From: Minisyncoccota bacterium
GTDB taxonomy: Bacteria > Patescibacteriota > Minisyncoccia > Phycocordibacterales > Phycocordibacteraceae
Length of the DNA: 64,000 nt
NCBI GenBank assembly: GCA_036405415.1
Contig: DASWXP010000002.1
Coordinates: 556,450 to 620,449, forward strand
Direction: 5' to 3'
Shown: piece by piece, positions 1 to 64,000 of the stretch
How the letters are laid out: every line of letters begins with the position of its first letter
Numbering within the stretch: position 1 is the first letter of the stretch
Translations under genes and position numbers: made by a program
Notes under the pieces: generated by a model
The model's database searches: none
What the model was told of the DNA's origin: nothing
Seen by the model: only the letters and a program-made list of their open reading frames with translations

Positions 1-756
1 GAGGTCATGGGGTATCTGCTTGCGACCTATCCGGGGCGATTCTCCCTGTTCGAGGAAACGCCGGTAACGAAGCTCTCGCTTAAGGAGGACAGGGGAATCC
101 TGCATACCCGCCAGGGGCATGTGGTCGAAGCGCGCCGCGTCGTTTTGTGCACGAACGGGTTCGAGCAGTTCCATATCGAGAACGAATCAGGAAGCGATAT
201 AGACACGAAGTTCCATCATCTCGTCCAGGGACGCATCGGTTACATGGCTGGGTACCTTGAATCCATGAACGCCTCACCGACCGCGATCAGCTACTTCCCG
301 AAGGGAATGCCTGAGACCGGCGACCCGACCGGCGAGACCTATTTCTATCTCACTCGAAGGCCTCACGGGGAAGAGCAGAACGAGGCGAAGAATCTCGTAT
401 GCGCAGGCGGTCCGGAGCAGGTACTCCCGAACCAGGCCCTCTACTCGCGTGCGGACCACTGTCGCGAGGACGTGCGCGAATCCTTAGATGATTTCCTCAA
501 GGCTACGTACCGGCACTATCCGGACCCAGGCACCGAGTACGCCTTCTGTTGGCACGGACTCATGGGCTACACGCCTGGGGGATTGCGGCGTATCGGCATC
601 GAGCCGTGCAACCCGATCCTCCTCTACAACCTCGGATGTAACGGGGTAGGAATCCTGCCCTCGATATACGGAGGTAAGCGCATCGCGCGCATCCTCGCCG
701 GAGAGGCTGTGGAGCGTTCCATATTCGATCCTGCGGATCAGCGCTGCGCCATATAG
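1..756 (+). CDS. FAD-dependent oxidoreductase (DAO/glycine-oxidase-like), 5' truncated at window edge
   Basis: ORF 7..756 is open to nt 1; C-terminal-type motifs of DAO-family flavoproteins (VVLCTNGF..., GxxPxxG-like end). Confidence 0.45.
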   Translation, partial: EVMGYLLATYPGRFSLFEETPVTKLSLKEDRGILHTRQGHVVEARRVVLCTNGFEQFHIENESGSDIDTKFHHLVQGRIGYMAGYLESMNASPTAISYFPKGMPETGDPTGETYFYLTRRPHGEEQNEAKNLVCAGGPEQVLPNQALYSRADHCREDVRESLDDFLKATYRHYPDPGTEYAFCWHGLMGYTPGGLRRIGIEPCNPILLYNLGCNGVGILPSIYGGKRIARILAGEAVERSIFDPADQRCAI

Positions 757-759
757 GCT

Positions 760-2472
760 TTGGCGCGCACGCGCTATACTTTCCTCATGATGGAGAACCC
801 GGAACGCGTGACGTACTTCGGAGCGACTGACGCGCGCGGGAAGCGCGTGCCGTTCGGCATCAAGGCCAAGGACCGGGCGCGCCATATGTACGTGATCGGG
901 AAGACGGGCATGGGCAAGTCCACCTTGCTCGAGAACATGGCGATCCAGGACATCCGGAACGGGGAGGGTATGGCCTTCATCGACCCGCACGGCTCGGCGG
1001 TCGAGACGCTCCTCAATTTCATACCGAAGGAGCGCATCAAGGACGTGGTGTATTTTGCGCCGTTCGACATGGATCATCCGATCGCGTTCAATGTTATGGA
1101 GGACGTGGGATACGACAAGCGCCATCTCGTGGTGTCCGGTCTCATGGCTACCTTCAAGAAGATCTGGGTAGATGCGTGGTCCGCCCGCATGGAGTACATC
1201 CTCTCAAACACCATCCTCGCGCTTCTCGAGTACCCGGGCGCGACCCTGCTCGATGTGAACCGGATGTACACCGACAAGAACTACCGCAAGAAGGTGGTCG
1301 AGAACGTGAAGGACCCGGTGGTGAAGAGCTTCTGGGTGGACGAGTTCGCGAACTATGGCGACCGCTACACGCAGGAAGCGACGCCGTCGATCCAGAACAA
1401 GATCGGCCAGTTCACCTCGAACCCGCTCATCCGCAACATCATCGGCCAGGAAAAGTCCTCGTTCGATATCCGGGATCTCATGGATCGCCGCAAGATCCTC
1501 CTCATCAACCTTTCGAAAGGGCTCGTGGGCGACACGAACATGAAGCTCCTCGGGTCCATGCTCACGACCCGCATCTTCTTGGGGGCGATGAGCCGCGCGA
1601 ACCTGCCGCCGCACGAACTTTCTAAGGCGCCGAAGTTTTACTTCTACGTGGACGAGTTCCAGAACTTCGCGAACGATACGTTCTCGGAGATTCTGTCCGA
1701 GGCCCGAAAGTACCAGCTCAACCTCCTTATCGCGCATCAGTACGTGGCGCAGATGGAAGAGGAGGTGCAGGCTGCGGTGTTCGGCAACGTAGGCACGACG
1801 GTTGCGTTCCGTGTAGGACCGCTCGATGCGGAACTCCTCGAGAAGGTGTTCGCGCCTGAGTTCACGCAGGAAGACCTGGTGAATCTCGGATTCGCGCAGA
1901 TCTACCTGTCCTTGATGATCGACGGCATCGGGTCGCGTCCGTTCTCGGCGATAACCATTCCGCCGATCGAGGCACCTGCGACGTCGTATCGCGAGCAGGT
2001 AATCGAAAGCTCGCGTACGCAGTTCGCAGCACCGCGCGCCGGCATCGAAGAGACGCTCTATACCCGCCTTGCAGAGGCCGCAGCGGAAGTCCAGGCAATG
2101 CACAAGGCTGCATCTGCGGGTCCCGCGAAAAAGCCTGCATACGGGAACCAGAAGCCGCCTGTACGGCGAGAGGAACCGCGCCAGGAGCCCCGGCGAGAGC
2201 AGCGGCCCGAGAAGCAGCCGCCGCACGCTGCCCAGAAGACCGCAGAAGATTTGAAGGCAATCCTCCGGGCAACGGTTGCGAACGCGGACAAGGCCAAGGA
2301 TACTAAGGAGAGAGGGAAGCAGGAGTCGCTTAAGGGCGCCCTCAAGGACGCGCTCAAGCCTGCGCAGGCGCCTGCGACCCCGTCCATTACACAAGGGGCA
2401 GATCTTCCGAAACCGAAGACTGTCTTCGAGGTGCCGGAAGAGACACTCCGTTCACTATTCAAGGATGTCTAA
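760..2472 (+). CDS. FtsK/HerA/TraD-superfamily P-loop ATPase (DUF87 / T4SS-coupling-protein-like) with disordered K/P/E/R-rich C-terminal tail
   Basis: Walker A GKTGMGKST followed by FIDPHG motif (compare IDPKG of TraD/HerA-like ATPases); last ~150 aa low complexity. Confidence 0.5.
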   Translation: MARTRYTFLMMENPERVTYFGATDARGKRVPFGIKAKDRARHMYVIGKTGMGKSTLLENMAIQDIRNGEGMAFIDPHGSAVETLLNFIPKERIKDVVYFAPFDMDHPIAFNVMEDVGYDKRHLVVSGLMATFKKIWVDAWSARMEYILSNTILALLEYPGATLLDVNRMYTDKNYRKKVVENVKDPVVKSFWVDEFANYGDRYTQEATPSIQNKIGQFTSNPLIRNIIGQEKSSFDIRDLMDRRKILLINLSKGLVGDTNMKLLGSMLTTRIFLGAMSRANLPPHELSKAPKFYFYVDEFQNFANDTFSEILSEARKYQLNLLIAHQYVAQMEEEVQAAVFGNVGTTVAFRVGPLDAELLEKVFAPEFTQEDLVNLGFAQIYLSLMIDGIGSRPFSAITIPPIEAPATSYREQVIESSRTQFAAPRAGIEETLYTRLAEAAAEVQAMHKAASAGPAKKPAYGNQKPPVRREEPRQEPRREQRPEKQPPHAAQKTAEDLKAILRATVANADKAKDTKERGKQESLKGALKDALKPAQAPATPSITQGADLPKPKTVFEVPEETLRSLFKDV

Positions 2473-3592
2473 ATTCTTCTATGGCCTATTCCTTATCATC
2501 CCTCTCTCACTTGCACCCGGAGTTGCGCACGGGCAGGTACTCGTAAGCGAGATAGCGTGGATGGGGAATGGTGCTGCTACCAATGCCCACTATTGCGAGT
2601 GGGTGGAACTTCATAATCAGGGTGCGGAGCGCGTGTCGCTCTCGGGCTGGAAACTCTCGACCGCCGACGGCGGCATGAACGTATCGCTTACGGGTTCAAT
2701 AGATCCGGGAGCGTATTTCGTCGTAGAGCGGTATACCGCTACCGCGTGTCCTGACCCGGTGCCTGGCATAAGCGACTTGTCCGTATCGTTCGGGAGTGGA
2801 CTCGCCAATTCCGGTGAGATACTCGTGCTTACCGGTGCGGGACAGGAACAGGATCGCGTAGACGCGTCTGTTGGGTGGGAAGATACCGTAGGCGGAGACG
2901 CAACCAAGAAGCTTACGGCTCAGAGAAACGGGGCTTCGTGGGTGACGGCTGAACCAACTCCTGGAGCAGCAAATGCGACGGTGTCGGTTGCAACTGAGGA
3001 GGAATCTACTACGACAACCTCAAGCTCGTCAGGGAGCACGAAGAAAGTAACGAATCCGATCCCGTATCTCGTTATCGAGCCCGGAAAGGACCGCGTGGTA
3101 TCCGTCGGTGCGCATGTAACCTATGCGGCAACCGTGCATGACAGCAAGAGCGAGATCCGGAACCATCCGTATATCACGTGGGCGTTCGGAGACGGCGGGA
3201 GAGAGATCGGGCGGGAGGTGTCGTACAAGTACGACGAGCCGGGAGAGTATCTCGTAGTCGCGCGGGCTCAGGACGGGTATAGCGACGGCCATGCCCTTTT
3301 CACCGTCGTTGCGGATACTGCTGATGTTACGGTTTCAAGCAGCACCGAAAAGGGTATCGAGCTTTTTAACCAGAACGACCGCATCGTCGACCTCTCGCGC
3401 TGGCTACTCTCAAGCGGAGGAGAGACATACCGGCTCCCGGAGGACACGTGGATACTTCCTGGAAGGCGTGTCTGGTTCCTTTCGTCCGTAACGGGCCTTA
3501 GGTCTCTCGGTGAAAGCTCGCTTCTGTATCCTGACGGAAAGATAGCTGCGGCACCCGCGAAACCTGGCGTTCTCGCTGGCGGTTCTCTCTAA
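2465..3592 (+). CDS. secreted lamin-tail-domain (LTD) protein with internal PKD-like domain
   Basis: Signal-peptide-like N-terminus (FFYGLFLIIPLSLAPGVAHG); SEIAWMG...EWVELHN LTD signature twice; central PKD-like segment; start ATG 2465 overlaps stop of upstream gene. Confidence 0.6.
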   Translation: MSKFFYGLFLIIPLSLAPGVAHGQVLVSEIAWMGNGAATNAHYCEWVELHNQGAERVSLSGWKLSTADGGMNVSLTGSIDPGAYFVVERYTATACPDPVPGISDLSVSFGSGLANSGEILVLTGAGQEQDRVDASVGWEDTVGGDATKKLTAQRNGASWVTAEPTPGAANATVSVATEEESTTTTSSSSGSTKKVTNPIPYLVIEPGKDRVVSVGAHVTYAATVHDSKSEIRNHPYITWAFGDGGREIGREVSYKYDEPGEYLVVARAQDGYSDGHALFTVVADTADVTVSSSTEKGIELFNQNDRIVDLSRWLLSSGGETYRLPEDTWILPGRRVWFLSSVTGLRSLGESSLLYPDGKIAAAPAKPGVLAGGSL

Positions 3593-3637
3593 GGAAGAGA
3601 AGCCTTAGCAACCAAGAACCATGCATCTGTCACTCTA

Positions 3638-3675
3638 GCCCCGCCGGGCGCAGCAGAATCTGCGTCCGGCGGGGC
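3638..3675 (+). terminator. GC-rich 16-bp stem hairpin (one G-U) with 6-nt loop, no U-tract
   Basis: gccccgccgggcgcag-cagaat-ctgcgtccggcggggc between LTD gene and yvcK-like gene. Confidence 0.35.
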
Positions 3676-3703
3676 GCCATGCGACAGGAGAAGCGAGGGG
3701 CGA

Positions 3704-3709
3704 TACTAT
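3704..3709 (+). promoter_or_regulatory. -10-like hexamer TACTAT 6 nt upstream of ATG 3716
   Basis: Part of a recurrent TATAcT-N5-12-ATG pattern in this window. Confidence 0.3.
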
Positions 3710-3715
3710 GACTGT

Positions 3716-4684
3716 ATGACCAAGATTGTGACTATAGGGGGCGGGACCGGCACATTCGTGGTCCTTTCAGGACTGCGCCGCCTGCCAGACGTTGAGCTCA
3801 CGGCTATCGTCACGAGCGCGGATGACGGAGGTTCAACGGGGAATCTGCGCGACGCGTACGGGTTCCTGCCTGCCGGGGATTCGCGGCAGGCGCTCGTTGC
3901 GCTCGCGGAAGACGGGAACGTGCTGCGCGACTTGTTTGCGTATCGGTTCGAGAAGAGCGAGGTGAAGGGGCACAATCTCGGGAACCTCTTCCTTACGGCG
4001 CTTACGGACATTCTCGGATCAGATGCTGCAGCGCTTGAAGAAGCATCAAGGATTCTGCGCATCTGCGGGACGGTGGTACCCGCGACAGAATATCCTGCAA
4101 CCCTCGTAGCGACGCTTAAGGACGGTACCGTTCTCCGGAACGAGCGGCATATTGATGAGCGTGTCGGAGGCCGCGCTCGGATTGCTGAGATCGCACTTGA
4201 GGAAAATCCTGAAATGTCCCAGGGAGCGCGCAGCGCGATAGAGTCCGCGGACCTGATAATCATCGGCCCGGGGGATCTCTACACGTCAAGCATCGCGGCG
4301 CTCCTGCCGAATGGCATGAAAGAAGCGATCGGAGGCGCCAAGGGCCGTCTTCTGTACGTATCGAATCTGTTTACGAAGTCCGGGCAGACCGAAGACTATT
4401 CGATCAAGGATCATGTGACCGAGGTGGCGCGGTACGCAGGACGCGAGCCTGACATCATTCTCGTGAATCAGGGAGGGTTAACCGAGGACGTGCTCTCTCG
4501 ATACGCTCAGGAAGGGGAGTACCCGCCAAAGGACGACTATCTCGCGTCTGATACGAGGGTACGCAGGCTACCGCTCGTTTCGGTGTATGCTGTTCCTGCA
4601 GTGCCCGGGGACCCGCTTCCGCGCTCCCTGGTGCGTCACGAGCCCGCGAAGCTCGCTGCAGCCATCGCCACTCTTTTCTCATGA
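3716..4684 (+). CDS. YvcK/CofD-family (UPF0052, gluconeogenesis factor-like) protein
   Basis: N-terminal IVTIGGGTG...VTSADDGGSTG motifs characteristic of the YvcK/CofD family. Confidence 0.7.
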   Translation: MTKIVTIGGGTGTFVVLSGLRRLPDVELTAIVTSADDGGSTGNLRDAYGFLPAGDSRQALVALAEDGNVLRDLFAYRFEKSEVKGHNLGNLFLTALTDILGSDAAALEEASRILRICGTVVPATEYPATLVATLKDGTVLRNERHIDERVGGRARIAEIALEENPEMSQGARSAIESADLIIIGPGDLYTSSIAALLPNGMKEAIGGAKGRLLYVSNLFTKSGQTEDYSIKDHVTEVARYAGREPDIILVNQGGLTEDVLSRYAQEGEYPPKDDYLASDTRVRRLPLVSVYAVPAVPGDPLPRSLVRHEPAKLAAAIATLFS

Positions 4685-5199
4685 GGTACTATCTCGATTT
4701 CGACAGGACGGTCTTCGATACGGAAGCGTTCTATGCGTACGTTGAAGAGCGCGAGGGCGGGACGCTTTTTGCAGGTCTGCCGCGCGAGGAATACTCATCC
4801 ACGCTTCATAGCATGGCGCATGAAGGTAAGATCGCGTTCGAGCCTGGCGAGCTTTCTCGGTTCCTCTATCCGGACGCCGATCGGTTTCTTCGGGAGAAGG
4901 AGAATGCAGTCACTATCATCACTTTCGGGGACATAACGTTCCAGCAGATGAAGGTTAAGAGCGCGCTTCAGGGTATCCCGCGCATGTCCGTTATGTATAC
5001 GGGAGACGTGCGTAAAGGCGAGTACCTTGCGCCCCACACACATTTGCATGAAGGAGCTATCGCAGTGGACGATCTGCCGATTGAGCTTGAGGGGTATACA
5101 GCACATTGTCCGCCGATCCAGCTCTTTGAGATACGCAGGAACGGCGCACCGGGAGACGGGGGGTGGCCGGTAATCAAAAGTCTTACGGAACTGCCATGA
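4681..5199 (+). CDS. hypothetical protein, possible HAD-like hydrolase
   Basis: N-terminal LDFDRTVFDT resembles HAD motif I (DxDxT); start overlaps upstream stop (ATGA). Confidence 0.3.
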   Translation: MRYYLDFDRTVFDTEAFYAYVEEREGGTLFAGLPREEYSSTLHSMAHEGKIAFEPGELSRFLYPDADRFLREKENAVTIITFGDITFQQMKVKSALQGIPRMSVMYTGDVRKGEYLAPHTHLHEGAIAVDDLPIELEGYTAHCPPIQLFEIRRNGAPGDGGWPVIKSLTELP

Positions 5200-6704
5200 C
5201 CACCATCCCGAAGATTATTCATTATGTGTGGGTCGGGGGAAGGCCACTTACGCCGCTTGCGCTCAGTTGTATCGAAAGCTGGAAGACGCACGCGCCTGAC
5301 TACGAGCTCCGCCTCTGGAACGAGGAGAATATTCCACTCGACCATCAGTATGTAATCGAGATGTATCGGATGAAGAGGTGGGCATTCGTGTCGGATTACG
5401 TCCGCTTTTGGGCACTCGAGCGTGAAGGAGGAATCTATCTTGATACGGATATGGAACTATTTCGCCCACTCGACACATTCCTCGAGCAGGGCGCGTTCTT
5501 AGGCCGCTCGAAGAGCGGGCACGTTGAGAGTAGTATTGTCGGAGCCTCTGCAGGGCACCCCTTTATTCGCGCAGCTCTTGCGTTCTACGACCGCGATACG
5601 GAATTCTCGACTGAGAACACGTCTCCGCTCGTGCTCGAGCGAATCTTTAAATCAGGTGCATATCCGGACGTCAGGGTGTACGGCCCAGAATACTTCCACC
5701 CCTGTGACGAAGGGGAGTCCTGCCGCCCGAAAGTCCTTGCACAGGCCTATGCACGGCATCATTGGGCAGAGTCGTGGGTACCGTTCGCGTCGCTCCGAAA
5801 GGCGCTTCGGCGCGTCGGCATCATGCCGGCGCTACGAGCCCTGAAGCGGGGGCTGAGCCCCAAGGCCCGTGTACCGTATCGGCCGCTCGTGTCTATAGCC
5901 ATGACTACTTATAACGGCGGGGACCTGATACGTGAGCAGGTCGATTCGATCCTTGCGCAGACCTACCAGAATCTCGAGCTGGTGATAAGTGATGATGGGA
6001 GCGACGAGAAGACCGTCGCGATACTAAACGAGTACGCAAAGAAGGATCCTCGGGTCTCATGGTCTCGAAGTCCCTTAGAGCGCGGGTACGTGAAGAATAC
6101 TGAGAACTCAATATCGCTCTGTAAGGGGGAGATCATCTTCCTGTGCGACCAGGACGATACATGGTATCCGAAAAAAGTTGAAAAGCATGTGGAGCGATAC
6201 CAGGATCCTTCAGTGACATGGGTTTACAATCGCCTCGTCATTACGGACGCCACAGGTAATGAGATAGGGCACCTTGAGGATACGTTGCCCGACTATTACC
6301 GCCACAAAACCATGCTCGAGAATGCATGGGGAACCTGTATCGGAGGTGCGCAGACATCATATCGCGCCTCGGTAGTGAAGAAAGCAATGCCAGTCGGTAG
6401 GTATGCTCCAGCGCATGATTCCTGGATTCAGCTCGCTATCAATCCCATGAGGGGAACGTTCATAAACGAGATTCTACAGACCTATCGCCAGCATGGCGCG
6501 AACGAGGTGGGTGTGCGGGTGTTCACGCCGGAAGAGGAAGCGGAGCGCGAGACGCGCGCGATATATGAGAATCTCCGGTATCTTCGGAACCTACCTTTAA
6601 ATTCTACGTTGCCGCTCTGGAAAAGGACGTTCTTCCTCCTGGTGTATATAGCAAAGCGCGCCCGTGCAGTGATTAGGAAGGCTCGGTCTCGCTTCGTCTC
6701 CTAA
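5196..6704 (+). CDS. bifunctional glycosyltransferase, GT32-like (DXD) N-domain fused to GT2 C-domain
   Basis: N-terminal half has IIHYVWVGG...YLDTDME (GT32/Gly_transf_sug-like); C-terminal half has VSIAMTTYNGGDLIREQVDSILAQTY...ISDDGSDE...CDQDD (GT2). Confidence 0.6.
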   Translation: MTTIPKIIHYVWVGGRPLTPLALSCIESWKTHAPDYELRLWNEENIPLDHQYVIEMYRMKRWAFVSDYVRFWALEREGGIYLDTDMELFRPLDTFLEQGAFLGRSKSGHVESSIVGASAGHPFIRAALAFYDRDTEFSTENTSPLVLERIFKSGAYPDVRVYGPEYFHPCDEGESCRPKVLAQAYARHHWAESWVPFASLRKALRRVGIMPALRALKRGLSPKARVPYRPLVSIAMTTYNGGDLIREQVDSILAQTYQNLELVISDDGSDEKTVAILNEYAKKDPRVSWSRSPLERGYVKNTENSISLCKGEIIFLCDQDDTWYPKKVEKHVERYQDPSVTWVYNRLVITDATGNEIGHLEDTLPDYYRHKTMLENAWGTCIGGAQTSYRASVVKKAMPVGRYAPAHDSWIQLAINPMRGTFINEILQTYRQHGANEVGVRVFTPEEEAERETRAIYENLRYLRNLPLNSTLPLWKRTFFLLVYIAKRARAVIRKARSRFVS

Positions 6705-6705
6705 C

Positions 6706-7746
6706 TCATTTCTTACATGAAAGCACAGCAACCTCGTCTCGTCCGGGGTGCAGTATATGCAGCCATCCCAGCACGAACCAACGCAATTGCTTCGCGAGTT
6801 TTTCGTATAGGCCCGTACGTGTTGGAGGTTCTGGGTGACCGTAGCGCATTAACCCTTCGGAAGCGTCGAGCAGATAGTCTACGCCCTGAAGCGAAGAGAA
6901 GGAGCGGACGCTACTGAACCCTGTTTCAGCGCCGAGCGCCTTCAGCGCCTGCGGCGTGAATATCTGTAGATGGTCGGGCTCGAATCCGCGCCAGTCCTTG
7001 CAATATTTCTGATGCCCGCGAGAAGCCGCGTTTGGGGTTATGGCGATAAGGACGCCTCCTTCCTTCAGAATTCTCCGGCATTCCTGAAGCAGCGCCTTGG
7101 CGCACGGTACGTGCTCTATGACATGACTCATGATGATGGCGTCAAAGAATCCTTCCGGAAATTTTTGCGACTCAAGCTCGCCGACGCGCGCATCGGTACC
7201 TAGTGAGCGTGCGACGTCTACGGCAACCGGATCGAAATCAACGCCGATTCCGCGCCAGCCTCTCTGCTCAAGTGCGCGCAGAGAGCTCCCGTTTCCGCAG
7301 CCCACATCAAGTACGGTACCGCCTGGGACCGCAGGAAGGTAGAAGACACTCGCAGCCTGTGTATCTCGCCACGCGGGATGTAGGTAAGCGATAGAGGCGA
7401 GGAAAGGACGAAGCCATCGAGGAGACGAGGATGCATACCCATACCGCGTATACAGGTACTCGTTCCGCACTGCGTCGCGTAGATGCTGGGCGAATCCTCG
7501 AGATTTCGTTCCTTCTTGGCCGCCTTCATGGGTCGGATAATTGATATAGAGCTTCCAGAGGTCCTCGTCTACCGTTACAGGATCCTGCCAGAGAGTACCG
7601 CAGCGCTTATCGTTGCATTGCTTCCATCTCCATGACCCTGGTAATCCGAGAATCCTGTCTACCCACTCCTCGTAAAGCACCTGCCCGCTCGAAGAGCAGG
7701 TAGGGCATTCCGGACGGGGGCGGGTACGAATTGTCGCGTTATCCAT
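6706..7746 (-). CDS. class I SAM-dependent methyltransferase with N-terminal Cys4 zinc-ribbon
   Basis: CPTC...C..C zinc-ribbon, then LDVGCGNGS motif I and ILKEGGVLIAITPN-type motifs. Confidence 0.6.
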   Translation of the reverse strand: MDNATIRTRPRPECPTCSSSGQVLYEEWVDRILGLPGSWRWKQCNDKRCGTLWQDPVTVDEDLWKLYINYPTHEGGQEGTKSRGFAQHLRDAVRNEYLYTRYGYASSSPRWLRPFLASIAYLHPAWRDTQAASVFYLPAVPGGTVLDVGCGNGSSLRALEQRGWRGIGVDFDPVAVDVARSLGTDARVGELESQKFPEGFFDAIIMSHVIEHVPCAKALLQECRRILKEGGVLIAITPNAASRGHQKYCKDWRGFEPDHLQIFTPQALKALGAETGFSSVRSFSSLQGVDYLLDASEGLMRYGHPEPPTRTGLYEKLAKQLRWFVLGWLHILHPGRDEVAVLSCKK

Positions 7747-7805
7747 ACGATTTCCGCAGTATAGCAGCCAGGGTTTCCCGGTCTTCGCTGATCAAGTACT
7801 TGGAG

Positions 7806-7811
7806 TACAAT
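7806..7811 (+). promoter_or_regulatory. -10-like hexamer TACAAT 7 nt upstream of ATG 7819
   Basis: TACAAT-agctccc-ATG. Confidence 0.3.
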
Positions 7812-7818
7812 AGCTCCC

Positions 7819-8598
7819 ATGGTCAGGGCTTTCGTGATAAACCTCGATACAGACACGGAGCGCATGGCGTTTATGGCACGCCAGCTCGACGCTCTTGGAA
7901 TTCCGTACGAGCGGTTTGCAGCATTGAGAGGGGAGAGCGTGCCAGCCAAGGAGTACGACGCAGAGGCAGCGCGTTCGACCGGAGGGCACGCGCTTATCCC
8001 TGGCGAGCTTGGATGTGCCGCCTCGCATAAGCGGATATACGAGCAGGTGCTCGCGCGCGGGCTCCCATACGCTCTGGTCCTTGAGGATGATGTCGAGCTC
8101 CCTCGCAATTTCGCAGAGATAGTCGAGGAGGAGGTTGCGCGCAACCGCGGGCAATGGGAGTACCTCCTTTTCGACTACTGGGAACCGGGGATGCCATTTC
8201 TCAATAGATGGTTCAAGTCAGTAGGAAGCACGATCCATGCTTCGCGGAAAAACCCTTTCGTGCTCGCGTGGCACGTACTCTATGCGCTTGCGAAGGTGCC
8301 GTACATAGTCCCGCTCTCCATATTCGAAGGTATTCGTAACGCGTACAAGCGCATGCATCCAGGCCCGGTAGTATTCTACCGACCACTATTCCTGGCAGGG
8401 GCCTACCTTGTGTCTCAGGAAGGCGCGCGGAAGCTTCTTTCGCTTTCAGATCCTATTATCTATACCGCAGATGCGCTTCCGAATGAGGCACGGAGGCGGA
8501 GAGGGCTTGCGTTCAAGGCGTATGCGCCTTGCATAGTGCGTCAGGAAAAGGCTCGATTTGGCTCTAGCATCCTCCACCTCCCAGGCTCCGCAACCTAG
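7819..8598 (+). CDS. glycosyltransferase family 25 (LPS/LOS biosynthesis-type)
   Basis: AFVINLDTDTERMAFMARQL...LGCAASHKRIYEQ...LVLEDDVEL typical of GT25. Confidence 0.6.
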   Translation: MVRAFVINLDTDTERMAFMARQLDALGIPYERFAALRGESVPAKEYDAEAARSTGGHALIPGELGCAASHKRIYEQVLARGLPYALVLEDDVELPRNFAEIVEEEVARNRGQWEYLLFDYWEPGMPFLNRWFKSVGSTIHASRKNPFVLAWHVLYALAKVPYIVPLSIFEGIRNAYKRMHPGPVVFYRPLFLAGAYLVSQEGARKLLSLSDPIIYTADALPNEARRRRGLAFKAYAPCIVRQEKARFGSSILHLPGSAT

Positions 8599-8599
8599 C

Positions 8600-9403
8600 A
8601 TGCATACATCCCAACGAGCACTGAGATTTCTTATTCGGTATGCCGCGCACCCGGTGTATATCGTCACCTACCTTGCAAACTATTGGCGCGCAGGGTTTGC
8701 GCTTGGAATCGACTTATACAGCGAGTCTGAAGTAGTGGAAGAAATACGGAGAGGTAGATCCCTCATACGGTTTGGGGATGGAGAGATAAATCTTCTGCTC
8801 GGGCTTCGTAACCACTACCACGGTTACGACCCTAAACTTAGAAGAATGCTAAAGGAGATTGTTAGGGAATATGACAATAACAAGCCGTACATACTCGCCG
8901 TACCGAAGTTTCTAAACTATAGCAATGCTGAGCTAAGACAAGTCGGGAGACTAAACCTGTGGATGCCGTTCAAGATCATGTTCATGCTGTTGTTTCCGAA
9001 ACATGCACGATACATGGATGCGCACTGCTTCTACTACACCGGCTACTTCGAACGGTTCGTCGCTCCAGCGATTGAGGGGAAGCGCGTGATCTTCGTAACG
9101 AATGAGGCTACTCTTGCAAGGCAGCGCACAAACCCTGCCTTCCCGTGGAAAGACAGTATCGAGATTTCAACCCCGAACGAGGAAGCTTTAGCTGTCTACG
9201 AAACGGTGCGTGCAGAACTCCATGAGACTCTATCCCAAGGAAGAAATGGAGAGTTCGTCACGCTTATATCGATGGGTCCGGCAGGTAAGTACTTGGCGAA
9301 GGAACTCGCTGAAGCAGGATATCAGGTTATCGATCTCGGTAAGGCAGCTGAGGTTATATACACTGAGGAGTCGATTGAGTGGATGATATTAGGAGCCCTC
9401 TAG
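8600..9403 (+). CDS. GT-D-type glycosyltransferase (DUF1792 family), paralog 1
   Basis: IRFGDGE motif and overall similarity to the ORF at 13134..13997 (VRFGDE..., SMG[PS]A[GA]K...L...AGY); ATG 8600 lies 1 nt after the upstream stop. Confidence 0.5.
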   Translation: MHTSQRALRFLIRYAAHPVYIVTYLANYWRAGFALGIDLYSESEVVEEIRRGRSLIRFGDGEINLLLGLRNHYHGYDPKLRRMLKEIVREYDNNKPYILAVPKFLNYSNAELRQVGRLNLWMPFKIMFMLLFPKHARYMDAHCFYYTGYFERFVAPAIEGKRVIFVTNEATLARQRTNPAFPWKDSIEISTPNEEALAVYETVRAELHETLSQGRNGEFVTLISMGPAGKYLAKELAEAGYQVIDLGKAAEVIYTEESIEWMILGAL

Positions 9404-9431
9404 AGCGCTCTCCAAGAGTGAGAGAGGTGAC

Positions 9432-10223
9432 CTAGGCCTTTCCGTAGAGCGATGCGAGGTCCTGGAGCTGCACTTTGAGCGGAGGAAGTACTGCGTCACT
9501 TACGAGGCACTTGTTTACGGTCTCCGGAGTCTCAAACGGCTCTAGGGAGATTTCCTTCCCGTACACCTTGGCGACGATACGCAGAACATCGTGCTTACTC
9601 ATGCATTCGGGAGAGGCAATCTGCGTAAGCCTCGGATAGGCATCCCAGTCGCGAATAAGCATGAGCGCCTGCTTTGCCCACTGAAGCGTCGTGATGCCGT
9701 TCCAGTAATGATTGCTATAGCCTCGTACCGTACCTTCGCTCGCGAGGAACCAGTCGAGGAGCGAAAGGGCGGTGCCGCTCTCGTGCCCGATTATCGAGGT
9801 CCGTATGATCTTCGTATGGGATCCGTGTTCCTCGATCCATGCAGATGCCTTTGCCTTGCTTCTGCCGTACGCATCAGCTGCATCGCGCGACGCATCCTTC
9901 TCATACCGCTCGCCAGGAGGAATGGTTCCGAGGAACTCGCAATCCGTGGAGGGGTGGATCACGCGGCTCCCGACGCTGTCGAGGAACAGGGGAAGGGCTA
10001 CGTTCAGCGTTTCGTAGTCGGAGGCCGTCCCACCTTTCTGCGGAATCTTGCCGATTGCATTAACGATATAGTCCGCACTGGAACCGAGGACGGCTTCCTT
10101 AAACGCTTCGTCGGGCCATCGCGCGCTCGTGGTCACGCATTCTATATCAGCATACGAATCGAGGTGCCTGAAGACCGCATCCCCGAGCATGCCCCGATGT
10201 CCAAGAATGAGTACTCGAGTCAT
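9432..10223 (-). CDS. RmlD-like SDR (dTDP-4-dehydrorhamnose reductase family) sugar-nucleotide reductase
   Basis: VLILGHRGMLG N-terminal Rossmann, YGRSK catalytic motif. Confidence 0.55.
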   Translation of the reverse strand: MTRVLILGHRGMLGDAVFRHLDSYADIECVTTSARWPDEAFKEAVLGSSADYIVNAIGKIPQKGGTASDYETLNVALPLFLDSVGSRVIHPSTDCEFLGTIPPGERYEKDASRDAADAYGRSKAKASAWIEEHGSHTKIIRTSIIGHESGTALSLLDWFLASEGTVRGYSNHYWNGITTLQWAKQALMLIRDWDAYPRLTQIASPECMSKHDVLRIVAKVYGKEISLEPFETPETVNKCLVSDAVLPPLKVQLQDLASLYGKA

Positions 10224-11163
10224 GATGGCTTGAAGTAATCGTGATCCTTAAGAAGGGTTCGGAGATCTTCCTTTGAAATGACACAGTCTTCGGACGAGAG
10301 TCCGTTCTTCGGAAGCCTGCCTTCATGGTACACGTTCCGATAGTGGAGGAGGTATTTTTTGTTGGCTTCATCGTACGTCGCGCGCTCCATCTCATACGGA
10401 GAGATCATCTGCTCATGGGTCTTCTCTGAGATACGAGGCACGCCGAGCTGCCAAGTGAGACTGAACTCCTCTTGGTATATCTCAAAGAGGTCCTTCACCT
10501 TGAAGGCAGGGAGATCAGGGACGATATTGAAGCCAGTCTTCTCGAGTGCATACTCTATGCAGTCGATCGCCTCTTCAATATCGATCATGAATCGCGTCAT
10601 GTCCTCGGAGTAGAGGGTGAGAGGGTACTGCTTGCCGATCGAATCCCAGATGAGTGGGATGATAGAGCCAGTAGAGTTAAGGACATTGCCGTAGATCACG
10701 GAGGTAAGCCGACACGACTCCTCCTCTGCATTGAGCGTGAATGCCTCTCCCGCCACGAACTTCATGGCGCCGTACAGCGTCGTAGCGCAACGACTCTTGT
10801 CGGTCGAAATAAATGCCGCGGCTTTGAGCCCGTTATCGATAGCTGCCTTGCGGGAGTTCATTGCACCGTGGATGATGACCTGCAACGCCTCTTCCACATT
10901 CTGATCCACCGCCTCGATCTGCTTGAGTGAAGCCGCGAATATGCCGATAGTGTGTCCCGCCACGGAGCGGTGCAAGAGCTCGGCGTTTCGAATGTCGCCG
11001 ATGATGCAGCGCACCCTTGGGAAACGCTTTTTAAGGTAGTAATGCTTCGATTCGTCGCGACTGAAGATCGTGATGTCGTTGTGCTCGTAAAAGCGCTTCA
11101 CCAGGTTCCTTCCCAGATATCCCGCGCCGCCGGTAATGAATATCTTCTCGCCTTTGATCATGT
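10220..11163 (-). CDS. PseB/CapD-like UDP-sugar 4,6-dehydratase (polysaccharide biosynthesis protein)
   Basis: KIFITGGAGYLGRNL Rossmann start, YGAMK catalytic motif; start likely ATG 11163 (MIKGEK). Confidence 0.6.
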
Positions 11164-11297
11164 ATGGAGTATATAACCCGCTTGTTTGAATAATAGTAGC
11201 ACCGATTCCCCGGGGGACCACCTAATTGACATCCCATACTCTACTGGTGAAAAGAAATCACATCGCCTTGGGTATTCATTGTTATACTCAAGCCACA

Positions 11298-12329
11298 ATG
11301 ACTACCCGTCGCGTAACTGTCGTAACTGTTGTGTTTGGGGACCGGTGGGACCTTCTTCGTCAGGTTGCAGATTCTCTACTCCCAGATCCTCTCGCCACCA
11401 CGTTTGTCATTGTAGATAACGGCTGCACGGACCGAGAGTTAATGGATGCTTACGCAGCCAACCACCCGGATCGAGTAGTGGTGCTGAGACAGGAAGAGAA
11501 TATTGGCTACTCGGGTGCGATACGCAAAGGTCTCGAGTACGCGCGTACTACCGACTGCGACCGCGTGTTCGTGCTCGACGACGACTCGGTCCCTGAGCCG
11601 GGAGCCATAGGCCGCCTGTATGAGAACCTGGCGTTTTTCCCGGAGCCCGAGAAGATTGTTCTCGCAGGCAACCGCATCGACGTGGCTGACAACGCAAAGG
11701 TCTTCAATCGGTTGCCGTCAAAAACCCTGATGCCTAAAGGTACGCTTTTCGAAGTGTTCTCATTTAGGAAGTTCGTATCGCTCGTGCGGCTCCTCCTCAG
11801 AATACCGAAGCCGGCTGGAGACCCGTATCTTCCTATGGTCCCGCTCGAAGCACTCGTAACCGGCGGGTCGTTCATTCCTATCGGTGCTATCCGCACGACC
11901 GAGCTTCCTGACCCTGAGCTCTTCCTGTATGGCGAGGATCTTGAGTTCTCCTGGCGTATGCGGCGGAACGGATACTCCTGCTACGTGTGTGCACAGCCGG
12001 TGATACGTGATATCGATCTCACATTCTCAAAAGAGGGGGATCATATCTTTGACCTTTTCGAGTCTAAGTTTAGGGACTACAAGGTGTATTTCCGCATCCG
12101 GAACGCAGTCATCATATCTCGTAGGAACACTATCCAGGCGCCTCCGGTGCTTTTAGCGAATGTGCTTATCTGGACGGCAGGTCTCATTGCCATCGGTTTC
12201 TTCGCGAAGGGCCTCTCAAAAACGTTCTTTAAGAGGGCGCGAATCATACTCCGTGCGGTGCGCGACGGCTACGGCTCGGAACGTACGCCCCCGCCGTTTA
12301 TCGAGATACCGGGACGGAAGCGCGCTTAG
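11298..12329 (+). CDS. GT2-family glycosyltransferase
   Basis: VTVVTVVFGDR...VIVDNGCTD...VLDDD motifs; start at ATG 11298 (MTTRR). Confidence 0.6.
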   Translation: MTTRRVTVVTVVFGDRWDLLRQVADSLLPDPLATTFVIVDNGCTDRELMDAYAANHPDRVVVLRQEENIGYSGAIRKGLEYARTTDCDRVFVLDDDSVPEPGAIGRLYENLAFFPEPEKIVLAGNRIDVADNAKVFNRLPSKTLMPKGTLFEVFSFRKFVSLVRLLLRIPKPAGDPYLPMVPLEALVTGGSFIPIGAIRTTELPDPELFLYGEDLEFSWRMRRNGYSCYVCAQPVIRDIDLTFSKEGDHIFDLFESKFRDYKVYFRIRNAVIISRRNTIQAPPVLLANVLIWTAGLIAIGFFAKGLSKTFFKRARIILRAVRDGYGSERTPPPFIEIPGRKRA

Positions 12330-13101
12330 GTATGCACATCCTTCCAAAGCGGAGCGCCATATAGACGAAGAGGGCGAGGTTCCAGAGGTTTCGAGATCCA
12401 ATCTCGCGCGTAAGACGCGCGTACAGCCCGAGCCTAGAGCGGAACGATGCGCGCTCATGCGTGACGCCCCCTGGCAGATACCCTTCCGAATATGTTCCCG
12501 GAAAGGGTAGGTACGTGAACCGGGGACATGCTCTCGCTATCTGCGAGAAGAAAAACCACTCCTCGCCATTCTTTGCCGAAGAAGGGAAGACGCATGCCAG
12601 CGCGTGCACCGAGTTGATGCAATGCGTCGCATCTCCGCTGAATCTCTTCGTTATGAGGTACTCGCGATAATAGGAGACCTCGGAACAGCCCGTGCGGTTC
12701 TTCGTGAGCCGTGTACCGCTAGAGAGGACCCGGTCTGACACAAGCCAGCCATATGGTCGTTCTGAGAGCGTTCTTGCAAACTGCTCAAGGCAGTCGCTAT
12801 CGAGCCAGTCATCGTCATCAAGGAGAATGATGTACCCTTTAAATCCTGAATTTCGCAGGTGCGCGAGTGCAGCATTGAGGGATGCGTTCTTTCCTTCGTT
12901 CTCGGTGTTGCGTATATATGTGATTCTTTTATCTTCAGCGACGGATCGTTCGAAATCGCCATAGGGAATCTCTGGTGAATCGTTCACGCATACGAGTTTC
13001 CATTCTGGATAGGATTGCGCGCGAATGCTCTCAAGGGCCCTTATGGCGAGCGCTTCGCGAGCGTGAGTAGGCATGAGCACGGCGAATCGGACGGGTAGCA
13101 T
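12298..13101 (-). CDS. GT2-family glycosyltransferase
   Basis: FAVLMPTHAREA...VCVNDSPE...ILLDDDDW motifs; start ambiguous (13125/13101/13074). Confidence 0.55.
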   Translation of the reverse strand: MLPVRFAVLMPTHAREALAIRALESIRAQSYPEWKLVCVNDSPEIPYGDFERSVAEDKRITYIRNTENEGKNASLNAALAHLRNSGFKGYIILLDDDDWLDSDCLEQFARTLSERPYGWLVSDRVLSSGTRLTKNRTGCSEVSYYREYLITKRFSGDATHCINSVHALACVFPSSAKNGEEWFFFSQIARACPRFTYLPFPGTYSEGYLPGGVTHERASFRSRLGLYARLTREIGSRNLWNLALFVYMALRFGRMCIPKRASVPVSR

Positions 13102-13133
13102 AGTGTGATATCGTGCGAAAAGCATACCACTTC

Positions 13134-13997
13134 ATGCAACATGCCATGAGCCACCTTACCCATATTTGGAAGAACCGACTGTCTAAATTCAGGGACAACC
13201 CAGGAGGCATTTGGCCGTTTCTTAAGAAGCGGCTCTACTACAACTTCGTTGCGGACCGCTATCTCGGCGCGTACAAGGATTTCCAATATTTGAATTACGA
13301 AGAGACTATCGACACTGCGATTCGCGAGAACAGGTCTGTTGTGCGTTTCGGTGACGAGCTCTTTGACATGCTCCAGGGCATTGGCTTGTACTTCGGGAAC
13401 TGGCGCCAGCGCTATCATCCCGAGCTCGCAGGCCGGCTCAAGGAAATCATCTCGTCGGAAGACGAGCGTCTCCTTATCTGTTTCAATCCGGAGCTCATAC
13501 TCAAGACTAGAAAGGAATTCCGCGACATGGGTATCCCTGAGCAGTATCAGTTCTGGACGAACTCGAAGATGTTCCTGAGGAAGTATTATCACCCACACAT
13601 TGTGTATGGCAGCGCGCTCTCGTTTCATACCCGCTATAATCCTGATCTGGATTTCGAGAAGCTCGGACGTTACTTCGCCACTAAGGATGTGATCATTGTT
13701 ACTTCGGATACGGCTCGGTTCGAGGGACTCTCTCTCGGTAAAAGCACTGCGTTCATAGAGGCGCCTGCGAGCGATGCCTGGGACCGGTACGCAGAGATCT
13801 ATCAGGAGATAGTCCGTCGCATTAAGGCGGGACATCTCTACACGAAAGACGTGCTCGTCATGGTCTCCATGGGAAGCGCTGCCAAGGTGCTTGTCTACGA
13901 TCTTACGAAGGCCGGATATGTGGCATGGGATACGGGCCAGTTCTTCGACTTAGCCTCAAAGAGGATCAATGCGCTCGGGGGCAGGTCAGCTTCCTAG
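13134..13997 (+). CDS. GT-D-type glycosyltransferase (DUF1792 family), paralog 2
   Basis: VRFGDE motif; shares motifs with 8600..9403; start ambiguous (13113/13134/13146). Confidence 0.5.
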   Translation: MQHAMSHLTHIWKNRLSKFRDNPGGIWPFLKKRLYYNFVADRYLGAYKDFQYLNYEETIDTAIRENRSVVRFGDELFDMLQGIGLYFGNWRQRYHPELAGRLKEIISSEDERLLICFNPELILKTRKEFRDMGIPEQYQFWTNSKMFLRKYYHPHIVYGSALSFHTRYNPDLDFEKLGRYFATKDVIIVTSDTARFEGLSLGKSTAFIEAPASDAWDRYAEIYQEIVRRIKAGHLYTKDVLVMVSMGSAAKVLVYDLTKAGYVAWDTGQFFDLASKRINALGGRSAS

Positions 13998-15350
13998 TGG
14001 GTTCCCAGGAAGATCAACAGCGAGTCTCGAGTCTCCCTTTTGAGGGGTCGAAGACCGTCGGACGAAGAGAATAAATAGAGGCACGAGACTGTAGGAGAGC
14101 ACTGTTGCATACGCCGCGCCGAGGATTCCGTATGCCGGTATCCAAAGTAGGTTGCAGACGATATTCACGGTCATGGGCACGAGCGCCGAAAGGACCAACA
14201 CAAGTCGCTTGTTCTTTGTGGTGAGATAGGTGTGGACGAGGATACTGAGCGAGGTACCAACGAACGACCATATATAGACTTGGAGCACGGGTATCGTGGC
14301 TGCGAATTCAGGGCCGTACAGGAGTGGCACGACAAACGGCGCGAGGAGCATCACGAACATGGAGATTCCTACGGGAATAGCGACGAATAGCCAGCTTATG
14401 CGGAGCATCCTTCTTTCGAATACGCGCTCGTCAGACCGGTGCGCGTTTACAATGGCGGGAAAGAGGGCTGATGCGATCGCGCCAGGAATGAAATTCCAGA
14501 GATCCGTAAGTCGTACCGCCGCATCATAAATGCCCACAGCCTCTGCATCAATAAAATGCTTGATAAATACCTGGTCGATGCGGGCATAGATAACTGTGAA
14601 CGCGCTCAGGAACATAATCGGAAGCGAGTCAGCGAGCAGGCGCCGTGCGAGCGTCGGCTCCCATACCCAGTCCCTGAGGCGGTTATGGAAGCGCGTCCGA
14701 TAGAGGTATACGTACATGACCGCATAAAGCGCCGGTTCAAGAAGGAGAATGAGTGCGAGGTATATCACTCCTTCTCCGGCGAGCATAACGCACACCTTGA
14801 GTATATTGAGCACTATCGTGGCCAGTATCGAGATGAGCGTTGGATACTTTGATTCGGCTCGCGCAAGAAATGCAAAAGAGATCACCTGGAATGGAACAAG
14901 AATGAAGGTACCAGCAAGTATGAGAATAAGAATGCGTGAGACGTCATCCGCGGCGACAGTCGCAGCAAGCACTCCCGCAACGACAGCAGTCAGGATCCCG
15001 GCGCCCATTCGCAGCACGAACGAAGTGCCGAGAAGCTGCGAGCGCTTCTCAGGCTCCTTGATGAGTTCACGGAAGAGGATGGTATCAAGCCCAAGTGGCG
15101 CCAAGAACCCAACCAGTCCTACAACGCTGAGCGCATAACTTATCTGCCCATAGTTTTCAGGTCCGAGGTTCCGAGCGATAAACAGGGTCGCTAGGAAGGA
15201 GATGCCGAGTGTAAGCATCCTCCCGCCTAGGAGCCAAGTGGCATTCTTGAAGTATCTTCGAAAACCCTGGTGTATCCAGGCCAGGCGCAGGAGCGCGAGG
15301 GGTCGAGCGAGGATGGGGAGACGGCTCATGAGATGGGTAAATCGTAGCAT
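13986..15350 (-). CDS. Wzx-like polysaccharide/oligosaccharide flippase (multi-pass membrane protein)
   Basis: About 12 predicted TM segments with polysaccharide-biosynthesis-protein-type N-terminus (KNATWLLGGRMLTLGISFL...). Confidence 0.55.
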   Translation of the reverse strand: MLRFTHLMSRLPILARPLALLRLAWIHQGFRRYFKNATWLLGGRMLTLGISFLATLFIARNLGPENYGQISYALSVVGLVGFLAPLGLDTILFRELIKEPEKRSQLLGTSFVLRMGAGILTAVVAGVLAATVAADDVSRILILILAGTFILVPFQVISFAFLARAESKYPTLISILATIVLNILKVCVMLAGEGVIYLALILLLEPALYAVMYVYLYRTRFHNRLRDWVWEPTLARRLLADSLPIMFLSAFTVIYARIDQVFIKHFIDAEAVGIYDAAVRLTDLWNFIPGAIASALFPAIVNAHRSDERVFERRMLRISWLFVAIPVGISMFVMLLAPFVVPLLYGPEFAATIPVLQVYIWSFVGTSLSILVHTYLTTKNKRLVLVLSALVPMTVNIVCNLLWIPAYGILGAAYATVLSYSLVPLFILFVRRSSTPQKGDSRLAVDLPGNPLGS

Positions 15351-15433
15351 CTTGGAAAGGGGTATTGGATATAACCTCGTTGCCCAGGGATTCGTGGCAG
15401 AAATCGGAAATCGAGTAGTATACTGGCCGCATC

Positions 15434-17614
15434 ATGAAAGACGCCGCCCGATGGACCGCTTTGCTAGCCTTGTTCGCGATCCCGTTCCTACCCTTATATG
15501 TATCGAATGAACTTTTCTTCCCGTTCATTACCGGGAAGAACTTCGCGTTCAGGATTCTCGTTGAAATCGCTTTCGTAGCGTATGGATTCCTCGCGCTTGT
15601 AGACAGACGGTATCGTCCGAAGTATTCGCATGTGTTGGCGGCATTCGGCGGGCTCGTTGCTTGGACAGCTGTTGCGAACATGCTCGGCGTGCTCCCGATG
15701 AAAGCGTTCTGGAGTAACTTCGAGCGCATGGACGGGTGGGTGACTCTGGTGCATCTCTTCCTATTCTTCGTCGTGGCGGGCGCAGTGCTTTCGGTTGAGC
15801 GGCTGTGGCGGCGCTGGTGGCTCTTCTTTGTATCTGTTGCGGCGGTAGTGTGTCTTTACGGACTGGTGCAGCTTGGGGGCGGTGCGGAAATCCACCAGGG
15901 AGGCGTGCGTCTCACTGGAACGCTCGGTAACGCTATCTACCTCGCGGTGTACCTCATGTTTGCGATATTCATTTCGTGCTGGCTTGCGGTCCGCTCTAAA
16001 GGCTGGCTTCGCTGGTCGCTTATCGGTTTTATAGCACTCGCGTTCGTCATCATGTTCTTCACCGGATCGCGCGGTCCGCTCGTCGGCCTCATTGCAGGCA
16101 CCATCTCCGGCGCGGGACTGTGGCTCTTCCTCGCTCGTAAGGAGTGGGGTAAAGGCGCTGCAGCGACCGGCATCAAGATTGCGCTCGGAAGCGTCGCTGC
16201 GCTCGTGCTTGCAGGCGGACTGCTGTTTTCGCTCAAGGATAGCGACACCGTTACCGGAAACCCGTTCCTTTCGCGTGCAGCATCCCTCTTCTCAGTGGGA
16301 AGCGAGCTCGAAGTTCGCGAAAAGCTCTGGGGAATCGCGTTCAAGGGTGTAGCGGAGGATCCGATTACCGGCTGGGGTCAGGAAGGGTTCAATCAGGTCT
16401 TCAACAAGTATTACGATCCTTCGCTCTACGATCAGGAGGCGTGGTTCGATCGTGCGCACAACATGTACATCGACTGGTTCGTTGCAGGCGGTATCCCTGC
16501 CGGGCTCCTATTCCTTGCGCTTCTCGGCCTCGGATTCACCGCGCTCGTACGCCTCCCGGGGGCGTCCCGTGCGGAGCGAGTATTCCTTGTTTCTGCATTC
16601 GTAGCATATGCAGTTCAGGCGATCGTAGTGTTCGACAATCTCTTTAGCTACGTACCGCTCATGATGCTCCTTGCGATGGCACATGCGCAGTCGGGCAGGA
16701 ATGTCCGCGCACTCAGTAATGCACCTGAAATGGATGCTGAGAGTACCCGGGGTTATGCAGTCGCGAGTGCGGGGGCTATCATCCTTATCGCCATCATTTG
16801 GACGGTGAATGTGTCAGGAATTCAAGCCGCCAATCATCTCGTCTATGCGCTTTCCTCAGGTCAGAGCGCCACATCGAGCCTTGCTCGATTCGAGGAAGCG
16901 CTCGCGGCAGACTCTTTCGCGTCACAAGAGATCCGAGAACAATTCTCTTCAGCCGCCACATCGCTTAGTGAGAACGAAGCCATACCGGAGCAGATTCGTA
17001 AGGAATTTCTCGTTCGTGCAGCGGAAGAGATGAATAAAGAGGTAGCTTCGTCTCCTAACGATGCGCGTTTGCGTGTACAGTACGCTTCGCTTCTCAAAGC
17101 AGCAGGGGACATAGAAGGAGCGCTAACACAGTATCAAGCGGCGCTCGCGCTTTCTCCGAAGAAGCAGGCAATCTATGTGACGCGCGGATTCATGTTCCAC
17201 GACCTTGGCGATAATGAGTCAGCTCAGCGTGACTTCATATATGCATATGAGCTCGATCCTTCTTTCCCGTCGCTCAATACCAGTATCGCTGCCGGCTTAA
17301 TAATCACAGGCGACGTGGCTAAAGGTAAGGAGATAGCCATGGAGGTATTCAGTACGACTACACCTGACGATGATTCGTTGTTCCTAGCATACTACCGGAC
17401 AAAGGCATGGAACGACCTTATCGCGGTGGCGCGTGCAGGAGTTCTTGCGCGCAGCAACGAGCCTGAGGCGCACTACAGACTTGCGCAGGCGTATGCTGCT
17501 GCAGGTCGTATGGCAGAAGCGCGCGCACAGATCGTACAGACAGTAAAGTCATTCCCTGCGACGCGTGAGCTTGGAGAAGCGCTCATGCAAGAGATCTTCG
17601 GCCAGGCACGATGA
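15434..17614 (+). CDS. O-antigen ligase/polymerase-family (Wzy_C) membrane protein with C-terminal TPR repeats
   Basis: Multi-TM N-domain with FFTGSRGPLVGL motif typical of O-antigen ligase family; C-terminal ~250 aa TPR-like repeats. Confidence 0.6.
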   Translation: MKDAARWTALLALFAIPFLPLYVSNELFFPFITGKNFAFRILVEIAFVAYGFLALVDRRYRPKYSHVLAAFGGLVAWTAVANMLGVLPMKAFWSNFERMDGWVTLVHLFLFFVVAGAVLSVERLWRRWWLFFVSVAAVVCLYGLVQLGGGAEIHQGGVRLTGTLGNAIYLAVYLMFAIFISCWLAVRSKGWLRWSLIGFIALAFVIMFFTGSRGPLVGLIAGTISGAGLWLFLARKEWGKGAAATGIKIALGSVAALVLAGGLLFSLKDSDTVTGNPFLSRAASLFSVGSELEVREKLWGIAFKGVAEDPITGWGQEGFNQVFNKYYDPSLYDQEAWFDRAHNMYIDWFVAGGIPAGLLFLALLGLGFTALVRLPGASRAERVFLVSAFVAYAVQAIVVFDNLFSYVPLMMLLAMAHAQSGRNVRALSNAPEMDAESTRGYAVASAGAIILIAIIWTVNVSGIQAANHLVYALSSGQSATSSLARFEEALAADSFASQEIREQFSSAATSLSENEAIPEQIRKEFLVRAAEEMNKEVASSPNDARLRVQYASLLKAAGDIEGALTQYQAALALSPKKQAIYVTRGFMFHDLGDNESAQRDFIYAYELDPSFPSLNTSIAAGLIITGDVAKGKEIAMEVFSTTTPDDDSLFLAYYRTKAWNDLIAVARAGVLARSNEPEAHYRLAQAYAAAGRMAEARAQIVQTVKSFPATRELGEALMQEIFGQAR

Positions 17615-18621
17615 TGCCCAAGGAACAGATCCTGTTCGCAGGACTCACTACGCTTCGGGTAGGAGGCCCGATTCATGATCTGTTCGAGTGCACGTCCGAG
17701 AATGAGGTTCTGAACGCGATTACGTTTGCACAAGCAAAGCACCTTCCGTGGAGAGTGCTCGGCGAGGGAAGTAACGTCCTGGCCTCAGACGAAGGGTTTG
17801 AAGGAGTCGTGATACTCATGCGTATTCCCGGCATGACGTTTACTGAAGAAGAATCCTTCTCGCTAGTTACCGCTGGTGCGGGCGTGCACTGGGATACGCT
17901 CGTCGAAGAGTGCGCGCAACGGGGACTGTGGGGCCTTGAGAACCTTGCAGGAATCCCTGGAACCGTTGGCGCCTCTCCAGTCCAGAATATTGGTGCGTAT
18001 GGTAGCGAAGTTAAGGACACCATTCATTCCGTAAGAGTCTTGAATACGCGCAGTAATGCTATTGAGGACATGGATAACGCTTCATGCGGCTTCGGATATA
18101 GAGATAGTCTGCTCAAGAGAGACTCAGCACTCATTATCCTAAGCGTCACCTTCAAGCTTTCAAGAAACAGTGCGCCAAGCCTCTCATATAAGGATCTTGC
18201 AGCACGTGCATCAGAAGGAGAGGACCTGTCTACTCCTGCGAAAATCGCAGCGGCAGTGCGCTCGATTCGCGCGCAGAAGTTTCCGGATTTGCATGAGTAC
18301 GGTACGGCGGGCTCCTTCTTTAAGAATCCAACCATTAGTACTGAAGCATACGAAAAGCTCGCATCAGAATACAAAGGGCTGCCAGGATTCCCGAACGCTG
18401 AAGGCGTGAAAATACCGCTCGCATTCGTGCTCGACAAAATTCTTAACCTTAGAGGATACCGAGAAGGAAATGTTTCTCTCTTTGAGCGTCAGCCGCTCGT
18501 ACTTGTCGCAGACCATGGTGCAACGCAGGAGGAGATCGATGCATTCGCGAATGAGATTGCACAACGTGTCTTTGACGCAACGAACATCACTACCGAAAGA
18601 GAAGTACGAACGTTTCCATAA
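17611..18621 (+). CDS. murB: UDP-N-acetylenolpyruvoylglucosamine reductase
   Basis: FAD-binding LTTLRVGGP..., NLAGIPGTVGASPVQNIGAYG motifs. Confidence 0.8.
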   Translation: MMPKEQILFAGLTTLRVGGPIHDLFECTSENEVLNAITFAQAKHLPWRVLGEGSNVLASDEGFEGVVILMRIPGMTFTEEESFSLVTAGAGVHWDTLVEECAQRGLWGLENLAGIPGTVGASPVQNIGAYGSEVKDTIHSVRVLNTRSNAIEDMDNASCGFGYRDSLLKRDSALIILSVTFKLSRNSAPSLSYKDLAARASEGEDLSTPAKIAAAVRSIRAQKFPDLHEYGTAGSFFKNPTISTEAYEKLASEYKGLPGFPNAEGVKIPLAFVLDKILNLRGYREGNVSLFERQPLVLVADHGATQEEIDAFANEIAQRVFDATNITTEREVRTFP

Positions 18622-18804
18622 AAGTTTTTTTCTAAAAATTAATTTTTATTTTTAAAACTTATCCACATATAAAAATATTTCTTACACAAAAAATATTTTT
18701 CAGACGCATACTTATCACTAACACGCATGTGTAAGAAATTTTCGTAAGAAAGATTCTTATCGTGCGGGTCGAAGATATCAGTCATAGCAAAACACTCGAG
18801 ACCT
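18622..18804 (+). promoter_or_regulatory. AT-rich intergenic region upstream of histone-like sORF
   Basis: Strongly AT-biased stretch in a ~60% GC genome; likely promoter region. Confidence 0.35.
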
Positions 18805-18978
18805 ATGGCAGCAAAGAAGAAGACCGTTCGCAAGGCAGCTAAGAAGTCGGTAAAGAAGGCAGCTCCTAAGAAGAAGACTGCAAAGAAGACCGTCAAGAAG
18901 GCAGCTAAGCGTCCGGCAGCAAAGAAGAAGGCTGCGAAGAAGGCTCCTGCGAAGCGCAAGACCGCGCGCCGCAAGTAG
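18805..18978 (+). CDS. small Lys/Ala-rich histone H1-like / nucleoid-associated basic protein (57 aa; missed by ORF track)
   Basis: ATG 18805 to TAG 18976-18978 encodes MAAKKKTVRKAAKKSVKKAAPKKKTAKKTVKKAAKRPAAKKKAAKKAPAKRKTARRK, followed by a hairpin terminator. Confidence 0.5.
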   Translation: MAAKKKTVRKAAKKSVKKAAPKKKTAKKTVKKAAKRPAAKKKAAKKAPAKRKTARRK

Positions 18979-19000
18979 CCCCTCTTCGACCCTCTTATGC

Positions 19001-19028
19001 AAAGCCTCCCGTACGGGAGGCTTTTGCG
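19001..19028 (+). terminator. rho-independent terminator (10-bp stem, GTAC loop, T-tract)
   Basis: aaagcctccc-gtac-gggaggctttt. Confidence 0.6.
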
Positions 19029-19049
19029 GTATAGTGGCCGATACCTATA

Positions 19050-19055
19050 TATAGT
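19050..19055 (+). promoter_or_regulatory. -10-like hexamer TATAGT 7 nt upstream of secA ATG, within CCTATATATAG motif
   Basis: tacctatatatagttattcct-ATG. Confidence 0.35.
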
Positions 19056-19062
19056 TATTCCT

Positions 19063-21588
19063 ATGCCTACTTTCCTCGGTAAACTCTTCTCCAAGAACCA
19101 GTCCCAGGGCTTCGTGAAAGCCGCTGCACCGGTTGTTCAGGCCGCCGCTGCCCTCTCTGACGAGCTTGAGGCGCTTAGCGACCAGGCGCTTAAAGAGCGA
19201 TTTCTCGCCATAAGGAGCCGTGTAGCGGGCGTTCCTGAGGAGACTAAGGATATCGCTGAGACCTTCGCGCTCGTGCGCGAATCAGCACGCCGCACGCTCG
19301 GGGAGCGTCATTACGACGTACAGCTCATCGGCGGACTCGCGCTCGGAAAGGGAAAGATCGCCGAGATGCGCACGGGAGAGGGAAAGACGCTCGTGGCGAC
19401 GCTTCCAGTATCGCTGTTCGCGCTTGCCGGTAAGGGCGTGCACGTCGTCACCGTAAACGACTACCTCGCACGTCGTGACGCAGCTTGGATGGGGCAGGTG
19501 TATGCAGCGCTTGGCCTTTCGGTTGGTGCCGTAACGTCGCAGGGTGCGTACCTCTATGACGCGTCTCATGTTGAGTCTGAGGAAGATAAGGAGCGAGACG
19601 CTGAAGGATCGTTCCGCGTGTTCTATGACTACCTGCGTCCGGTATCGAAGCAGGAAGCATACGCCGCAGACATCACGTACGCGACCAATAATGAGCTTGG
19701 ATTCGATTATCTGCGTGACAATACCGCATACGACGTATCGCAGCTCTCACAGCGCGGCCATCACTACGCTATCATCGACGAGATCGACTCGATACTCATC
19801 GACGAGGCGCGCACGCCGCTCATCATTTCTGGCCCCGCAGGCGACGCCGAAGGTCTGTACGAGCGCTTCGCAGGGATCGCCCGCTCGCTTGTCGAAGGAG
19901 AAGACTACACGGTCGATGAGAAGCAGCGCGCTGTGCAGGTGACCGAAGAGGGTATCCGTAAGGCAGAAGAGGCACTCCATATCGAGAACCTCTACGCAGA
20001 GGGTGGCATGAAGTACGCGCACCATCTTGATACCGCAGTGCGAGCGAAGGCTCTCTTTAAGAAGGACAAGGAATACGTCATTCGCGATAACGGGATCGTG
20101 ATCGTTGACGAGTTCACGGGGCGCCTGCAGCCAGGACGTCGCTGGAGCGAGGGTCTGCACCAAGCCATCGAGGCTAAAGAGGGCGTGCCGATTCAGAAGG
20201 AGACGCGTACGTACGCATCCGTAACGTTCCAAAATTATTTCCGCATGTACGACCGCATTGCGGGCATGACCGGTACGGGTCTTTCCTCTGAGGAGGAGTT
20301 CTTCACGGTGTACGGGCTTGAGGTGGTGCAGGTGCCTACCCATCGCCCGATACAGCGCCGTGACTACGACGATCTCATCTTCCAGAACGTGCCGGGCAAG
20401 TACAAAGCGCTTGCCGCGCATGCCAAGGAGATGCACGAGAAGGGCCAGCCGATCCTCATCGGTACGGTCTCTATCGAGGACAACGAGGTAGTGAGCGAGG
20501 CGCTTACTCAGGCGGGCATTCCGCATGAGGTATTGAACGCAAAGAACCATGAGCGCGAGGGCGAGATTATCGCGAACGCGGGGCGCAGGGGCGCCGTAAC
20601 GGTCGCTACAAACCTCGCAGGTCGCGGCGTCGACATCAAGCTCGGGGGCGCGATTGCTACCCCAGAGGAGCGCGAAGAAGTTCGCTCGCTCGGTGGACTC
20701 GCCGTGCTCGGTACCGAGCGCCATGAAGCCCGTCGTATCGATGACCAGCTCCGTGGCCGCTCTGGCCGTCAGGGCGATCCGGGAGAGACGCGATTCTACG
20801 TGTCGCTCGACGACAAGCTCATGCGCGTCTTCGCATCCGACATGGTGAAGAACGTCATGGGTACGTTCAAGATCCCGGAGGACGAGCCAATACAGAGCTC
20901 GCTCATTACGAAGTCGCTTGAGACCGCTCAGCGCCGTATCGAGGGCTTTAACTTTGATGCGCGAAAGCAGGTACTCTCGTACGACGATGTGCTGAACTCC
21001 CAGCGACTCGCGGTCTATCGCGAGCGCATGACGGCGCTCATGGGCACCGATGAGGAGATCGAAGCCCTGGTACGCGATGCTCTTAATGGAGACGCGGAGG
21101 CGGTCGCTGCGTATGAAGCCAAGCGCGAAGAATACGGACCTGAGGTTTTCGCGACGCTCCTCCGACGCATTGTCCTTCAGGTGACTGATACGCTCTGGCT
21201 CGAGCACCTTGAGACCATGGACTACCTGCGACGCTCCGTATCGCTTCGCGCGTACGGACAGCGCGACCCGCTTATCGAGTATCGAAAGGAGGGACTCGCG
21301 AGGTTCCAGGCGATGCAGGCAGCGGTACGCGCTGCGATCGTTGAAGCTATCCCGCGCATCCGTCCGGCAGATGACGCGCGTATCCGTGCCGAGGAAGAGA
21401 AGACCCGAAGGCAGCTCGTAGCGGCATCCGAAGGGGGCGATGCATCAGTCACAAAGGAGCCGGTCTTGAACGGAAAGGAGTACGGCCGGAATGACGAAGT
21501 GACTATCCGCAAGGGAGACGAGACGCAGACGCTCAAGTACAAGAAAGCGGAGCCGCTGCTCGAGGAAGGGTGGACCATCGTGTCCTAA
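19063..21588 (+). CDS. secA: preprotein translocase ATPase SecA
   Basis: Canonical SecA motifs (GKIAEMRTGEGKTLVATLP, DEIDSILIDEARTPLIISG); ORF-track start 18997 lies inside the upstream terminator hairpin, so ATG 19063 is preferred. Confidence 0.9.
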   Translation: MPTFLGKLFSKNQSQGFVKAAAPVVQAAAALSDELEALSDQALKERFLAIRSRVAGVPEETKDIAETFALVRESARRTLGERHYDVQLIGGLALGKGKIAEMRTGEGKTLVATLPVSLFALAGKGVHVVTVNDYLARRDAAWMGQVYAALGLSVGAVTSQGAYLYDASHVESEEDKERDAEGSFRVFYDYLRPVSKQEAYAADITYATNNELGFDYLRDNTAYDVSQLSQRGHHYAIIDEIDSILIDEARTPLIISGPAGDAEGLYERFAGIARSLVEGEDYTVDEKQRAVQVTEEGIRKAEEALHIENLYAEGGMKYAHHLDTAVRAKALFKKDKEYVIRDNGIVIVDEFTGRLQPGRRWSEGLHQAIEAKEGVPIQKETRTYASVTFQNYFRMYDRIAGMTGTGLSSEEEFFTVYGLEVVQVPTHRPIQRRDYDDLIFQNVPGKYKALAAHAKEMHEKGQPILIGTVSIEDNEVVSEALTQAGIPHEVLNAKNHEREGEIIANAGRRGAVTVATNLAGRGVDIKLGGAIATPEEREEVRSLGGLAVLGTERHEARRIDDQLRGRSGRQGDPGETRFYVSLDDKLMRVFASDMVKNVMGTFKIPEDEPIQSSLITKSLETAQRRIEGFNFDARKQVLSYDDVLNSQRLAVYRERMTALMGTDEEIEALVRDALNGDAEAVAAYEAKREEYGPEVFATLLRRIVLQVTDTLWLEHLETMDYLRRSVSLRAYGQRDPLIEYRKEGLARFQAMQAAVRAAIVEAIPRIRPADDARIRAEEEKTRRQLVAASEGGDASVTKEPVLNGKEYGRNDEVTIRKGDETQTLKYKKAEPLLEEGWTIVS

Positions 21589-21590
21589 GG

Positions 21591-21620
21591 AAAAGCCGCC
21601 ACGAGGGCGGCTTTTCTCTT
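21591..21620 (+). terminator. rho-independent terminator
   Basis: aaaagccgcc-acgag-ggcggctttt followed by ctctttgttc. Confidence 0.6.
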
Positions 21621-21677
21621 TGTTCATAAGAACCTCGATACTAGATAAAGTCAACGTTCCGTGATACGGTGACTCTA

Positions 21678-22658
21678 ATGGCATTTATCGATGAGATGCA
21701 GGTACACGCGGTCGCCGGAAAGGGTGGCAACGGTGTCGTGCGCTGGCTCCACCTCAAGGGCAAGGAGCGCGGCGGCCCTTCTGGAGGCGACGGGGGTCGT
21801 GGCGGCGATATTATCGTTGAGGGGGTTCATGACCTCGCGATCCTCGCTGCATACCGGTACACCAAGCGCATCGCTGCCGAGAACGGAGGTGACGGCGAGG
21901 GTAACGATCGGCACGGCAAGGACGGCGAACCCTACGTTCTCAAGCTTCCGGTAGGGAGCTCGGTCACGGTCTCCTCGACCGGTGAGACCTACGAGATCCT
22001 CGAGGCTGGACAATGCTTTACGGTCCTTAAAGGAGGGTCCGGAGGGTTCGGTAACGCGCACTTCAAAGGGTCTACAAACCAGAATCCTAAGCAGGTTACC
22101 TACGGCCGGAACGGCCAGAGTGGGGATATCCGGGTGAGTCTCAAGCTTATCGCAGACGCAGGCCTGATCGGCTTCCCGAACGCCGGAAAGTCATCCCTCC
22201 TTAACGAACTTACCCGCTCCCGGTCTCGGGTGGGTGCCTATCCCTTCACCACGCTCGATCCGCATTTGGGAGACTTCTACGGCCGTATCTTGGCCGATAT
22301 TCCAGGGCTTATTGAGGGCGCCTCGGAAGGGCGAGGTCTCGGTTCTCGGTTCCTCAAGCACATAGAACGTACGAGATTCCTTGTGCATCTCGTCTCGGCT
22401 GAGCAAGAAGACGTGGTTTCTTCGTATAGGGCCATACGGAAAGAGCTTGAGGCGTTCGGACACGAGCTTTCCGAGAAAGAGGAGCTCGTGGTGCTCTCGA
22501 AGACTGATGTGCTGAGCCCTAGTGAGGTTTTAGAGCGGGTTTCTGCCCTGGAGGCTGTAGCGGGGAAGGGGGTGCTCACCCTTACGATCCTCGACGACAC
22601 CTCGGTTAAGGCCTTCGCGGATGAGCTTACCAAGCGCCTTTCGGCACCGGTTTCCTAG
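21678..22658 (+). CDS. obg: GTPase Obg/CgtA
   Basis: Obg fold N-terminus (FIDEMQVHAVAGKGGNG), GFPNAGKSSLL G1 motif, DIPGLIEGA. Confidence 0.85.
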   Translation: MAFIDEMQVHAVAGKGGNGVVRWLHLKGKERGGPSGGDGGRGGDIIVEGVHDLAILAAYRYTKRIAAENGGDGEGNDRHGKDGEPYVLKLPVGSSVTVSSTGETYEILEAGQCFTVLKGGSGGFGNAHFKGSTNQNPKQVTYGRNGQSGDIRVSLKLIADAGLIGFPNAGKSSLLNELTRSRSRVGAYPFTTLDPHLGDFYGRILADIPGLIEGASEGRGLGSRFLKHIERTRFLVHLVSAEQEDVVSSYRAIRKELEAFGHELSEKEELVVLSKTDVLSPSEVLERVSALEAVAGKGVLTLTILDDTSVKAFADELTKRLSAPVS

Positions 22659-22696
22659 CTGGCGGGCGGGAAGCCTGGCGTGCTAGCATTTCCTTT

Positions 22697-24109
22697 ATGA
22701 GCGCGTACCGCCCGACCATAGGACTTGAGATCCATGCAGAACTCGCCACAGCGACTAAGATGTTCTGTGTCTGTAAGAATGATCCTGAAGAGGCTCGCGC
22801 GAACGCGAATGTCTGTCCGGTGTGCATGGCGCACCCAGGCACACTTCCGGTCCCGAACCGGGAGGCAGTACGCCAGGTGCTTCGGGTCGGTGCGGCGATT
22901 GGCGGCTCGCTCGCGGACTTCAGCGAATTCGATCGCAAGAGCTACTTCTATCCGGACATACCGAAGGGATATCAGATAAGTCAGTTTGAGCACCCACTCG
23001 TGCTCGGAGGAACGCTTGCAGGTGTGGCAGTAACACGCATCCATCTTGAAGAAGACACCGCGCGATCTTCTCATGAGGATGGTGTGAGTCTCGTAGATTT
23101 CAATCGCGCAGGCGTTCCGCTTATGGAGCTCGTTACGGAACCGGTCATCCATGATGCTGAGACCGCAGGTACGTTCGCACGCGAGCTTCAGCTCCTGCTC
23201 CGCACTCTCGGCGCGTCACACGCAAACCTCGAGAAAGGAGAGATGCGCATCGAGGCGAACATCTCTGTCTCCAAGGATGAGTCGTTCGGCACGAAGGTCG
23301 AGGTGAAGAACCTCAACTCGTTCCGCTCGGTCGAGCGCGCCATCGCCTTCGAAGTCGAGCGACAATCAAAGCTTCTCGATGAGGGAGGTGTAGTTGTACA
23401 GGAGACGCGAGGATGGGATGAGAACGGACAGCGCACCTTCTCGCAGCGCCTCAAAGAGGGCAGTGCCGACTACCGGTACTTCCCGGAGCCGGACATCCCG
23501 AAGCTCCTCCTTTCTGAAGAGGCAGAGCTTTCCGCTGATGCGATACGAGCGTCACTGCCGGAGCTTCCATGGCAGCGCCGTGAGCGGTATACGAGTCTCG
23601 GACTCAAGGTCACGGACGCTGTCTATCTTTCTGATACGAATGCACGATCAGAATTCTTCGATGCGGTCCTCACTGAACTCGGATCGAAGCAAGATGATAT
23701 TCTGCTCGCCGCAAACTACCTCATTTCAGATGCTGCCGGATGGTATGCAAAAAACGGAAAGCCTGAATACGAAGGTCTCTCATCTTCAAGCTTCTCGAGT
23801 CTCATACGCCTGGTCTCGGACCAGAAGCTATCTTCAAGGGGGGCGAAGGATGTTCTTGCCCTGATGCTTGAATCTGGAGGAGATCCGGAAACCCTTGCTC
23901 GCGAGCACGGGCTCCTGCAGGTCAGTGACGAAGGAGCGCTTAGGGGGGTAGTAAAGCAGGTAATCGCTGAAAACGAAGCCGCTGTACTTGAGTTCAAGGG
24001 CGGCAAAGAGGCGTCCCTCCAGTTCCTGATTGGCATGTCCATGAAAGCCACCAAGGGTGCTGGTAACCCAGCGTCACTGAAGGCACTTCTCCTGGAAGAA
24101 CTCGCGTAA
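22697..24109 (+). CDS. gatB: aspartyl/glutamyl-tRNA(Asn/Gln) amidotransferase subunit B
   Basis: PTIGLEIHAEL...KMFCVC...NANVCPVCMAHPG canonical GatB N-terminus. Confidence 0.9.
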   Translation: MSAYRPTIGLEIHAELATATKMFCVCKNDPEEARANANVCPVCMAHPGTLPVPNREAVRQVLRVGAAIGGSLADFSEFDRKSYFYPDIPKGYQISQFEHPLVLGGTLAGVAVTRIHLEEDTARSSHEDGVSLVDFNRAGVPLMELVTEPVIHDAETAGTFARELQLLLRTLGASHANLEKGEMRIEANISVSKDESFGTKVEVKNLNSFRSVERAIAFEVERQSKLLDEGGVVVQETRGWDENGQRTFSQRLKEGSADYRYFPEPDIPKLLLSEEAELSADAIRASLPELPWQRRERYTSLGLKVTDAVYLSDTNARSEFFDAVLTELGSKQDDILLAANYLISDAAGWYAKNGKPEYEGLSSSSFSSLIRLVSDQKLSSRGAKDVLALMLESGGDPETLAREHGLLQVSDEGALRGVVKQVIAENEAAVLEFKGGKEASLQFLIGMSMKATKGAGNPASLKALLLEELA

Positions 24110-24122
24110 GGATAAGATAGGG

Positions 24123-24149
24123 AAAAGGCCGGTTTGAAACCGGCCTTTT
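24123..24149 (+). terminator. rho-independent terminator
   Basis: aaaaggccgg-tttgaaa-ccggcctttt. Confidence 0.6.
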
Positions 24150-24188
24150 CTGTTATCAGAACTTCCTTCCAAGTACTGTTTATAAGCT

Positions 24189-25103
24189 ATGTTAACCGAG
24201 GCAAGAAAGCTATATAGTATATGCATGGATGAGATAACTATTGGTGACAAGGTCTATATCTCGTCAAAGCGCGCCGCAAAAATTACTGGTTATGCGAAGG
24301 ACTATGTCGGCCAGCTTTGTCGTGAGGGCAGGGTTGAAGCGCGACTGGTAGGCCGAAACTGGTATGTCCTGGAATCTGCGATCCGTGAGCACCGCTTCGG
24401 TTCTGCGCATGAATCCAGCAATGTAGCAGCTAGCTCTGAGGAGGTTCCTGTTGAGGATAGGGCAAATACGTGGCAGAAACCTACATATATACCTGAAAAT
24501 CCTTTGATGGTGCCAGAACTTGCCCAGAAGCCTGTTCAAGAGCCAGTTTCAAGCCCTGCGATAGCTGATATGCAGTCTGCTTGGAGGGAGTGGTTCTCCG
24601 ATAAGAAGACAGTTGATGCGCTTCCTGACGGATCTGAAGACTTTAAGGACGAATATCTCCCTGTAGTGCTTGAAAGTGCCGAGCCTGTAGAGATAAGAGA
24701 AGAGGAAACCGTAACCCTGCAAAGAATAGAGTCTCCAGTTGAGGCAAAAAAGCCTGAAAGCAGTGAGGAAAGTGAGGTTGAGATTCACAAATCCTACGCC
24801 TCTAGGGAGACGGGAGAGCTGGTACCGCATACCAGCATTCCTGTAGTCGACCTAACACCTAAGAGCCAGGGTAGAAGCAGGCCTGTAAAGCCACTAAATC
24901 CGGCAGCAACCGCTAAAAAACCTTCGGGCAGTGGTGTAACCCGAGCGCTCCTGATTGTTCTCGCTTCGGTAGCAGTGCTAGTAGCTGTTGTAGGAACCGG
25001 TAATGCCGACAGATACATTGGCACTACTAGTACCGATTCAGGACCACAGAAAGCGATTCTGGACTTTCTCGGAGGAAAGAGTAGCTATAAAAGTACCCTA
25101 TAA
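24189..25103 (+). CDS. bitopic membrane protein with N-terminal excisionase-type HTH (HTH_17-like), acidic linker, C-terminal TM helix and short exposed tail
   Basis: KVYISSKRAAKITGYAKDYVGQLCREGRVEARLVGRNWYV matches the HTH_17 pattern and the N-terminus of the giant ORF at 25688; TM ALLIVLASVAVLVAVVG near C-terminus; alternative start ATG 24225. Confidence 0.5.
   Translation: MLTEARKLYSICMDEITIGDKVYISSKRAAKITGYAKDYVGQLCREGRVEARLVGRNWYVLESAIREHRFGSAHESSNVAASSEEVPVEDRANTWQKPTYIPENPLMVPELAQKPVQEPVSSPAIADMQSAWREWFSDKKTVDALPDGSEDFKDEYLPVVLESAEPVEIREEETVTLQRIESPVEAKKPESSEESEVEIHKSYASRETGELVPHTSIPVVDLTPKSQGRSRPVKPLNPAATAKKPSGSGVTRALLIVLASVAVLVAVVGTGNADRYIGTTSTDSGPQKAILDFLGGKSSYKSTL
24213..24218 (+). 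promoter_or_regulatory. -10-like hexamer TATAGT 6 nt upstream of ATG 24225
   Basis: gctatatagtatatgc-ATG. Confidence 0.3.
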
Positions 25104-25147
25104 AATATAGATATCTCGTCTCGTATCAAAGAGATTAGATAAAACGT

Positions 25148-25183
25148 ATAGAACACCCTCAACTTATGTTGAGGGTGTTCTAT
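25148..25183 (+). repeat. perfect 16-bp inverted repeat, 4-nt loop
   Basis: atagaacaccctcaac-ttat-gttgagggtgttctat. Confidence 0.45.
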
Positions 25184-25310
25184 CAATTTAGATCAGCTAA
25201 ATAAAGGCTAACCACTAGCAAATATGTACAAAAAGTCATTCTGTAGGAATTAATACTCCGTAGACGGTCTCTTAATAACTGGCAAAAAATTAGAGATTAA
25301 GAGCAATTAA

Positions 25311-25348
25311 CGAGCCCTACATACCTATATATAGATATGTAGGGCTCG
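25311..25348 (+). repeat. 38-bp near-perfect palindrome centred on CTATATATAG
   Basis: cgagccctacata-c-ctatatatag-a-tatgtagggctcg; candidate operator. Confidence 0.45.
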
Positions 25349-25687
25349 TACAAATTAAACTTCTGCGCGCAATTACTAATAAATACTTAGTTAGTCCGAA
25401 TAACCGATACGCTCCTATATATAATTGTCTACTTACACACGAAACTAGTTCTGGTAGGAATTTTGTATCCCTTCTGTTGCAAGGGAGTTGAATCTAAGGG
25501 TGGTAATTCTCTTGGATTTGAGTTTAGTGTCTATGCTGCGATGAATTTTTTCGTAATCAGTAGTAATGGATCTTGTTGGCAATTTTTTTCATGATGAGTG
25601 CCTGAAGAATATCCACAAAGAAACATACTAATTAAAAGAAATATCAAGGTAAACTGTAGTTAATTCGGATATCCGACCTACTGCACC

Positions 25688-28600
25688 TTGAACAAACTTC
25701 TTCAAGAAAAATTAATTTCTACGAAAGACGCCTCTGCTCTTTCTGGATACACTTCCGACTATCTTTCACGGCTATGTCGCGAAGGAAAGATTGATGGCAC
25801 GCAGGTCGGAAGAACATGGCTTGTAGATCGTGATTCGCTTGAGAAGTTTATTGCAACGCAGATTGATCGAAAGGCTGAGCTTGCAGAATCGCTTGCACGC
25901 GAGCGCGAGCGCGAGTATCGCTTGAGCAACACGAAATCCATCTCGATGACTCGTTCGATGGAGCGGGGAACGCGGGATGCGGTCAACTCTGTGGTTGCAG
26001 CGTTTGCAAAGGCACGGCTGCCTCACGGTATGCCGGCATTCTCAGGGACTGCTGTTGCTATGGCACTTACCGCAATCGTACTTGCTGGTAGCGCAGCAGC
26101 CGCAGGATCTGGAGTGGTCGCGCGCATGGGTGCCGGTCTTCTCGCGGCAGCGCTCGAGGCTCGAGTCCAGGTACTTGAAGGAGCACACTCACTTGCGATT
26201 GATTCATTAGCGCATCGAGAGACGCTTGCAGAGACAGCGCGCGAAGACCTTGCGCTTGATGAGAATGCATTTGCAAACGTGCAGAGCATAAAGCTTGAAG
26301 AAGTGTCTTCGGCACTTACGCTAGCGATGCGCGACGTGCATGCCCCCGTAGCCCCAACGCAGATTGCATACGAGCGCGCAGAAGAAATCTCTGCTACCTA
26401 TGCGAGCGATACTACGTTTGCAGAAAGCGCAAAGGCAATTGGATCGGCAGTACAGAATCCTAACGTTACAGCCTCTGTTGTGGCTGATGGTCTTATGCGC
26501 ACCTACGCATCGGTTGGTGCGCTTGCGCTCCGCGACATTGAGACGACGCTAAGCGCACATGAGGATGCGGTCACTGCAGCAGGCGAAGGATTGTTCGCGC
26601 TAAGCACCGGCATGCGCGATGGTGCACGTACGCTACCGCTTGCGGTAGGAAGTGCTTTCATAAGAGCGAGCGACGCGTCATTGAGTCTCTACGAACAGGG
26701 TGTCTATGGGTTCGCAGCGCTCTCCCAGGATGTCCCGCATACTCTCGTTGCTGCAGCGCTCGATACTGGCTCCATGGTTGGGGGACTCACACAGCTTGCG
26801 GTCACAGCTGCCCCTCGAGCGTATGAAGATGGGATGATTTCATTCAGTGAGGAGACCTCGCAGCTTGGAATGCGCATATCTGAAGGATCCTTTGCGCTCG
26901 GGGCCAATTCACACGGTCTCGTTTCAGGCCTCTTGATCGCTGAAGACCGCGCAATCGCAGGATTCATGCGCTCTGCTAGCGATACGGTTGCTCTAGCTCC
27001 CGCAGGTACCGGAAGCGCTTCAGCACAGCAGGGAATCGATCTGGTACCAAGCGCCATAACGAACGAAGTGCTGGGAATCGTAGGCAATATCGCGCTCTCG
27101 ATCGAGAACCTGGAGGGAGACATGCTTACCGCGTCTCCGCTCGCGTCTCTTAACCTCGACGCATTCGTTCCAGGATTCCTCAAGAATGTGACCGCGGTGC
27201 TTGCTCGCGCATTTGATAGCGCGCTCCATGGAATCCTCGGACCGCTCGCGGGCTTCTTTGGCGCAGGCGAAGAGGCGGGCATCGCGATCATTCCTGGAGA
27301 CGGTGCGAACATCCCGGGTCCTGGTGACCGCGGCTCGAGTGAGGCTTCGATCGTGTACAACGGGCCGGTAACAATCATCCGTAATGAGTATCCTTCCGTA
27401 ACCTACGGAGGTGTACCTCAGGCATACGTCGATGAACGATTCGACTTCCTCCGTCGCACGCTCTACAACCGCATCGAAGACGTTGCTGATGACGATGATG
27501 TCGGCATCACGACGCTCGACGGCCAGACCGGCAATGACATGTTGCTTAATAATCCGACGATCGTCGGAGGGACCATCACCGACAGCGAACTCGATGTCGC
27601 AACCTCGACCGTAACCGGCTCGTTCACCGTAAACGGGAACGCATCGATCACCGGCGACCTCACTGCTACGAATGCAACCACGACGAATTTCTACGCGACT
27701 GCCGGCTCCTTCGCCTCGGCGACCATCGATGTGCTTACCGCGCCGTCTGCGACCATAGCGAATCTCATCGTCACGAACAGCACCACCACGAACGCGACGT
27801 CGACCAATCTCTACGTTTCCAATCTCGCAGGCCTCGTAGCGACGATTACCGATGCGTTCTTTACGAACGTCACCGCATCGCTCGCGACGCTCACGAACGC
27901 GGTCGTAACGACGCTCACCGCTACGAATGCGACACTCACGAACGCCACGTCGACCAACGCGACCACCACCGGGTCGCTCGCGCTTACGTACGTGACCCCG
28001 TCACGCCTCCTGTCCGTAGACGCGTTCGGGAAAGTCGTCGCGACCAATCTCGCGTCATGGGTAACCGGCTCAGCGAACCAGATCACGGTGACGGATACGG
28101 GCGCAGGCGGCATCCAGCTCTCGCTCCCGTCAGTACTCGTCTTCGGCACATCCTCTCCGACCACGCTTGCCGGAAACGGCGCTACCAGCACCTTCGGCGG
28201 CGGCATCTACGCGCCGCGCATCGAGGCGGGAGAGTACATCGCAGGCCCGTACGTCCTCGCCACCTCGACCACCGCAACCTCGGCGTTCTCAGGCAACATA
28301 GCGATCGGTCGGAACGCCACGATCGGTACCAGCGCGTCCGATTCGCTCGTCGTGAATGCGACCGTCGGCTCTAACTTCGTCCCGTCTCTTAATAACGCGT
28401 ACGATCTTGGCTCCGCCGCGAATAACTGGCGCCGTATCTACGTAGATGAAGTGGTAGCGAACAACCTCTCCGCAGCGTCCACCTCGATCGCAGGGACGGT
28501 ATCGAGCGACTTCTCCATAAACTCTGATAACGCTTCGAACGATACGGAGGACATGAGCCTCACGTTCAATCGCGGCGTCGCGTCCCCGAACGCTATCCTC

Positions 28601-31600
28601 GCGTGGAACAGCACGACGAAGCGCTTCGAGTTCAACATGCCGGTCTTCTCCGCAAACGGCATCTTCACAAACGCGACCACGAGTAACCTAGCCGTTACGA
28701 ACTTCACGCTCGGCGGTTCCACCTTTACCTCGCTCCTCGGATCAGGACTCTCGAACGTTGGGGGCGCACTTACCGCAGACCTCGGCGCGCTCGACGACAC
28801 GTTCTTCAGGCAGGACGGGAACTCTTTCGGCGCTACCGCAATCCTTGGCACGAACGACAATAACAATCTCGCGTTTGAGACGAACGGGTCCACGAAGATG
28901 ACCCTCCTTGCCAACGGCTACCTCGGTATCGGCACCACCTCTCCGACGACCCCGCTTTACGTCTCGAGCGACTTCCCGCGCATCACCATCGACAGGAATA
29001 CGAACAACAGCGGCAACTCGCTCATACTCTTCAACCAGGAGTCCGTACTCAAGGCCGGGATAGGAATCGCCGGAGGAACCAACGGCGTGATTGCTGGAAG
29101 CGTATCCGGAGACCTCGTCGCGCGCACTCAGGGAGGGAACATGTACTTCTCGAACGATGGCACGGGAGCGACCTCGCAGCTCTCGATTATCAATAACGGG
29201 AACGTCGGTATCGGTACCGTGACGCCATCGACGCTCTTGCATCTTCATACGGCCGGCGGAGGTGACGCACCTCGCCTTAAGTTCACGAACGGCACCACCG
29301 GCACGACCGCGACAGACGGCGCGTTCGTGGGCATCTCGAACACCTCGCAGCTCGATGTGTGGAACTTCGAGAGCAATTCCTTGCGGTTTGCCACAGCGAA
29401 CACCCTGCGGATGGTAATCGATGCTACGGGAAATGTAGGAGTAGGAACCTCGTCTCCAGCTTTCGCGGCGATATCAGCCCGGTATCTGGCGGTTGACGGG
29501 TCAAGTCTCGGAGCGGATATTCCTGGTGCGGTCGGTGCCGGAGGCAACATCACAGGAACTACGAATAACATCGGCCAGTTTGCGTTCTACAACAACGCGC
29601 TTTCAACCGCAGAGAAGCGCAACGCGACGATTGTAGGAACGAACGACGGGGCGCTCAATAGCGGTCTCATCAGATTCTTCACGGCGAATGCGGGCACGCT
29701 AGGCGAACGCATGCGCATCACGTCAACCGGCAACATCGGTATCGGCACCACAACTCCGGATCGAATGCTCTCTGTGGCGGGTACGGGACTCTTCACCGGC
29801 CTCACGACCTTCCTCTCCGGCTTTGACATCGGAGGCTCGACGTTCACGTCGCTTCTCGGGAGCGGCCTCACTAACGTAGGCGGCGCGCTTACGCTTGACC
29901 GCACGGGAGACTGGACCGGAACATTCGATGGACAGGAGGGGTCGTACTATCTTGCGCGCGCGAACCATACCGGTACGCAGCTAGCGTCTACCATCTCTGA
30001 TTTCGCAAGCACCGCGCGCGGACTCTTCAGCTCGACCGCGACGGGCCTTACCTATACTTCAGGCACGGGCGTCTTTTCTCTGACATCAGGCTACGAGATT
30101 CCGCTGACCGCTTCAACTACCAATTGGAACACCTTCTATAACACCCCTTCGACCCGCATCACCGCAGGTTCTGGCCTTGCATGGGCAGGCAACACGCTCT
30201 CAGCAGACCTTAATACCCTCGACGACACGTTCTTCAGGCAAGACGGCAATTCCTTCGGAACGACCGCAACGCTTGGTACGAATGACAGCAATGCGCTCGC
30301 ACTTGAGACCAATGGATCAACCCGGCTCACCATCACGTCCTCAGGGAACGTCGGTATCGGAACGAGCTCGCCGACGCATGCACTGTCCGTAAACGGAAAT
30401 GCCTATATACAAGGAGGAATCGGAAGCGGCATCGAGCCGGCTTCAGTGCCGGGCATACTCTTGCTTAACCGCACGGGCGGCGATCCGGCCATAGTGTTCT
30501 ACGAGAATGGTTCCCAGGTCGGACAGCTGCGCGGAGACGGCACCAACAACAAGATCCAGTTCAGTAACGCGCTCGCAACCCGCTTCCCGTTCACTCTTGA
30601 TCTGACGACAGAGAACATCGGTATCGGCACCACAACTCCGGAGGGCCGCCTTACGCTTGTGGCGAGCTCGACAGGAGACTCGCTTGTCATCGCAAGCTCG
30701 ACCGGCGCTCGGCAGCTTACGGTCAATACGAATGGCTCCCTAATCTTCTCTTCAAGCGGGCAGTCCTACAAGCAGGTTACGGGCGTAGATGAGGACGGGC
30801 CTTCGATCTTCCTTAACCGCACGCTCGGCAATGAAGCCACGGCAAACGAGCACGGCATCATAGACCGCAACACCTTCACGCGCGCGACCAAGGCCTATAA
30901 CTCGTACGACTCACAGCCGTACTTTACGGGTACGAACGACTACGATCACTACGCAGGATTCCAAGCCCGGGGCGCGATGAACTCGACCGGCACGCTCAGC
31001 CGTTATCACGGCTTCGCATCGACGCCGAATGTCGCCGCTGGTACGGTGACGAACCTGTACGGCTACAGCGTCTACGACGCGGTCGGTGCCGGAACGGTGA
31101 CGAACAACTACGGCCTCCACGTACAGAACCTTACGAAGGGAACGAATAACTTCGCGATATACACCGACGGAACTACAAAGTCCTATTTCGGCGGAAACGT
31201 CGGCATCGGTACCACATCTCCAGCGTCACTACTCCACGTCTCTTCTAACACATCTACGAGTTTTACCGTCGAGCGCGATAGCGTTACTGATCCTGGAAAG
31301 ATCCAGCTCATTACTGAATCGGCAGAGAACAGCATTTACTCGAGAACTAACACAACAGCCGCAAAGAACTTGCGATTTGTAATCGGTACTGCCGAGCGAA
31401 TGCGCATCGATACGTTAGGCAATGTCGGTATCGGAACGACGTCGCCATCCCGACTGCTCTCCGTTGGTGATGACGGAACATACTCCGCGTACTTCTCCGG
31501 TCGCGTGGGTATCGGAACGACATCGCCTACCCGCGGTCTAGTTCTTACTTCTGCAACAACGGTTAACGCAGCCCTCCAGCTTGCTTATACGGCCTCAGGC

Positions 31601-34600
31601 GGACGCACCTGGGACATCAATCCGTTCCGAAACGGCGTGAGCAATGCCGGATTCGAGATTTACGATGTCACCGCAGGAGCGAGCCGCATTGCGATTGACG
31701 CGTCAGGGAACGTAGGTATCGGCACTACATCTCCTTCTGCGAAGCTTGATGTGTACGGGAACGCAATCCTTTCATCGGCAGGCTCTACCCTCAGTTTCGT
31801 TAAGAGCGGCGCAGGAGAGACGCCTGCAATCCTCTTTACGCACTCGACGAATGCCGGCGGCTCCCGCATAGTCTCGAGCGGCTCGAACGCGCAGGCGCTG
31901 ATCATCGATCTTGATCAAGATGCAACCTCAAATTTCGATGCATTCAGCATCAGGGCGAACAATACGAGCACGCGATTCCACATTGATAATGCGGGGAATG
32001 TCGGTATCGGCACCACATCTCCATTCGCCAAGCTTCATGTATATGGCGGCGCATCAGGAGTTACTACGCCTTCTGCTACCGCAGACGATTTCGTTGTTGA
32101 AGGCAGCTCGACGAGCCAGAACGGCTTTTCGCTCCTCGGTCCCGACAGCGCGTACGCTTACCAAGTATTCGGTTCTCCCTCAGACAGCTTTGGCGCGTTC
32201 TCGCGGTGGAACTTTAATAATAAGCTTTTTGAAATAGGAACCGCAGATGACACCGGTGCCGCAGACCTTGCCTTCGTGACCGGAAACTCTTCCGAGAAAA
32301 TGCGCATTCTTGATAATGGGAATGTCGGTATCGGCACAACCACGCCAGGGCAGCTGCTCCATGTATATGGCGGAACGAACCCGGCTATCCGCGTTACCGG
32401 AAGCGGCAACACGAGCGCGTACATGGACATTGCAACCGATGGAACCGGCACGGCTCAGACGCGATACATAACAGGGAATACGGCACGGTGGGCCGTAGGT
32501 GTCGACCCGGCAGCGAATAACAATTTCGTGTTCGCGAATAGCTCCGCTGTTACGAGCGGTCAAAGGATGGTGCTTACGACTTCTGGAAATCTCGGTATCG
32601 GCACTGTCGCGCCGCAGACGGCACTTTCTTTCGCGACAACGTCTGCCGCATCCGGCATAACGCTCTATCAGACAGCTGACGAGACGACGAATTACGCGCG
32701 GGGACGCATGTACTACAACGGAAGCGTGTTTACGCTTCGCACGGAAAAGGCAGGATCAGGAGCCGATACGCCGCTCAGTATCTACCCATCAAACGGCATC
32801 GCGAATATCTACTTCTCAACATTAGGCACAGATGGAAATACCGGCTTCGTGCAGATCGGCGCTGCCAATAACACACAGAACCGCATCAGCGTGCATCTCG
32901 GTGTCGGCTCGCACGGCGCTTCTGTAGGAACGCAGACACAGGTCGCTATCCAGCCTACGATTGCGCAGGCTGGAACTGCGAACTACATTGCGCTCTCCAT
33001 CAAGCCGACCGAATCATCGCTCGGATCCGGAAGCAGCTATCTGTTCCAGGCGGGGACCGCAGCCAATCCTGGGATGTTTAACATCACGAATGCTGGAAAC
33101 GTGGGTATTGGAAACTCGAATCCTGGCTCGCTTCTGAATGTTTCTACCGATACGGTCGGCGCAGCAGCTTTCATGGTCAATACTGTAACGGGGGGCCAGG
33201 CACGATGGCAGATTACAGCGGCAGGTTCGCCAACAACCTCGCGCTTCATAATGTCTGCGCGAGACAGCTCGAACAACACTGCTGTGTCCATCGATCCAAC
33301 GGGAACAACCTATTTCAATACTGGAGGCAATTTCGGTATTGGCACTTCCAGCCCGTCACGCAAGCTTACGGTTGAAGGCGACGCATCTGTCTTGTTCCGC
33401 CTCGATCGAACCACGACGGTTAACAGCTATAATACGATTCAATTCAACAGCCCTTGGACAGGTGGAAGCTACACAGCACAGATAGGAACGAAGGCAGAAA
33501 GTACGTATGCCAATAGCTACACGTACATCTCGGCTGATAATACGAACATTCACCTCGCGGTAACCACTGCGGGTAACGTGGGCATCGGCACCGTCAGTCC
33601 AACCGACAAGCTTGCGGTGCTCGGAGACACGAATGGATACATAAACGCTCGCGTACGCAATGATAATGCCGGATCTTCAGCGTATGCGATGATCGGCATC
33701 AATGCTTCAGGCAACTCCTGGGGCATGCGCATGGGGTCTGCAGCAAACAACAGCAACAGGCTTGATTTCGTCTCAGACGCCTTCGGTACGCCTGTAGAAA
33801 GGTTGAGCATCACGACAGCAGGAAACGTCGGTATAGGTACCACGACTCCTACCGCACTGTTCCAGGTAGGAAGCGCGACTCAACGCGGCTTCAAAGTGTA
33901 TGGAAATAATAGTCCTTATGGGACGGTGCTCGCCGGTGATGCTGGTGGTTGGGCGTTTGGGTATAATTTTGAAGGTAATGCAGGAGCAGCTCTCGGTGGA
34001 TTCGGAGCGTTAGGGAACTCAAATAGCCTGGACAGTTACTATATCGGTACGTTCGCGAATCAGAGGATGACTATCCTTAGCGGGGGTAATGTCGGTATCG
34101 GGACTACAAGCCCGTACGCTGGACTCACGATTGCCCGCGGAGGCGGTACTGCAGCATTTGCCGACACAATCCTTTCGCTAAACAGCTCATCGAATGTTGA
34201 GCGATTCAGATTCTCCGGAGACGGTTCGATGCAGTGGGGAACAGGTGCGGCAAACGGCATCCTTTCTTGGGATACAAATCTCGCGATAGTGGGGGGAAGC
34301 GCAGGGAACGCCCTTTCTCTACGTGCGAACAATGCAGACGTTGTCCGCATAACAACTGCAGGCAACGTCGGCATCGGCAACTCGGCGCCAACCACACCAC
34401 TTGATACGCAGGGCATAATCACGACGCGCTCCGCGGCAGCGGATACGCCGGGCGCGCCAACCGAAAGCATTCGCATGTCGCTTACGGGATATTCGCCAAC
34501 AGACAGATATAGGAATTCGATATTCAACTCGGTATCGACCATCCCCGCTTCTTCGGTAATGCAGTTCAGGGTTAATAATGGTGATACGACGCAGGCGACG

Positions 34601-37600
34601 GTAATGACGCTGCTGGGCAATGGAAACGTAGGCGTCGGCATCACGAATCCAAGCTACCGATTCACCGTTCAGGATACGACGACAGACGGTATCGCAGGAC
34701 GATTCTCTCAGTCAGGAACGGGCACGCCCTTTGGTGTCTACTCGTCAGCAACAGGCGCGGGAACGCAGAACGTTGCCGGCTACTTCCAGACAAGCGGCGC
34801 AACTACGAATATCGGCGTAAGTGCTGACGTTGCGTCAGGCGCGAACAACTACGCCTTCTACGCAGCCAATACTGCAAAATCGTACTTCGCAGGCAACGTC
34901 GGCATCGGCGTTACGAGTCCCGCAAGCCAACTCACGGTTGGAAAGACAACCGGAGGTGTCATATCGATCACGACCGCAGGAACCGCGGGTACCACCGCCT
35001 CGCCGCTTCCGGCGACCCTCAACTTCGTTGGGTACGGAGAAGTCACCAAGGGCGCTATCAGCGTGCAGGACCGAACCGGAAACGTCCTCGGAGGATGGAT
35101 GAAGTTCCAGACCGCCGACAGCTCTGACGTGCTTCAGGACCGAGTAATGATAGATAGGGCGGGCAACTTCGGTATCAATACGATGACGCCGCAGGCAACG
35201 CTCGTGGTGGGCGGCGCGCAGAGCGGCAATGCAGGCCTCGAGATCGTTCCAGGCTCCGGCATCGTCGCGCAGTCGTACAACCGAAACACAAGCGCGTATG
35301 CAAGCCTCAGCTTCGACGCGTCAGCAATCGCATTCCGCCCGAGCGGCTCGACCATGCTTACGGTCAACGGCGCAGGAGCTGCGGTGGGAACCGCGAGCGT
35401 CTCTGACCGCTTCGTCGTGGAGGTCGCGACCAATAAGCGTCTCGGTGTAGAAGAGATCACGAGCTCGGCAATCAGCGACTTCTCGACGGGCGGCGCGAGC
35501 ATCCAGTTCTCGCGCGCGAGCGATGGGGCAGATAACCTGACCGGTATATTCACCTACAACAATTCCGGAAACACGAGCATTAACCTCGCCATGGCAGCAC
35601 GCAGCGACTTGGTGTTCGCAGCTGGCGGAGGCGCAGCGTACACGAACTCTCCAGAGCGCATGCGCATAACGAGTTCCGGTAACGTCGGTATCGCTACGTC
35701 CACTCCTGGCCAGGCGCTCACGGTTGCAGGAAGCACGTACATAACCGGAGGTCTTGGCATCGGTAACGTCAACACGACTGCAGGCTCGCTCCTCACCACC
35801 TCGCACATAACGATGGGAACGCTCTCGCAGTTCTCTGCTGCAGGCGGCTCAGCACTCACGTCGCCAGCAAACGGCGTATGGCGCGTAACCAACAACGCAG
35901 GAACCGACTTCAGTCGCTTCCAGTTCGGCGGAGGCACTTCAGCATTCCCGTCTATCAAGCGCAATGGCGCAGGTCTCGACTTCCGCCTGGCGGATGATTC
36001 CGGATATGCGACCACGACCCATCAGGGCGGTCTCTTCCTTGGAAATGTCGGTGTGGGAACCACGACGCCAGGGTACAGGCTTAGTGTTGGAGGCGATATC
36101 AATTTTACCGGCAGCCTTTATCAGAACGGCGTCGCGTTCGGCGGCTCGTCACAGTGGACGACGAGCGGAAGTAACATCTACTACAACACTGGCAATGTCT
36201 CGATTGGTACGACCACAACGTCATCCACAACGAAGCTCTTCGTGGTAGGTCCGAACACTGGTACTGTCGCATTCTCGGTTGGCGATAGGTTTAGGGTTGA
36301 TGGCCTAGGAAATCTTTTCTGGGGCCAAACCGCAGGAACTGTTAGCGGCATTCTTTCATCTGCTGCGAATGGTGACGTAACGATGGGTTCTCAGTTTGCT
36401 AATAGAGACTTGTACATTCAGACAAGTGCATTTAACGCTATCCAAATCTACGGAGGTGTTACCGGCACGCTAGGAAACATCAAGCTTGGCGCATATGGAG
36501 CGGGTACACTCCAGACAGACGGTGCCGGAAACGTCACTGCTTCATCGGATGAGCGCCTCAAGGATATTCAAGGCAATTTCTCGAGAGGGCTTGCAGATCT
36601 CATGGCCATAAATCCGATTAATTACCGATGGAACGCAGCTTCAGGGTTCGATACTGAAGGCATGTACAGCGGATTCTCAGCACAGAACGTCAAAGATTCT
36701 ATCCCTGAAGCGGTAGGAACAGATCCGAGGGGATATCTGACGTTGTCGGATCGACCAATACTTGCTGCTACCGTGAACGCAGTGAAGGAGCTCAATGTCC
36801 GCACGCTTTCACTCGCACCAGCGGCTCAGAACCAGGAAGCACACTCGCTCGCGGTATCCGCAGACGCGTCCGTAGCAGGCCTCCTCACGGTCTCCGGCAC
36901 CGGCTCATTCCTCGGTACCGTAGAAGCAGCGTCATTCCTGACGACTGCAGACGCAGGACTTCCTGAGAACGTGCTCACGGCAGGTCAGGCAGACCTCTAC
37001 AAGATGGCGCGCTTCGCCATCTCAGAGATCAAGGACCTCAAGGAGCGCACGGACCTCCTTGCGGTACGCATCGACGACATCGAGACCCGTGTTGCCGCGC
37101 TCGAGGCACAGGGACAGAGCGCCTCCTCGACCATGGCCGGGGCCGTTGGCCTCACGGCAAGTTCCCTCAAGAGCGCGCTCGAATCCTTCGGTATCTTCAT
37201 CGAGAACGGCATCGCGCAGTTCAATACGCTCGTATTCCGACAGCTCGCGGTTGCCAAGGACGAAGCGGGCGACTCTTCCGCAGGCAGCGTAACCATCCTC
37301 GCGGGCAACACCGTGACGCAGGTGCAGAACCCGTACGTGCTCCCGACCTCAAAGGTATTCGTCACCTTCACGAGCCCGGTGGTTGGCGCGTGGTACATCA
37401 GCCACAAGGAAGCAGGCAGCTTCCGCGTGACGCTCGCCGAGTCCCAGCCTTCTGACGTCTCCTTCGACTACTTCATCCTCCAGACCGAAGGCCAGCTCGC
37501 AAGCCCGGGCGCCGCAGGACCGAGTCAGCAGAACCAGGTCCCGACGCCGGCACCGCAGCCGTTCCAGCCGGTGTTCCCGCAGGACGGGGGAACCACGACG

Positions 37601-37981
37601 CCAGCAACCTCAGGCGACACCACGCCGCCATCCATCTCGCTTAACGGAAGCGCCGCTATCGAAGTAGGGCAGGGAGGCTCTTGGAACGATCAGGGCGCAA
37701 CAGCTTCAGACGACGTTGACGGCGACCTCTCGAGCCATATTCAGGTATCAGGCTCCGTTGATACGGCAACGCCTGGCCTCTACACCGTCACGTACTCCGT
37801 ATCGGACGCTGCGGGTAATCAGGCGAACGTATCACGCATCGTGACGGTTACTGCAGCGCCACAGGCACCAGCACCAGCTCCAGCTCCGGCTCCGGTGCCT
37901 ACACCGACTCCGGAACCAGCTCCGGCTCCAGCACCTGAACCTGCTCCAGCTCCGGAACCAGCACCGGCACCCTCCGTATAG
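25688..37981 (+). CDS. giant (4097-aa) membrane-anchored surface fibre protein: N-terminal HTH_17-like module, TM helix, T/N-rich region, ~25 GNVGIGTTSP repeats, Peptidase_S74-like intramolecular chaperone domain, coiled coil, DUF5011 Ig-like domain, Pro/Ala/Glu tail
   Basis: Single uninterrupted ORF; only available start is TTG 25688 (in-frame TAA at 25661); domain calls from motif recognition (see findings). Confidence 0.7.
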   Translation: MNKLLQEKLISTKDASALSGYTSDYLSRLCREGKIDGTQVGRTWLVDRDSLEKFIATQIDRKAELAESLAREREREYRLSNTKSISMTRSMERGTRDAVNSVVAAFAKARLPHGMPAFSGTAVAMALTAIVLAGSAAAAGSGVVARMGAGLLAAALEARVQVLEGAHSLAIDSLAHRETLAETAREDLALDENAFANVQSIKLEEVSSALTLAMRDVHAPVAPTQIAYERAEEISATYASDTTFAESAKAIGSAVQNPNVTASVVADGLMRTYASVGALALRDIETTLSAHEDAVTAAGEGLFALSTGMRDGARTLPLAVGSAFIRASDASLSLYEQGVYGFAALSQDVPHTLVAAALDTGSMVGGLTQLAVTAAPRAYEDGMISFSEETSQLGMRISEGSFALGANSHGLVSGLLIAEDRAIAGFMRSASDTVALAPAGTGSASAQQGIDLVPSAITNEVLGIVGNIALSIENLEGDMLTASPLASLNLDAFVPGFLKNVTAVLARAFDSALHGILGPLAGFFGAGEEAGIAIIPGDGANIPGPGDRGSSEASIVYNGPVTIIRNEYPSVTYGGVPQAYVDERFDFLRRTLYNRIEDVADDDDVGITTLDGQTGNDMLLNNPTIVGGTITDSELDVATSTVTGSFTVNGNASITGDLTATNATTTNFYATAGSFASATIDVLTAPSATIANLIVTNSTTTNATSTNLYVSNLAGLVATITDAFFTNVTASLATLTNAVVTTLTATNATLTNATSTNATTTGSLALTYVTPSRLLSVDAFGKVVATNLASWVTGSANQITVTDTGAGGIQLSLPSVLVFGTSSPTTLAGNGATSTFGGGIYAPRIEAGEYIAGPYVLATSTTATSAFSGNIAIGRNATIGTSASDSLVVNATVGSNFVPSLNNAYDLGSAANNWRRIYVDEVVANNLSAASTSIAGTVSSDFSINSDNASNDTEDMSLTFNRGVASPNAILAWNSTTKRFEFNMPVFSANGIFTNATTSNLAVTNFTLGGSTFTSLLGSGLSNVGGALTADLGALDDTFFRQDGNSFGATAILGTNDNNNLAFETNGSTKMTLLANGYLGIGTTSPTTPLYVSSDFPRITIDRNTNNSGNSLILFNQESVLKAGIGIAGGTNGVIAGSVSGDLVARTQGGNMYFSNDGTGATSQLSIINNGNVGIGTVTPSTLLHLHTAGGGDAPRLKFTNGTTGTTATDGAFVGISNTSQLDVWNFESNSLRFATANTLRMVIDATGNVGVGTSSPAFAAISARYLAVDGSSLGADIPGAVGAGGNITGTTNNIGQFAFYNNALSTAEKRNATIVGTNDGALNSGLIRFFTANAGTLGERMRITSTGNIGIGTTTPDRMLSVAGTGLFTGLTTFLSGFDIGGSTFTSLLGSGLTNVGGALTLDRTGDWTGTFDGQEGSYYLARANHTGTQLASTISDFASTARGLFSSTATGLTYTSGTGVFSLTSGYEIPLTASTTNWNTFYNTPSTRITAGSGLAWAGNTLSADLNTLDDTFFRQDGNSFGTTATLGTNDSNALALETNGSTRLTITSSGNVGIGTSSPTHALSVNGNAYIQGGIGSGIEPASVPGILLLNRTGGDPAIVFYENGSQVGQLRGDGTNNKIQFSNALATRFPFTLDLTTENIGIGTTTPEGRLTLVASSTGDSLVIASSTGARQLTVNTNGSLIFSSSGQSYKQVTGVDEDGPSIFLNRTLGNEATANEHGIIDRNTFTRATKAYNSYDSQPYFTGTNDYDHYAGFQARGAMNSTGTLSRYHGFASTPNVAAGTVTNLYGYSVYDAVGAGTVTNNYGLHVQNLTKGTNNFAIYTDGTTKSYFGGNVGIGTTSPASLLHVSSNTSTSFTVERDSVTDPGKIQLITESAENSIYSRTNTTAAKNLRFVIGTAERMRIDTLGNVGIGTTSPSRLLSVGDDGTYSAYFSGRVGIGTTSPTRGLVLTSATTVNAALQLAYTASGGRTWDINPFRNGVSNAGFEIYDVTAGASRIAIDASGNVGIGTTSPSAKLDVYGNAILSSAGSTLSFVKSGAGETPAILFTHSTNAGGSRIVSSGSNAQALIIDLDQDATSNFDAFSIRANNTSTRFHIDNAGNVGIGTTSPFAKLHVYGGASGVTTPSATADDFVVEGSSTSQNGFSLLGPDSAYAYQVFGSPSDSFGAFSRWNFNNKLFEIGTADDTGAADLAFVTGNSSEKMRILDNGNVGIGTTTPGQLLHVYGGTNPAIRVTGSGNTSAYMDIATDGTGTAQTRYITGNTARWAVGVDPAANNNFVFANSSAVTSGQRMVLTTSGNLGIGTVAPQTALSFATTSAASGITLYQTADETTNYARGRMYYNGSVFTLRTEKAGSGADTPLSIYPSNGIANIYFSTLGTDGNTGFVQIGAANNTQNRISVHLGVGSHGASVGTQTQVAIQPTIAQAGTANYIALSIKPTESSLGSGSSYLFQAGTAANPGMFNITNAGNVGIGNSNPGSLLNVSTDTVGAAAFMVNTVTGGQARWQITAAGSPTTSRFIMSARDSSNNTAVSIDPTGTTYFNTGGNFGIGTSSPSRKLTVEGDASVLFRLDRTTTVNSYNTIQFNSPWTGGSYTAQIGTKAESTYANSYTYISADNTNIHLAVTTAGNVGIGTVSPTDKLAVLGDTNGYINARVRNDNAGSSAYAMIGINASGNSWGMRMGSAANNSNRLDFVSDAFGTPVERLSITTAGNVGIGTTTPTALFQVGSATQRGFKVYGNNSPYGTVLAGDAGGWAFGYNFEGNAGAALGGFGALGNSNSLDSYYIGTFANQRMTILSGGNVGIGTTSPYAGLTIARGGGTAAFADTILSLNSSSNVERFRFSGDGSMQWGTGAANGILSWDTNLAIVGGSAGNALSLRANNADVVRITTAGNVGIGNSAPTTPLDTQGIITTRSAAADTPGAPTESIRMSLTGYSPTDRYRNSIFNSVSTIPASSVMQFRVNNGDTTQATVMTLLGNGNVGVGITNPSYRFTVQDTTTDGIAGRFSQSGTGTPFGVYSSATGAGTQNVAGYFQTSGATTNIGVSADVASGANNYAFYAANTAKSYFAGNVGIGVTSPASQLTVGKTTGGVISITTAGTAGTTASPLPATLNFVGYGEVTKGAISVQDRTGNVLGGWMKFQTADSSDVLQDRVMIDRAGNFGINTMTPQATLVVGGAQSGNAGLEIVPGSGIVAQSYNRNTSAYASLSFDASAIAFRPSGSTMLTVNGAGAAVGTASVSDRFVVEVATNKRLGVEEITSSAISDFSTGGASIQFSRASDGADNLTGIFTYNNSGNTSINLAMAARSDLVFAAGGGAAYTNSPERMRITSSGNVGIATSTPGQALTVAGSTYITGGLGIGNVNTTAGSLLTTSHITMGTLSQFSAAGGSALTSPANGVWRVTNNAGTDFSRFQFGGGTSAFPSIKRNGAGLDFRLADDSGYATTTHQGGLFLGNVGVGTTTPGYRLSVGGDINFTGSLYQNGVAFGGSSQWTTSGSNIYYNTGNVSIGTTTTSSTTKLFVVGPNTGTVAFSVGDRFRVDGLGNLFWGQTAGTVSGILSSAANGDVTMGSQFANRDLYIQTSAFNAIQIYGGVTGTLGNIKLGAYGAGTLQTDGAGNVTASSDERLKDIQGNFSRGLADLMAINPINYRWNAASGFDTEGMYSGFSAQNVKDSIPEAVGTDPRGYLTLSDRPILAATVNAVKELNVRTLSLAPAAQNQEAHSLAVSADASVAGLLTVSGTGSFLGTVEAASFLTTADAGLPENVLTAGQADLYKMARFAISEIKDLKERTDLLAVRIDDIETRVAALEAQGQSASSTMAGAVGLTASSLKSALESFGIFIENGIAQFNTLVFRQLAVAKDEAGDSSAGSVTILAGNTVTQVQNPYVLPTSKVFVTFTSPVVGAWYISHKEAGSFRVTLAESQPSDVSFDYFILQTEGQLASPGAAGPSQQNQVPTPAPQPFQPVFPQDGGTTTPATSGDTTPPSISLNGSAAIEVGQGGSWNDQGATASDDVDGDLSSHIQVSGSVDTATPGLYTVTYSVSDAAGNQANVSRIVTVTAAPQAPAPAPAPAPVPTPTPEPAPAPAPEPAPAPEPAPAPSV
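28900..36250 (+). repeat. about 25 degenerate coding repeats (~240-300 nt each) each containing a G-N-[VIL]-G-[IV]-G-T-T-[ST]-P motif
   Basis: Motif recurrences read directly from translation (e.g. GNVGIGTTSPASLLHV, GNVGIGTTSPSRLLSV, GNVGIGTTSPFAKLHV). Confidence 0.7.
36542..36810 (+). other. Peptidase_S74-like intramolecular chaperone/autoprotease domain (tail-fibre/endosialidase C-terminal chaperone type)
   Basis: ASSDERLKDIQGNF...LMAINPINYRW...GFSAQNVKDSIPEAV matches the conserved SDxRLK Ser-Lys dyad region of S74 domains. Confidence 0.6.
37624..37852 (+). other. DUF5011-type bacterial Ig-like domain
   Basis: PPSISLNGSAAIEVGQGGSWNDQGATASDDVDGDLSSHIQVSGSVDTATPGLYTVTYSVSDAAGNQANVSRIVTV. 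Confidence 0.55.
37856..37978 (+). repeat. Pro/Ala/Glu-rich C-terminal tail encoded by short tandem ccagct/ccggct/ccggaa units
   Basis: APQAPAPAPAPAPVPTPTPEPAPAPAPEPAPAPEPAPAPSV. Confidence 0.5.
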
Positions 37982-38034
37982 CGAAGGGTAGGGATGGTAG
38001 ACTTTATCCATATTCAGGTATCAAACGTACATCT

Positions 38035-39045
38035 ATGGCCATTCGGGTAGCGATTAACGGTTTCGGGCGCATCGGCAGGGCATTCGTCCGGCAGACATGG
38101 GATAACCCGGAGATAGAGCTCGTGGCCATTAACGATCTCGGTTCCGCAGAGAATCTCGCGTATCTCCTCAAGTTCGATACGGTATACGGCCGAGCGCCGT
38201 TCCCGGTCTTGTGGAAGGAAGGCGCGCTCTCGATCAACGAGAAGGAGGTCCGTTTCCTCTCAGAGAAGGACCCCGCGCTCCTTCCCTGGAAGGATATGCA
38301 GGTAGACGTAGTAGTCGAGGCGACCGGGTTCTTCACGGACTATGAGAAAGCGAACGCGCACGTTACCGCAGGCGCCCGCCGCGTCGTCATCACGGGACCG
38401 GTGAAGGAAGAGCATCCCTTGGGCGCGACCATCCTCATGGGGCTCGACGAATCAAAGCTCGCTACCTGCCCGATAACGAGTAACGCCTCCTGCACTACCA
38501 ACTCCGCGTCTCCGGTGATCGCCATCCTCGACGAGGCGCTCGGCATCGAGAAGGCCGTGCTCTCGACCACGCACGCCTACACCGCGAGCCAGTCCATCGT
38601 GGACGGTCCGTCCAAGAAGGACCTCAAGGAGGGCAGGGCAGCGGCGCAGAACATCGTGCCGACCTCTACCGGCGCTGCGGTCGCGGTAACGAAGGCATAC
38701 CCGTCGCTTTCCGGGAAGTTCGACGGCATCTCGCTTCGCGTTCCGGTTCCGGCAGGCTCCATCGCGGACATAACCTTCATCGCCAAGCGCCCGACAACCG
38801 CGGAAGAAGTGAACGACATCCTCCGGAAGGCGGCTGAGCTCCCGCGCTGGCAGGGCATCTTCCGGGCTTCGGACGAGGAGTACGTCTCGAGCGACATCGT
38901 GGGCGAGCACGCCGCTTCCATCGCGGACCTCGGCATGACGCGCGTCGTGGACGGGAACCTCGTGAAGGTGCTCGCGTGGTACGACAACGAGGCCGGATAT
39001 ACGGCGACCCTGGTGCAGCACGTGCTCAAGGCAGGCGCGGCGTAA
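38035..39045 (+). CDS. gap: glyceraldehyde-3-phosphate dehydrogenase
   Basis: VAINGFGRIGR, SNASCTTN, catalytic Cys context. Confidence 0.9.
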   Translation: MAIRVAINGFGRIGRAFVRQTWDNPEIELVAINDLGSAENLAYLLKFDTVYGRAPFPVLWKEGALSINEKEVRFLSEKDPALLPWKDMQVDVVVEATGFFTDYEKANAHVTAGARRVVITGPVKEEHPLGATILMGLDESKLATCPITSNASCTTNSASPVIAILDEALGIEKAVLSTTHAYTASQSIVDGPSKKDLKEGRAAAQNIVPTSTGAAVAVTKAYPSLSGKFDGISLRVPVPAGSIADITFIAKRPTTAEEVNDILRKAAELPRWQGIFRASDEEYVSSDIVGEHAASIADLGMTRVVDGNLVKVLAWYDNEAGYTATLVQHVLKAGAA

Positions 39046-39063
39046 AACTCACACATTGACGCA

Positions 39064-39090
39064 GATACCACGCGCTATGCGCGTGGTATC
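39064..39090 (+). terminator. 12-bp perfect stem hairpin with 3-nt loop, followed by U-rich tcttattat
   Basis: gataccacgcgc-tat-gcgcgtggtatc. Confidence 0.5.
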
Positions 39091-39100
39091 GTCTTATTAT

Positions 39101-39490
39101 ATGGAACCCGTATCTCAAGCCGACCCTACCGAGCCTCGCACGAGAAGAGTCTTTATCATAATCTCCACCGTAGCGGTGCTCGCTGTCATAGTCGCAGGAG
39201 CGGCATACATGGCCTTCAATCCAAAAGAGAAGGAGGTCACGCTCATACGGAACTTCGCGTGTGCGGACGGTTCGCGGTATCTCGTGATCGACAATACGGA
39301 CAAGATTACCGTGTCCGGTCAGGAATTCGCCCGCGCCGGAGAGTCAGTGCCAGCTCGATACGAAAACGGCACGGATATAGCATTCGTGCTTAGCGAAGAC
39401 ACACTCGCAGTCGTTAACAATAAGACTGAGGAGTCCATCGCGACCTGCACAGCCCAGGCGGCTGAAGTTGATTTCGTAAAGGAGCAATAA
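39101..39490 (+). CDS. hypothetical single-pass membrane protein
   Basis: TM helix VFIIISTVAVLAVIVAGAAYMAF; start ATG 39101 chosen to sit after the terminator hairpin. Confidence 0.35.
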   Translation: MEPVSQADPTEPRTRRVFIIISTVAVLAVIVAGAAYMAFNPKEKEVTLIRNFACADGSRYLVIDNTDKITVSGQEFARAGESVPARYENGTDIAFVLSEDTLAVVNNKTEESIATCTAQAAEVDFVKEQ

Positions 39491-39498
39491 CGGAGCAT

Positions 39499-40992
39499 AT
39501 GAAAACCACACTATTCGCAAGAATCATCTCAGCTTCCTCAGCGCTTGCTCTGGCGACTCTCATTTTCTTCATGGCAGCTACGAATGCGCTTGCCTGCGGG
39601 ATGACCTGTAATGGGGACTACTTCGCTGCTGGTACGCCCGGAGCAGTTGCAGAGACGGGCAGGTACGACACGGCGGTGTGCATGGGGTCTGTCTCGATAG
39701 AAGAATGTCCTGGCGGAACCGATTATGGAGGCGGGGGCGGAGGTGGTGGTGGCGGAGGCGGCAGCTATGTCGACCTTACCGCAAGCGACATAACACCGGT
39801 CATCACGACTAGCGGCGAAGCACAGACATACTACGCAACCGTCTATAACGGCCCGACGATCGCAGGGAACACTACGACCCTGTTCCAGCGGACCGAGAAT
39901 CCCGGTGACGTGAGCGCGCCAGTGGTGAGTATGGTCGCGACAGCGAGCATGAACCCATACTCAGCGCGCACCTTGTCGGCAAGCTATACCCGTACGGGCG
40001 GTTCGTTCTACATGCGCGCATGCGCAGACGCGAACAATCAGATCGCCGAGATCAACGAGAATAACAACTGCGGTCCGTGGACGCTCATAACCGTCATGCC
40101 TTCTGCGCAGCAGGCGGATCTCGTCGCAGGAAGCGTGAGCGTCTCGAACGCGGTCCAAGGCGCGGCTGCGACCCTGAGCGCGAGCGCGTCGAATATCGGT
40201 GCTGGCGCGTCCGATAGCTTCCCGCTCTTGTTCCAGATCTCAGAGACCGGAGCACGCACTAACAGCGCGTACCTCGGGGGACTCGGTTCCGGCGCTTCTG
40301 CGGGCGGTACCGGCTCGTACAAGTTCCCGGATTTCGGGGTGTACAACGTGCGAGCCTGCGCGAACTTCGACACGGCCTGGAATCCGGTCGCGGCCGAATC
40401 GAGCACCGCGAACAACTGCGGTCCGTGGACCGAGGTCACGGTCTCGCCCGTGGTAACGCCGGCGCTCTCGTGCTCCGTATCGGCGACATCGGTAGCGGTT
40501 GGCGGATCGGTCACCTATAGCGCGAACCCGTCAGGAGGCGCCTCTGGTCCCTACACCTGGACCGCGTCTGACGGCGGGAGCTACGGAACCGGCTCGACCG
40601 CATCCCGATCCTTCAGCGCTCCCGGCACGTACGCGATGAACGTCGATACGTCCTCGACCGCGGTATCCTACTGCCCGAACGTGAGCGTCGTATCGACCGC
40701 ATGTAGCGCTGCGACAACTGATCTCTCCATAACCGCGACCCCGTCACGCGTGCGTGCGGGACAGACCTCGACCATCTCCTGGACCGCGTCCGGCGTGAAC
40801 GGCGAAGGCGCAAGCTGCACCGTCTCGGGCCCTGGCGTCTCCTGGACCTCAAGCGTAACGGCAGCGCCGCAGTGTTCCGCAGGCGGATCCTCAAGCGCTA
40901 CGATCGCGACCCAGAGCACCTACACCATCACGTGCGCCGGCCAGTCCGAGAGCGTCGTGGTGAACGTGATTCCGCAGATCATCGAGTTCTAG
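39499..40992 (+). CDS. secreted CARDB-domain adhesin-like protein A (Gly12 tract; C-terminal Cys-containing module ending NVIPQIIEF)
   Basis: Signal peptide, NNCGPWT motifs twice, C-terminal ~300 aa paralogous to the protein at 49982..51940. Confidence 0.6.
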   Translation: MKTTLFARIISASSALALATLIFFMAATNALACGMTCNGDYFAAGTPGAVAETGRYDTAVCMGSVSIEECPGGTDYGGGGGGGGGGGGSYVDLTASDITPVITTSGEAQTYYATVYNGPTIAGNTTTLFQRTENPGDVSAPVVSMVATASMNPYSARTLSASYTRTGGSFYMRACADANNQIAEINENNNCGPWTLITVMPSAQQADLVAGSVSVSNAVQGAAATLSASASNIGAGASDSFPLLFQISETGARTNSAYLGGLGSGASAGGTGSYKFPDFGVYNVRACANFDTAWNPVAAESSTANNCGPWTEVTVSPVVTPALSCSVSATSVAVGGSVTYSANPSGGASGPYTWTASDGGSYGTGSTASRSFSAPGTYAMNVDTSSTAVSYCPNVSVVSTACSAATTDLSITATPSRVRAGQTSTISWTASGVNGEGASCTVSGPGVSWTSSVTAAPQCSAGGSSSATIATQSTYTITCAGQSESVVVNVIPQIIEF

Positions 40993-40995
40993 TCC

Positions 40996-41487
40996 ATGCC
41001 CAAGGTATATATCGCGAGCGATCATACGGGATTCCTGCTCAAGGGAGAGCTCGTGACGTATCTCACCGAGACGCTCCTCTACGAGGTTGAGGATCTCGGT
41101 GCGCACGAACTCAATCCCGAAGATGATTATCCTGACCTCATAACGCCATGCGCGAAGAAGGTCGTAGGCACGCCTGACGCGCTCGGCATCGTGATCGGCG
41201 GATCAGGGCAAGGGGAAGCGGTTGCAGCGAACCGGGTCCCGGGCGTGCGCGCCGCGCTCTTCTACGGCGAGGCGCGGGCCGTAGGCGCTATCGACGCTGA
41301 AGGCGCCCCTGCGCTCGACGGCTACGATATCGTGCGCCTTGCGCGCGTGCACAACGATGCGAACGTACTTTCGCTTGCAGCGCGCTTCGTGGATACCGAC
41401 ACTGCTAAGGAGGCGGTGCGCATTTTCGTCTCGACGGCGTTCTCAGGCGTCGAGCGGCACCTGCGACGCATCAGAAAGCTCGGGTAG
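40996..41487 (+). CDS. rpiB: ribose-5-phosphate isomerase B (RpiB/LacAB family)
   Basis: KVYIASDHTGF...GIVIGGSGQGEAVAANR motifs. Confidence 0.8.
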   Translation: MPKVYIASDHTGFLLKGELVTYLTETLLYEVEDLGAHELNPEDDYPDLITPCAKKVVGTPDALGIVIGGSGQGEAVAANRVPGVRAALFYGEARAVGAIDAEGAPALDGYDIVRLARVHNDANVLSLAARFVDTDTAKEAVRIFVSTAFSGVERHLRRIRKLG

Positions 41488-41495
41488 GAGCGCGC

Positions 41496-41501
41496 TATAC
41501 T
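41496..41501 (+). promoter_or_regulatory. -10-like TATACT 7 nt upstream of ATG 41509
   Basis: gcgctatactagggtgc-ATG. Confidence 0.35.
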
Positions 41502-41508
41502 AGGGTGC

Positions 41509-42231
41509 ATGGGAATCATAGTCCCGGCCATACTTCCGGTATCGCGCGAGGACCTCGAGCAGAAGCTCGATATTCTTGACGGTGTCTGCGAAGAGGTGCA
41601 GGTAGATATCGTGGACGGCGTCTATGCCGGTCCTGCGACCTGGCCCTATACCCGGGACGCGTCAGAACCGTCACGCATGCTCGCGGATGGGGAATTCCTC
41701 CCGAAAGCCGGTCGCTTCAGGATTGAAATCGATCTCATGAGCGGAGACCCGGAGTCTGTGGCGGGAACCTGGATCGGGCTCGGCGCTGCGCGTCTTACGA
41801 TCCACGCGGAGAGCACGCGGTACCTGCCGCGCTTCCTTGCGAGCACCCGCTCCCTGTACGGGCATGACAAGGAGTTCGAATCCGACCTGCTGTCGCTCGG
41901 CCTTGCTATTGGCGCAGAGACCGACCTCTCGCTGATCGAGCCCTATATCGACAAGATCGATTACGTGCAGTTCATGGGCATCCGTACCATAGGCAGGCAG
42001 GGCGAGCCGTTCGATATGCGCACGATCGCGAAGGTCCGGGCATTCCGGAAGAAGTACCCGAAGACGCCGGTGCAGGTGGACGGAGGCGTGACGCTCAAGA
42101 ACGCCGCAGAGCTCCTTGATGCGGGTGTGGCGCGCCTTGTCGTGGGCTCTGCGATCTGGCGCGCAGAGAATCCACTCGACGCGTATCGCGCGCTCGACGC
42201 CCTCACCGAGCAGCATGGGCTCTATGCATAG
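41509..42231 (+). CDS. rpe: ribulose-phosphate 3-epimerase-like (divergent)
   Basis: IVPAIL N-terminus, VQVDIVDG, later FMGIRTIGRQGEPFD motifs reminiscent of Rpe TIM barrel. Confidence 0.55.
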   Translation: MGIIVPAILPVSREDLEQKLDILDGVCEEVQVDIVDGVYAGPATWPYTRDASEPSRMLADGEFLPKAGRFRIEIDLMSGDPESVAGTWIGLGAARLTIHAESTRYLPRFLASTRSLYGHDKEFESDLLSLGLAIGAETDLSLIEPYIDKIDYVQFMGIRTIGRQGEPFDMRTIAKVRAFRKKYPKTPVQVDGGVTLKNAAELLDAGVARLVVGSAIWRAENPLDAYRALDALTEQHGLYA

Positions 42232-42754
42232 CATCCGCGGATTCACTCTTATCGAGCTTCTCGTAGTGATAGCCATCATCGGCGTGCTCTCGTCGGTAGT
42301 ACTCGCAAGCCTCAGTCAGGCGCGCATCAAAGCACGCGACACGTCCCGGATATCGCAGCTCGCGGAGATCCGGAAAGCGCTCGAGCTCTATTATCTCGAT
42401 AAGGGCTACTATCCGGCATCTAACTGCGGCTGGGACTGCAACGGATACCGCTACAGCTACGACAGCTCATGGAATGCGCTCGCGAGCGACCTTGCTCCGT
42501 ACATGAGTACGTTGCCGCGCGATCCCGTGAATACCGGCTGCACGCCGTGGAGTGCGAATTGCTTCTCATACGCGTACGGGAACGTAGGACGCAGCACCTA
42601 TGCGCCGCAGTACGATCTCACCGCCCAGCTCGAAGACCCCTTGAGCGCGTACCGCTGCACAGCTCGCGGTTACCGGTTCTATTTCAATAATCAGGGCTGG
42701 TGCAGTGCATCTGGGGGATCCTATTCGGATCAGATTTACGAAGCGTCGCCATAA
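42215..42754 (+). CDS. type IV pilin / pseudopilin (prepilin-type N-terminal cleavage-methylation domain)
   Basis: MGSMHSIRG|FTLIELLVVIAIIGVLSSVVLASL class III signal; ATG 42215 overlaps rpe stop. Confidence 0.75.
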   Translation: MGSMHSIRGFTLIELLVVIAIIGVLSSVVLASLSQARIKARDTSRISQLAEIRKALELYYLDKGYYPASNCGWDCNGYRYSYDSSWNALASDLAPYMSTLPRDPVNTGCTPWSANCFSYAYGNVGRSTYAPQYDLTAQLEDPLSAYRCTARGYRFYFNNQGWCSASGGSYSDQIYEASP

Positions 42755-42759
42755 GCTGT

Positions 42760-43002
42760 ATGTCTAACGTCGTATTTAACGAAGAACAGACGCCAACGAG
42801 ACAGGTCGTGAACCGGGATCCGCTCTTCGTGCGCCTCCTTATCAAGTACCAGATAGTAAAGACTCCCAAAGCGGCGGAATACGTGCTTATCGCAGCGATC
42901 GTTCTCGCATGTATCGCGGCCGTCATCGTGTTCCCGAAGGGAAGGCCTGATCCGGGAACCAATATCCCGGTCGCAGGACCCATGGACACCCGTATGCGCT
43001 AG
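42760..43002 (+). CDS. hypothetical small membrane protein
   Basis: One TM helix YVLIAAIVLACIAAVIVF; weak support. Confidence 0.2.
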   Translation: MSNVVFNEEQTPTRQVVNRDPLFVRLLIKYQIVKTPKAAEYVLIAAIVLACIAAVIVFPKGRPDPGTNIPVAGPMDTRMR

Positions 43003-43012
43003 AGACGCGCGG

Positions 43013-43018
43013 TATACT
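43013..43018 (+). promoter_or_regulatory. -10-like TATACT 8 nt upstream of ATG 43027
   Basis: ggtatactggaaggta-ATG. Confidence 0.35.
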
Positions 43019-43026
43019 GGAAGGTA

Positions 43027-43884
43027 ATGGCGCTTACCGATACCGACGTACGCATGCTCGAAGAGAAGGCGGAAGCTATCCGCGAGACGATACTCGACAT
43101 GCTCGTCCAGGCAGGAAGCGGACACACCGCAGGTCCGCTCGGCATGAGCGACCTCTTCGCCGCGCTCTACTTCAGGGTCCTTAGGTACGATCCGAAGAAT
43201 CCGGATTGGGACGAGCGGGACTATCTCGTCCTCAGTAACGGGCACACCGCGCCGGTGCGCTATGCGGCGATGGCGCATGCAGGCTATTTCCCGATAGAGG
43301 AATGCCTCACGCTCCGAAAGTTCGGGTCGCGCCTCCAAGGACACCCGGAGCGCACGAAGCTTCCGGGACTGGAGACTACGTCCGGACCTCTCGGTTCAGG
43401 ACTCTCCCAGGCGGCAGGCATGGCACTCGCGCTTTCCATGGACCGGAAGAAGAATCGCGTGTTCTGTATGATGTCAGACGGCGAGCAGCAGGAGGGGAAT
43501 ACCTGGGAAGCGGTACTGTTCGCATCCAAGTACGGGCTCGGGAACCTCACGGCCATCATGGACCGCAATTTCATCCAGATAGACGGCATGACGGAAGATG
43601 TGATGCCGCTCGATTCGCTCAAGGCGAAATACGAATCCTTCGGATGGGAGGTGCTCGAGATCGACGGGCACAACATGAAAGCTATCGTGGACGCCTGCGA
43701 GGAAGCGAAAGCTATCGTTGAGAAGCCGACCTTGATCATCGCGCGCACGATTCCAGGGAAGGGCGTACCTGAGATCGAGTACGATTATAAGTGGCATGGA
43801 AAGCCGCCTACCAAGGAAGAGGCAGCTCGGTTCATGAAAGAGCTACGCAGCGGTGCGGGGAGGGTACCACACGAATATGCTTAA
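43027..43884 (+). CDS. tkt: transketolase, N-terminal (TPP-binding) subunit
   Basis: SGHTAGPLGMSDLFAALYF...SNGH motifs of transketolase N-terminal section. Confidence 0.85.
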   Translation: MALTDTDVRMLEEKAEAIRETILDMLVQAGSGHTAGPLGMSDLFAALYFRVLRYDPKNPDWDERDYLVLSNGHTAPVRYAAMAHAGYFPIEECLTLRKFGSRLQGHPERTKLPGLETTSGPLGSGLSQAAGMALALSMDRKKNRVFCMMSDGEQQEGNTWEAVLFASKYGLGNLTAIMDRNFIQIDGMTEDVMPLDSLKAKYESFGWEVLEIDGHNMKAIVDACEEAKAIVEKPTLIIARTIPGKGVPEIEYDYKWHGKPPTKEEAARFMKELRSGAGRVPHEYA

Positions 43885-44866
43885 CAAGAACGTAAGACTC
43901 TCAGACAAGATTTTCTCGAAGGATATTGAGCGAGCTCCGACGCGCGACGGATTCGGGCGCGGCACGGTTGCAGCAGGGAAGAAGGATGAGAACGTCGTGG
44001 TGCTGTGCGCCGATCTTAAGGAATCGACGCGCGCGGAATGGTTCGAGAAGGAGTTTCCGGACCGCTTCATCGAGGTGGGAGTAGCGGAGCAGAACCTCGC
44101 GACCGCCGCCGCAGGCATGGCAGCGATCGGGAAGCGCCCGTTCATCGCAAGCTACGCCGCGTTCAGTCCGGGCCGCAACTACGAGCAGATCCGCACGACC
44201 ATCGCGCTCAACGAGCAGCCGGTAGTGGTGTGCGGCATGCACGCGGGCGTGTCGGTTGGTCCTGACGGCGCGACGCACCAGATGCTCGAGGACATCGGGC
44301 TCATGCGCATGCTTCCGGGCATGTCTGTCATCGTGCCGGGGGACGCGGTAGAGGCGCAGAAGGCAGTCGAATACGCGGCTGTCGCAAGTCATCCTACCTA
44401 CATACGCTTCGGCAGGTCTCCGGTTCCGACCTTCACTACCTCAGAGACCCCGTTTGCATACAGCAAGGCGATCTCGGTGTGGGAGAGCGACAAGCCGAAG
44501 GTAGCGCTCATGGCGACCGGCGCGCTCACCTACGAAGCGCTCGTTGCGGCAAAGGCGCTCGCGGCTGACGGCATCGAGGTCTCGGTGCTGCACGTGCCAT
44601 TCGTTAAGCCGCTTGACGAGGAAGCGGTGCTTGCGGCGGCAAAGCGCGCAGGCCGGGTCATTACGATCGAGGAGCATCAGGCAGCGGGCGGGTTCGGCAG
44701 CGCCGTTGCGGAATTCCTTTCAGGCGCGTATCCGGTGCCGGTCATGCGTCTCGGCGTCCAGGATCAGTTCGGACAGTCCGGCGAACCGCAGGAACTCCTT
44801 TCGCACTACGGCCTCACGGCTCCGGAGATAACCGCTGCGGTGCGCAAGTCGCTCGGGGTATACTGA
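43877..44866 (+). CDS. tkt: transketolase, C-terminal (pyrimidine-binding) subunit
   Basis: FIEVGVAEQNLATAAAGMA..., split-tkt arrangement; ATG 43877 overlaps upstream stop. Confidence 0.85.
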   Translation: MLNKNVRLSDKIFSKDIERAPTRDGFGRGTVAAGKKDENVVVLCADLKESTRAEWFEKEFPDRFIEVGVAEQNLATAAAGMAAIGKRPFIASYAAFSPGRNYEQIRTTIALNEQPVVVCGMHAGVSVGPDGATHQMLEDIGLMRMLPGMSVIVPGDAVEAQKAVEYAAVASHPTYIRFGRSPVPTFTTSETPFAYSKAISVWESDKPKVALMATGALTYEALVAAKALAADGIEVSVLHVPFVKPLDEEAVLAAAKRAGRVITIEEHQAAGGFGSAVAEFLSGAYPVPVMRLGVQDQFGQSGEPQELLSHYGLTAPEITAAVRKSLGVY

Positions 44867-45036
44867 TGCCTATGAAAGGCAAGAAGCTCTCAGGATACGC
44901 GATCGCTTTCATCTTCTTTATGCTCGGGGTAGCAGCAACCCTGATCATCCTTACGGCAGCGAACCGCGCGGAATCGATGCATGAGGATTACGATTCCATA
45001 AACCCCGCAGACCTGAACGCGGACTTCGGACGATAG
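44866..45036 (+). CDS. hypothetical small membrane protein (56 aa; missed by ORF track)
   Basis: MPMKGKKLSGYAIAFIFFMLGVAATLIILTAANRAE...; ATG overlaps tkt stop (TGATG). Confidence 0.3.
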   Translation: MPMKGKKLSGYAIAFIFFMLGVAATLIILTAANRAESMHEDYDSINPADLNADFGR

Positions 45037-45039
45037 AGG

Positions 45040-45061
45040 AAAGGCCCCGTACGGGGCCTTT
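45040..45061. terminator. bidirectional hairpin terminator between convergent genes
   Basis: aaaggcccc-gtac-ggggccttt. Confidence 0.5.
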
Positions 45062-45065
45062 CGCG

Positions 45066-46085
45066 TTAGGGTGTAGTGAGCCTATACGAATCAGGTGCGG
45101 TCCTGAGGTATTCCTCGAGCGCCTCGCGCGTGAGTAGGCCTTCCTGGCCGCCGATCTTCTGTACGACCGACATGGAATTCACGGGTCCCCACAGGAGCGC
45201 CTCCTCAAGCGGCTTCCCGAGCGTGAGCGCGGCCGTCACGGTCGAGGCGAACGAATCCCCGGCGCCCGTGCGCTCGAACGGCTCGCGGGTATCCGGATAC
45301 ATAGGTACGAAGTACTGCTGCTCGCCGTTAAACGCATATGCGCCTGCGCGGCCGTCCGTAATGATCACGGTCTTCGGTCCGAGCGCGCGGATGCCTGAAA
45401 GGAGCGCTGACATCTCGGGCGTTCCGGAAAGGCCGAGGATGCGCGCCGCCTCCTCCTTGTTGCAGAAGAAGAGATCCGTGCGGGCGTAGATGCGCGAAAG
45501 GCGCTCGGTGCCCATGGCCATCTGGAAGGTGCCTGGCTGGAATACGAGACGCATGTCCGGACGCTCCTCAGCGAAATCAGCGATCGCCTCGTAGTACGAG
45601 TCCGGTACTTCGCCGAGCGAGGAGAGGTACAGCGTTTTCACGTCCGGCAGGTCGTTCGGGAAATAGTAGGCATAGGTCTCATGCTTCACGAGGATGGTGC
45701 GCTCGCTCTCGAACCACAGCACGTAGTGGTAGTTGGTCTTCTTGCCTTCCTGGAGCGCCACGTAGCTCGTGTCTACGCCGTTGCCGCGCAGGCTTAAGAG
45801 GATCTCTTCGCCGTACTGGTCCTTTCCGGTGTTCGAGATGAGGGAGCTCGAAAGGCCGAGGCGCGCGGCAGATACGGAGGCGTTCGCGGAATTGCCGACG
45901 CCTGAGACCTTCGTGGAGGATTCGAATGGGATCTTATCCCCGAAGCGCATGCAGATCTCGCAGCTCCCGTCCTGGATGTTGCAGTTCGTGCGTGCGTCCT
46001 TGAGGCGGATAAAGTCGTCGATGACGGTGTCGCCGATGGCGAGGAAGTCGATCCCTCCCTTGGGAGTGCGTGAGAATAGCTTCAT
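45066..46085 (-). CDS. PfkB-family carbohydrate kinase (ribokinase/fructokinase-like)
   Basis: Ribokinase-like fold motifs incl. C-terminal GAGDSFASTVTAAL (PfkB signature 2). Confidence 0.7.
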   Translation of the reverse strand: MKLFSRTPKGGIDFLAIGDTVIDDFIRLKDARTNCNIQDGSCEICMRFGDKIPFESSTKVSGVGNSANASVSAARLGLSSSLISNTGKDQYGEEILLSLRGNGVDTSYVALQEGKKTNYHYVLWFESERTILVKHETYAYYFPNDLPDVKTLYLSSLGEVPDSYYEAIADFAEERPDMRLVFQPGTFQMAMGTERLSRIYARTDLFFCNKEEAARILGLSGTPEMSALLSGIRALGPKTVIITDGRAGAYAFNGEQQYFVPMYPDTREPFERTGAGDSFASTVTAALTLGKPLEEALLWGPVNSMSVVQKIGGQEGLLTREALEEYLRTAPDSYRLTTP

Positions 46086-46132
46086 GCGCCGATACTAACA
46101 CGTAGCCAAACCATGCCCTGATGGCTGGGGGC

Positions 46133-46138
46133 TATACT
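46133..46138 (+). promoter_or_regulatory. -10-like TATACT 6 nt upstream of ATG 46145
   Basis: ggctatactgggacc-ATG. Confidence 0.35.
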
Positions 46139-46144
46139 GGGACC

Positions 46145-47143
46145 ATGACTGATCTCTCTGGTATCGCGCGTTCCTTAGTCGCTCCCGGCAAGGGGATCCT
46201 CGCCGCAGACGAGGGCAACGAGACTGCGGACAAGAAGCGCCTTGAAGCGTTCGGCATCGCGACCGGTCCTGAGATGCGCAGGAAATTCCGTGATCTTCTC
46301 CTTGCAACGCCGGGCATCGAGCAGTACCTCACGGGCGTCATCCTCTATAAGGAAACGCTGGAGCAGGAAAGTCTCGAGGGAATCCCGTTCCCGAAGCTCC
46401 TCCTTGAAAAGGGCATCGCTCCCGGCATCAAGGTGGACGAGGGCCTCGATCCGCTTGAGGGAAGCCCGGACGAGACGATTACGAAAGGGCTCCTCGGGCT
46501 GCCCGAGCGGCTTCTCGAATACCGCGAGCGACACCAGACGAGCTTCACGAAGTGGCGAGCGGCGATCCGTATCAGCGGAGATCGCCTCCCGACGAAGAAG
46601 GCGTTGCTTGAGAATGCGAAGCGTCTGGCGTCGTACGCGTGCGAAGTGCAGAGGGCGGGTATGGTGCCTATGCTCGAGCCTGAGGTACTGCTCGAAGGGA
46701 ATCACAGCCGCCTTCGCGCGCGCAAGGTGATCGAGGAATCAATGACCATGCTCTTCGATACACTGAACGAACAGTGCGCGGATATCTCCGGCGTCATCGT
46801 GAAGACTTCCATGGCGCTCTCAGGAAGCGGGACCGGCAGGACCGATACGCCGGAAGAGGTTGCTGAGGATACGCTCTGCGCTTTGATGGCGACGGTACCA
46901 GCAGACGTTGGCGGCATCGTGTTCCTCTCGGGAGGTCAGTCGCCGGACCAGGCGACCGAGAACCTGCGTGCTATAACGACGCTCGCAAAGAAACTCAAGG
47001 CGCCGTGGCCGCTCACGTTCAGCTACGCCCGCGCGTTCCAAGAGGAGGCGCTCCAAATATGGAAGGGGAAGGACGAGAACGTGGAAGCCGCCCGGGATGC
47101 ATTCGTGGCGCGCCTCAAGAAGGCTTCAGACGCGCTGCTATAA
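46145..47143 (+). CDS. fba: class I fructose-bisphosphate aldolase
   Basis: GKGILAADEGNETADKKRLEAFG class I FBA signature; ATG 46145 preferred over 46121. Confidence 0.8.
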   Translation: MTDLSGIARSLVAPGKGILAADEGNETADKKRLEAFGIATGPEMRRKFRDLLLATPGIEQYLTGVILYKETLEQESLEGIPFPKLLLEKGIAPGIKVDEGLDPLEGSPDETITKGLLGLPERLLEYRERHQTSFTKWRAAIRISGDRLPTKKALLENAKRLASYACEVQRAGMVPMLEPEVLLEGNHSRLRARKVIEESMTMLFDTLNEQCADISGVIVKTSMALSGSGTGRTDTPEEVAEDTLCALMATVPADVGGIVFLSGGQSPDQATENLRAITTLAKKLKAPWPLTFSYARAFQEEALQIWKGKDENVEAARDAFVARLKKASDALL

Positions 47144-47151
47144 TTTGAGGT

Positions 47152-47382
47152 ATGGACGTTAAGTTTGATGAGACTTCGTACGCTCCTCGGACGACCCAGG
47201 CTGCGCGTACCTCTGTTATGACGAGCCTCGTTATGAAGGCAGGTCTTGCAAAGGACGAGAAGGAGGCTAACCATGTGTTCTTATGGATAATCGGCCTATG
47301 CCTGCTCATACCCGCCGGCCTTTGGCTCGTTCCAGCACTCATACCCGATCCCGAGGTTCAACCCATAGTCTTGCCGAAATGA
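47152..47382 (+). CDS. hypothetical small membrane protein
   Basis: TM helix FLWIIGLCLLIPAGLWLVPALI; weak. Confidence 0.2.
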   Translation: MDVKFDETSYAPRTTQAARTSVMTSLVMKAGLAKDEKEANHVFLWIIGLCLLIPAGLWLVPALIPDPEVQPIVLPK

Positions 47383-47825
47383 TGAACCACAGCCGCGGCT
47401 TCACCCTCATCGAGCTTCTCGTAGTGATTGCCATCATCGGCGTACTTTCCTCGGTGGTGCTCGCGTCCCTTAATACCGCGCGCACGAAATCTCGCGATGC
47501 TGCACGCGTGGCTACCATGAAGCAGATCCAGAACGCACTCGCGCTGTATCACCTCGACCGTGGATATTATCCTACGATTACGGAGAACGAGTGTGGAGGA
47601 ACAGAAGGATTCACCACGAGCAACAACAATTTCATGCAGTCCCTGGTATCAGGCGGGTATCTGCCTGCGTATCCCATCGATCCAGGGAACCTGAGCTGTG
47701 GTATGCAGTACTACCAGAGCGGCAATAATGCCTACTATCTGTTCTACCGGCTCGAGGCTGGTCCTGTACCGTCTGCTACTGGCTGCAACCAGCCCCCGAC
47801 CTGGTACTGCATAGCCGGTGGTTAG
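47379..47825 (+). CDS. type IV pilin / pseudopilin (second copy)
   Basis: MMNHSRG|FTLIELLVVIAIIGVLSSVVLASL; paralog of 42215..42754. Confidence 0.75.
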   Translation: MMNHSRGFTLIELLVVIAIIGVLSSVVLASLNTARTKSRDAARVATMKQIQNALALYHLDRGYYPTITENECGGTEGFTTSNNNFMQSLVSGGYLPAYPIDPGNLSCGMQYYQSGNNAYYLFYRLEAGPVPSATGCNQPPTWYCIAGG

Positions 47826-47862
47826 GACCGCACTGCATCTTGCCACTGCGCCGTATTTCAGG

Positions 47863-47868
47863 CATACT
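47863..47868 (+). promoter_or_regulatory. -10-like CATACT 9 nt upstream of ATG 47878
   Basis: ggcatactccaggaact-ATG. Confidence 0.3.
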
Positions 47869-47877
47869 CCAGGAACT

Positions 47878-48504
47878 ATGCAGCACAACCTTACCGTTTC
47901 CCCGCGCGATATCGTCGGGAAGAGTTCCGGCAAGCTCGCTGACGAGGGCCTTATCCCGGCCGTCGTCTACGGGCCGAAGCAGGAGGCTCTCTCCATTTCC
48001 GTTCCGCTCCTCCCGTTCGAGGCAGTGCTCCGCCATGGCGGCGAGAGCGCGCTCATCGAGCTTTCAGGCCTCTCGAAGCCGATGCAGGTCCTCGTGCACG
48101 ATCTTGATCGCGACCCAGTAACGCACGTGCCGCGCCACGTCGACTTCTACGCGGTCGAGAAGGGCGCCAAGGTGCAGGTCATGGTGCCGCTGTCGTTCGT
48201 AGGCGAGTCCATGGCGATGAAGCAGGGCGCGAACCTCGTGAAGGTGCTTCACGAGGTTGAGGTCGAGTGCGATCCTTCGAAGATTCCGGCTGAGATCGAG
48301 GTGGACATCACGGCGCTCGCGGCCGAGGGCGACCAGATCCACATCTCCGACATCAAGGCTCCTTCTGGCGTTACTATCCTTACGTCAGGCGAGGAGGTGG
48401 CTGCGATCGCCCAGGCGGTCGAGGAAGAGTCCGAGGAGGGCGCTGCGCTCGATATGGACGCAATCGAGGTAGAGAAGAAGGGCAAGGAAGAGGAAGGCGC
48501 GTAA
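47878..48504 (+). CDS. rplY: ribosomal protein L25 / general stress protein Ctc form
   Basis: L25 N-domain plus acidic Ctc-type C-terminal extension. Confidence 0.75.
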   Translation: MQHNLTVSPRDIVGKSSGKLADEGLIPAVVYGPKQEALSISVPLLPFEAVLRHGGESALIELSGLSKPMQVLVHDLDRDPVTHVPRHVDFYAVEKGAKVQVMVPLSFVGESMAMKQGANLVKVLHEVEVECDPSKIPAEIEVDITALAAEGDQIHISDIKAPSGVTILTSGEEVAAIAQAVEEESEEGAALDMDAIEVEKKGKEEEGA

Positions 48505-48525
48505 GCCTGAACGCTTCATGTTCCC

Positions 48526-48557
48526 GGAGAAGCCCGCACGGTAAGTGCGGGCTTCTC
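48526..48557 (+). terminator. rho-independent terminator
   Basis: ggagaagcccgcac-ggtaa-gtgcgggcttctcc followed by atttcgtcttct. Confidence 0.55.
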
Positions 48558-48572
48558 CATTTCGTCTTCTGG

Positions 48573-48578
48573 TATACT
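48573..48578 (+). promoter_or_regulatory. -10-like TATACT 10 nt upstream of ATG 48589
   Basis: ggtatactactagtccca-ATG. Confidence 0.35.
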
Positions 48579-48588
48579 ACTAGTCCCA

Positions 48589-49920
48589 ATGAAGCGAATC
48601 GTTGTCGTACTTTCCGTGTTCGCGCTCTTGGTCGCCGGTCCCGCCGCGATCCTCGCGCAGGAACTAACTGCGAGCGAGCGCGCCGAGCTCGAGCGGCAGC
48701 TCGCGGACCTCGAGCGCGAGATGCAGAAGACACAGGCTACGATCGACAATCTTTCCGCACAGGGCGCTTCGCTCCAGCGCGATATCGCCATCCTCGACGG
48801 AGAGATCAAGCGCGCGCGCCTCAAGGTGCAGACCGCAGAAGCCGAGATCCGTGCGCTCGCGGCAGGCATCGTGGTGCACACGCGCACCATAGGAACGCTT
48901 AGCGAGAAGATGGTGCGCGAACGGGACTCGCTCGCGCAGATCCTGCGCAAGACCGATGCGATCGACGACTACACGCTCGTCGAAGCGGTGCTTTCAGGCG
49001 CCGAGATCTCTGATTTCTTCAGCGACCTCGATACGTTCGCCTCGATCAAGCAGGCGATGCGCACCTCCTTCGAGGAGCTCCGGGCTACGAAGGCGGAAAC
49101 GCAGGAAGAGCGATCGGGTCTCGAGAGCCAGAAGACCGATCAGGAGATCCTCAGGTCTGCGCTCGTGCTCGCGCAGCGCGAGGTAGAGGCGAAGGAAGCC
49201 GAGAAGAAGAAGCTCCTGGCTGAGACGAAGGGGCAGGAGAGCCTGTACCGCGGCCTCAAGTCCTCGCAGGAACAGACTGCGGCGCAGATCCGCGCGAAAC
49301 TGTTCCCGCTGCGCGATACCTCGGGCATCCAGTTCGGAGATGCGGTGCGCTATGCGCAGACCGCGAGCGCGCGTACCGGAGTGCGCCCGGCGCTCATCCT
49401 CGCGATCCTTTCGCAGGAAAGCGATCTCGGAAAGAACGTAGGACAGTGTCTCATCACGGATCTTGCAACCGGAGACGGAAAGGGCAAGAACACCGGTACG
49501 CCGTTCCCGGGAACCATGAAGGCGCCGCGCGACACGGTTCCGTTCGAGCGTCTCATGAAGGCCGCAGGCCGCGATCCTCTGAATACGCCGGTCTCATGTC
49601 CGCTTCCGGGCGGCTACGGCGGCGCGATGGGTCCGACCCAGTTCATCCCAAGCACCTGGGAGATGTACGAAGGACGCATCAAGGCCGCGCTTGGCGTGTC
49701 TGCGGCAGATCCGTGGAATGCGTCCCATGCGGTTATGGCTACCGCGCTCTATCTCGCTGATGTGGGTGCAGGAGGCGGAACCTATCTCGCGGAGCACACG
49801 GCAGCCGCCAAGTACTACGCAGGAGGGAACTGGGCCTCGAGCGGCCAGGGATACGGCAACAGCGTGATGAGCAAGGCCGCAGCGTTCCAGAAGGACATCG
49901 ACTTCCTCGAGGCGAATTAG
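48589..49920 (+). CDS. secreted coiled-coil protein with C-terminal lytic-transglycosylase-like (SLT_2/MltB-type) domain
   Basis: Signal peptide; ~230 aa heptad-rich region; C-terminal GAMGPTQFIPSTW signature. Confidence 0.6.
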   Translation: MKRIVVVLSVFALLVAGPAAILAQELTASERAELERQLADLEREMQKTQATIDNLSAQGASLQRDIAILDGEIKRARLKVQTAEAEIRALAAGIVVHTRTIGTLSEKMVRERDSLAQILRKTDAIDDYTLVEAVLSGAEISDFFSDLDTFASIKQAMRTSFEELRATKAETQEERSGLESQKTDQEILRSALVLAQREVEAKEAEKKKLLAETKGQESLYRGLKSSQEQTAAQIRAKLFPLRDTSGIQFGDAVRYAQTASARTGVRPALILAILSQESDLGKNVGQCLITDLATGDGKGKNTGTPFPGTMKAPRDTVPFERLMKAAGRDPLNTPVSCPLPGGYGGAMGPTQFIPSTWEMYEGRIKAALGVSAADPWNASHAVMATALYLADVGAGGGTYLAEHTAAAKYYAGGNWASSGQGYGNSVMSKAAAFQKDIDFLEAN

Positions 49921-49970
49921 TCTCACTGTATCAACACGACTCCAGGGGAAGGAGTTGGAAGGTGCTACCC

Positions 49971-49976
49971 TATATT
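49971..49976 (+). promoter_or_regulatory. -10-like TATATT 5 nt upstream of ATG 49982
   Basis: ccctatatttgtat-ATG. Confidence 0.3.
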
Positions 49977-49981
49977 TGTAT

Positions 49982-51940
49982 ATGAACGCCACACTCAAGA
50001 CGCTCCTCCTCAGCTTGTTTATCGGTATCGGAATCGCAGGATTCTTCCTTGCGCCCCAGCCCGCGAACGCAGCCGCATGTAATTTCAGCAACACGAACAT
50101 ACGAATCGCGTGGACTCCGAGTTCTCCCTATGACATGCAGGGAGGAACAAGCAGCTACTCCTATTCTCCCGGCACCACGGTAGCGAGATCCTACGGAGAA
50201 CTGAGCCTCAACCCTCAAACACCGAGGAACTGGACGGTGTCGGTGAACGTGACGAATAACGGGGTCACAAAGACATTGAGCACGTCAGAGTGTAACTGGG
50301 CGTATATCAACGGTCCGTGTTACACCCAGACAGGGGATCAGGATATCGGAGGTGCGACCTTCAATATGTTTTTCGAGGTGCAGTCTTATATAAAGGCTGA
50401 GATTACCTGTACGCCATCGCCTGAAGTAACGCCAGACCTTATCGGACAGGTCGGTGGCGCTCGTACCGTACAGGCGGAGCAGCCGGTTACCCTTTATGGA
50501 GCGATCGCGAATAGTGGCGGAAACGCCGGAGCATTCGAGAACATCATCCAGGTATGCGACCAGAGCTGCTTCACGCTTAACCGAATACTCTCAGCGACCA
50601 CGCTGTCGTCACTCGCTGCAGGGAGCTCTGCGGCCATATCCGCAACATTTACACCGGCCGCAACTCCTGGCGTCACGGACTACATGTATCGAGTGTGCGC
50701 GAACACGCGTGTTACTACGAGCAAGGGATCAAGCACCTGGAGCAACCCTGCTACTGAATCCAATTATGCGAACAACTGTAGCGGGTGGCAGTCCCTCACG
50801 ATCCAGCAAGCGCCGGTGCCGCCGACCGCAAACCTGACACTGACACCAGCGTCCATTGCTTACGGGGGCGCATCCATCCTGCAGTGGGGCTCGACGAATG
50901 CCACGTCCTGCACCGGTACCAACTTCTCGACGGGAGGGGCGACTTCGGGAAGTGTGTCCGTAACGGCGACGCAGAACACAACCTACACCGTGACGTGTAC
51001 GGGCGCTGCGGGAAGCGCGTCCGATTCCGAGCTTCTTAGCGTCGGCGCACAGCCGCAGCCAGACCTGGTCGCAGGTACGGTGACTGCGGGAAGCCCGCAG
51101 GCAGGCGTCTCCGCGACACTTTCAGCGGATGTTACCAACGTCGGTCCTGCAACCTCAGGCTCGTTCCCGATCCTCTTCCAAGTGTCCGAGACCGGCGCGC
51201 TCGCGCAAAGCGGGTATCTTGCGGCGCTCGGCTCCGGAGCCTCCCGAAGCGGGTCTGCGTCCTACACGTTCCCTGCGGCCGGAACCTACCAGGTCCGAGC
51301 ATGCGCTAACTACAATACGAGCTGGACAGCAATTACGACTGAGTCGAATTATGCGAACAATTGCGGACCGTGGACTACCATAACCGTTTCTTCTGCGCCG
51401 CAGCCGCCAGCCCTCTCCTGCAGCGTATCGCCAACGTCGGTTGCCCTGGGAGGATCGGTCACGTATAGGGCGAATCCGTCCGGCGGCGCATCAGGTCCCT
51501 ATACCTGGGTTGCAGCAGATGGCGGTAGCTATGGCACGGGCGCAACCGTAACCCGAACCTTCACGGCTTCGGGAACCTACGCCATGAACGTGGATACGTC
51601 CTCGACCGCGAGATCCTACTGTCCGAACGTGACGGTGACGTCGAACGCATGCAGCGGGGCAAGCACGAATCTCACGATAACCGCGACCCCTGAGCGCGTT
51701 CGGGCGGGGCAGTCATCGACCATAACCTGGAACGCTACTGGAGTGAATGGAGAGAGTGCCACCTGCACGGTCTCAGGTCCGGGCATATCCTGGAGCTCTC
51801 CGGTATCCGCAGCGCCGCAGTGTTCCGTAGGTGGCTCAGCATCCGCAACGATTGCCTCTCAGAGCACCTACACCCTCACCTGCGGCGGGGTCTCCGAGAA
51901 CGTCGTGGTGAACGTGATCCCGAAGATTATCGAGTTCTAG
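49982..51940 (+). CDS. secreted CARDB-domain adhesin-like protein B (C-terminal module ending NVIPKIIEF)
   Basis: Signal peptide MNATLKTLLLSLFIGIGIAGFFLAPQPANA; ANNC[SG][GP]W motifs; C-terminal ~300 aa paralogous to 39499..40992. Confidence 0.6.
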   Translation: MNATLKTLLLSLFIGIGIAGFFLAPQPANAAACNFSNTNIRIAWTPSSPYDMQGGTSSYSYSPGTTVARSYGELSLNPQTPRNWTVSVNVTNNGVTKTLSTSECNWAYINGPCYTQTGDQDIGGATFNMFFEVQSYIKAEITCTPSPEVTPDLIGQVGGARTVQAEQPVTLYGAIANSGGNAGAFENIIQVCDQSCFTLNRILSATTLSSLAAGSSAAISATFTPAATPGVTDYMYRVCANTRVTTSKGSSTWSNPATESNYANNCSGWQSLTIQQAPVPPTANLTLTPASIAYGGASILQWGSTNATSCTGTNFSTGGATSGSVSVTATQNTTYTVTCTGAAGSASDSELLSVGAQPQPDLVAGTVTAGSPQAGVSATLSADVTNVGPATSGSFPILFQVSETGALAQSGYLAALGSGASRSGSASYTFPAAGTYQVRACANYNTSWTAITTESNYANNCGPWTTITVSSAPQPPALSCSVSPTSVALGGSVTYRANPSGGASGPYTWVAADGGSYGTGATVTRTFTASGTYAMNVDTSSTARSYCPNVTVTSNACSGASTNLTITATPERVRAGQSSTITWNATGVNGESATCTVSGPGISWSSPVSAAPQCSVGGSASATIASQSTYTLTCGGVSENVVVNVIPKIIEF

Positions 51941-51960
51941 GCCTCCATACCAGGCTTTAC

Positions 51961-51996
51961 GGAGCGCTCCGGCATTGCTGCCGGGGCGCTCCTCTG
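51961..51996 (+). terminator. hairpin (12-bp stem, one mismatch)
   Basis: ggagcgctccgg-cattgctg-ccggggcgctcc. Confidence 0.4.
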
Positions 51997-51997
51997 G

Positions 51998-52003
51998 TAT
52001 AGT
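51998..52003 (+). promoter_or_regulatory. -10-like TATAGT 9 nt upstream of ATG 52013
   Basis: ggtatagtccctctgac-ATG. Confidence 0.35.
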
Positions 52004-52012
52004 CCCTCTGAC

Positions 52013-52261
52013 ATGAAGAAAGACACGCATCCGAAAGACTACCGACAGGTCCTTTTTGAGGACATGTCTTCTGGCGCCCAGTTCCTCGTTGGGTCCACCA
52101 TCCGCACGTCCGAGACCGGCACCTACGAGGGCAAGGAATACCCGAAGTACGTGATCGAGATCTCGAGCCAGTCCCACCCGTTCTACACCGGCGAGGACCG
52201 CTCGCTCGACAAGACCGGACGCGTGGAGCGCTTCAAGCAGCGCGCAGCGAAGAAGCAGTAG
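52013..52261 (+). CDS. rpmE: ribosomal protein L31
   Basis: MKKDTHPKDY start typical of L31. Confidence 0.85.
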   Translation: MKKDTHPKDYRQVLFEDMSSGAQFLVGSTIRTSETGTYEGKEYPKYVIEISSQSHPFYTGEDRSLDKTGRVERFKQRAAKKQ

Positions 52262-52315
52262 AGAGGGGAGGAAGAAGGCGCGGGGCCCTATGGTCCCGCG
52301 CCTCTCCCGTTACGC

Positions 52316-52321
52316 TATACT
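52316..52321 (+). promoter_or_regulatory. -10-like TATACT 9 nt upstream of ATG 52331
   Basis: gctatactcagagacac-ATG. Confidence 0.35.
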
Positions 52322-52330
52322 CAGAGACAC

Positions 52331-53287
52331 ATGATCGACTACTCGCCCGAGTTCAAGCAGAACCATCAGACCGCATATCTTGCGGAGGAGTATGAGCGGT
52401 TGTCGCGCGAGAAGACGGAAGCACTTGAGGCGGCCGGCGAGGACGCGGTGCTTCGCGAGATGGCTGCAGAAGACGAAGCGCGCATCGAGGCACGCCAGAA
52501 GGACATCCTCCTTGAGATCGAGAAGATCCTCGACAAGGAGAAGGAAGAGGCTGCAGCAGCCAAAGCGATCGTGCTTGAGTTCCGCGCAGGCGCAGGCGGC
52601 GACGAGGCGAACCTCTTCGCGCAGGAGCTCCGCGATATGTATATGAAGTACGCGGAAGGGAAGCGCTGGCGCGTGCGCAGCATCGACGACCTCACGCTCG
52701 AGATCGAGAGCGCGGAAGCCTATGAGGCGCTCCGGTACGAGACCGGCGTACATCGCGTGCAGCGCGTTCCGGTTACGGAGAAGTCCGGACGCATCCATAC
52801 CTCTACCGCGTCCGTTGCGGCGCTCCCGATCCGGCAGAAGCCGGTGGTTACGATTAATCCGTCCGACATCGAGATGGAGTTCACCCGCTCAGGAGGTGCC
52901 GGAGGCCAGAACGTGAACAAGGTGGAGACGGCGGTCCGTCTCATCCATACGCCGTCGGGTATCGATGTGCGCTCATCCAGCGAGCGCAGCCAGCTTGCGA
53001 ACCGCGAGAAGGCCATGGCAATCCTCGCCGCGAAGCTCGAGGCGCTTGCTATAGAGAAGGAGGCGTCCGAGCATGCGGCGCTCCGATCCGGCCAGATCGG
53101 CACCGGGGACCGCTCGGAGAAGATCCGGACCTACAACTTCCTCCAGGATCGCGTGACTGACCATCGTCTCAAGGAATCCTGGCACAACCTCCCGAAGATC
53201 CTCCAGGGCGGGATTGACCCTATCGTGGGGGCTCTCCAGGCGGCTGCCGAGAGCGGGGGTATCGGGGCGGCCGAGGATGGCGATTGA
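52331..53287 (+). CDS. prfA: peptide chain release factor 1 (short form)
   Basis: GGQ motif ([20 protein letters not shown]) and PVT tripeptide (RF1-type PxT) in [14 protein letters not shown]. Confidence 0.75.
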
Positions 53288-53321
53288 TAGGAAAAAGGCC
53301 TTGTGGTAAGCTAGCGAAATC

Positions 53322-54032
53322 ATGACTGAAGTATCACAGACCGCCATGAGCGGCCCTGGCGTTGAGCGTCTATTCGGCGCCGGCGCTCATTTTGCGCAGG
53401 TGAAGAGCCGTCGCCATCCGACCATGCGTCCGTTCGTGCTCGGCGCGAAGTCCAATGTCGAGATCTTCGACCTTAAGAAGACCGATGAGCAGCTCGCGAA
53501 GGCGAAGTCCGTAATGGCAGCGCTCGCACGCGATGGCAAGGTAGTCCTCGTCGTCGGCGGCAAGCGCGAGGCTCAGGACGGCGTAAAGGCAATCGGCAAG
53601 CGCCTCGGCGTTCCGTTCGTCGCCGGCCGCTGGCTCGGCGGTACGCTCACGAACTTCACGGAGATCAAGAAGCGCATCGATCGCCTTGCTGACCTTTCTC
53701 AGAAGCGTGACAACGGCGAGCTCGCAAAGCTCTACACGAAGCTCGAGCGCATCCGCATCGACCGCGAGATCGAGAAGCTCACGACCCGCCTTTCCGGCCT
53801 TACCTCGCTCCAGCGCCGCCCGGACGCGATGGTTATCGTCGATACCCGCCATGAGGCGCATGCGTCCCGCGAGGCACGCGCGCTCGGCATCCCGGTCATC
53901 GGCGTGATGAGCTCTGACTGCGACCTTAAGGACGCGACCTACCCGGTGGTAGTGAACGACGCATCCCGCGACACCATCGCGCTCGTGCTCGACGAGCTCG
54001 CGTCTGCGTACGAGTCAGGCCTCAAGGGCTAG
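53322..54032 (+). CDS. rpsB: ribosomal protein S2
   Basis: GAHFAQVKSRRHPTMRPFVLG..., S2 signature; start possibly ATG 53346. Confidence 0.9.
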   Translation: MTEVSQTAMSGPGVERLFGAGAHFAQVKSRRHPTMRPFVLGAKSNVEIFDLKKTDEQLAKAKSVMAALARDGKVVLVVGGKREAQDGVKAIGKRLGVPFVAGRWLGGTLTNFTEIKKRIDRLADLSQKRDNGELAKLYTKLERIRIDREIEKLTTRLSGLTSLQRRPDAMVIVDTRHEAHASREARALGIPVIGVMSSDCDLKDATYPVVVNDASRDTIALVLDELASAYESGLKG

Positions 54033-54085
54033 TCTCCGTTTTCGCTCCGGTTCCTCTTACTTACATTCAATAGCGCTTCATACCT

Positions 54086-54667
54086 ATGGACATCTCTCTC
54101 GATACCGTTAAGGTCCTCCGCGACAAGACCGGCGTTTCCATCATGCAGTGCCGCAAGGCGCTCGAGGAGGCCGAGGGCGACATGGACAAGGCCGAGGTTA
54201 TCCTGAAGAAGCGCTCCGGCGCGGCTGCCGACAAGAAGGCGGACCGCGAGCTCGGCGCAGGCGCTATCGGCACCTACGTCCATGACGGCGTGGTGGGCGC
54301 GATGGTCCTCCTTTCGTCCGAGACCGACTTCGTATCGAAGAACGAGGAGTTCGGCGATCTCGCGCGCGCTATCGCGATGCACGTCGCCGCAACCAATCCG
54401 GTCTTCCTCTCGTCTGACGAGATCTCTGAGGATAAGAAGGCAGCAGCCATGTCCATCTTCCAGGAGGAGGTGAAGGACAAACCGGCAGAGATGCAGGAGA
54501 AGATTCTCGAGGGCAAGATGGCGTCCTACTTCAAGGACCAGGTGCTCCTCGAGCAGTCCTACATCCGCGACGACTCGAAGACCGTCCGCGACCTCCTCAA
54601 CGAGGCTTCGCAGAAGTTCGGCGAGCGCGTCGAGATCTCCAAGTTCGCGCGCTTCTCAGCTCGCTAG
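54086..54667 (+). CDS. tsf: elongation factor Ts (short form)
   Basis: VKVLRDKTGVSIMQCRKALEEAEGDMDKA UBA-like N-terminus. Confidence 0.85.
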   Translation: MDISLDTVKVLRDKTGVSIMQCRKALEEAEGDMDKAEVILKKRSGAAADKKADRELGAGAIGTYVHDGVVGAMVLLSSETDFVSKNEEFGDLARAIAMHVAATNPVFLSSDEISEDKKAAAMSIFQEEVKDKPAEMQEKILEGKMASYFKDQVLLEQSYIRDDSKTVRDLLNEASQKFGERVEISKFARFSAR

Positions 54668-54668
54668 C

Positions 54669-54692
54669 CGAAGGCCGGGAGACCGGCCTTCT
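54669..54692 (+). terminator. hairpin
   Basis: gaaggccgg-gaga-ccggccttc. Confidence 0.4.
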
Positions 54693-54700
54693 CGCGTATC

Positions 54701-55117
54701 ATGATTTACCTCATCTTCATCGGCGTCTCAGCCCTTCTTCTCGGAGGTTTCTTCCTCCTCATCGCGGTTGAGAGGAATAGCGGAAACCGCGTTCTAGGCT
54801 CCTTCCGCGCGAAGCTTGATCGCAAGGTCTCGCGGACCGCGTTCATAGCGACGCATGTCGACTGGGGCGCGTTTGCACGGCACCTTGCGGGAACGGCGCT
54901 CGAGCGCGTGCTGCATGATATCGCGCATACCATCCTCCAGATGGTCCGCGCAACCGAGAGGATCCTCACGAGGGCTGTGAAGACGCTCCGGGAGCGCCGC
55001 GGCATGCCGGTTGCAGAAGAGGATAGCCAGGACGCGGCGAGCCCGCTCGCTCGAAGTCTCGACCGTGTGCGCACGGCGCTCAGGAGTGCGCGTAAGGCGC
55101 CGAGGAACAAGGCATAA
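54701..55117 (+). CDS. hypothetical membrane-anchored protein
   Basis: N-terminal TM IYLIFIGVSALLLGGFFLLIAV. Confidence 0.3.
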   Translation: MIYLIFIGVSALLLGGFFLLIAVERNSGNRVLGSFRAKLDRKVSRTAFIATHVDWGAFARHLAGTALERVLHDIAHTILQMVRATERILTRAVKTLRERRGMPVAEEDSQDAASPLARSLDRVRTALRSARKAPRNKA

Positions 55118-55160
55118 GAGAAAGCGAGGACCCGGAACGGGCCCTCGCTCGTTTCTTGCT

Positions 55161-55580
55161 TCACGAAGGGAAGAGAAGCGAGAGGTCGCGGAGTGCCTCA
55201 CGCTCGTTGATAGGGCGGTGCACGGCGTTCTCCCACCAAGGCGCGTCTCCCATGCGCTCTTCTGACGCGCCGCTTGCGAACCGCGCGCGCAGGGTGTGCG
55301 GGCGACAGCGACGGGGATCGCTATCATCTCCCACGACCTCAAGGAGCCGGTCGATGCTCGCAACCTCAAGGAGAAGCGCGATGCCGTCCATGCCGCAGAG
55401 TCGCGCGGCTATGGCGTCCCGCGCGCTCTGGTCCATGTGGTCGTAGAGCGCGTGCACGAGCGCTTTTGTGTAGGTGATACGCTTCTCGCGAATAATCGAG
55501 ACTCCCTCATTCTTAAGCGCAGCGACAATCTCGTCACGGCGCCCAGTCGCCTTAGGCTTGATGATGCAGCACGCACGCAT
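55161..55580 (-). CDS. nucleoside-diphosphate-kinase-like protein (divergent)
   Basis: CCIIKPKATGRRDEIVAALKNEGVSII resembles NDK N-terminus; NAVHRPINEREALRDLSLLF resembles the NIIHGSDS...E..WF end. Confidence 0.45.
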   Translation of the reverse strand: MRACCIIKPKATGRRDEIVAALKNEGVSIIREKRITYTKALVHALYDHMDQSARDAIAARLCGMDGIALLLEVASIDRLLEVVGDDSDPRRCRPHTLRARFASGASEERMGDAPWWENAVHRPINEREALRDLSLLFPS

Positions 55581-55679
55581 GGCTTCCTCCTAACGAACCA
55601 AGGTCCAGTGAGAATATAGGAAGCGGTTGATAGGAGTTTCCTGGATTAAACATAAAGTTTCCGGTATCGTAGCGTAATC

Positions 55680-55752
55680 GCCGGGATAGCTCAGTTGGTA
55701 GAGCAACGGTTTTGTAAACCGTAGGTCGCGAGTTCAAGCCTCGCTCCCGGCT
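55680..55752 (+). tRNA. tRNA-Thr (anticodon UGU)
   Basis: Cloverleaf folded by hand: acceptor GCCGGGA/TCCCGGC, D stem GCTC/GAGC, anticodon stem ACGGT/ACCGT with loop TTTGTAA, T stem GCGAG/CTCGC with loop TTCAAGC; 73 nt, CCA not encoded. Confidence 0.85.
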
Positions 55753-55762
55753 CAGGCAAGAG

Positions 55763-55794
55763 AAAAGCGCCCGAGGGAATCCTCGGGCGCTTTT
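55763..55794. terminator. bidirectional rho-independent terminator
   Basis: aaaagcgcccgagg-gaat-cctcgggcgctttt. Confidence 0.6.
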
Positions 55795-55808
55795 CTCATT
55801 CATTACTC

Positions 55809-56492
55809 CTACTCTTCGCCTTCAGCGTCTGTCGAGCTCGCCATCTCAAACAGCTCCTCAGGGAAGCGTTCCTCGAACGTCTCGAGGTCCTCGAATCCGT
55901 ACGAACGCTCGCCCTCGATAACGAAGGCAGGGAAGCGTTCGTCGATCTTCTCGACCGCGATAAGCGTCTTGAGGGCTCCGAGGTCGAGATTGTAGTCGAA
56001 CGAGTAGACGCGGAGCCCCGGGTACGTCTGGCGGAGGTAGGAGAGCGCGTAGCTGGCGCGGTCACAGCTCTCGCAGGCGCCCGGCTCGTTGGAGTAGAAG
56101 TAGAGCGCGGTCACCGGCTCCACATCGCAGGTGTCCGCGATGCGCTTCGTGAGGAGGTAGTCGCGGATCTGAAGCAGCGTGTACTGCTTCTTGATGCGGA
56201 TAACCTCAGGGTTGTCGCTTCCGAGACGCGATTCGGTAGCGCCGAGACGATCGCCGAGGAGCGATACCTCCTGTGTGAGGTCCGTACCGACCGAGAGATC
56301 CTCGCACGGCGCGTCCTCGAGTAGGGCGAACTGCGTCTCGATGGAGAGGGTGTCGGTGGCGAGCTGCGCCTGGATGGCGTCGAGTTCGGCGATGCGCTGG
56401 CGATCGAGATGATTGATCGCGGCGACGATGGTGCCGAAGATGGCGACAGTAATCGCGAGGGCGAGCAAGGCGTTTCGGGTAGCGAGAGGCAT
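55809..56492 (-). CDS. hypothetical membrane-anchored protein with CxxC motif (possible thioredoxin-like)
   Basis: N-terminal TM; NEPGACESCD motif; acidic C-terminus. Confidence 0.35.
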   Translation of the reverse strand: MPLATRNALLALAITVAIFGTIVAAINHLDRQRIAELDAIQAQLATDTLSIETQFALLEDAPCEDLSVGTDLTQEVSLLGDRLGATESRLGSDNPEVIRIKKQYTLLQIRDYLLTKRIADTCDVEPVTALYFYSNEPGACESCDRASYALSYLRQTYPGLRVYSFDYNLDLGALKTLIAVEKIDERFPAFVIEGERSYGFEDLETFEERFPEELFEMASSTDAEGEE

Positions 56493-56514
56493 GGTACGGG
56501 ATTAGATATAAGAG

Positions 56515-57753
56515 CTAGCGCCAGGCACGGCGCTTGCCGGTAAGCACATCATACATGGAACGCATGAGCCAGAACGGGGCGATGAAGGCGTAGATGAACG
56601 TGTATCCCACGATGCCGAGCGCCACCTTCGCCGGCGTGTTCGAGACGTGGCGGCCGATAAGGACGAGGGAGATCGAAAGGACGCCCACCACCACGCTCGC
56701 AAGGAGTATGAACGTGACGGGCACGTAGAACCAGTCGAGCGCGACGCGGGGCGTAAGGGTGTAGGCAAGCGGGATGCCGCTCGCAAGCGAGAGCGAGCGG
56801 TACACGCCCTGCGCGAGCGCAAGGAGCGCCACGAAGAAGAGGAACGCGCCGCCTACGATAGCCACGAAACCCAAGGGGAGGACCATGAGGCCGAGCGTGC
56901 CGTACTTCGGGTTGCCAACGAGGTCCCGATAATCGGTCATCACGTTCCGTAGGAAGCCGGTGGTCCAGCGGGTGCGCTGCTTGATGAGCTTCGGCACCGA
57001 GCGAGGAACCTTCGTGTAGACCCGGGCGCGCGGCGCGTTCTCGATCTCATAGCCTGCGCGCTGCATGCGGAGCGCCATCTCCATGTCCTCGGCCTGATGC
57101 GCGTGGCGGAAGCCGCCGATCTCCTCGATCACGGAGCGGCGGTAGAAGGAGAACGGGCCCGGGGTTACGTAGATGCCGTTCACGGCAGAAAGGGCATGGC
57201 GCGCGGCGATCCCGATGATGTACTCGGCGTTCTGCATCTGCTCGAGCAGGTTCTTCGGCTGGAACACCGACATGGCCGGGGTGGCAGCCGCCACCTTCGG
57301 GCTGTCGAAGGAGCCGATGATCTCGCGGAGCGCGTCAGGCGCTACGAACGAATCGGCGTCGAGGCATCCTACGAACTCGGCGTCCTTCGCGTGCTCGATG
57401 CCGAGATTGATCGCGGTGTGCTTCCCGCCGTTCTCCTTATGAATGACGGTTATCTGCGGATTCCCCACATACGCGTCCATAACTTCCTTCGTGTTATCGG
57501 TAGAGCCGTCGTTCACGAGGATGATCTCGAGCCTGTCTTTCGGATAGTCGAGCGCGAGAAGCGAGTTCACGGTCCCGCCGATGGTGTCCTGCTCGTTCCA
57601 GCAGGGAACGATGATCGCCACCTTGGGCGTGTTCGTCGCGGCAGCGCGGAGCCGGCGCTCCTTGGCCGGTTGCGAGAGGAAGGTTAGAAGCATGAAGACC
57701 TCAAAATAGAGGCCGAGGAACACGAACGGGTAGGCGAGTACCTCGAGGTTCAT
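56515..57753 (-). CDS. GT2-family processive glycosyltransferase (membrane-integrated, Q-x-x-RW-type)
   Basis: IIVPCWNE...LVNDGSTD...LDADS...QRTRWTTG motifs; multiple TM helices at both ends. Confidence 0.65.
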   Translation of the reverse strand: MNLEVLAYPFVFLGLYFEVFMLLTFLSQPAKERRLRAAATNTPKVAIIVPCWNEQDTIGGTVNSLLALDYPKDRLEIILVNDGSTDNTKEVMDAYVGNPQITVIHKENGGKHTAINLGIEHAKDAEFVGCLDADSFVAPDALREIIGSFDSPKVAAATPAMSVFQPKNLLEQMQNAEYIIGIAARHALSAVNGIYVTPGPFSFYRRSVIEEIGGFRHAHQAEDMEMALRMQRAGYEIENAPRARVYTKVPRSVPKLIKQRTRWTTGFLRNVMTDYRDLVGNPKYGTLGLMVLPLGFVAIVGGAFLFFVALLALAQGVYRSLSLASGIPLAYTLTPRVALDWFYVPVTFILLASVVVGVLSISLVLIGRHVSNTPAKVALGIVGYTFIYAFIAPFWLMRSMYDVLTGKRRAWR

Positions 57754-57813
57754 AGATGCCAGAGCGTTCTCGTAAGCATAGCAAATACGCCTGTTTTTTC
57801 TAGGTTTCCGCTG

Positions 57814-57819
57814 TATACT
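57814..57819 (+). promoter_or_regulatory. -10-like TATACT 9 nt upstream of pheS ATG
   Basis: ctgtatactgcggaagac-ATG. Confidence 0.35.
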
Positions 57820-57828
57820 GCGGAAGAC

Positions 57829-58557
57829 ATGGATTCGGGACGCTTGCATCCGCTCTCAGCAGACATTCGCCAGATCGCGGCGATATTCGCGCGCATGGGA
57901 TTCGGGATCGCCTACGGCCCTGAGCTCGAGGACGAGCATCATAACTTCGATGCACTGCGCATGCCTGCGGATCATCCGGCACGCGACATGCAGGATACGT
58001 TCTGGACGAAGGAAGAGACGCCTCGTGCGCCACGCACGCATACCACGTCAGTTACGATCCGCTGCCTCGAAGAGATGGCGAAGAGCGGACAGTCCGAAGC
58101 GCGCATGATTGCTCCTGCGAAGGTGTTTAGAAACGAGGCGACCGACGCGACGCATGAGGCGCAGTTCTATCAGCTCGACGGGTTCGCCGTAGGACCGAAG
58201 GGAACGGTTACGCTCGCGCACTTGAAGGGAACGTTCGACTATTTCTATCGCCAGTATCTCGGCGAGGACGCGAAGGTGCGCTTCCGTCCGAGCTTCTTCC
58301 CGTTCGTCGAGCCGGGCGTCGAGATCGACGTGTGGTACGAGGTTCCCGGCAAGAAGGGCAGGTGGCTCGAGACCGGTGGCGCAGGCATGCTCCATCCTGA
58401 AGTCATCAGGAACGCTGGCCTCGATCCTGATAAGATCGCTGGCTTTGCGTTTGGGGGCGGTATTGAGCGACTTCTTATGGTGAAGTACGGCATCCCGGAC
58501 GTGCGCGCCTTCCATAACGGCGATATCCGCTTCACATACGGGTTCGATCCCGCATAG
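57829..58557 (+). CDS. pheS: phenylalanine--tRNA ligase alpha subunit (short form)
   Basis: Class II aaRS motifs (FRPSFFPFVEPGVEIDV, GAGMLHPEV, GFAFGGGIERL). Confidence 0.85.
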   Translation: MDSGRLHPLSADIRQIAAIFARMGFGIAYGPELEDEHHNFDALRMPADHPARDMQDTFWTKEETPRAPRTHTTSVTIRCLEEMAKSGQSEARMIAPAKVFRNEATDATHEAQFYQLDGFAVGPKGTVTLAHLKGTFDYFYRQYLGEDAKVRFRPSFFPFVEPGVEIDVWYEVPGKKGRWLETGGAGMLHPEVIRNAGLDPDKIAGFAFGGGIERLLMVKYGIPDVRAFHNGDIRFTYGFDPA

Positions 58558-58560
58558 CAT

Positions 58561-60465
58561 ATGAGGATATCCAAGAAATGGCTCCAGCAATACTTTGACT
58601 CAGCGCTCCCAGACACGGAGGCGCTTTCGGACGCGCTCACGTTCCATGTCGCAGAGATTGAAGAGGCTACGAGTGACATGCTCGATGTTAAGGCGCTTCC
58701 GGACCGGGCGGCGTACCTCATGTCGCACCGCGGTGTTGCGCTTGAGCTCGGGGCAGCGCTCGGAATGCCTCTCAAGTCTGATCCGCTCCGAAAGGAGCTT
58801 CCGGTGTTCCCTGAAACCGACGAGCTCTCGGTCTCGCTCGATGCGGAAGGCAAATGCAATCGCTACATGGGCGCCCTCGTGAAGGGCGTGAAGGTCGGCC
58901 CGTCCCCGGCATGGCTCAAGGAGGCGCTTGAGTCCGTAGGACAGCGCTCCATCAACAACGTCGTGGACGCTACGAACTACGTGATGCTCAATATCGGGCA
59001 GCCGCTCCATGCGTTCGACGCGAAGAAGCTCTCCGTGCGCGACGGCAAGTACGCCATCGCTGTCCGCATCGCTACCGAAGGAGAGGCGTTCACGTCGCTT
59101 ACGGGAGAGGAGTACGCGCTTCCGGAGGGAACGCTTGTAATTGTCGACGGCAACAATGACGCGGTGCTCGGTGTGGCCGGTGTGAAAGGCGGGAAGGAAG
59201 CGCAGGTGGATGAGCGTACTACTGACCTTGTCATCGAAGCGGCGAACTTCGACGGCACGCAGGTGCGCCGCACCGCGCAGAAACTGAAGCTCTTCACCGA
59301 TGCGTCTTCGCGCTTCCAGAATCGTCCATCTCCTGCACTCGCCGCCTACGGCATGCGCGACGTGCTCGCGCTCATAACGGATATCGCAGGCGGCACGGTA
59401 GCGGGCGTCACGGATATCTATCCAAATCCTGAGGAGCCTCAAACGGTGTCGGCCTCTTTGCTTGAGGTGAACGCGGTGCTCGGCACGTCACTTTCCATGG
59501 ACGAGGTGCGTGCAGCGCTCACGCGCCTCTCGTTCTCCTTCGAGGAAGTCGAGGACCGATTCATCGTCCTCGTGCCGTTCGAGCGTCGGGACCTTTCTAT
59601 ACCTGAAGACCTGATCGAAGAGATAGGCCGTACGATCGGATACGACTCCATTGCTGGTGTGCAGCTCCCGGTATCAGCAGGCGAGCCGGAGCAGGCACGC
59701 TATCGCGGCATCGAGCGCGTGAAGGACTTCCTTATCGAGCGCGGCTACGCAGAAGTGTCCACGCCGTCGTTCGCAGGAGAGGGTGAGGTCCTGCTCGCGA
59801 ATCCGCTCCAGGAGGAGAAGCCGTACCTGCGCGCTTCGCTCATCGAGAACGTAAAGGATGCGCTTACGCGCGCCGCTCAGCTCGCGCCGCGCGTGATAGG
59901 GCCGGAGCAGTTTGTGCGGCTCTTTGAGGTGGGGAACGTATTCACGGCGAAGGGAGAGCATCTCGTCCTTTCGGTGGGTGCAGTGCCGCTTTCAGGAAAG
60001 CCTGCTAAGGCAGCGGAGCTCCTTCAGCAGGACGTACTCGCGCTCTCGCAGGATCTTGTCGGCGCTCCGCTAACGCCGCGCTACAGCCTCGACGGGCAGG
60101 TCATGGAGTTCGATCTCGGTGCGCTCAATCTCGAGAAGCTCGGGGAGGACTATGCGCCGAAGACGGTACGCTTAGGAGCGTTCCGTCCGTATTCCCAGTA
60201 TCCGTTCGCGCTCCGCGATATCGCGGTGTGGACGCCTGAAGGAACGACCGAGAGCGAAGTGGCGAACGCCATCGTGAAGGATGCCGGAGCATTCCTCGTG
60301 CGTCTCGACTGCTTCGACCGCTTCGAGAAGGAAGGCAGGACCTCCTACGCGTTCCGCCTCGTGTTCGAGTCTATGGAGCGCACCCTCGCTGATACGGATC
60401 TCGATCCTGCTATGCAGCGGGTTACCGACGGCCTGAACGCGAGAGATGGCTGGGAAGTGCGCTAA
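58561..60465 (+). CDS. pheT: phenylalanine--tRNA ligase beta subunit (short form)
   Basis: MRISKKWLQQYF start and B3/4 domain motifs. Confidence 0.85.
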   Translation: MRISKKWLQQYFDSALPDTEALSDALTFHVAEIEEATSDMLDVKALPDRAAYLMSHRGVALELGAALGMPLKSDPLRKELPVFPETDELSVSLDAEGKCNRYMGALVKGVKVGPSPAWLKEALESVGQRSINNVVDATNYVMLNIGQPLHAFDAKKLSVRDGKYAIAVRIATEGEAFTSLTGEEYALPEGTLVIVDGNNDAVLGVAGVKGGKEAQVDERTTDLVIEAANFDGTQVRRTAQKLKLFTDASSRFQNRPSPALAAYGMRDVLALITDIAGGTVAGVTDIYPNPEEPQTVSASLLEVNAVLGTSLSMDEVRAALTRLSFSFEEVEDRFIVLVPFERRDLSIPEDLIEEIGRTIGYDSIAGVQLPVSAGEPEQARYRGIERVKDFLIERGYAEVSTPSFAGEGEVLLANPLQEEKPYLRASLIENVKDALTRAAQLAPRVIGPEQFVRLFEVGNVFTAKGEHLVLSVGAVPLSGKPAKAAELLQQDVLALSQDLVGAPLTPRYSLDGQVMEFDLGALNLEKLGEDYAPKTVRLGAFRPYSQYPFALRDIAVWTPEGTTESEVANAIVKDAGAFLVRLDCFDRFEKEGRTSYAFRLVFESMERTLADTDLDPAMQRVTDGLNARDGWEVR

Positions 60466-60479
60466 ATAAGCCATATTAG

Positions 60480-62639
<2,160 letters not shown>

Positions 62640-62650
62640 GCGACACAAGG

Positions 62651-62682
62651 AAAAGCCCTCGCTCATAGGAGCGAGGGCTTTT
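62651..62682. terminator. bidirectional rho-independent terminator
   Basis: aaaagccctcgc-...-gcgagggctttt. Confidence 0.6.
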
Positions 62683-62707
62683 CTGTAAGGAGAAGGGAAA
62701 CGACGTC

Positions 62708-63475
62708 CTAGTCCTCGATGTCGACGGTGACCGAACGGTCGTTGTTGCTCTCGTTCGACTCGCGTACGTCATCATCCTGATCAACCGTGATCTCGATGCG
62801 GCGGTTGTTACCTTCGCGCGTCTGGTCGAAGCCCATCACGTACTCGATGCGCTCGCCCGGACGAAGAGACTGCTGCGTCTTCGAGCTGTAGGTGTAGCCG
62901 CGGGTCGTCGGGAGCTCGGCCTCGAAGTCGAAGCGTCCTGATACGTTGGTGCCGCGGTTTGCGATCGTGAACTTCACGGCGCCACGCTCGCCATCCGGAA
63001 CGCGGCTCGATGCGCGGAAGGAGCTCGTGTTCGAGGATGAGAGGTAGCCGGTCTGGACATTCTCGATGACGAGGTCCGGAAGGCCGTAGTAATTGGTAGA
63101 TGCCGGGACCTGGACCGGGATGACGGTCGTGGTCGGAGTGCCTGGACGAGGATTGGTCGTCACGGTGCCTCCCGTAGCCGGGGTGGTGGTAGGCGTCGAG
63201 GTGGCAACCTCAGCGTCGTCACCGAACGGTACGGTCTCGGTCGGAGGCACGACCACGAGGTCGGTGTCTCCCTCGTCAGAAGGGAAGACCTGGGACGAGA
63301 GGTATACCGCTGCGGAGCCTACGCGAGAGAGCGCAGCCGGAACGAAGGTCGCCGCGTAGATAGCGAGCGCCATGCCGATAAGGATAAGCACGATGAAGCC
63401 GACGATCGCGAGCGCGTTCACCGCCGCCTGGCGGGAACCCGAACGGGTCGTTGTACGGATGGTTGTCGTTTCCAT
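62708..63475 (-). CDS. membrane-anchored surface protein with Thr/Pro-rich linker and CARDB-like domain
   Basis: N-terminal TM helix; TPTTTPATGGTVTT linker; ESNESNNDRSVTV CARDB-like end. Confidence 0.45.
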   Translation of the reverse strand: METTTIRTTTRSGSRQAAVNALAIVGFIVLILIGMALAIYAATFVPAALSRVGSAAVYLSSQVFPSDEGDTDLVVVPPTETVPFGDDAEVATSTPTTTPATGGTVTTNPRPGTPTTTVIPVQVPASTNYYGLPDLVIENVQTGYLSSSNTSSFRASSRVPDGERGAVKFTIANRGTNVSGRFDFEAELPTTRGYTYSSKTQQSLRPGERIEYVMGFDQTREGNNRRIEITVDQDDDVRESNESNNDRSVTVDIED

Positions 63476-63609
63476 ATGTCACCCTATATACCACAGCCTA
63501 TATTTTCTGTCAAATCTCTGGTCTGGCAGGACCAGGAGCCTTCAGCATACCTTCAGGTACCTGACGGTAGGGTGAGGGAAGCCCTTCGCCTCCCTGGACC
63601 CAGTCAGGC

Positions 63610-63637
63610 TTGACAAATACTAGTTAGAATGTAATAT
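63610..63637 (+). promoter_or_regulatory. sigma70-like promoter, TTGACA-16 nt-TAATAT
   Basis: cTTGACAaatactagttagaatgTAATATagc, 14 nt upstream of ATG 63652. Confidence 0.45.
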
Positions 63638-63651
63638 AGCCAAGTCCAGGT

Positions 63652-64000
63652 ATGACAGCGATACAGAACACCGTCAAGTTCGTACGCGCCTCAGGGCGCG
63701 CATGGTCCAGGAAGTGGAGCTTCCTGGGCGTATTCCTTGCGGTCTTCTTCGTATCGTTCTCGACGCTCGCCGCGTTCGATCTCGTGCCTGAGACACCGGA
63801 AAAGGTCGCAGAGACCGATGTCCCGGCTCGTGCACTTTCCGCATCGGTTGCACTTGCCGCTCCGGAGAACGCTACGCGCGTTGCGATCGAGAAGATCGAT
63901 CTGGACGTCGTAGTCAAGAACCCTACGTCCACGAACGTGGCGGTGCTCGACGAGGCGCTCCTTACGGGCGCGGTCCGGTACCCGACCTCGGCGAAGCTCG
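63652..64000 (+). CDS. sortase-family protein, N-terminal part (3' truncated by window)
   Basis: TM helix then RVAIEKIDLDVVVKNPTSTNVAVLDEALLTGAVRYPTS resembling the sortase beta1-beta2 region (IPKIG...L..G.GH.PGT). Confidence 0.4.
   Translation, partial: MTAIQNTVKFVRASGRAWSRKWSFLGVFLAVFFVSFSTLAAFDLVPETPEKVAETDVPARALSASVALAAPENATRVAIEKIDLDVVVKNPTSTNVAVLDEALLTGAVRYPTSAKL

Follow-up and report, generated by a model that had tools for sequence, protein, structure and literature searches.

What does the sugar gene island at positions 5196 to 17614 make, and onto what would its product be placed? The island lies in a 64,000-nucleotide stretch of DNA (the window) from a member of Candidatus Paceibacterota (CPR), an ultra-small, monoderm-type bacterium, whose SecA is 100% identical to that of a Candidatus Paceibacterota MAG. 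A sequence-only reading had proposed a twelve-gene Wzx/Wzy-type heteroglycan pathway with duplicated GT-D (DUF1792) enzymes, and had suggested that the island may decorate a giant surface fibre encoded nearby. Pfam reproduced all of its family calls, but the genes, with starts taken from the gene calls of the identical contig, number 11, as they do in that reading's own list, and no intergenic gap in the island is big enough to hold a twelfth. The island is thus confirmed as a surface-sugar cluster, and it has two parts with separate histories, namely (i) a "glycotype" cassette of ten genes (5196-15329) that varies among strains and is exchanged horizontally and (ii) a conserved gene at its right flank, hereafter Wzy_C-TPR. 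The features are as follows.

3716-4684, + strand: CofD-family gene, left conserved flank (Pfam CofD, 253 bits)
4681-5199, + strand: 172-aa gene, left conserved flank (no family match)
5196-6704, + strand: cassette gene 1, glycosyltransferase with fused GT32-type (DXD) and GT2 domains (PF04488 Gly_transf_sug, 53 bits; PF00535 Glycos_transf_2, 97.8 bits)
6706-7746, - strand: cassette gene 2, SAM-dependent methyltransferase (Methyltransf_23, 93.9 bits)
7819-8598, + strand: cassette gene 3, GT25 glycosyltransferase (PF01755, 95.8 bits)
8600-9403, + strand: cassette gene 4, GT-D paralog 1 (PF08759, 61.0 bits; cutoff 27)
9432-10223, - strand: cassette gene 5, RmlD-like short-chain reductase, predicted 4-keto reductase (PF04321 RmlD_sub_bind, 37.1 bits)
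10220-11161, - strand: cassette gene 6, soluble UDP-HexNAc 4,6-dehydratase of the PseB/FnlA/CapE group (PF02719 Polysacc_synt_2, 145 bits)
11298-12329, + strand: cassette gene 7, GT2 glycosyltransferase (PF00535, 51.7 bits)
12298-13101, - strand: cassette gene 8, GT2 glycosyltransferase (PF00535, 78.3 bits)
13134-13997, + strand: cassette gene 9, GT-D paralog 2 (PF08759, 78.9 bits)
13986-15329, - strand: cassette gene 10, Wzx-type MOP flippase (PF01943 Polysacc_synt, 100 bits)
15434-17614, + strand: Wzy_C-TPR, conserved right-flank gene, candidate glycan ligase / O-oligosaccharyltransferase (Wzy_C, 62 bits, plus TPR)
16500-16560, no strand: mosaic (recombination) breakpoint relative to contig L014/L008 (drop in nucleotide identity)
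17611-18621, + strand: murB, conserved partner outside the variable cassette (FAD_binding_4 and MurB_C)
25688-37981, + strand: giant membrane-anchored Thr/Gly/Ser/Asn-rich protein, 4097 aa (Peptidase_S74, Bact_surface_Ig-like, N-terminal HTH_17)

The compositional comparison that the earlier reading had suggested showed that the island genes are lower than the other window genes in both GC (0.542 versus 0.600, Mann-Whitney p = 6e-5) and GC3 (0.627 versus 0.726, p = 0.0015). Within the cassette, the dehydratase matched PseB (TIGR03589, 165.7 bits) and FnlA (113 bits), each under its equivalog cutoff, as well as PDB entries 4TQG, 4J2O, 3VVB, and 2GN4; the reductase, whose gene overlaps that of the dehydratase by 4 nt, weakly matched the dTDP-4-dehydrorhamnose reductases 8G22 and 4WPG. 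The translated methyltransferase carries an N-terminal four-Cys motif (CxxC...Cx4C) that appears zinc-ribbon-like, the GT2 protein at 11298-12329 weakly matched the rhamnosyltransferase family TIGR01556, and the GT32 domain, fused to GT2 in gene 1, is encoded by a separate gene in the relative L011. No initiating phosphoglycosyltransferase was found in the island or the window. With seven glycosyltransferase domains, a methyltransferase, and a dehydratase/reductase pair predicted to make a 6-deoxy-HexNAc, this gene content upholds the proposed lipid-linked, Wzx-flipped, methylated heteroglycan as the probable product.

Comparison with relatives separated the cassette from its surroundings. The two-GT-D cassette was found in five populations, with identical gene order and mixed strands in L008/L014, L009, L010, and L011, whereas other gene sets, without GT-D, occupied this site in six relatives and 39 metagenome loci. 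The unlike cassettes are those of L004 (GT4, DegT, formyltransferase), L005, L006, L007 (IS1595 and PemK), L012, and L013 (GtrA/GT2/PMT_2). Among the metagenome loci, all with at least 5.9 kb of upstream sequence, none of the 39 matched the GT-D HMM, and their contents, in varying order, included Wzx (21 loci), methyltransferases (24), GT4 (15), SDR (11), and DegT (6). Cassette type does not follow phylogeny: L004 is the closest relative by SecA (88%), yet has a different cassette, and L011, with only 74% identity in SecA and 45% in Wzy_C-TPR, yet has the same one (Wzx 60%, GT-D2 68%, dehydratase 75%). The Wzx flippase is likewise cassette-specific, with 51-60% identity solely in same-cassette relatives, 41% in L004, and no detectable similarity in the others. 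The CofD/172-aa pair is the immediate left neighbor of the cassette both in L012, where the cassette differs, and in L014, where it is the same. Nucleotide identity to L014/L008 is 82-95% from 3323 to ~16528 and 61-78% thence into murB, so that the breakpoint falls inside the Wzy_C-TPR gene; this mosaic alone is no proof that the cassette alone moved, because the left flank is similar too (CofD in L014, 91% nt). By analogy with galF/gnd, the position of the cassette beside a conserved gene may mark only a recombination hotspot.

Wzy_C-TPR, by contrast with the cassette, belongs to the core genes of the lineage. It shows 45-63% identity in all sequenced relatives whatever their cassette (84% in L008), its N-terminal half follows SecA rather than cassette type, and it is translationally coupled to murB, whose start overlaps its stop by 4 nt and which lies directly downstream of it in 9 of 10 relatives (not in L011) and in most of 80 metagenome loci. 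Structure models (pLDDT 88 and 78) predict a 13-TM, WaaL-fold Wzy_C domain (aa 1-470) followed by a TPR superhelix (aa ~480-723), and the positive-inside rule predicts an extracytoplasmic location for the latter. In Foldseek, the sole significant match of the model was WaaL (7TPG, E 5e-6). Further, Arg213, Arg295, and His342 are invariant and align with WaaL Arg215, Arg288, and His338, three residues indispensable to WaaL that PglL also conserves (PMC3643930). The evidence for the putative link to WaaL thus comprises the Pfam match, the fold of the model, and these three residues; neither profile searches of PDB sequences nor an hhalign comparison with E. coli WaaL gave a match. We infer that Wzy_C-TPR is a ligase of relaxed specificity, which may act as an O-oligosaccharyltransferase on proteins, as WsfB and PglL do.

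Taken as a whole, the locus is rather probably an exchangeable glycan cassette combined with a conserved WaaL-fold enzyme that moves the glycan to a surface acceptor. [quoted passage not shown] For a bacterium lacking lipid A, the acceptor would most likely be one or more surface proteins, to which the outward TPR domain would bind, as proposed for WsfB and PglL. A protein acceptor, as the sequence-only reading had suggested, remains plausible.

Several known systems share parts of this organization. Enterobacterial O-antigen loci have a hypervariable, lower-GC GT/Wzx cassette between conserved flanks, exchanged by recombination, with a conserved ligase (WaaL, the match of the Wzy_C-TPR fold) and an initiating transferase (WecA) encoded elsewhere; unlike them, the cassette here has no Wzy or Wzz, and its ligase candidate directly adjoins it and carries a fused TPR domain. 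In Patescibacteria, moreover, no lipid A-core acceptor is expected. The slg loci of Paenibacillus alvei (WsfB) and Geobacillus stearothermophilus (WsaB) share with this one a monoderm host, a lipid-linked glycan, soluble glycosyltransferases, nucleotide-sugar genes, an O-methyltransferase, and a last transfer by a Wzy_C-domain membrane enzyme, which in WsfB, compared here by description, has a C-terminal TPR (PMC2943079). However, the G. stearothermophilus glycan is exported by the ABC transporter Wzm/Wzt (PMC2943079) rather than by a Wzx flippase, no S-layer gene or other acceptor was identified here, and here variation is confined to the rest of the locus, the transferase being a core gene that is conserved and coupled to murB. 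PglL systems of Neisseria, Acinetobacter, and Burkholderia likewise pair a conserved, glycan-promiscuous Wzy_C enzyme with strain-variable glycan genes and a flippase, and the Arg-Arg-His residues, common to PglL and WaaL (PMC3643930), recur in Wzy_C-TPR. Unlike in those systems, the PglL_A motif (PF15864) was not detected by Pfam in Wzy_C-TPR, the host, a CPR bacterium, lacks an outer membrane, the TPR domain is far larger (about 250 aa), and no pilin target is adjacent, the nearest pilin-like genes being about 25 and 30 kb off.

A less probable alternative is that the locus follows the classical Wzx/Wzy route to a polysaccharide (a capsule, an exopolysaccharide, or a secondary cell-wall polymer like the Bacillus teichuronic acid of TuaB/TuaE/TuaG), for which Wzy_C-TPR would be the repeat-unit polymerase and another enzyme would release the polymer or attach it to peptidoglycan. 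The Bacillus subtilis tua operon is likewise monoderm and Wzx-dependent, with GT2 enzymes and a Wzy_C-family membrane protein, such as adjoins Wzx here, although its polymerase TuaE is not known to carry a TPR domain and no TuaA-type initiator is present in this locus; NCBIfam gave weak matches to TuaG (75 bits) and TuaB (35 bits), all far under the equivalog cutoffs; the murB coupling hints at a cell-wall context; and the second Foldseek match was the polymerase RodA (6PL5, E 0.03). In L014, the catalytic half of Wzy_C-TPR (93% aa) is on the cassette side of the breakpoint, which could reflect some co-adaptation. The fold and residues are compatible with a polymerase too, because Wzy enzymes share a general GT-C-like architecture. 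Yet a polymerase should vary with its repeat unit, whereas Wzy_C-TPR stays orthologous over its full length beside at least seven unrelated cassettes, and neither the window nor any cassette seen contains Wzz/PCP or LCP genes. Wzy_C-TPR also retains the Arg-Arg-His set, and in a single Pfam run E. coli WaaL matched Wzy_C, whereas of two bona fide E. coli polymerases WzyE matched only PF06899 and WbbH nothing. The label "Wzy polymerase" for 15434-17614 is thus doubtful, since the gene is kept whatever the cassette and bears ligase signatures. Less probable still is a ligase with a non-protein acceptor (a membrane glycolipid, lipoglycan anchor, or peptidoglycan precursor), yielding a lipid- or wall-anchored "O-antigen-like" glycan in a monoderm. 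The WaaL fold and catalytic residues would suit it, as WaaL ligates to a glycolipid, and so would the murB overlap conserved in 9 of 10 relatives and the absence of PglL_A; against it stand a 250-residue extracytoplasmic superhelix, a protein-binding module absent from WaaL (419 aa in E. coli), and the absence of lipid A or glycolipid-anchor genes from the window. Moreover, the documented Wzy_C plus C-terminal TPR enzymes, PglL and the S-layer enzyme WsfB of monoderm P. alvei, are protein O-oligosaccharyltransferases (PMC2943079).

There remains the proposal of direct O-glycosylation of the giant Thr/Asn-rich fibre by the duplicated GT-D enzymes, in the manner of DUF1792 enzymes on serine-rich repeat adhesins, which we consider very improbable. 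Both proteins are true family members above the Pfam threshold, with the solved DUF1792 structures 4PFX, 4PHR, and 5V4A as their best structural relatives (GT-D1 with 4PFX, E 1.3e-9; GT-D2 with 5V4A, E 2e-15). At 27% identity to each other, they are ancient paralogs rather than products of a recent duplication. Like dGT1 of Streptococcus parasanguinis, the founding GT-D, which acts in Fap1 glycosylation, GT-D1 retains the DXE Mn2+ motif (PMC9804384), as RFGDGE in alignment A3, whereas the GT-D2 clade there has GDE[LAVF] in place of GDGE, that is, D-E-x rather than D-x-E. Among 127 GT-D2 homologs, the six with a source name are all called GT-D glycosyltransferases, and three of these come from Paceibacterota MAGs. 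Unlike dGT1, both proteins are stand-alone (267-287 aa) without a GT-A fusion, and their predicted acceptor is a lipid-linked oligosaccharide rather than a protein; GT-D1, the one scanned with NCBIfam, reached 57.7 bits in TIGR03728, the glycosyltransferase family of serine-rich adhesins, whose cutoff is 290.75. GtfA/GtfB, DUF1975, SecA2/SecY2, Asp genes, and a serine-rich substrate are all absent from the window, leaving no aSec/GtfAB context, and the sole SecA is the housekeeping ortholog. GT-D enzymes have so far been characterized solely in Fap1/PsrP glycosylation (PMC6973325, PMC9961541), which is a point for the proposal. The cassette Wzx nevertheless favors lipid-linked assembly and hence en bloc extracellular transfer rather than stepwise glycosylation in the cytoplasm, the setting in which GT-D enzymes have been characterized.

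The giant gene itself was correctly placed, its ORF starting 8074 bp downstream of the island end, and its product is rich in Ser, Thr (12.1%), and Asn (6.9%), the latter two being 5.6% and 2.8% in window core proteins; searches for alternating-serine repeats and LPXTG found neither. Proximity loses its force, however, as five housekeeping genes (murB, a 57-aa ORF, secA, obg, and gatB) intervene and the stretch as a whole shows the conserved synteny of a streamlined genome: the block Wzy_C-TPR/murB/secA/obg/gatB/~300-aa gene/giant gene is kept in all relatives with enough sequence (L004-L007, L009, L012, and L013), and about 24 metagenome loci have it as far as the ~300-aa gene or the giant N-terminus. 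The giant gene accompanies every cassette type, and its similarity is independent of cassette type (44% in L009 versus 45-50% in non-GT-D relatives). Co-conservation with the giant gene, set beforehand as the refuting test, was lacking for the GT-D genes, which neither the six relatives nor the 39 metagenome loci carry, all of which keep the giant-gene block, and direct GT-D glycosylation of the fibre is on that ground largely refuted. Of the sequence-only reading, the heteroglycan pathway is thus supported and the GT-D and proximity arguments are not; the giant gene is context only, with no evidence linking the cassette specifically to it. The GT-D genes are ordinary cassette cargo, and their presence is therefore not informative on the giant fibre specifically.

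The gene calls of the glycan island were checked against an ORF listing and Pfam scans, with start codons taken from the gene calls on an identical contig. It contains 11 genes (5196-17614), one fewer than the sequence-only reading had claimed, and the families named there were each reproduced. We refer to the first ten genes (5196-15329) as the cassette and to the last (15434-17614), for reasons of conservation described below, as Wzy_C-TPR.

Genes of the island (coordinates, strand, predicted product)
5196-6704, +, GT32-type and GT2 fusion
6706-7746, -, SAM methyltransferase with an N-terminal four-Cys motif
7819-8598, +, GT25
8600-9403, +, GT-D paralog 1 (GT-D1)
9432-10223, -, RmlD-like reductase
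10220-11161, -, PseB/FnlA/CapE-type dehydratase
11298-12329, +, GT2
12298-13101, -, GT2
13134-13997, +, GT-D paralog 2 (GT-D2)
13986-15329, -, Wzx
15434-17614, +, Wzy_C and TPR (Wzy_C-TPR)

The cassette genes have a GC content of 0.542, compared with 0.600 for the rest of the window (p = 6e-5). Wzx is a MOP-family flippase (PF01943, 100 bits; PF13440, 83.5 bits). The more specific PseB, FnlA, and RmlD equivalog identities were dropped, as all fell below cutoff in an NCBIfam scan. A search of the 64-kb window, and of 10 related loci as far as these are visible, found neither an initiating phosphoglycosyltransferase nor a Wzz/PCP protein; both may be encoded elsewhere in the 622-kb genome. A 172-aa gene (4681-5199) was considered as a small PglC-like initiator and rejected, having no Pfam match and being part of the conserved flank. 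A glycan cluster with GT-D genes is in itself ordinary.

Both GT-D assignments stand: GT-D1 and GT-D2 score 61.0 and 78.9 bits, respectively, against PF08759 (gathering threshold 27), and the pair matches the solved DUF1792 structures 4PFX, 4PHR, and 5V4A (GT-D2 with 5V4A at E 2e-15 and with 4PFX at E 1.3e-12; GT-D1 with 4PFX at E 1.3e-9). Since they share only 27% identity, the two are old paralogs. PMC9804384 (citing Zhang 2014) gives DXE as the Mn2+-binding motif of GT-D enzymes. In an alignment of GT-D2 homologs (A3), this motif is intact in GT-D1 as RFGDGE, whereas GT-D2, like 13 of the 14 homologs aligned with it, carries RFGDE[LAVF], with the Asp invariant and the Glu displaced by one position. 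Because this shift is conserved, GT-D2 is probably a functional enzyme, though its motif is non-canonical, and the alignment suggests a variant metal site in the GT-D2 clade rather than a dead enzyme. Further, GT-D1, the paralog covered by the NCBIfam scan, reached 57.7 bits with TIGR03728 (the SP_1767 accessory GT family), far under the cutoff of 290.75; a GT-D domain does not by itself mean adhesin glycosylation.

The window belongs to a CPR lineage: its SecA matches a protein from a 622-kb contig of a Candidatus Paceibacterota MAG at 100% identity, and its gene content is CPR-like (a split transketolase, a class I aldolase, RpiB, and a short PheS together with EF-Ts). Starting from homologs of SecA, Wzy_C-TPR, and GT-D2, we read ten related loci (labelled within L004 to L014). 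The order Wzy_C-TPR, murB, small ORF, secA, obg, gatB, ∼300-aa gene, and giant gene is conserved in all loci reaching that far, and murB overlaps the Wzy_C-TPR stop codon by 4 nt. Upstream of Wzy_C-TPR, gene content is not conserved. The two-GT-D cassette recurs in the same gene order in L008/L014, L009, L010, and L011, with the unusual strand pattern + - + + - - + - + - in common. Other loci carry, in the same position, (i) GT4, GT4, DegT, oxidoreductase, and formyltransferase genes (L004); (ii) a transposase of the IS1595 family together with a PemK toxin gene (L007, 3427-4248 and 2926-3339); (iii) a GtrA/GT2/PMT_2 trio (L013, 5410-9930), which is a polyprenyl-phosphate-sugar system glycosylating outside the cytoplasm; or (iv) other gene mixes (L005, L006, and L012). 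In L011, a TrwB-like gene directly abuts the cassette; in the window, a TrwB/VirD4-like coupling ATPase and a Lamin-tail/PKD surface protein (760-3592) lie upstream of the left flank.

Identity to the window proteins in two related loci
L004 (closest by SecA), different cassette: SecA 88%, Wzy_C-TPR 62%, Wzx 41%, GT-D2 none, dehydratase none
L011, same two-GT-D cassette: SecA 74%, Wzy_C-TPR 45%, Wzx 60%, GT-D2 68%, dehydratase 75%

Wzx thus goes with cassette type, and Wzy_C-TPR goes with SecA. The N-terminal half of Wzy_C-TPR is 54-72% identical whatever the cassette. Its TPR half (16529-17614) shows 39-55% amino acid identity in the same relatives, versus 54-72% for the membrane half, and this faster evolution fits a domain facing variable partners. 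A metagenome scan added 80 further Wzy_C-TPR loci, almost all of which keep the downstream synteny as far as the ∼300-aa gene and the giant N-terminus. A GT-D HMM matched in none of the 39 loci with at least 5.9 kb of upstream sequence, in which rough local HMMs placed Wzx, methyltransferases, GT4, GT2, SDR, and DegT in varying orders. A MurB search of genome contigs gave one match (36%, Terriglobia), which is irrelevant here. Aligned with L014, the window is 82-95% identical in nucleotides over CofD, the cassette, and the opening ∼365 codons of Wzy_C-TPR, and identity then falls abruptly to 61-78% over the TPR half and murB, which places a recombination breakpoint inside this conserved flanking gene. 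This right-hand breakpoint is the only demonstrable one; transfer of the cassette alone was dropped as an explanation, since the left flank is also alike (CofD, 91% nucleotide identity). Lineage-wide in this CPR group, a conserved, TPR-bearing, ligase-like gene coupled to murB stands beside cassettes that can be swapped. A variable glycan locus and a Wzy_C ligase are both of known kinds, and the lineage-wide swap in CPR is the added feature.

Wzy_C-TPR belongs to a family of >1400 proteins; the 120 homologs listed are mostly 706-760 aa long, and those named by source are almost all from Patescibacteria. Its Pfam content comprises only Wzy_C and TPR. Wzy_C (PF04932) scores 62-63 bits over residues 200-361, covering a large external loop, and in the same run Escherichia coli WaaL scored 50 bits at the same relative position (residues 205-354). 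The polymerase WzyE matched only PF06899, for which Wzy_C-TPR has no match, and the polymerase WbbH matched nothing. AlphaFold models (pLDDT 88 for the full length and 78 for residues 1-470) have 13 transmembrane helices with an external loop of 77 residues and end in a TPR superhelix (residues ∼480-723, pLDDT > 90), the top fold matches of which are OGT and consensus TPRs. Foldseek with the full-length model returned TPR proteins only. The membrane fold was seen after residues 1-470 were modeled alone, when the O-antigen ligase WaaL (7TPG_B) emerged as the only match below 1e-3 (E 5.3e-6, TM 0.54/0.61, 458 columns). The positive-inside rule predicts an extracytoplasmic position for the catalytic loop as well as for the TPR domain.

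Arg213, Arg295, and His342 are invariant in 35 family members and, in an alignment of low identity, share columns with Arg215, Arg288, and His338 of E. coli WaaL, to which they are probably equivalent. WaaL requires these three residues, and PglL conserves them (PMC3643930). A C-terminal TPR joined to Wzy_C, as in Wzy_C-TPR, is also found in PglL and in WsfB, which serves the monoderm Paenibacillus alvei as S-layer O-oligosaccharyltransferase (PMC2943079). Ligases of the WaaL/PglL/WsfB type move an undecaprenyl-PP-linked glycan en bloc onto lipid A-core or onto Ser/Thr/Tyr of proteins. PglL, however, carries a PglL_A motif (PF15864), to which Wzy_C-TPR has no match at E <= 1, and Wzy_C-TPR is thus not a PglL-family protein in the narrow sense. 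A profile of the membrane domain matched no PDB sequence, and its hhalign comparisons with E. coli WaaL, WzyE, and WbbH were all uninformative (probability < 1%), so that sequence profiles do not here separate ligase from polymerase. Lacking PglL_A, and with profiles that do not reach WaaL, Wzy_C-TPR constitutes a distinct branch of the superfamily. A literature search on CPR glycosylation and on O-antigen ligases in Patescibacteria returned nothing relevant, which is no proof of novelty.

The giant gene (25688-37981, +, 4097 aa) starts 8074 bp past the island, in agreement with the ∼8 kb proposed earlier, and the interval holds murB, a 57-aa Lys/Ala-rich ORF, secA, obg, gatB, and a 304-aa gene. 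The sequence-only reading had tied the GT-D genes to this putative fibre. Its Wzx/Wzy-type pathway and its possible protein target survive, but its GT-D/fibre argument does not: the giant gene is present whatever the cassette, and its protein similarity (44-50% among relatives) does not go with cassette type. The protein is rich in Thr (12.1%), Gly (12.1%), Ser (10.2%), and Asn (6.9%), yet it contains 32 S-x-S motifs against ∼43 expected, with no alternating-serine repeats and no LPXTG anchor. No domains of a GtfA/GtfB priming pair (GT4 with DUF1975) occur in any scanned ORF of the window, which also holds no SecY2, Asp genes, or SecA2; its sole SecA, 82-88% identical in relatives and in conserved synteny, is the housekeeping ortholog. 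With GT-D confined to one cassette type while the giant gene is core, the GT-D genes are cargo of one recurrent glycotype. Direct glycosylation of the fibre by GT-D enzymes is very improbable given this failure of co-conservation, which the sequence-only reading had itself named as an outcome that would refute it. The fibre may be one acceptor, and none of the evidence picks it out.

Several further features of this region were observed. The 57-aa ORF (18805-18978, +, MAAKKKTVRKAAKK...) looks histone H1/Hc1-like, has no Pfam match, and lies in a low-GC stretch between murB and secA, where a small ORF is also called in the relatives examined. The ∼60 N-terminal residues of the giant protein form an HTH_17-like, excisionase-type module, after which comes a transmembrane segment. 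The 304-aa gene just upstream (24189-25103) has this module at its N terminus as well (∼45% identity over 50 aa), and the two genes follow gatB as a pair in ∼20 related loci. Elsewhere in the giant protein are GNVGIGTT repeats, runs of TNATxTN with many N-x-T sequons (aa 600-800), an Ig-like domain, a Peptidase_S74 intramolecular-chaperone domain (aa 3620-3676), and a Pro/Ala tail; cysteine is absent. The AT-rich intergenic stretch of ∼580 bp upstream of its gene (25104-25687; GC 0.40 in bin 25001-26000 versus ∼0.60 for the genome) may serve as a promoter or in regulation. Far from the island, a 444-aa processive-type GT2 with chitin-synthase/GT21-like matches is encoded at 56515-57849 (-).

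In the pathway that we infer, the dehydratase/reductase pair would supply a UDP-6-deoxy-HexNAc (its nearest families are PseB and FnlA, both below equivalog cutoffs); the seven GT domains and the methyltransferase would build a lipid-linked oligosaccharide on a primer from an enzyme encoded elsewhere; the cassette's own Wzx would flip it; and the conserved, WaaL-fold Wzy_C-TPR would move the glycan onto an acceptor outside the membrane. The last step could instead be polymerization. A Wzy_C domain does not by itself mean polymerase, and no repeat-unit-specific Wzy varying with the cassette was found among the loci; the sole candidate, Wzy_C-TPR, is orthologous beside at least seven different cassettes and tracks SecA. 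Its conservation beside unrelated cassettes argues for relaxed glycan specificity, and so for a ligase or O-oligosaccharyltransferase over a repeat-unit polymerase, which we consider unlikely, if still a serious competitor. The large external TPR and the lack of lipid A expected in this phylum favor protein acceptors, and ligation to a non-protein acceptor is decidedly unlikely. On balance, we lean slightly toward Wzy_C-TPR being a relaxed-specificity ligase or O-oligosaccharyltransferase, with protein acceptors favored.

A broader proposal, put forward tentatively and with somewhat less than even confidence, is that Paceibacterota (CPR) bacteria possess a lineage-wide, general surface-protein O-glycosylation system, in which the conserved, murB-coupled Wzy_C-TPR, with its 13-helix WaaL fold and large extracellular TPR domain, would transfer glycans en bloc to surface proteins and the cassette, swapped by recombination, would set the glycan, giving serotype-like variation. 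Its acceptors could include pilins and CARDB/PKD proteins, and possibly also the conserved giant fibre 8 kb downstream. The window encodes pilins and CARDB/LTD/PKD surface proteins, and its two type IV pilin-like genes (N_methyl with T2SSG; 42116-42754 and 47283-47825) are possible targets.

CPR bacteria are for the most part uncultured and spend their lives attached to host cells. The surface glycan of a whole CPR lineage is here encoded by a hot-swappable cassette between fixed flanks, beside a conserved ligase-like enzyme, with two-GT-D cassettes as one recurrent glycotype among many. If the general O-glycosylation proposal is true, it would mean serotype-like surface variation in episymbionts, with a bearing on host recognition and on phage evasion. 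A coat of variable glycans that one conserved enzyme attaches would offer a concrete way to approach host specificity, phage pressure, and strain diversity, and Wzy_C-TPR offers a single testable target.

Follow-up and report, generated by a model that had tools for sequence, protein, structure and literature searches.

Introduction

Bacterial proteins rich in lysine and alanine and likened to histone H1 are a known kind. The described systems that lie closest to the protein dealt with here are the following: (i) Hc2 (HctB), whose length differs between strains by whole Lys-rich repeat units (PMC2848022); (ii) the chlamydial protein Hc1 (HctA), the translation of which is held back by the small RNA IhtA (PMC3469542, PMC4355289); and (iii) AlgP and PhaF, whose repeat regions have been termed H1-like (PMC9239181, PMC12818456). 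To these must be added the C-terminal domain of the eukaryotic linker histone H1 itself.

Here, a minimal stand-alone CPR form of such proteins is described. It is encoded in a window of 64 kb, this being the whole stretch of DNA that was analysed. The genomes of CPR/Patescibacteria are tiny and, to our knowledge, the chromatin proteins of these bacteria are essentially unstudied. A full-text search of the available literature library returned no paper containing both "Patescibacteria" and "histone H1".

The small ORF and its product

The gene order around the small open reading frame (ORF) is Wzy_C/TPR protein, murB, small ORF, secA, obg and gatB. A protein from a Candidatus Paceibacterota (Patescibacteria/CPR) MAG matches the MurB of the window with 100% identity. 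The small ORF (Table 1) encodes the 57-aa peptide MAAKKKTVRKAAKKSVKKAAPKKKTAKKTVKKAAKRPAAKKKAAKKAPAKRKTARRK, which is exactly the peptide quoted in an earlier, first-pass annotation of this DNA. It contains 24 Lys, 16 Ala and 5 Arg residues (51% Lys+Arg, 28% Ala), its repeat style is a KKxx tetrad, and its only apolar residues are Ala and Val; the computed pI is about 12 and the computed net charge about +28. Neither a signal peptide nor a hydrophobic face was found in the peptide. In all frames of the 64-kb window, no other Lys-rich stretch is present. Single-sequence AlphaFold2 places helices at residues 2-19 and 23-46 (pLDDT 81), interrupted at two of the three prolines, a prediction that weakly suggests helix propensity. 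Codon usage, for which the first-pass annotation had suggested a comparison with core genes, was compared with that of the neighbouring genes and spoke for the gene: all 24 Lys codons are AAG, against 81% AAG in the neighbours.

The earlier description of the gene as unannotated is correct only in part. Gene callers predicted the exact 57-aa product on five Logan contigs, and orthologues are already called as genes in ENA, JGI and NCBI records. Elsewhere the gene was mis-called or missed: one record carries the antisense ORF, another (L009) an overlapping ORF in another frame, and three NCBI-derived contigs have no call at this place.

Table 1. Features of the locus, in window coordinates
Feature	Position	Strand	Remarks
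TTATCCACA, perfect DnaA-box consensus, candidate activator/regulator site	18659..18667	+	centred at about -57 from the predicted transcription start
UP-element-like AT-rich spacer, 38-39 nt in all distinct loci, without canonical -35	18668..18706	+	
-10-like hexamer CATACT	18707..18712	+	family consensus nATAMT; A2 and T6 invariant
P1, 5'-proximal RNA hairpin, ~18 bp, GUAA loop	18724..18766	+	close to where the transcript is predicted to begin
Conserved unpaired tract: invariant GGGTCGA, then RATAYYA	18766..18780	+	alignment
P2, GUCAUAG (18781-18787) able to pair with CUAUGGC (18803-18809), AUG inside	18781..18809	+	possible 7-bp helix
Lys/Ala-rich protein CDS, 57 aa	18805..18978	+	ATG 18805, stop TAG 18976-18978
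Intrinsic-terminator hairpin: A-tract, 7 G+C-rich pairs, GUAC loop, U-tract	19001..19025	+	
secA promoter-like element (GGTATAGT ... TATATATAG) and true secA start, ATG 19063	19030..19065	+	alignment
Antisense Phe/Ala-rich ORF, 151 aa; shadow of Lys/Ala codons, not a gene	18639..19094	-	mechanical ORF list

Conservation in relatives

Two sets of relatives were compared. For the murB-synteny set, ten homologues sharing 54-81% identity with the MurB of the window were taken together with their genomic surroundings. A Lys/Ala-rich plus-strand ORF lies between murB and secA in nine of these ten contexts, and the contig of the tenth (L005) stops short of the ORF; counting the window, the ORF is present in 10/10 murB-synteny loci that reach its position. 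Orthologue lengths in the nine relatives are 57, 59, 61, 62, 23, 37, 53, 44 and 24 aa. The metagenome set comprises ten loci retrieved with an upstream DNA pattern that contains the TTATCCACA box and GGGTCGA, and all ten carry a Lys/Ala-rich ORF of 41-74 aa which starts 38-41 nt after GGGTCGA. A contig scan with MurB matched a single locus, a distant one from Terriglobia.

MA(A)KK opens every orthologue, and a cluster of Lys/Arg residues, as a rule KRK, closes it. Between these ends, whole KKxx-type units have been gained or lost, always in frame, which gives an overall length range of 23-74 aa. Among the 14 distinct sequences, all indels are in-frame, ATG and stop are conserved, differences at codon positions 1/2/3 number 658/419/1471, and pN/pS is 0.06-0.54. 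The ORF, as judged from these alignments, is evidently under purifying selection, and we regard it with high confidence as a real protein-coding gene, one conserved across a clade in which MurB is only 54-81% identical to the window copy. The first-pass annotation, which took it for a genuine plus-strand gene, had named relatives without an intact ORF as the finding that would count against it; an intact ORF was present in every locus reaching the position.

The upstream DNA

The GC content falls to 0.28 at 18600-18799, compared with about 0.55 in the flanks. The AT-rich promoter region described in the first-pass annotation thus exists, but it holds far more than that description suggests, namely a conserved cassette with a box, a hairpin and a helix that had been overlooked. 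The box TTATCCACA occurs as a perfect copy only at this place in the 64 kb, and it is invariant in 11/11 murB-synteny loci, a set that was not selected for the box. The metagenome loci give no independent support to the box or to GGGTCGA, because the pattern by which they were picked contained both.

From the end of the box to the start of the -10-like hexamer there are 38-39 nt in all 19 distinct loci. An invariant TA(G/A) follows at 18719-18721, 5-6 nt past the hexamer, and the predicted transcription start lies at about A18720. A sigma-70 consensus scan of the window found no full promoter at the small ORF, and at a spacing of 16-18 nt from the -10-like element there is nothing that fits a canonical -35.

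Another element stands before the box in some relatives. In L006, L011, L015, L016, L018, L020 and L021, a perfect palindrome (CACGAAGAAATATTTCTTCGTG type) with a T-run after it lies 20-60 nt upstream of TTATCCACA; it probably terminates transcription of the upstream gene. No such palindrome stands before the box in the window, and only A/T tracts are found at 18622-18658.

The leader RNA

Identity in the 72-nt leader is 62-99%, against 31-40% at the third codon positions of murB (66% in the closest relative, L003); in these alignments the leader is clearly conserved well above neighbouring neutral sites. Its main structure is the hairpin P1, the loop of which is usually GUAA or GCAA across loci. 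In single-sequence folds of 16 loci, P1 reaches -14 to -21 kcal/mol on the plus strand, and the minus strand is weaker in 15 of them; the fold in the window has z = -3.1. On an alignment fitted to the structure model and made of related sequences, pairing extends to 96% of the P1 cells (slid controls, 50-68%), changes on both sides are seen in 14 cells (controls, 1-4), and 33 cells are G.U. When a covariance model was made from 15 loci, it also found the hairpin in the held-out loci L021-L023. The aligned loci leave little doubt that P1 covaries.

P1 is followed by the tract beginning with GGGTCGA, a heptamer that is invariant in 11 murB-synteny loci, and then by the helix P2. Seven P2 pairs are possible in 15/15 loci, and 5 bp only in L023. 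Pairing is kept through changes in L014 (GCCGUAG/UUAUGGC) and in L009 (GCUAUAU/AUAUGGC); the helix is weak (about -6 kcal/mol), and these two changed lineages constitute its support. Judging by the pairing, P2 could hide the start codon. Another helix proposed by RNAalifold, GGUC/GACC, was rejected: it shows no covariation and is missing in L009 and L010.

The leader reaches the gathering score of no Rfam family, and at E <= 10 there are only implausible sub-threshold matches, none of them over the plus-strand leader. The leader motif also had no match in a viral contig collection. By its sequence, the upstream leader/promoter cassette looks like a previously undescribed one that matches no described RNA family.

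The terminator and the secA start

The small ORF is followed by a hairpin with the arms AAAGCCUCCC (19001-19010) and GGGAGGCUUU (19015-19024), a GUAC loop between them and U19025 next. A Rho-independent terminator is a G+C-rich hairpin directly followed by a U-tract on the transcribed strand, and this is the arrangement found here. The minimum free energy is -24.9 kcal/mol for 18976-19040 (z = -2.9). In the window the U-tract has just four U before a G, and a consensus terminator scan did not list the hairpin at 19001-19025, because its U-tract of four is below the threshold of five. All orthologues keep the same architecture of A-tract, G+C stem, loop, complementary stem and U-tract, the latter being longer in relatives. 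The stems themselves differ (GCCUCCC, CCUCCC, CACUCCC, ACUCCC, GACCUCCC and CCCCCGC), and the comparison clearly points to a hairpin conserved via compensatory changes. The GTAC-tetraloop terminator which the first-pass annotation had assigned to the gene is thereby upheld.

Downstream, the mechanical ORF list extends secA into the terminator hairpin, to 18997. The first-pass annotation had called this extension an artefact, rightly: gene callers place the start at 19063 (position 6259 of L001 corresponds to window position 19063), and the SecA N-terminus encoded from there, MPTFLGKLF... (MPTFLGKLFSKNQ), is conserved. On the evidence of the alignment, secA starts at 19063 and not at 18997.

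The DNA just upstream of secA contains a conserved element, GGTATAGT(G)CC...ATACC TATATATAG, at window positions 19030-19056. In L010 and L014, TATAGT lies 8 nt before the ATG, and a hicB-like gene of L011 has TGGTATAAT 6 nt before its ATG. Such elements at 6-8 nt from the ATG in these three loci suggest that leaderless or near-leaderless mRNAs may occur in the lineage. No Shine-Dalgarno sequence was recognisable in the 30 nt upstream of six genes of the window (15434, 17611, 19063, 21669, 22697 and 25688).

The space between the small ORF and the next gene is not always empty. In L011 (548-980), a hicB/hicA-like pair, identified by eye from translations, lies between the terminator and the next gene. 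In L016 (20-437), ORFs beside the small ORF resemble a Phd/YefM-type antitoxin module, likewise by eye from translations; this contig is short, and no secA is visible on it. The idea that L011 and L016 represent a different genomic context was dropped: the difference in L011 is a HicAB-like toxin-antitoxin pair inserted before secA. The intergenic space after the small ORF looks like an insertion hotspot.

Farther along the window, 25688-37981 (+) is taken up by a giant ORF that opens with TTG and has 4097 aa. Upstream of it come DNA of low GC content (0.45 at 24-26 kb) and a tRNA-Asn, and the GC skew reverses locally where the ORF lies. The tRNA-Asn(GTT), of 77 nt, was reported by ARAGORN at 25445-25521 (+); Rfam at gathering score lists only a tRNA-Thr at 55680, and the tRNA-Asn may be either unusual in its make-up or a spurious prediction.

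Strand assignment

Two antisense frames are free of stops in every locus because of the composition of the ORF, and the open antisense frame has wobble positions in common with the plus frame. For that reason pN/pS (dN/dS) was dropped as a discriminator of strand, and the decision was therefore based on ORF boundaries, the terminator and G.U pairs. The antisense stop-to-stop spans range from 30 to 165 aa across loci, with neither start nor end conserved, and the antisense ORF crosses both the terminator and the conserved leader. The plus ORF has a conserved ATG context and stop, and the terminator U-tract and the G.U pairs of P1 fit the plus strand only. The 151-aa antisense ORF of the mechanical list is, in consequence, the artefact that the first-pass annotation had taken it for.

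Family membership of the protein

The first-pass annotation had likened the peptide to the C-terminal tail of histone H1 and to proteins of the Hc1/AlgP type. The likeness to the H1 tail stands as regards composition and repeat style, but membership of the family was not obtained in any test; the Hc1/AlgP assignment found no support. The only profile that ever surfaced for the peptide is HC2, with 10.2 bits for PF07382 (cut-off 40) and 11.4 bits for NF038052 (cut-off 135), and the best HC2 score among ten orthologues is 10 bits. The Burkholderia-type histone H1-like profile NF038053 gives 7.8 bits against a cut-off of 80. The Hc1 domain (Pfam Hc1) was not matched by the peptide or its orthologues even at E <= 10. 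For the Linker_histone winged-helix domain there was no match in Pfam or among PDB sequences. The 57-aa sequence contains no KPAA motif and no further domain, and no ribosomal-protein or RNA-binding family was matched in Pfam, NCBIfam (E <= 10) or PDB.

An exhaustive phmmer search against 1.8 billion representatives found no homologue of the peptide, a word-indexed HMMER search with it gave no match, and among PDB sequences there was none either. These HMMER results carry little weight, since composition correction suppresses such sequences and the exact peptides are absent from the clustered collection.

Proposed function

On balance, the small ORF is probably its own transcription unit, encoding a domain-less Lys/Ala polycation that would bind nucleic acid, most likely DNA, and whose expression looks to be under tight cis-regulation of a new type. 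The steps of such a unit could be as follows. Transcription would begin at ~18720 from a -10-like element without a -35, and TTATCCACA, fixed 38-39 nt upstream of this element, would be used by DnaA or another factor. The leader, of ~85 nt, would open with a long hairpin, whose likely role is mRNA stabilisation or protein binding; the short helix that closes the leader would pair with the start codon, so that translation would be gated, and transcription would end at the 19001-19025 hairpin. The protein, with no folded domain, would act as a non-specific polycation that neutralises charge and compacts or coats the nucleoid of these Paceibacteria (CPR).

These parts of the proposal are not equally firm. 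There is good reason to regard the protein as a nucleic-acid-binding polycation, and it is plausible, by analogy, that it condenses the nucleoid. We infer that its target is most likely DNA rather than RNA or polyphosphate, the model for such targeting being the histone H1 C-terminal tail or chlamydial Hc2. A leader that hides the AUG would be the cis counterpart of the control of HctA by IhtA. The DnaA box in the promoter, for its part, would fit a link to replication. A bolder version, which we consider speculative and on the whole unlikely, is that the cassette is a new Paceibacteria device in which a promoter activated or repressed by DnaA (with the box at -57) and a leader RNA composed of the 5' hairpin, the GGGUCGA tract and the AUG-covering helix tie a minimal, domain-less H1-tail-like protein, a principal organiser of the nucleoid in such ultra-small cells, to replication or the cell cycle.

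Alternative functions

That the target is DNA cannot be read from the composition by itself, because similar repeats bind other partners: RNA in PhaF and polyphosphate (polyP) in AlgP. Hence, the polycation might associate with RNA or with ribosomes, whether as an RNA chaperone, a translation factor or an accessory ribosomal protein, and the leader would then be its autoregulatory binding site. We give this a minority chance that deserves to be kept in mind. RNA-binding proteins that regulate themselves classically have a conserved, structured leader in which the start codon is occluded, and to that extent the autoregulatory look of the leader somewhat favours RNA binding. Moreover, the disordered KPAA-repeat region of PhaF binds specific mRNAs and activates their translation (PMC12818456), and the lack of a Shine-Dalgarno sequence at neighbouring genes makes unusual helpers of initiation conceivable. 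Set against this are the lack of any ribosomal-protein or RNA-binding family match in Pfam, NCBIfam and PDB and the length range of 23-74 aa; in view of such three-fold variation, a non-specific coat fits better than a fixed ribosomal site.

An association with polyP granules or another polyanion, of the AlgP type, is improbable. AlgP, a Lys/Ala/Pro-repeat protein called "H1-like", sits on polyP granules and spaces them (PMC9239181), but its KPAA motif is absent from the peptide, and polyP genes do not adjoin the small ORF in the loci examined.

An exported or host-directed role is very improbable. In this case, an epibiotic CPR cell would use the product as a cationic peptide with antimicrobial or cell-penetrating action, hence the position beside secA. 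The peptide is indeed short, strongly cationic and always encoded upstream of secA, but it lacks both a signal peptide and a hydrophobic face, and its ORF has its own terminator. In addition, toxin-antitoxin genes or ~200 nt of other DNA lie between the small ORF and secA in L011, L016, L014 and L021. Given the terminator and this inserted DNA in relatives, the small ORF is not co-transcribed with secA, and neither export nor a functional link with secA is likely.

That the product is not the small plus-strand ORF, the locus harbouring instead the antisense ORF, a non-coding RNA or a replication origin, can be given hardly any credence: one gene caller does prefer the antisense ORF, whose frame has wobble positions in common with the plus frame, and a perfect DnaA box does adjoin AT-rich DNA, but the antisense boundaries are not conserved and its span runs into terminator and leader, the plus ORF has a conserved ATG and stop with in-frame indels only in 14 distinct sequences, and an origin at 18.6 kb was rejected on its single DnaA box, the absence of a GC-skew inflection there and the promoter-like, constant distance of the box from the -10-like element.

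Significance

If the peptide is indeed a DNA-coating polycation, it would be about the simplest chromatin protein conceivable, consisting of a tail only. Such proteins are probably under-counted, since annotation pipelines miss or mis-call the small gene and HMMER-based homology searches, blind to sequences of this composition, do not see it. The cassette also offers a handle on regulation in organisms not yet grown alone. As for annotation, secA should be taken from 19063, and the antisense ORF of 151 aa should be left out.

Comparison with known systems

Hc1 (HctA) resembles the small protein in being small and very basic. It has a conserved N-terminal Hc1 domain, which the small protein does not have, and it is controlled in trans by the sRNA IhtA, while control here could lie in a cis helix at the AUG. 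The KPAA regions of AlgP and PhaF are likewise disordered Lys/Ala-rich repeats whose number varies between species, but both proteins have an N-terminal domain and 9 to ~30 KPAA units, and the small protein has neither.

The likeness to the histone H1 C-terminal domain lies in a composition of about half Lys/Arg together with Ala, Pro and Thr/Ser, in a predicted helix-prone, proline-interrupted chain and, by analogy, in a presumed action through charge neutralisation of DNA. Linker histone H1 has a winged-helix globular domain, whereas the small protein is a stand-alone "tail"; common descent cannot be shown.

Hc2 (HctB) is, like the small protein, built of Lys/Ala/Arg-rich low-complexity repeats and varies in length by repeat units. 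The differences are of size, unit and lineage: Hc2 has 165-237 aa and pentamer repeats and is chlamydial, whereas the protein described here has 23-74 aa and a KKxx tetrad and belongs to Patescibacteria.

Follow-up and report, generated by a model that had tools for sequence, protein, structure and literature searches.

The window analysed here, a stretch of 64,000 nucleotides from an uncultured genome of the Paceibacteria (CPR), contains two neighbouring genes that encode a membrane protein of 292 residues and a tail-fibre-like surface protein of 4,097 residues, referred to below as the small and the giant protein. The small gene and its product have the following features:

24225-25103, + strand: small gene, 292 aa, conserved start MDEITIG
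24225-24404, + strand: winged helix-turn-helix (HTH) of excisionase/MerR type, residues 1-60, as modelled by AlphaFold2
24555-24599, + strand: conserved amphipathic helix IADMQSAWREWF, residues 111-125, modelled as helix
24930-24995, + strand: predicted single transmembrane (TM) helix, residues 236-257 (AlphaFold2 helix; Kyte-Doolittle)
24996-25100, + strand: conserved tail of about 35 residues after the TM helix, predicted to be extracellular

The mechanical open reading frame (ORF) of the small gene spans positions 24189-25103, with a conserved ATG start codon at 24225. Its product is a 100% match to NCBI entry VGE53_03515 (292 aa) from a Candidatus Paceibacterota MAG. In the AlphaFold2 model the N-terminal module (pLDDT 90-95) consists of strands 3-6 and 9-13, helices 14-21 and 25-34, strands 39-42 and 45-49 and helix 50-58. 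Family alignments show almost all residues of this module to be invariant, beyond the putative DNA face, and the recognition helix GYAKDYVGQLCREGRV to be nearly invariant, with identity in 56 of about 80 loci. The linker that follows is acidic, disordered and cytoplasmic; it holds the amphipathic helix and, in addition, short conserved motifs resembling docking sites. Residues M116, Q117, A119, W120, W123 and F124 of the amphipathic helix are invariant. Since the only hydrophobic segment (residues 234-262 of 292, Kyte-Doolittle 2.65) lies about 175 residues past the HTH, the protein is almost tail-anchored, and its sequence marks it as most probably a bitopic membrane protein of this nearly tail-anchored type.

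The giant gene and its product are characterized by the following features:

25688-37981, + strand: giant gene, 4,097 aa, TTG start, tail-fibre-like surface protein
25712-25861, + strand: winged HTH, residues 9-58, predicted to be of the same subfamily as that of the small protein
25829-26011, + strand: long helix, residues 48-108, running on from the last HTH helix
26027-26122, + strand: sole hydrophobic segment, residues 114-145 (Kyte-Doolittle)
36545-36715, + strand: Peptidase_S74 intramolecular-chaperone domain, residues 3620-3676, starting with SDERLK
37634-37849, + strand: bacterial surface Ig-like domain, residues 3983-4054, 78.8 bits

The Pfam matches of the giant protein are HTH_17, Peptidase_S74 (31.1 bits as compared to a cut-off of 22) and Bact_surface_Ig-like. 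The protein is rich in T, G, A and S and contains 21 motifs of the form G-x-[VILF]-G-[IV]-[GAN], spaced at intervals of about 91 residues. With Peptidase_S74 towards the C-terminal end of a long chain of repeats it corresponds to phage tail fibres and tailspikes. Its HTH is modelled with pLDDT 92-95 and, different from that of the small protein, has a recognition helix that varies among loci. The long helix is conserved in sequence up to residue 77 (AESLAREREREYR), with Q58, K62, A66, L69, R73, E74, E76 and Y77 invariant, is modelled confidently to about residue 78, and leads to the hydrophobic segment, which starts about 55 residues past the HTH and within which AlphaFold2 places a low-confidence helix (residues 121-139). 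A cleavable signal peptide is absent from the giant protein, and we read its one hydrophobic segment as a probable N-in signal anchor.

Conservation of the gene pair in the Paceibacteria

The two genes form a chromosomal cassette that is conserved in the Paceibacteria (Patescibacteria/CPR). Its gene order, gatB followed by the small gene directly 5' of the HTH-bearing large gene on the same strand, is kept in 78 of 80 species loci, and in more distant lineages the pair is again located after gatB. The neighbours secA, obg, gatB and murB form a core housekeeping environment, which could indicate a structural role in the cell envelope and in this respect speaks against a role in DNA binding. As the initial annotation had required of its reading, the module is conserved in orthologous giant proteins. 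Taylorbacteria-type loci, on the other hand, encode giants of 5,975-7,725 aa that have a signal-peptide-like N-terminus and no HTH.

The family as a whole is large. Homologues of the small protein number 1,418, with full-length members of 270-330 aa, and a profile of the module matches 9,539 protein clusters (E <= 1e-3), which come from Patescibacteria wherever a source is named. Relatives carry one to three HTH copies per protein; among the best 148 of the 9,539 clusters all 148 have two or three, and in 139 of these a hydrophobic helix follows.

The shared module, its fold and its predicted place at the membrane

The initial annotation had drawn attention to two ORFs with matching N-termini. 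BLASTP indeed aligns these without gaps (18/37 identities, 49%; 27/37 positives; E 2e-11), and the residues invariant in both families (Y21, D24, Y25, R31, R42 and W44 in giant numbering) fall in the recognition helix and the wing. The module profile scores 99-122 bits on the two ORFs and below 6 bits on all other ORFs of the window; an ordinary soluble MerR/HTH_17 protein of a related locus reaches 11 bits as compared to 65-122 for family members. Assignment to HTH_17 (PF12728, curated cut-off 27 bits), also proposed initially, holds above the cut-off for the giant module (33.2 bits, E 6.5e-8, for the module alone; 28.9 for a 300-aa fragment; 24.5 for the whole protein) but not for the small protein (19.6-23.6 bits), although 68 of 73 small-family members match at E <= 0.01. 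The giant protein also stays below the cut-off of TIGR01764 'excise' (26.1 as compared to 28.8 bits). In a scan with the Pfam profiles MerR and MerR_1 neither protein matches; a soluble 80-aa neighbour in locus L089 matches MerR, MerR_1 and HTH_17.

Both modules are modelled by AlphaFold2 as strand-helix-helix-strand-strand-helix with pLDDT > 90, and this, together with their structural neighbours, bears out the excisionase-type fold suggested earlier. Target-normalised TM-scores of the small module with Xis (4j2n) and BldC (6ama) are 0.68-0.77 (rmsd 1.7-1.8 Å), those of the giant module 0.71-0.73 with Xis and 0.78 with BldC; over both modules and Xis, BldC and RdfS they range from 0.5 to 0.78 (rmsd 1.5-2.5 Å). 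The giant module shares 30-34% identity with TraN (rmsd 2.1-2.4 Å), and the sole PDB sequence match of the module profile is the TraN-like AM32, with both of its repeats (E 5e-5). The structural matches comprise Pukovnik Xis, BldC, RdfS, Tn916 Xis, TraN, RacA, GlnR and CarH, and also CbpM. From these models the module can confidently be predicted to be a winged HTH of excisionase/MerR type that forms one lineage-specific subfamily. Its closest solved relatives, TraN, Xis, BldC and RacA, are all binders of double-stranded DNA. The mean net charge of the module is +2.0 in the small family and +1.6 in the giant family, and 0 in the giant protein of the window; such low charge, like the HTH_17 score of the small protein, is a point against DNA binding.

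Hydrophobic segments were located by Kyte-Doolittle scan and their orientation was derived from the positive-inside rule. Exactly one segment is found per protein, and in both it lies after the HTH; the initial annotation was thus correct in placing a TM segment behind each module, but in the small protein it does not follow directly. K+R residues average 2.74 on the N-terminal and 0.82 on the C-terminal flank in the small family (N > C in 68 of 73 members), and 2.18 and 1.0, respectively, in 77 giant orthologues, where the N flank is the richer one in 48 and the C flank in 7. Segments and charges together predict that both proteins are single-pass and N-in and, in agreement with the earlier proposal, that both HTHs face the cytoplasm.

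Conserved elements of the intergenic spacer

The spacer contains the following elements:

25104-25687, no strand: AT-rich spacer between the genes, 32-38% GC as compared to about 58% for the window
25148-25183, no strand: hairpin just past the small gene, -27.2 kcal/mol, z -8.9
25311-25348, no strand: 38-bp palindrome, stable hairpin, -26.4 kcal/mol, z -9.1
25609-25617, + strand: DnaA-box-like element ATATCCACA, family consensus TTATCC[A/C]CA
25651-25656, + strand: -10-like box TAAACT of the giant gene, family consensus TAnAAT
25664-25677, no strand: 14-nt palindromic element TTCGGATATCCGAC, downstream of the -10-like box and before the start codon

A comparable spacer is present in 83 of 83 loci (median 571 bp, GC on average 15 points under that of the locus), but its sequence is not conserved among them. 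The hairpin past the small gene is terminator-like. The 38-bp palindrome, which had been put forward as the DNA to be used in mobility shift assays, is not the conserved element of the spacer: 28 nt of it are common only to loci L003, L004 and L009, which represent one other species, and conservation resides instead in the 14-nt element at 25664-25677.

Upstream of the giant gene a block TA.aAT.TAgtTAATTCGGaTATCCGACaTG is conserved in 74 distinct loci, and the -10-like box presumably marks the promoter. The DnaA-box-like element lies about 33 nt upstream of this box; exactly one + strand copy is found within 160 nt upstream of the giant HTH in 77 of 79 loci, with copies elsewhere near chance, which suggests that another factor also controls the giant-gene promoter and to that extent counts against the reading favoured below. 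The 14-nt element, whose core is the perfect 12-bp palindrome at 25665-25676, is nearly invariant and recurs in 72 of 83 loci (<= 2 mismatches). It occurs once in the window, and with <= 1 mismatch there are 65 matches in 784 kb, where 3.5 would be expected; of the 65, 59 lie no more than 120 nt upstream of the giant HTH. No copies (<= 2 mismatches) were found in Taylorbacteria-type loci, in which the giant lacks the HTH. The element is a candidate operator or 5'-UTR hairpin. As RNA it has a stem of only 4 bp (-4.2 kcal/mol), and no compensating changes were seen between the palindrome arms; that single-arm changes stay uncompensated speaks for a protein site more than for an RNA stem. A small 5'-UTR hairpin is possible, and neither the protein-site nor the RNA reading is proven.

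Relation to known systems and possible function of the pair

Both proteins fit the definition of transmembrane transcription regulators, a predicted DNA-binding domain and a TM region in one polypeptide. A census puts the number of such regulators at 50,302; 56% of these are single-pass, and 151 contain HTH_17 (PMC10269533). Membrane-tethered HTH proteins are thus a known kind, which includes ToxR-like regulators and RodZ. The earlier view that no described system matches applies to the HTH family and its fusion to giant fibres, both of which appear undescribed, but not to the tethered-HTH class, which that census already covers. Like ToxR, TcpP and CadC, the pair combines a cytoplasmic N-terminal DNA-binding-type domain with a single TM segment and an extracellular part. 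However, ToxR-type regulators have an OmpR-type winged helix (Trans_reg_C) and a compact sensor domain, whereas the pair has an excisionase/MerR-type domain, with no match to Trans_reg_C at E <= 1 and hence no place in the ToxR/CadC group; its ectodomain is a stretch of some 35 residues in one protein and a fibre of some 3,950 in the other, and its regulatory function is putative. Adjacent bitopic membrane proteins that work together are also encoded by the two-gene ToxR/ToxS and VtrA/VtrC 'co-component' cassettes (PMC9214523). There an HTH is present in only one partner, the second being a periplasmic co-sensor, whereas here both bear the same HTH.

By sequence and fold TraN (pIP501) and AM32 (pAMbeta1) are the closest solved relatives of the module. 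TraN is an internal dimer of two excisionase-like HTHs that binds double-stranded DNA (PMC4981023), and a small soluble plasmid protein without TM segment; the window proteins have one HTH each and are not soluble two-repeat chains, and their relatives carry two or three tandem copies plus a TM segment. Excisionases and BldC (Pukovnik Xis, Tn916 Xis, RdfS, BldC) share the fold, with target-normalised TM-scores of 0.68-0.78 at rmsd 1.5-1.8 Å, and the Pfam/TIGRFAM neighbourhood, but are small and soluble, whereas each window protein has a TM segment, and neither a soluble form nor a mobile element is present here. MerR regulators combine a long dimerisation helix with a C-terminal effector domain; the giant protein has a long helix and yet falls outside the MerR profile.

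What, then, is the pair likely to do? Two readings lead, as they did in the initial annotation, a tethered regulator and a module repurposed for anchoring. We lean tentatively, and with slightly less than even confidence, to the first, that both are DNA-binding proteins tethered to the membrane and that the giant gene is what the small one acts on; that they bind DNA, their topology and their target are what we infer. If the module still binds double-stranded DNA, both would be membrane-tethered DNA-binding proteins. The small protein, with its near-invariant recognition helix and flexible linker, would be dedicated to regulating or organising the giant gene from the membrane and would act at its conserved promoter or 5' region, where the likeliest site would be the palindrome TCGGATATCCGA (25665-25676). 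The giant HTH, held on a short rigid helix just beneath the membrane, would join it or compete for the same DNA, and the amount or state of assembled fibre would be coupled to expression of the 12.3-kb fibre gene. At least two modules together, provided by the two proteins, by tandem copies or by a trimeric fibre, would mimic the internal dimer of TraN. Recognition helix of the small protein and palindrome are conserved together, in support of this notion; then again, they show no informative co-variation, and a spacing of about 8 bp between the half-sites is small for a dimeric HTH.

The second leading reading, which we consider somewhat unlikely, is that the HTH has been repurposed for protein binding and DNA plays no part, the small protein being joined to the cytoplasmic end of the giant or both being docked on a conserved cytoplasmic partner. 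In RodZ an HTH has been repurposed to bind a protein, MreB, which illustrates that a protein with HTH and TM helix is not necessarily a regulator. RodZ resembles the pair as a conserved core gene product with N-terminal cytoplasmic HTH and one TM helix, and CbpM, which binds the J-domain of CbpA, has the same fold as the modules. The near-total invariance of the small module suggests several interaction surfaces, and the low charge, the docking-like linker motifs and the core envelope and secretion genes nearby agree with protein binding. However, every other close structural or sequence relative binds DNA, the residues common to both families make up a recognition helix and wing of DNA-contact type, and the tandem copies resemble the DNA-binding dimer of TraN. 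Moreover, RodZ differs in TM position and linker layout, its HTH is of the Xre-type HTH_25 family and its C-terminal domain is DUF4115; neither profile finds a match in the small protein and its 73 relatives, whose only Pfam match is HTH_17, so that they are not of RodZ type.

It is improbable that the proteins are DNA binders of low specificity or AT preference that tether the nucleoid to the membrane and regulate no gene. Xis and BldC-type proteins occupy AT-rich DNA in arrays, a long AT-rich spacer adjoins the giant gene at every locus, and the family is large and core-gene-like. RacA of Bacillus subtilis, whose DNA complex is a structural neighbour, likewise tethers DNA to the envelope by a MerR-like winged HTH and a long helix; it is soluble, however, contacts the membrane via DivIVA and lacks TM helix and ectodomain. 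An invariant recognition helix and an invariant palindrome at a fixed position point to a specific site rather than to general tethering; the lack of conservation of the spacer sequence also counts against tethering.

Quite unlikely is a topogenic or sorting device, which corresponds to the second alternative of the initial annotation: a folded N-terminal domain that keeps the N-terminus cytoplasmic so that the next helix can act as signal anchor when the giant ectodomain is exported. The lack of a cleavable signal peptide, the single hydrophobic segment of the giant and secA in the neighbourhood would suit such a device, but Taylorbacteria-type giants do without the HTH, the most conserved module sits on the small protein, which has almost no ectodomain, and it would be left unexplained why the residues of the recognition helix are so strictly conserved. 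Finally, that the similarity is the remnant of a true excisionase from a mobile element, an error of assembly or annotation, or a coincidence between two generic HTHs is scarcely credible and contradicted by the conservation data: the motif SGYTADYLGRLVREGKI does recur in a soluble Xis-like ORF beside a tyrosine integrase on viral contig L095, but excisionases act with an integrase on a mobile element, whereas the pair lies in fixed housekeeping synteny in independent species assemblies, with no integrase in a Pfam scan of 27 predicted proteins from the window, no phage homologue found on searching, and alignment and profile scores beyond chance likeness.

The tethered DNA-binding reading may be carried one step further, to a proposal to which we give little credence. 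The giant HTH, aided by the small protein, might bind the 5' end of its own gene as a 'transertion' device; the 12.3-kb gene would then be docked at the membrane, and its transcription and translation would be physically coupled to export of the ectodomain, which has about 3,950 residues. Alternatively, host contact would be passed directly to the chromosome via the fibre's own DNA-binding base. As it is conserved across a bacterial class and appears undescribed, we suggest that through this pair giant fibres on the cell surface may be connected to the chromosome.

The shared module and its two carriers

The small and the giant protein begin with the same helix-turn-helix (HTH) module, and the resemblance is real and well beyond chance. 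Aligned without gaps, the two N-termini are identical at 18 of 37 and similar at 27 of 37 positions (E 2e-11, pairwise alignment), and a profile from A2, the joint alignment of both module kinds, scores 122 and 100 bits on the two ORFs, as against less than 6 bits on all other ORFs of the window. This bears out the initial annotation in that two adjacent genes share an HTH module. As to the HTH_17 pattern that it saw in both, the giant's module alone scores 33.2 bits against the Pfam cut-off of 27 (28.9 bits as a 300-aa fragment), and the small protein stays below the cut-off with 19.6-23.6 bits. The TIGR01764 'excise' model reaches 26.1 bits on the giant (cut-off 28.8).

Genes of the pair and domains of the giant protein
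24189-25103, + strand: small ORF as called mechanically; the conserved start is the ATG at 24225 (MDEITIG...), giving 292 aa
25688-37981, + strand: giant ORF, 12.3 kb, TTG start
Giant residues 3620-3676: Peptidase_S74 intramolecular-chaperone domain, starting SDERLK (Pfam)
Giant residues 3983-4054: surface Ig-like domain (Pfam)

The 292-aa small protein is identical to NCBI VGE53_03515 from a Candidatus Paceibacterota MAG. The 12 codons that precede its conserved start (24189-24224) are also kept in some homologues (M..EAR..Y...); the same stretch holds promoter-like hexamers, TTAACC and TAGTAT with 17 nt between them, stopping 4 nt short of the start codon at 24225, and the small-gene mRNA may be leaderless.

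For residues 1-60 of the small protein AlphaFold2 (73 homologues) predicts a strand-strand-helix-helix-strand-strand-helix fold with a pLDDT of 90-95, followed by an acidic and mostly disordered linker with one conserved amphipathic helix (111-125) and, in the C-terminal part, by a TM helix (236-257) and a short tail. The linker carries the motifs IADMQSAWREWF and LPDGS..F..EYLP. The N-terminus of the giant is predicted to adopt the same fold (pLDDT 92-95), with the last HTH helix extending to about residue 108 ahead of a TM helix at 121-139. In Foldseek comparisons of the HTH part with the PDB, with TM-scores normalised to target length, the module matched Pukovnik Xis (0.68-0.73, rmsd 1.6-1.7 A) and BldC (0.70-0.78) as well as RdfS, Tn916 Xis, RacA, GlnR, CarH, CbpM and TraN, the last of these with 30-34% identity to the giant module. 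The only PDB sequence match of the module profile is the TraN-like AM32, both repeats of which match. Outside the HTH the small protein has no match in Pfam, NCBIfam, PHROGs or the PDB, and a MamR match (17.8 bits, cut-off 100) spans the HTH only.

Each protein has a sole cysteine, C32 in the small protein (24318-24320) and C30 among the 4,097 residues of the giant (25775-25777, within LCREG), and both lie in the recognition helix. All small-family members have this cysteine, and A or V takes its place in some giants; the position probably belongs to the core, although a redox role is conceivable.

The proposal that the module is followed by a TM helix agrees with the one hydrophobic segment that Kyte-Doolittle analysis finds in each protein (234-262 of 292 and 114-145 of 4,097 residues), but it is only loosely true of the small protein because 175 residues intervene. 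The flanks of these segments support, by the positive-inside rule, a cytoplasmic N-terminus in both families: K+R amounts to 2.74 on the N-terminal versus 0.82 on the C-terminal side in the small family (N above C in 68 of 73 members) and to 2.18 versus 1.0 in the giants (N above C in 48 and below it in 7, n=77).

Beyond its anchor the giant is rich in T, G, A and S and contains 21 G-x-[VILF]-G-[IV]-[GAN] motifs at intervals of about 91 residues. Judged by its sequence it is a surface fibre of phage-tail-fibre-like make-up, probably trimeric, and its relatives bear database names such as 'tail fiber domain-containing protein' and 'trimeric autotransporter adhesin'. Some 420 residues, including the Ig-like domain and a Pro/Ala-rich tail, lie beyond the Peptidase_S74 domain (36545-37981); should this domain cleave itself as those of phage tailspikes do, the entire C-terminal part would be set free.

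Distribution and origin of the family

Word-indexed searches with the giant N-terminus returned only 5 and 1 proteins, because the sequence is of low complexity and the query short, and they were replaced by an exhaustive search of 1.84 billion representative proteins with a profile. Clusters with the module numbered 9,539 at E <= 1e-3, of which 4,677 reached E <= 1e-10. The best 148 of the 9,539 clusters consist of 147 with two module copies and one with three, two-copy proteins being over-represented in the top ranks because bit scores add; in 139 of these 148 the last copy is followed by a hydrophobic segment (median gap 107 residues) and the remainder are mostly short fragments. Lengths mostly fall within 300-420 aa, and a few proteins have 2,732-7,214 aa. 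All named family members come from Paceibacteria lineages. As the module profile gives no more than 11 bits for an ordinary soluble MerR/HTH_17 protein, the module forms a distinct subfamily of the excisionase/MerR-type HTH, with the signature GY..DY[LVI]..[LM][CAV]R.G..., then GR.W.

The pair as such is conserved. At E <= 1e-3 the small protein has 1,418 homologues (full length 270-330 aa), all of whose named sources are Patescibacteria or Paceibacterota. Two of them, with 43-51% identity, lie in the same order secA-obg-gatB-small-giant, beside giants of 4,187-4,288 aa that begin with the same module. A scan of one genome per GTDB species gave 80 loci, labelled Paceibacterota, Kaiserbacteria, Parcubacteria, Minisyncoccia, in some cases automatically 'Saccharibacteria', and once as a 'Bacillota' MAG. 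In 78 of these loci the HTH-bearing large ORF is immediately preceded, on its own strand, by a small-family gene; one of the two exceptions, L026, offers only 783 nt upstream of the match, too short for a small gene. The module is kept in orthologous giants. The large ORF measures 508-2,022 aa where its end is visible and otherwise more than 2,000 aa, and three Kaiserbacteria-type loci encode a large protein with two HTH copies. A single protein has 1 to 3 copies of the module, and a locus 2 to 3 in total. Currently annotated only as 'hypothetical' or 'helix-turn-helix domain-containing', the two genes are widespread and probably a core gene pair of Paceibacteria.

Neighbours of the pair, and variant arrangements in related loci
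Upstream of the pair: glycan cluster, Wzy-like protein, murB, secA, obg, gatB
Downstream of the pair: GAPDH, CARDB proteins, sugar metabolism
L086, after gatB: small protein with one HTH; 7,214-aa giant with two HTHs, S74 and Ig-like domains; behind it a second HTH-bearing giant
L088, after gatB: small protein with two HTHs; giant with one HTH
Taylorbacteria-type loci, after gatB: small protein with two HTHs, three further small ORFs, giant of 5,975-7,725 aa

The upstream cluster (5163-17614) encodes glycosyltransferases, a flippase and the Wzy-like protein with TPR repeats, indicative of surface glycans, and the downstream region (39499-51940) two CARDB-domain surface proteins and an SLT transglycosylase. 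The Taylorbacteria-type giants have a signal-peptide-like N-terminus without HTH, and the giant of L089 and L090 lacks an HTH. In the Taylorbacteria-type and related loci L089-L094 a divergent soluble MerR/HTH_17 protein of 80-106 aa lies between gatB and the tandem-HTH membrane gene, and in L089, L090 and L092 the HTH membrane gene and the large gene after it have three small ORFs (224-344 aa) between them, one with a weak WxL-interacting-protein-like match.

As to the origin of the module, a phage source was rejected: tblastn gave no match in 50,697 phage genomes, viral contigs contributed only 2 weak relatives among 2.9 million, and PHROGs matches were to generic excisionase or DNA-binding families. 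On the high-GC IMG/VR viral contig L095 (4770-6583) a tyrosine integrase is immediately preceded by an ORF for a soluble Xis-like protein that contains the motif SGYTADYLGRLVREGKI, and proteins of this kind may represent the mobile-element ancestor type of the module.

The spacer and its conserved elements

An AT-rich spacer separates the two genes in 83 of 83 loci, with a median length of 571 bp and a GC content on average 15 points below that of the locus (32-38% GC in the window). Across the 83 loci only about 40 nt at its start and about 90 nt at its end are conserved, which argues against a conserved small ORF or sRNA, and Rfam returned nothing credible for the spacer. A tRNA-Asn (GTT) called by ARAGORN at 25445-25521 (+) has an odd anticodon position, no Rfam match at E <= 1 and no tRNA counterpart in the spacers of 30 related loci, and is probably a false positive. 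An oriC was likewise rejected, with a single DnaA-box-like site in the spacer and no enrichment of TTATCCACA-like sites in the window (10 versus 6 expected).

Across species with proteins of only about 50% identity, the last 90 nt or so before the giant have kept their nucleotide sequence. Their consensus reads TTATCC[A/C]CA, about 19 nt, CCGAAAT, about 7 nt, TAnAAT, then TAGTTAA-TTCGGATATCCGAC, directly followed by ATG in most loci.

Elements upstream of the giant gene
25609-25617, + strand: DnaA-box-like element ATATCCACA (family consensus TTATCC[A/C]CA)
25651-25656, + strand: -10-like box TAAACT (family TAnAAT)
25664-25677: 14-nt element TTCGGATATCCGAC
25688, + strand: TTG start of the giant gene

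With at most one mismatch, the 12-bp palindrome TCGGATATCCGA occurs 65 times in the 784 kb of the 80 loci versus 3.5 times expected; 59 of the 65 matches fall within 120 nt upstream of the giant's HTH, and the window has a single copy. Variation is mostly confined to the central four bases, one-arm changes come without compensation, and as RNA the element forms only a 4-bp stem (-4.2 kcal/mol). In 77 of 79 loci the 160 nt preceding the giant's HTH contain exactly one + strand copy of the DnaA-box-like octamer. It lies some 33 nt ahead of the -10-like box, at the same position in L005-L084 and L086; elsewhere it occurs at chance level, with none before the small gene. In L089 the motif precedes the tandem-HTH small gene instead.

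These patterns suggest a promoter with an operator. No good -35 hexamer was found in the giant-gene promoter region, and therefore a factor bound at the DnaA-box-like site, conceivably DnaA, may activate the fibre gene. The 38-bp palindrome (25311-25348) that the initial annotation had named as a target for binding assays has to be abandoned as operator, as it is common to one other species only and forms a very stable hairpin (-26.4 kcal/mol); the element at 25664-25677 is the better candidate. Strong hairpins follow the small gene (25148-25183) and gatB (24122-24150), so that the small and giant genes are probably transcribed separately despite their conserved adjacency.

Possible function of the module

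What would such a pair do? That the modules of both proteins would bind DNA is suggested by the fact that nearly all their relatives do, by the position of the residues common to both families in recognition helix and wing, and by the tandem copies, which recall the DNA-binding internal dimer of TraN. The recognition helix of the small protein and the palindrome are both essentially invariant, while the helix of the giants varies, and the small protein is therefore our candidate reader. We tentatively favour, at somewhat less than even chances, a scheme in which the small protein, regulating or organising the fibre gene from the membrane, would read the palindrome, and the giant would act back on this DNA through its own HTH. 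Co-variation between recognition helix and palindrome is uninformative here because both are nearly invariant. Then again, the modules carry little net charge, the half-sites of the palindrome are closely spaced and the pair resides in a housekeeping neighbourhood, all of which speak against this scheme. A protein-binding HTH with a role like that of RodZ or CbpM, the latter being among the structural matches, is less likely, and RodZ itself is no relative since its HTH_25 and DUF4115 are absent here. A non-specific nucleoid tether is less likely still. A true excisionase is excluded by the membrane location of the proteins and by the lack of an integrase or mobile element.

The general architecture of a membrane-tethered HTH has precedents: membrane-tethered DNA-binding proteins are a described class, with 50,302 counted, 56% of them single-pass and 151 with HTH_17 (PMC10269533). 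The ToxR/CadC type is not related, because Trans_reg_C is absent. The literature covered, which was incomplete, yielded nothing specific on this architecture in CPR bacteria and no paper on this HTH family or on an HTH on a giant surface fibre. The initial reading of a tethered HTH regulator or anchor is partly supported, and its suggested operator gives way to the element at 25664-25677.

An attached life on other cells is assumed for Patescibacteria, and their giant surface proteins have been suggested to serve as the attachment apparatus (PMC8080830). The cassette described here puts a DNA-binding-type domain at the cytoplasmic base of such a fibre and on a dedicated partner protein, and its two sharply conserved cis elements provide concrete things to test. 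Its significance lies in the breadth of the family, the fusion to giant fibres and the accessibility of the question to concrete experiments. If the modules bind protein, they would follow RodZ as the second example of an HTH co-opted for organising the envelope; if they bind DNA, they would constitute a large and unusual group of membrane-bound regulators and a direct physical link from the surface fibre to the chromosome.
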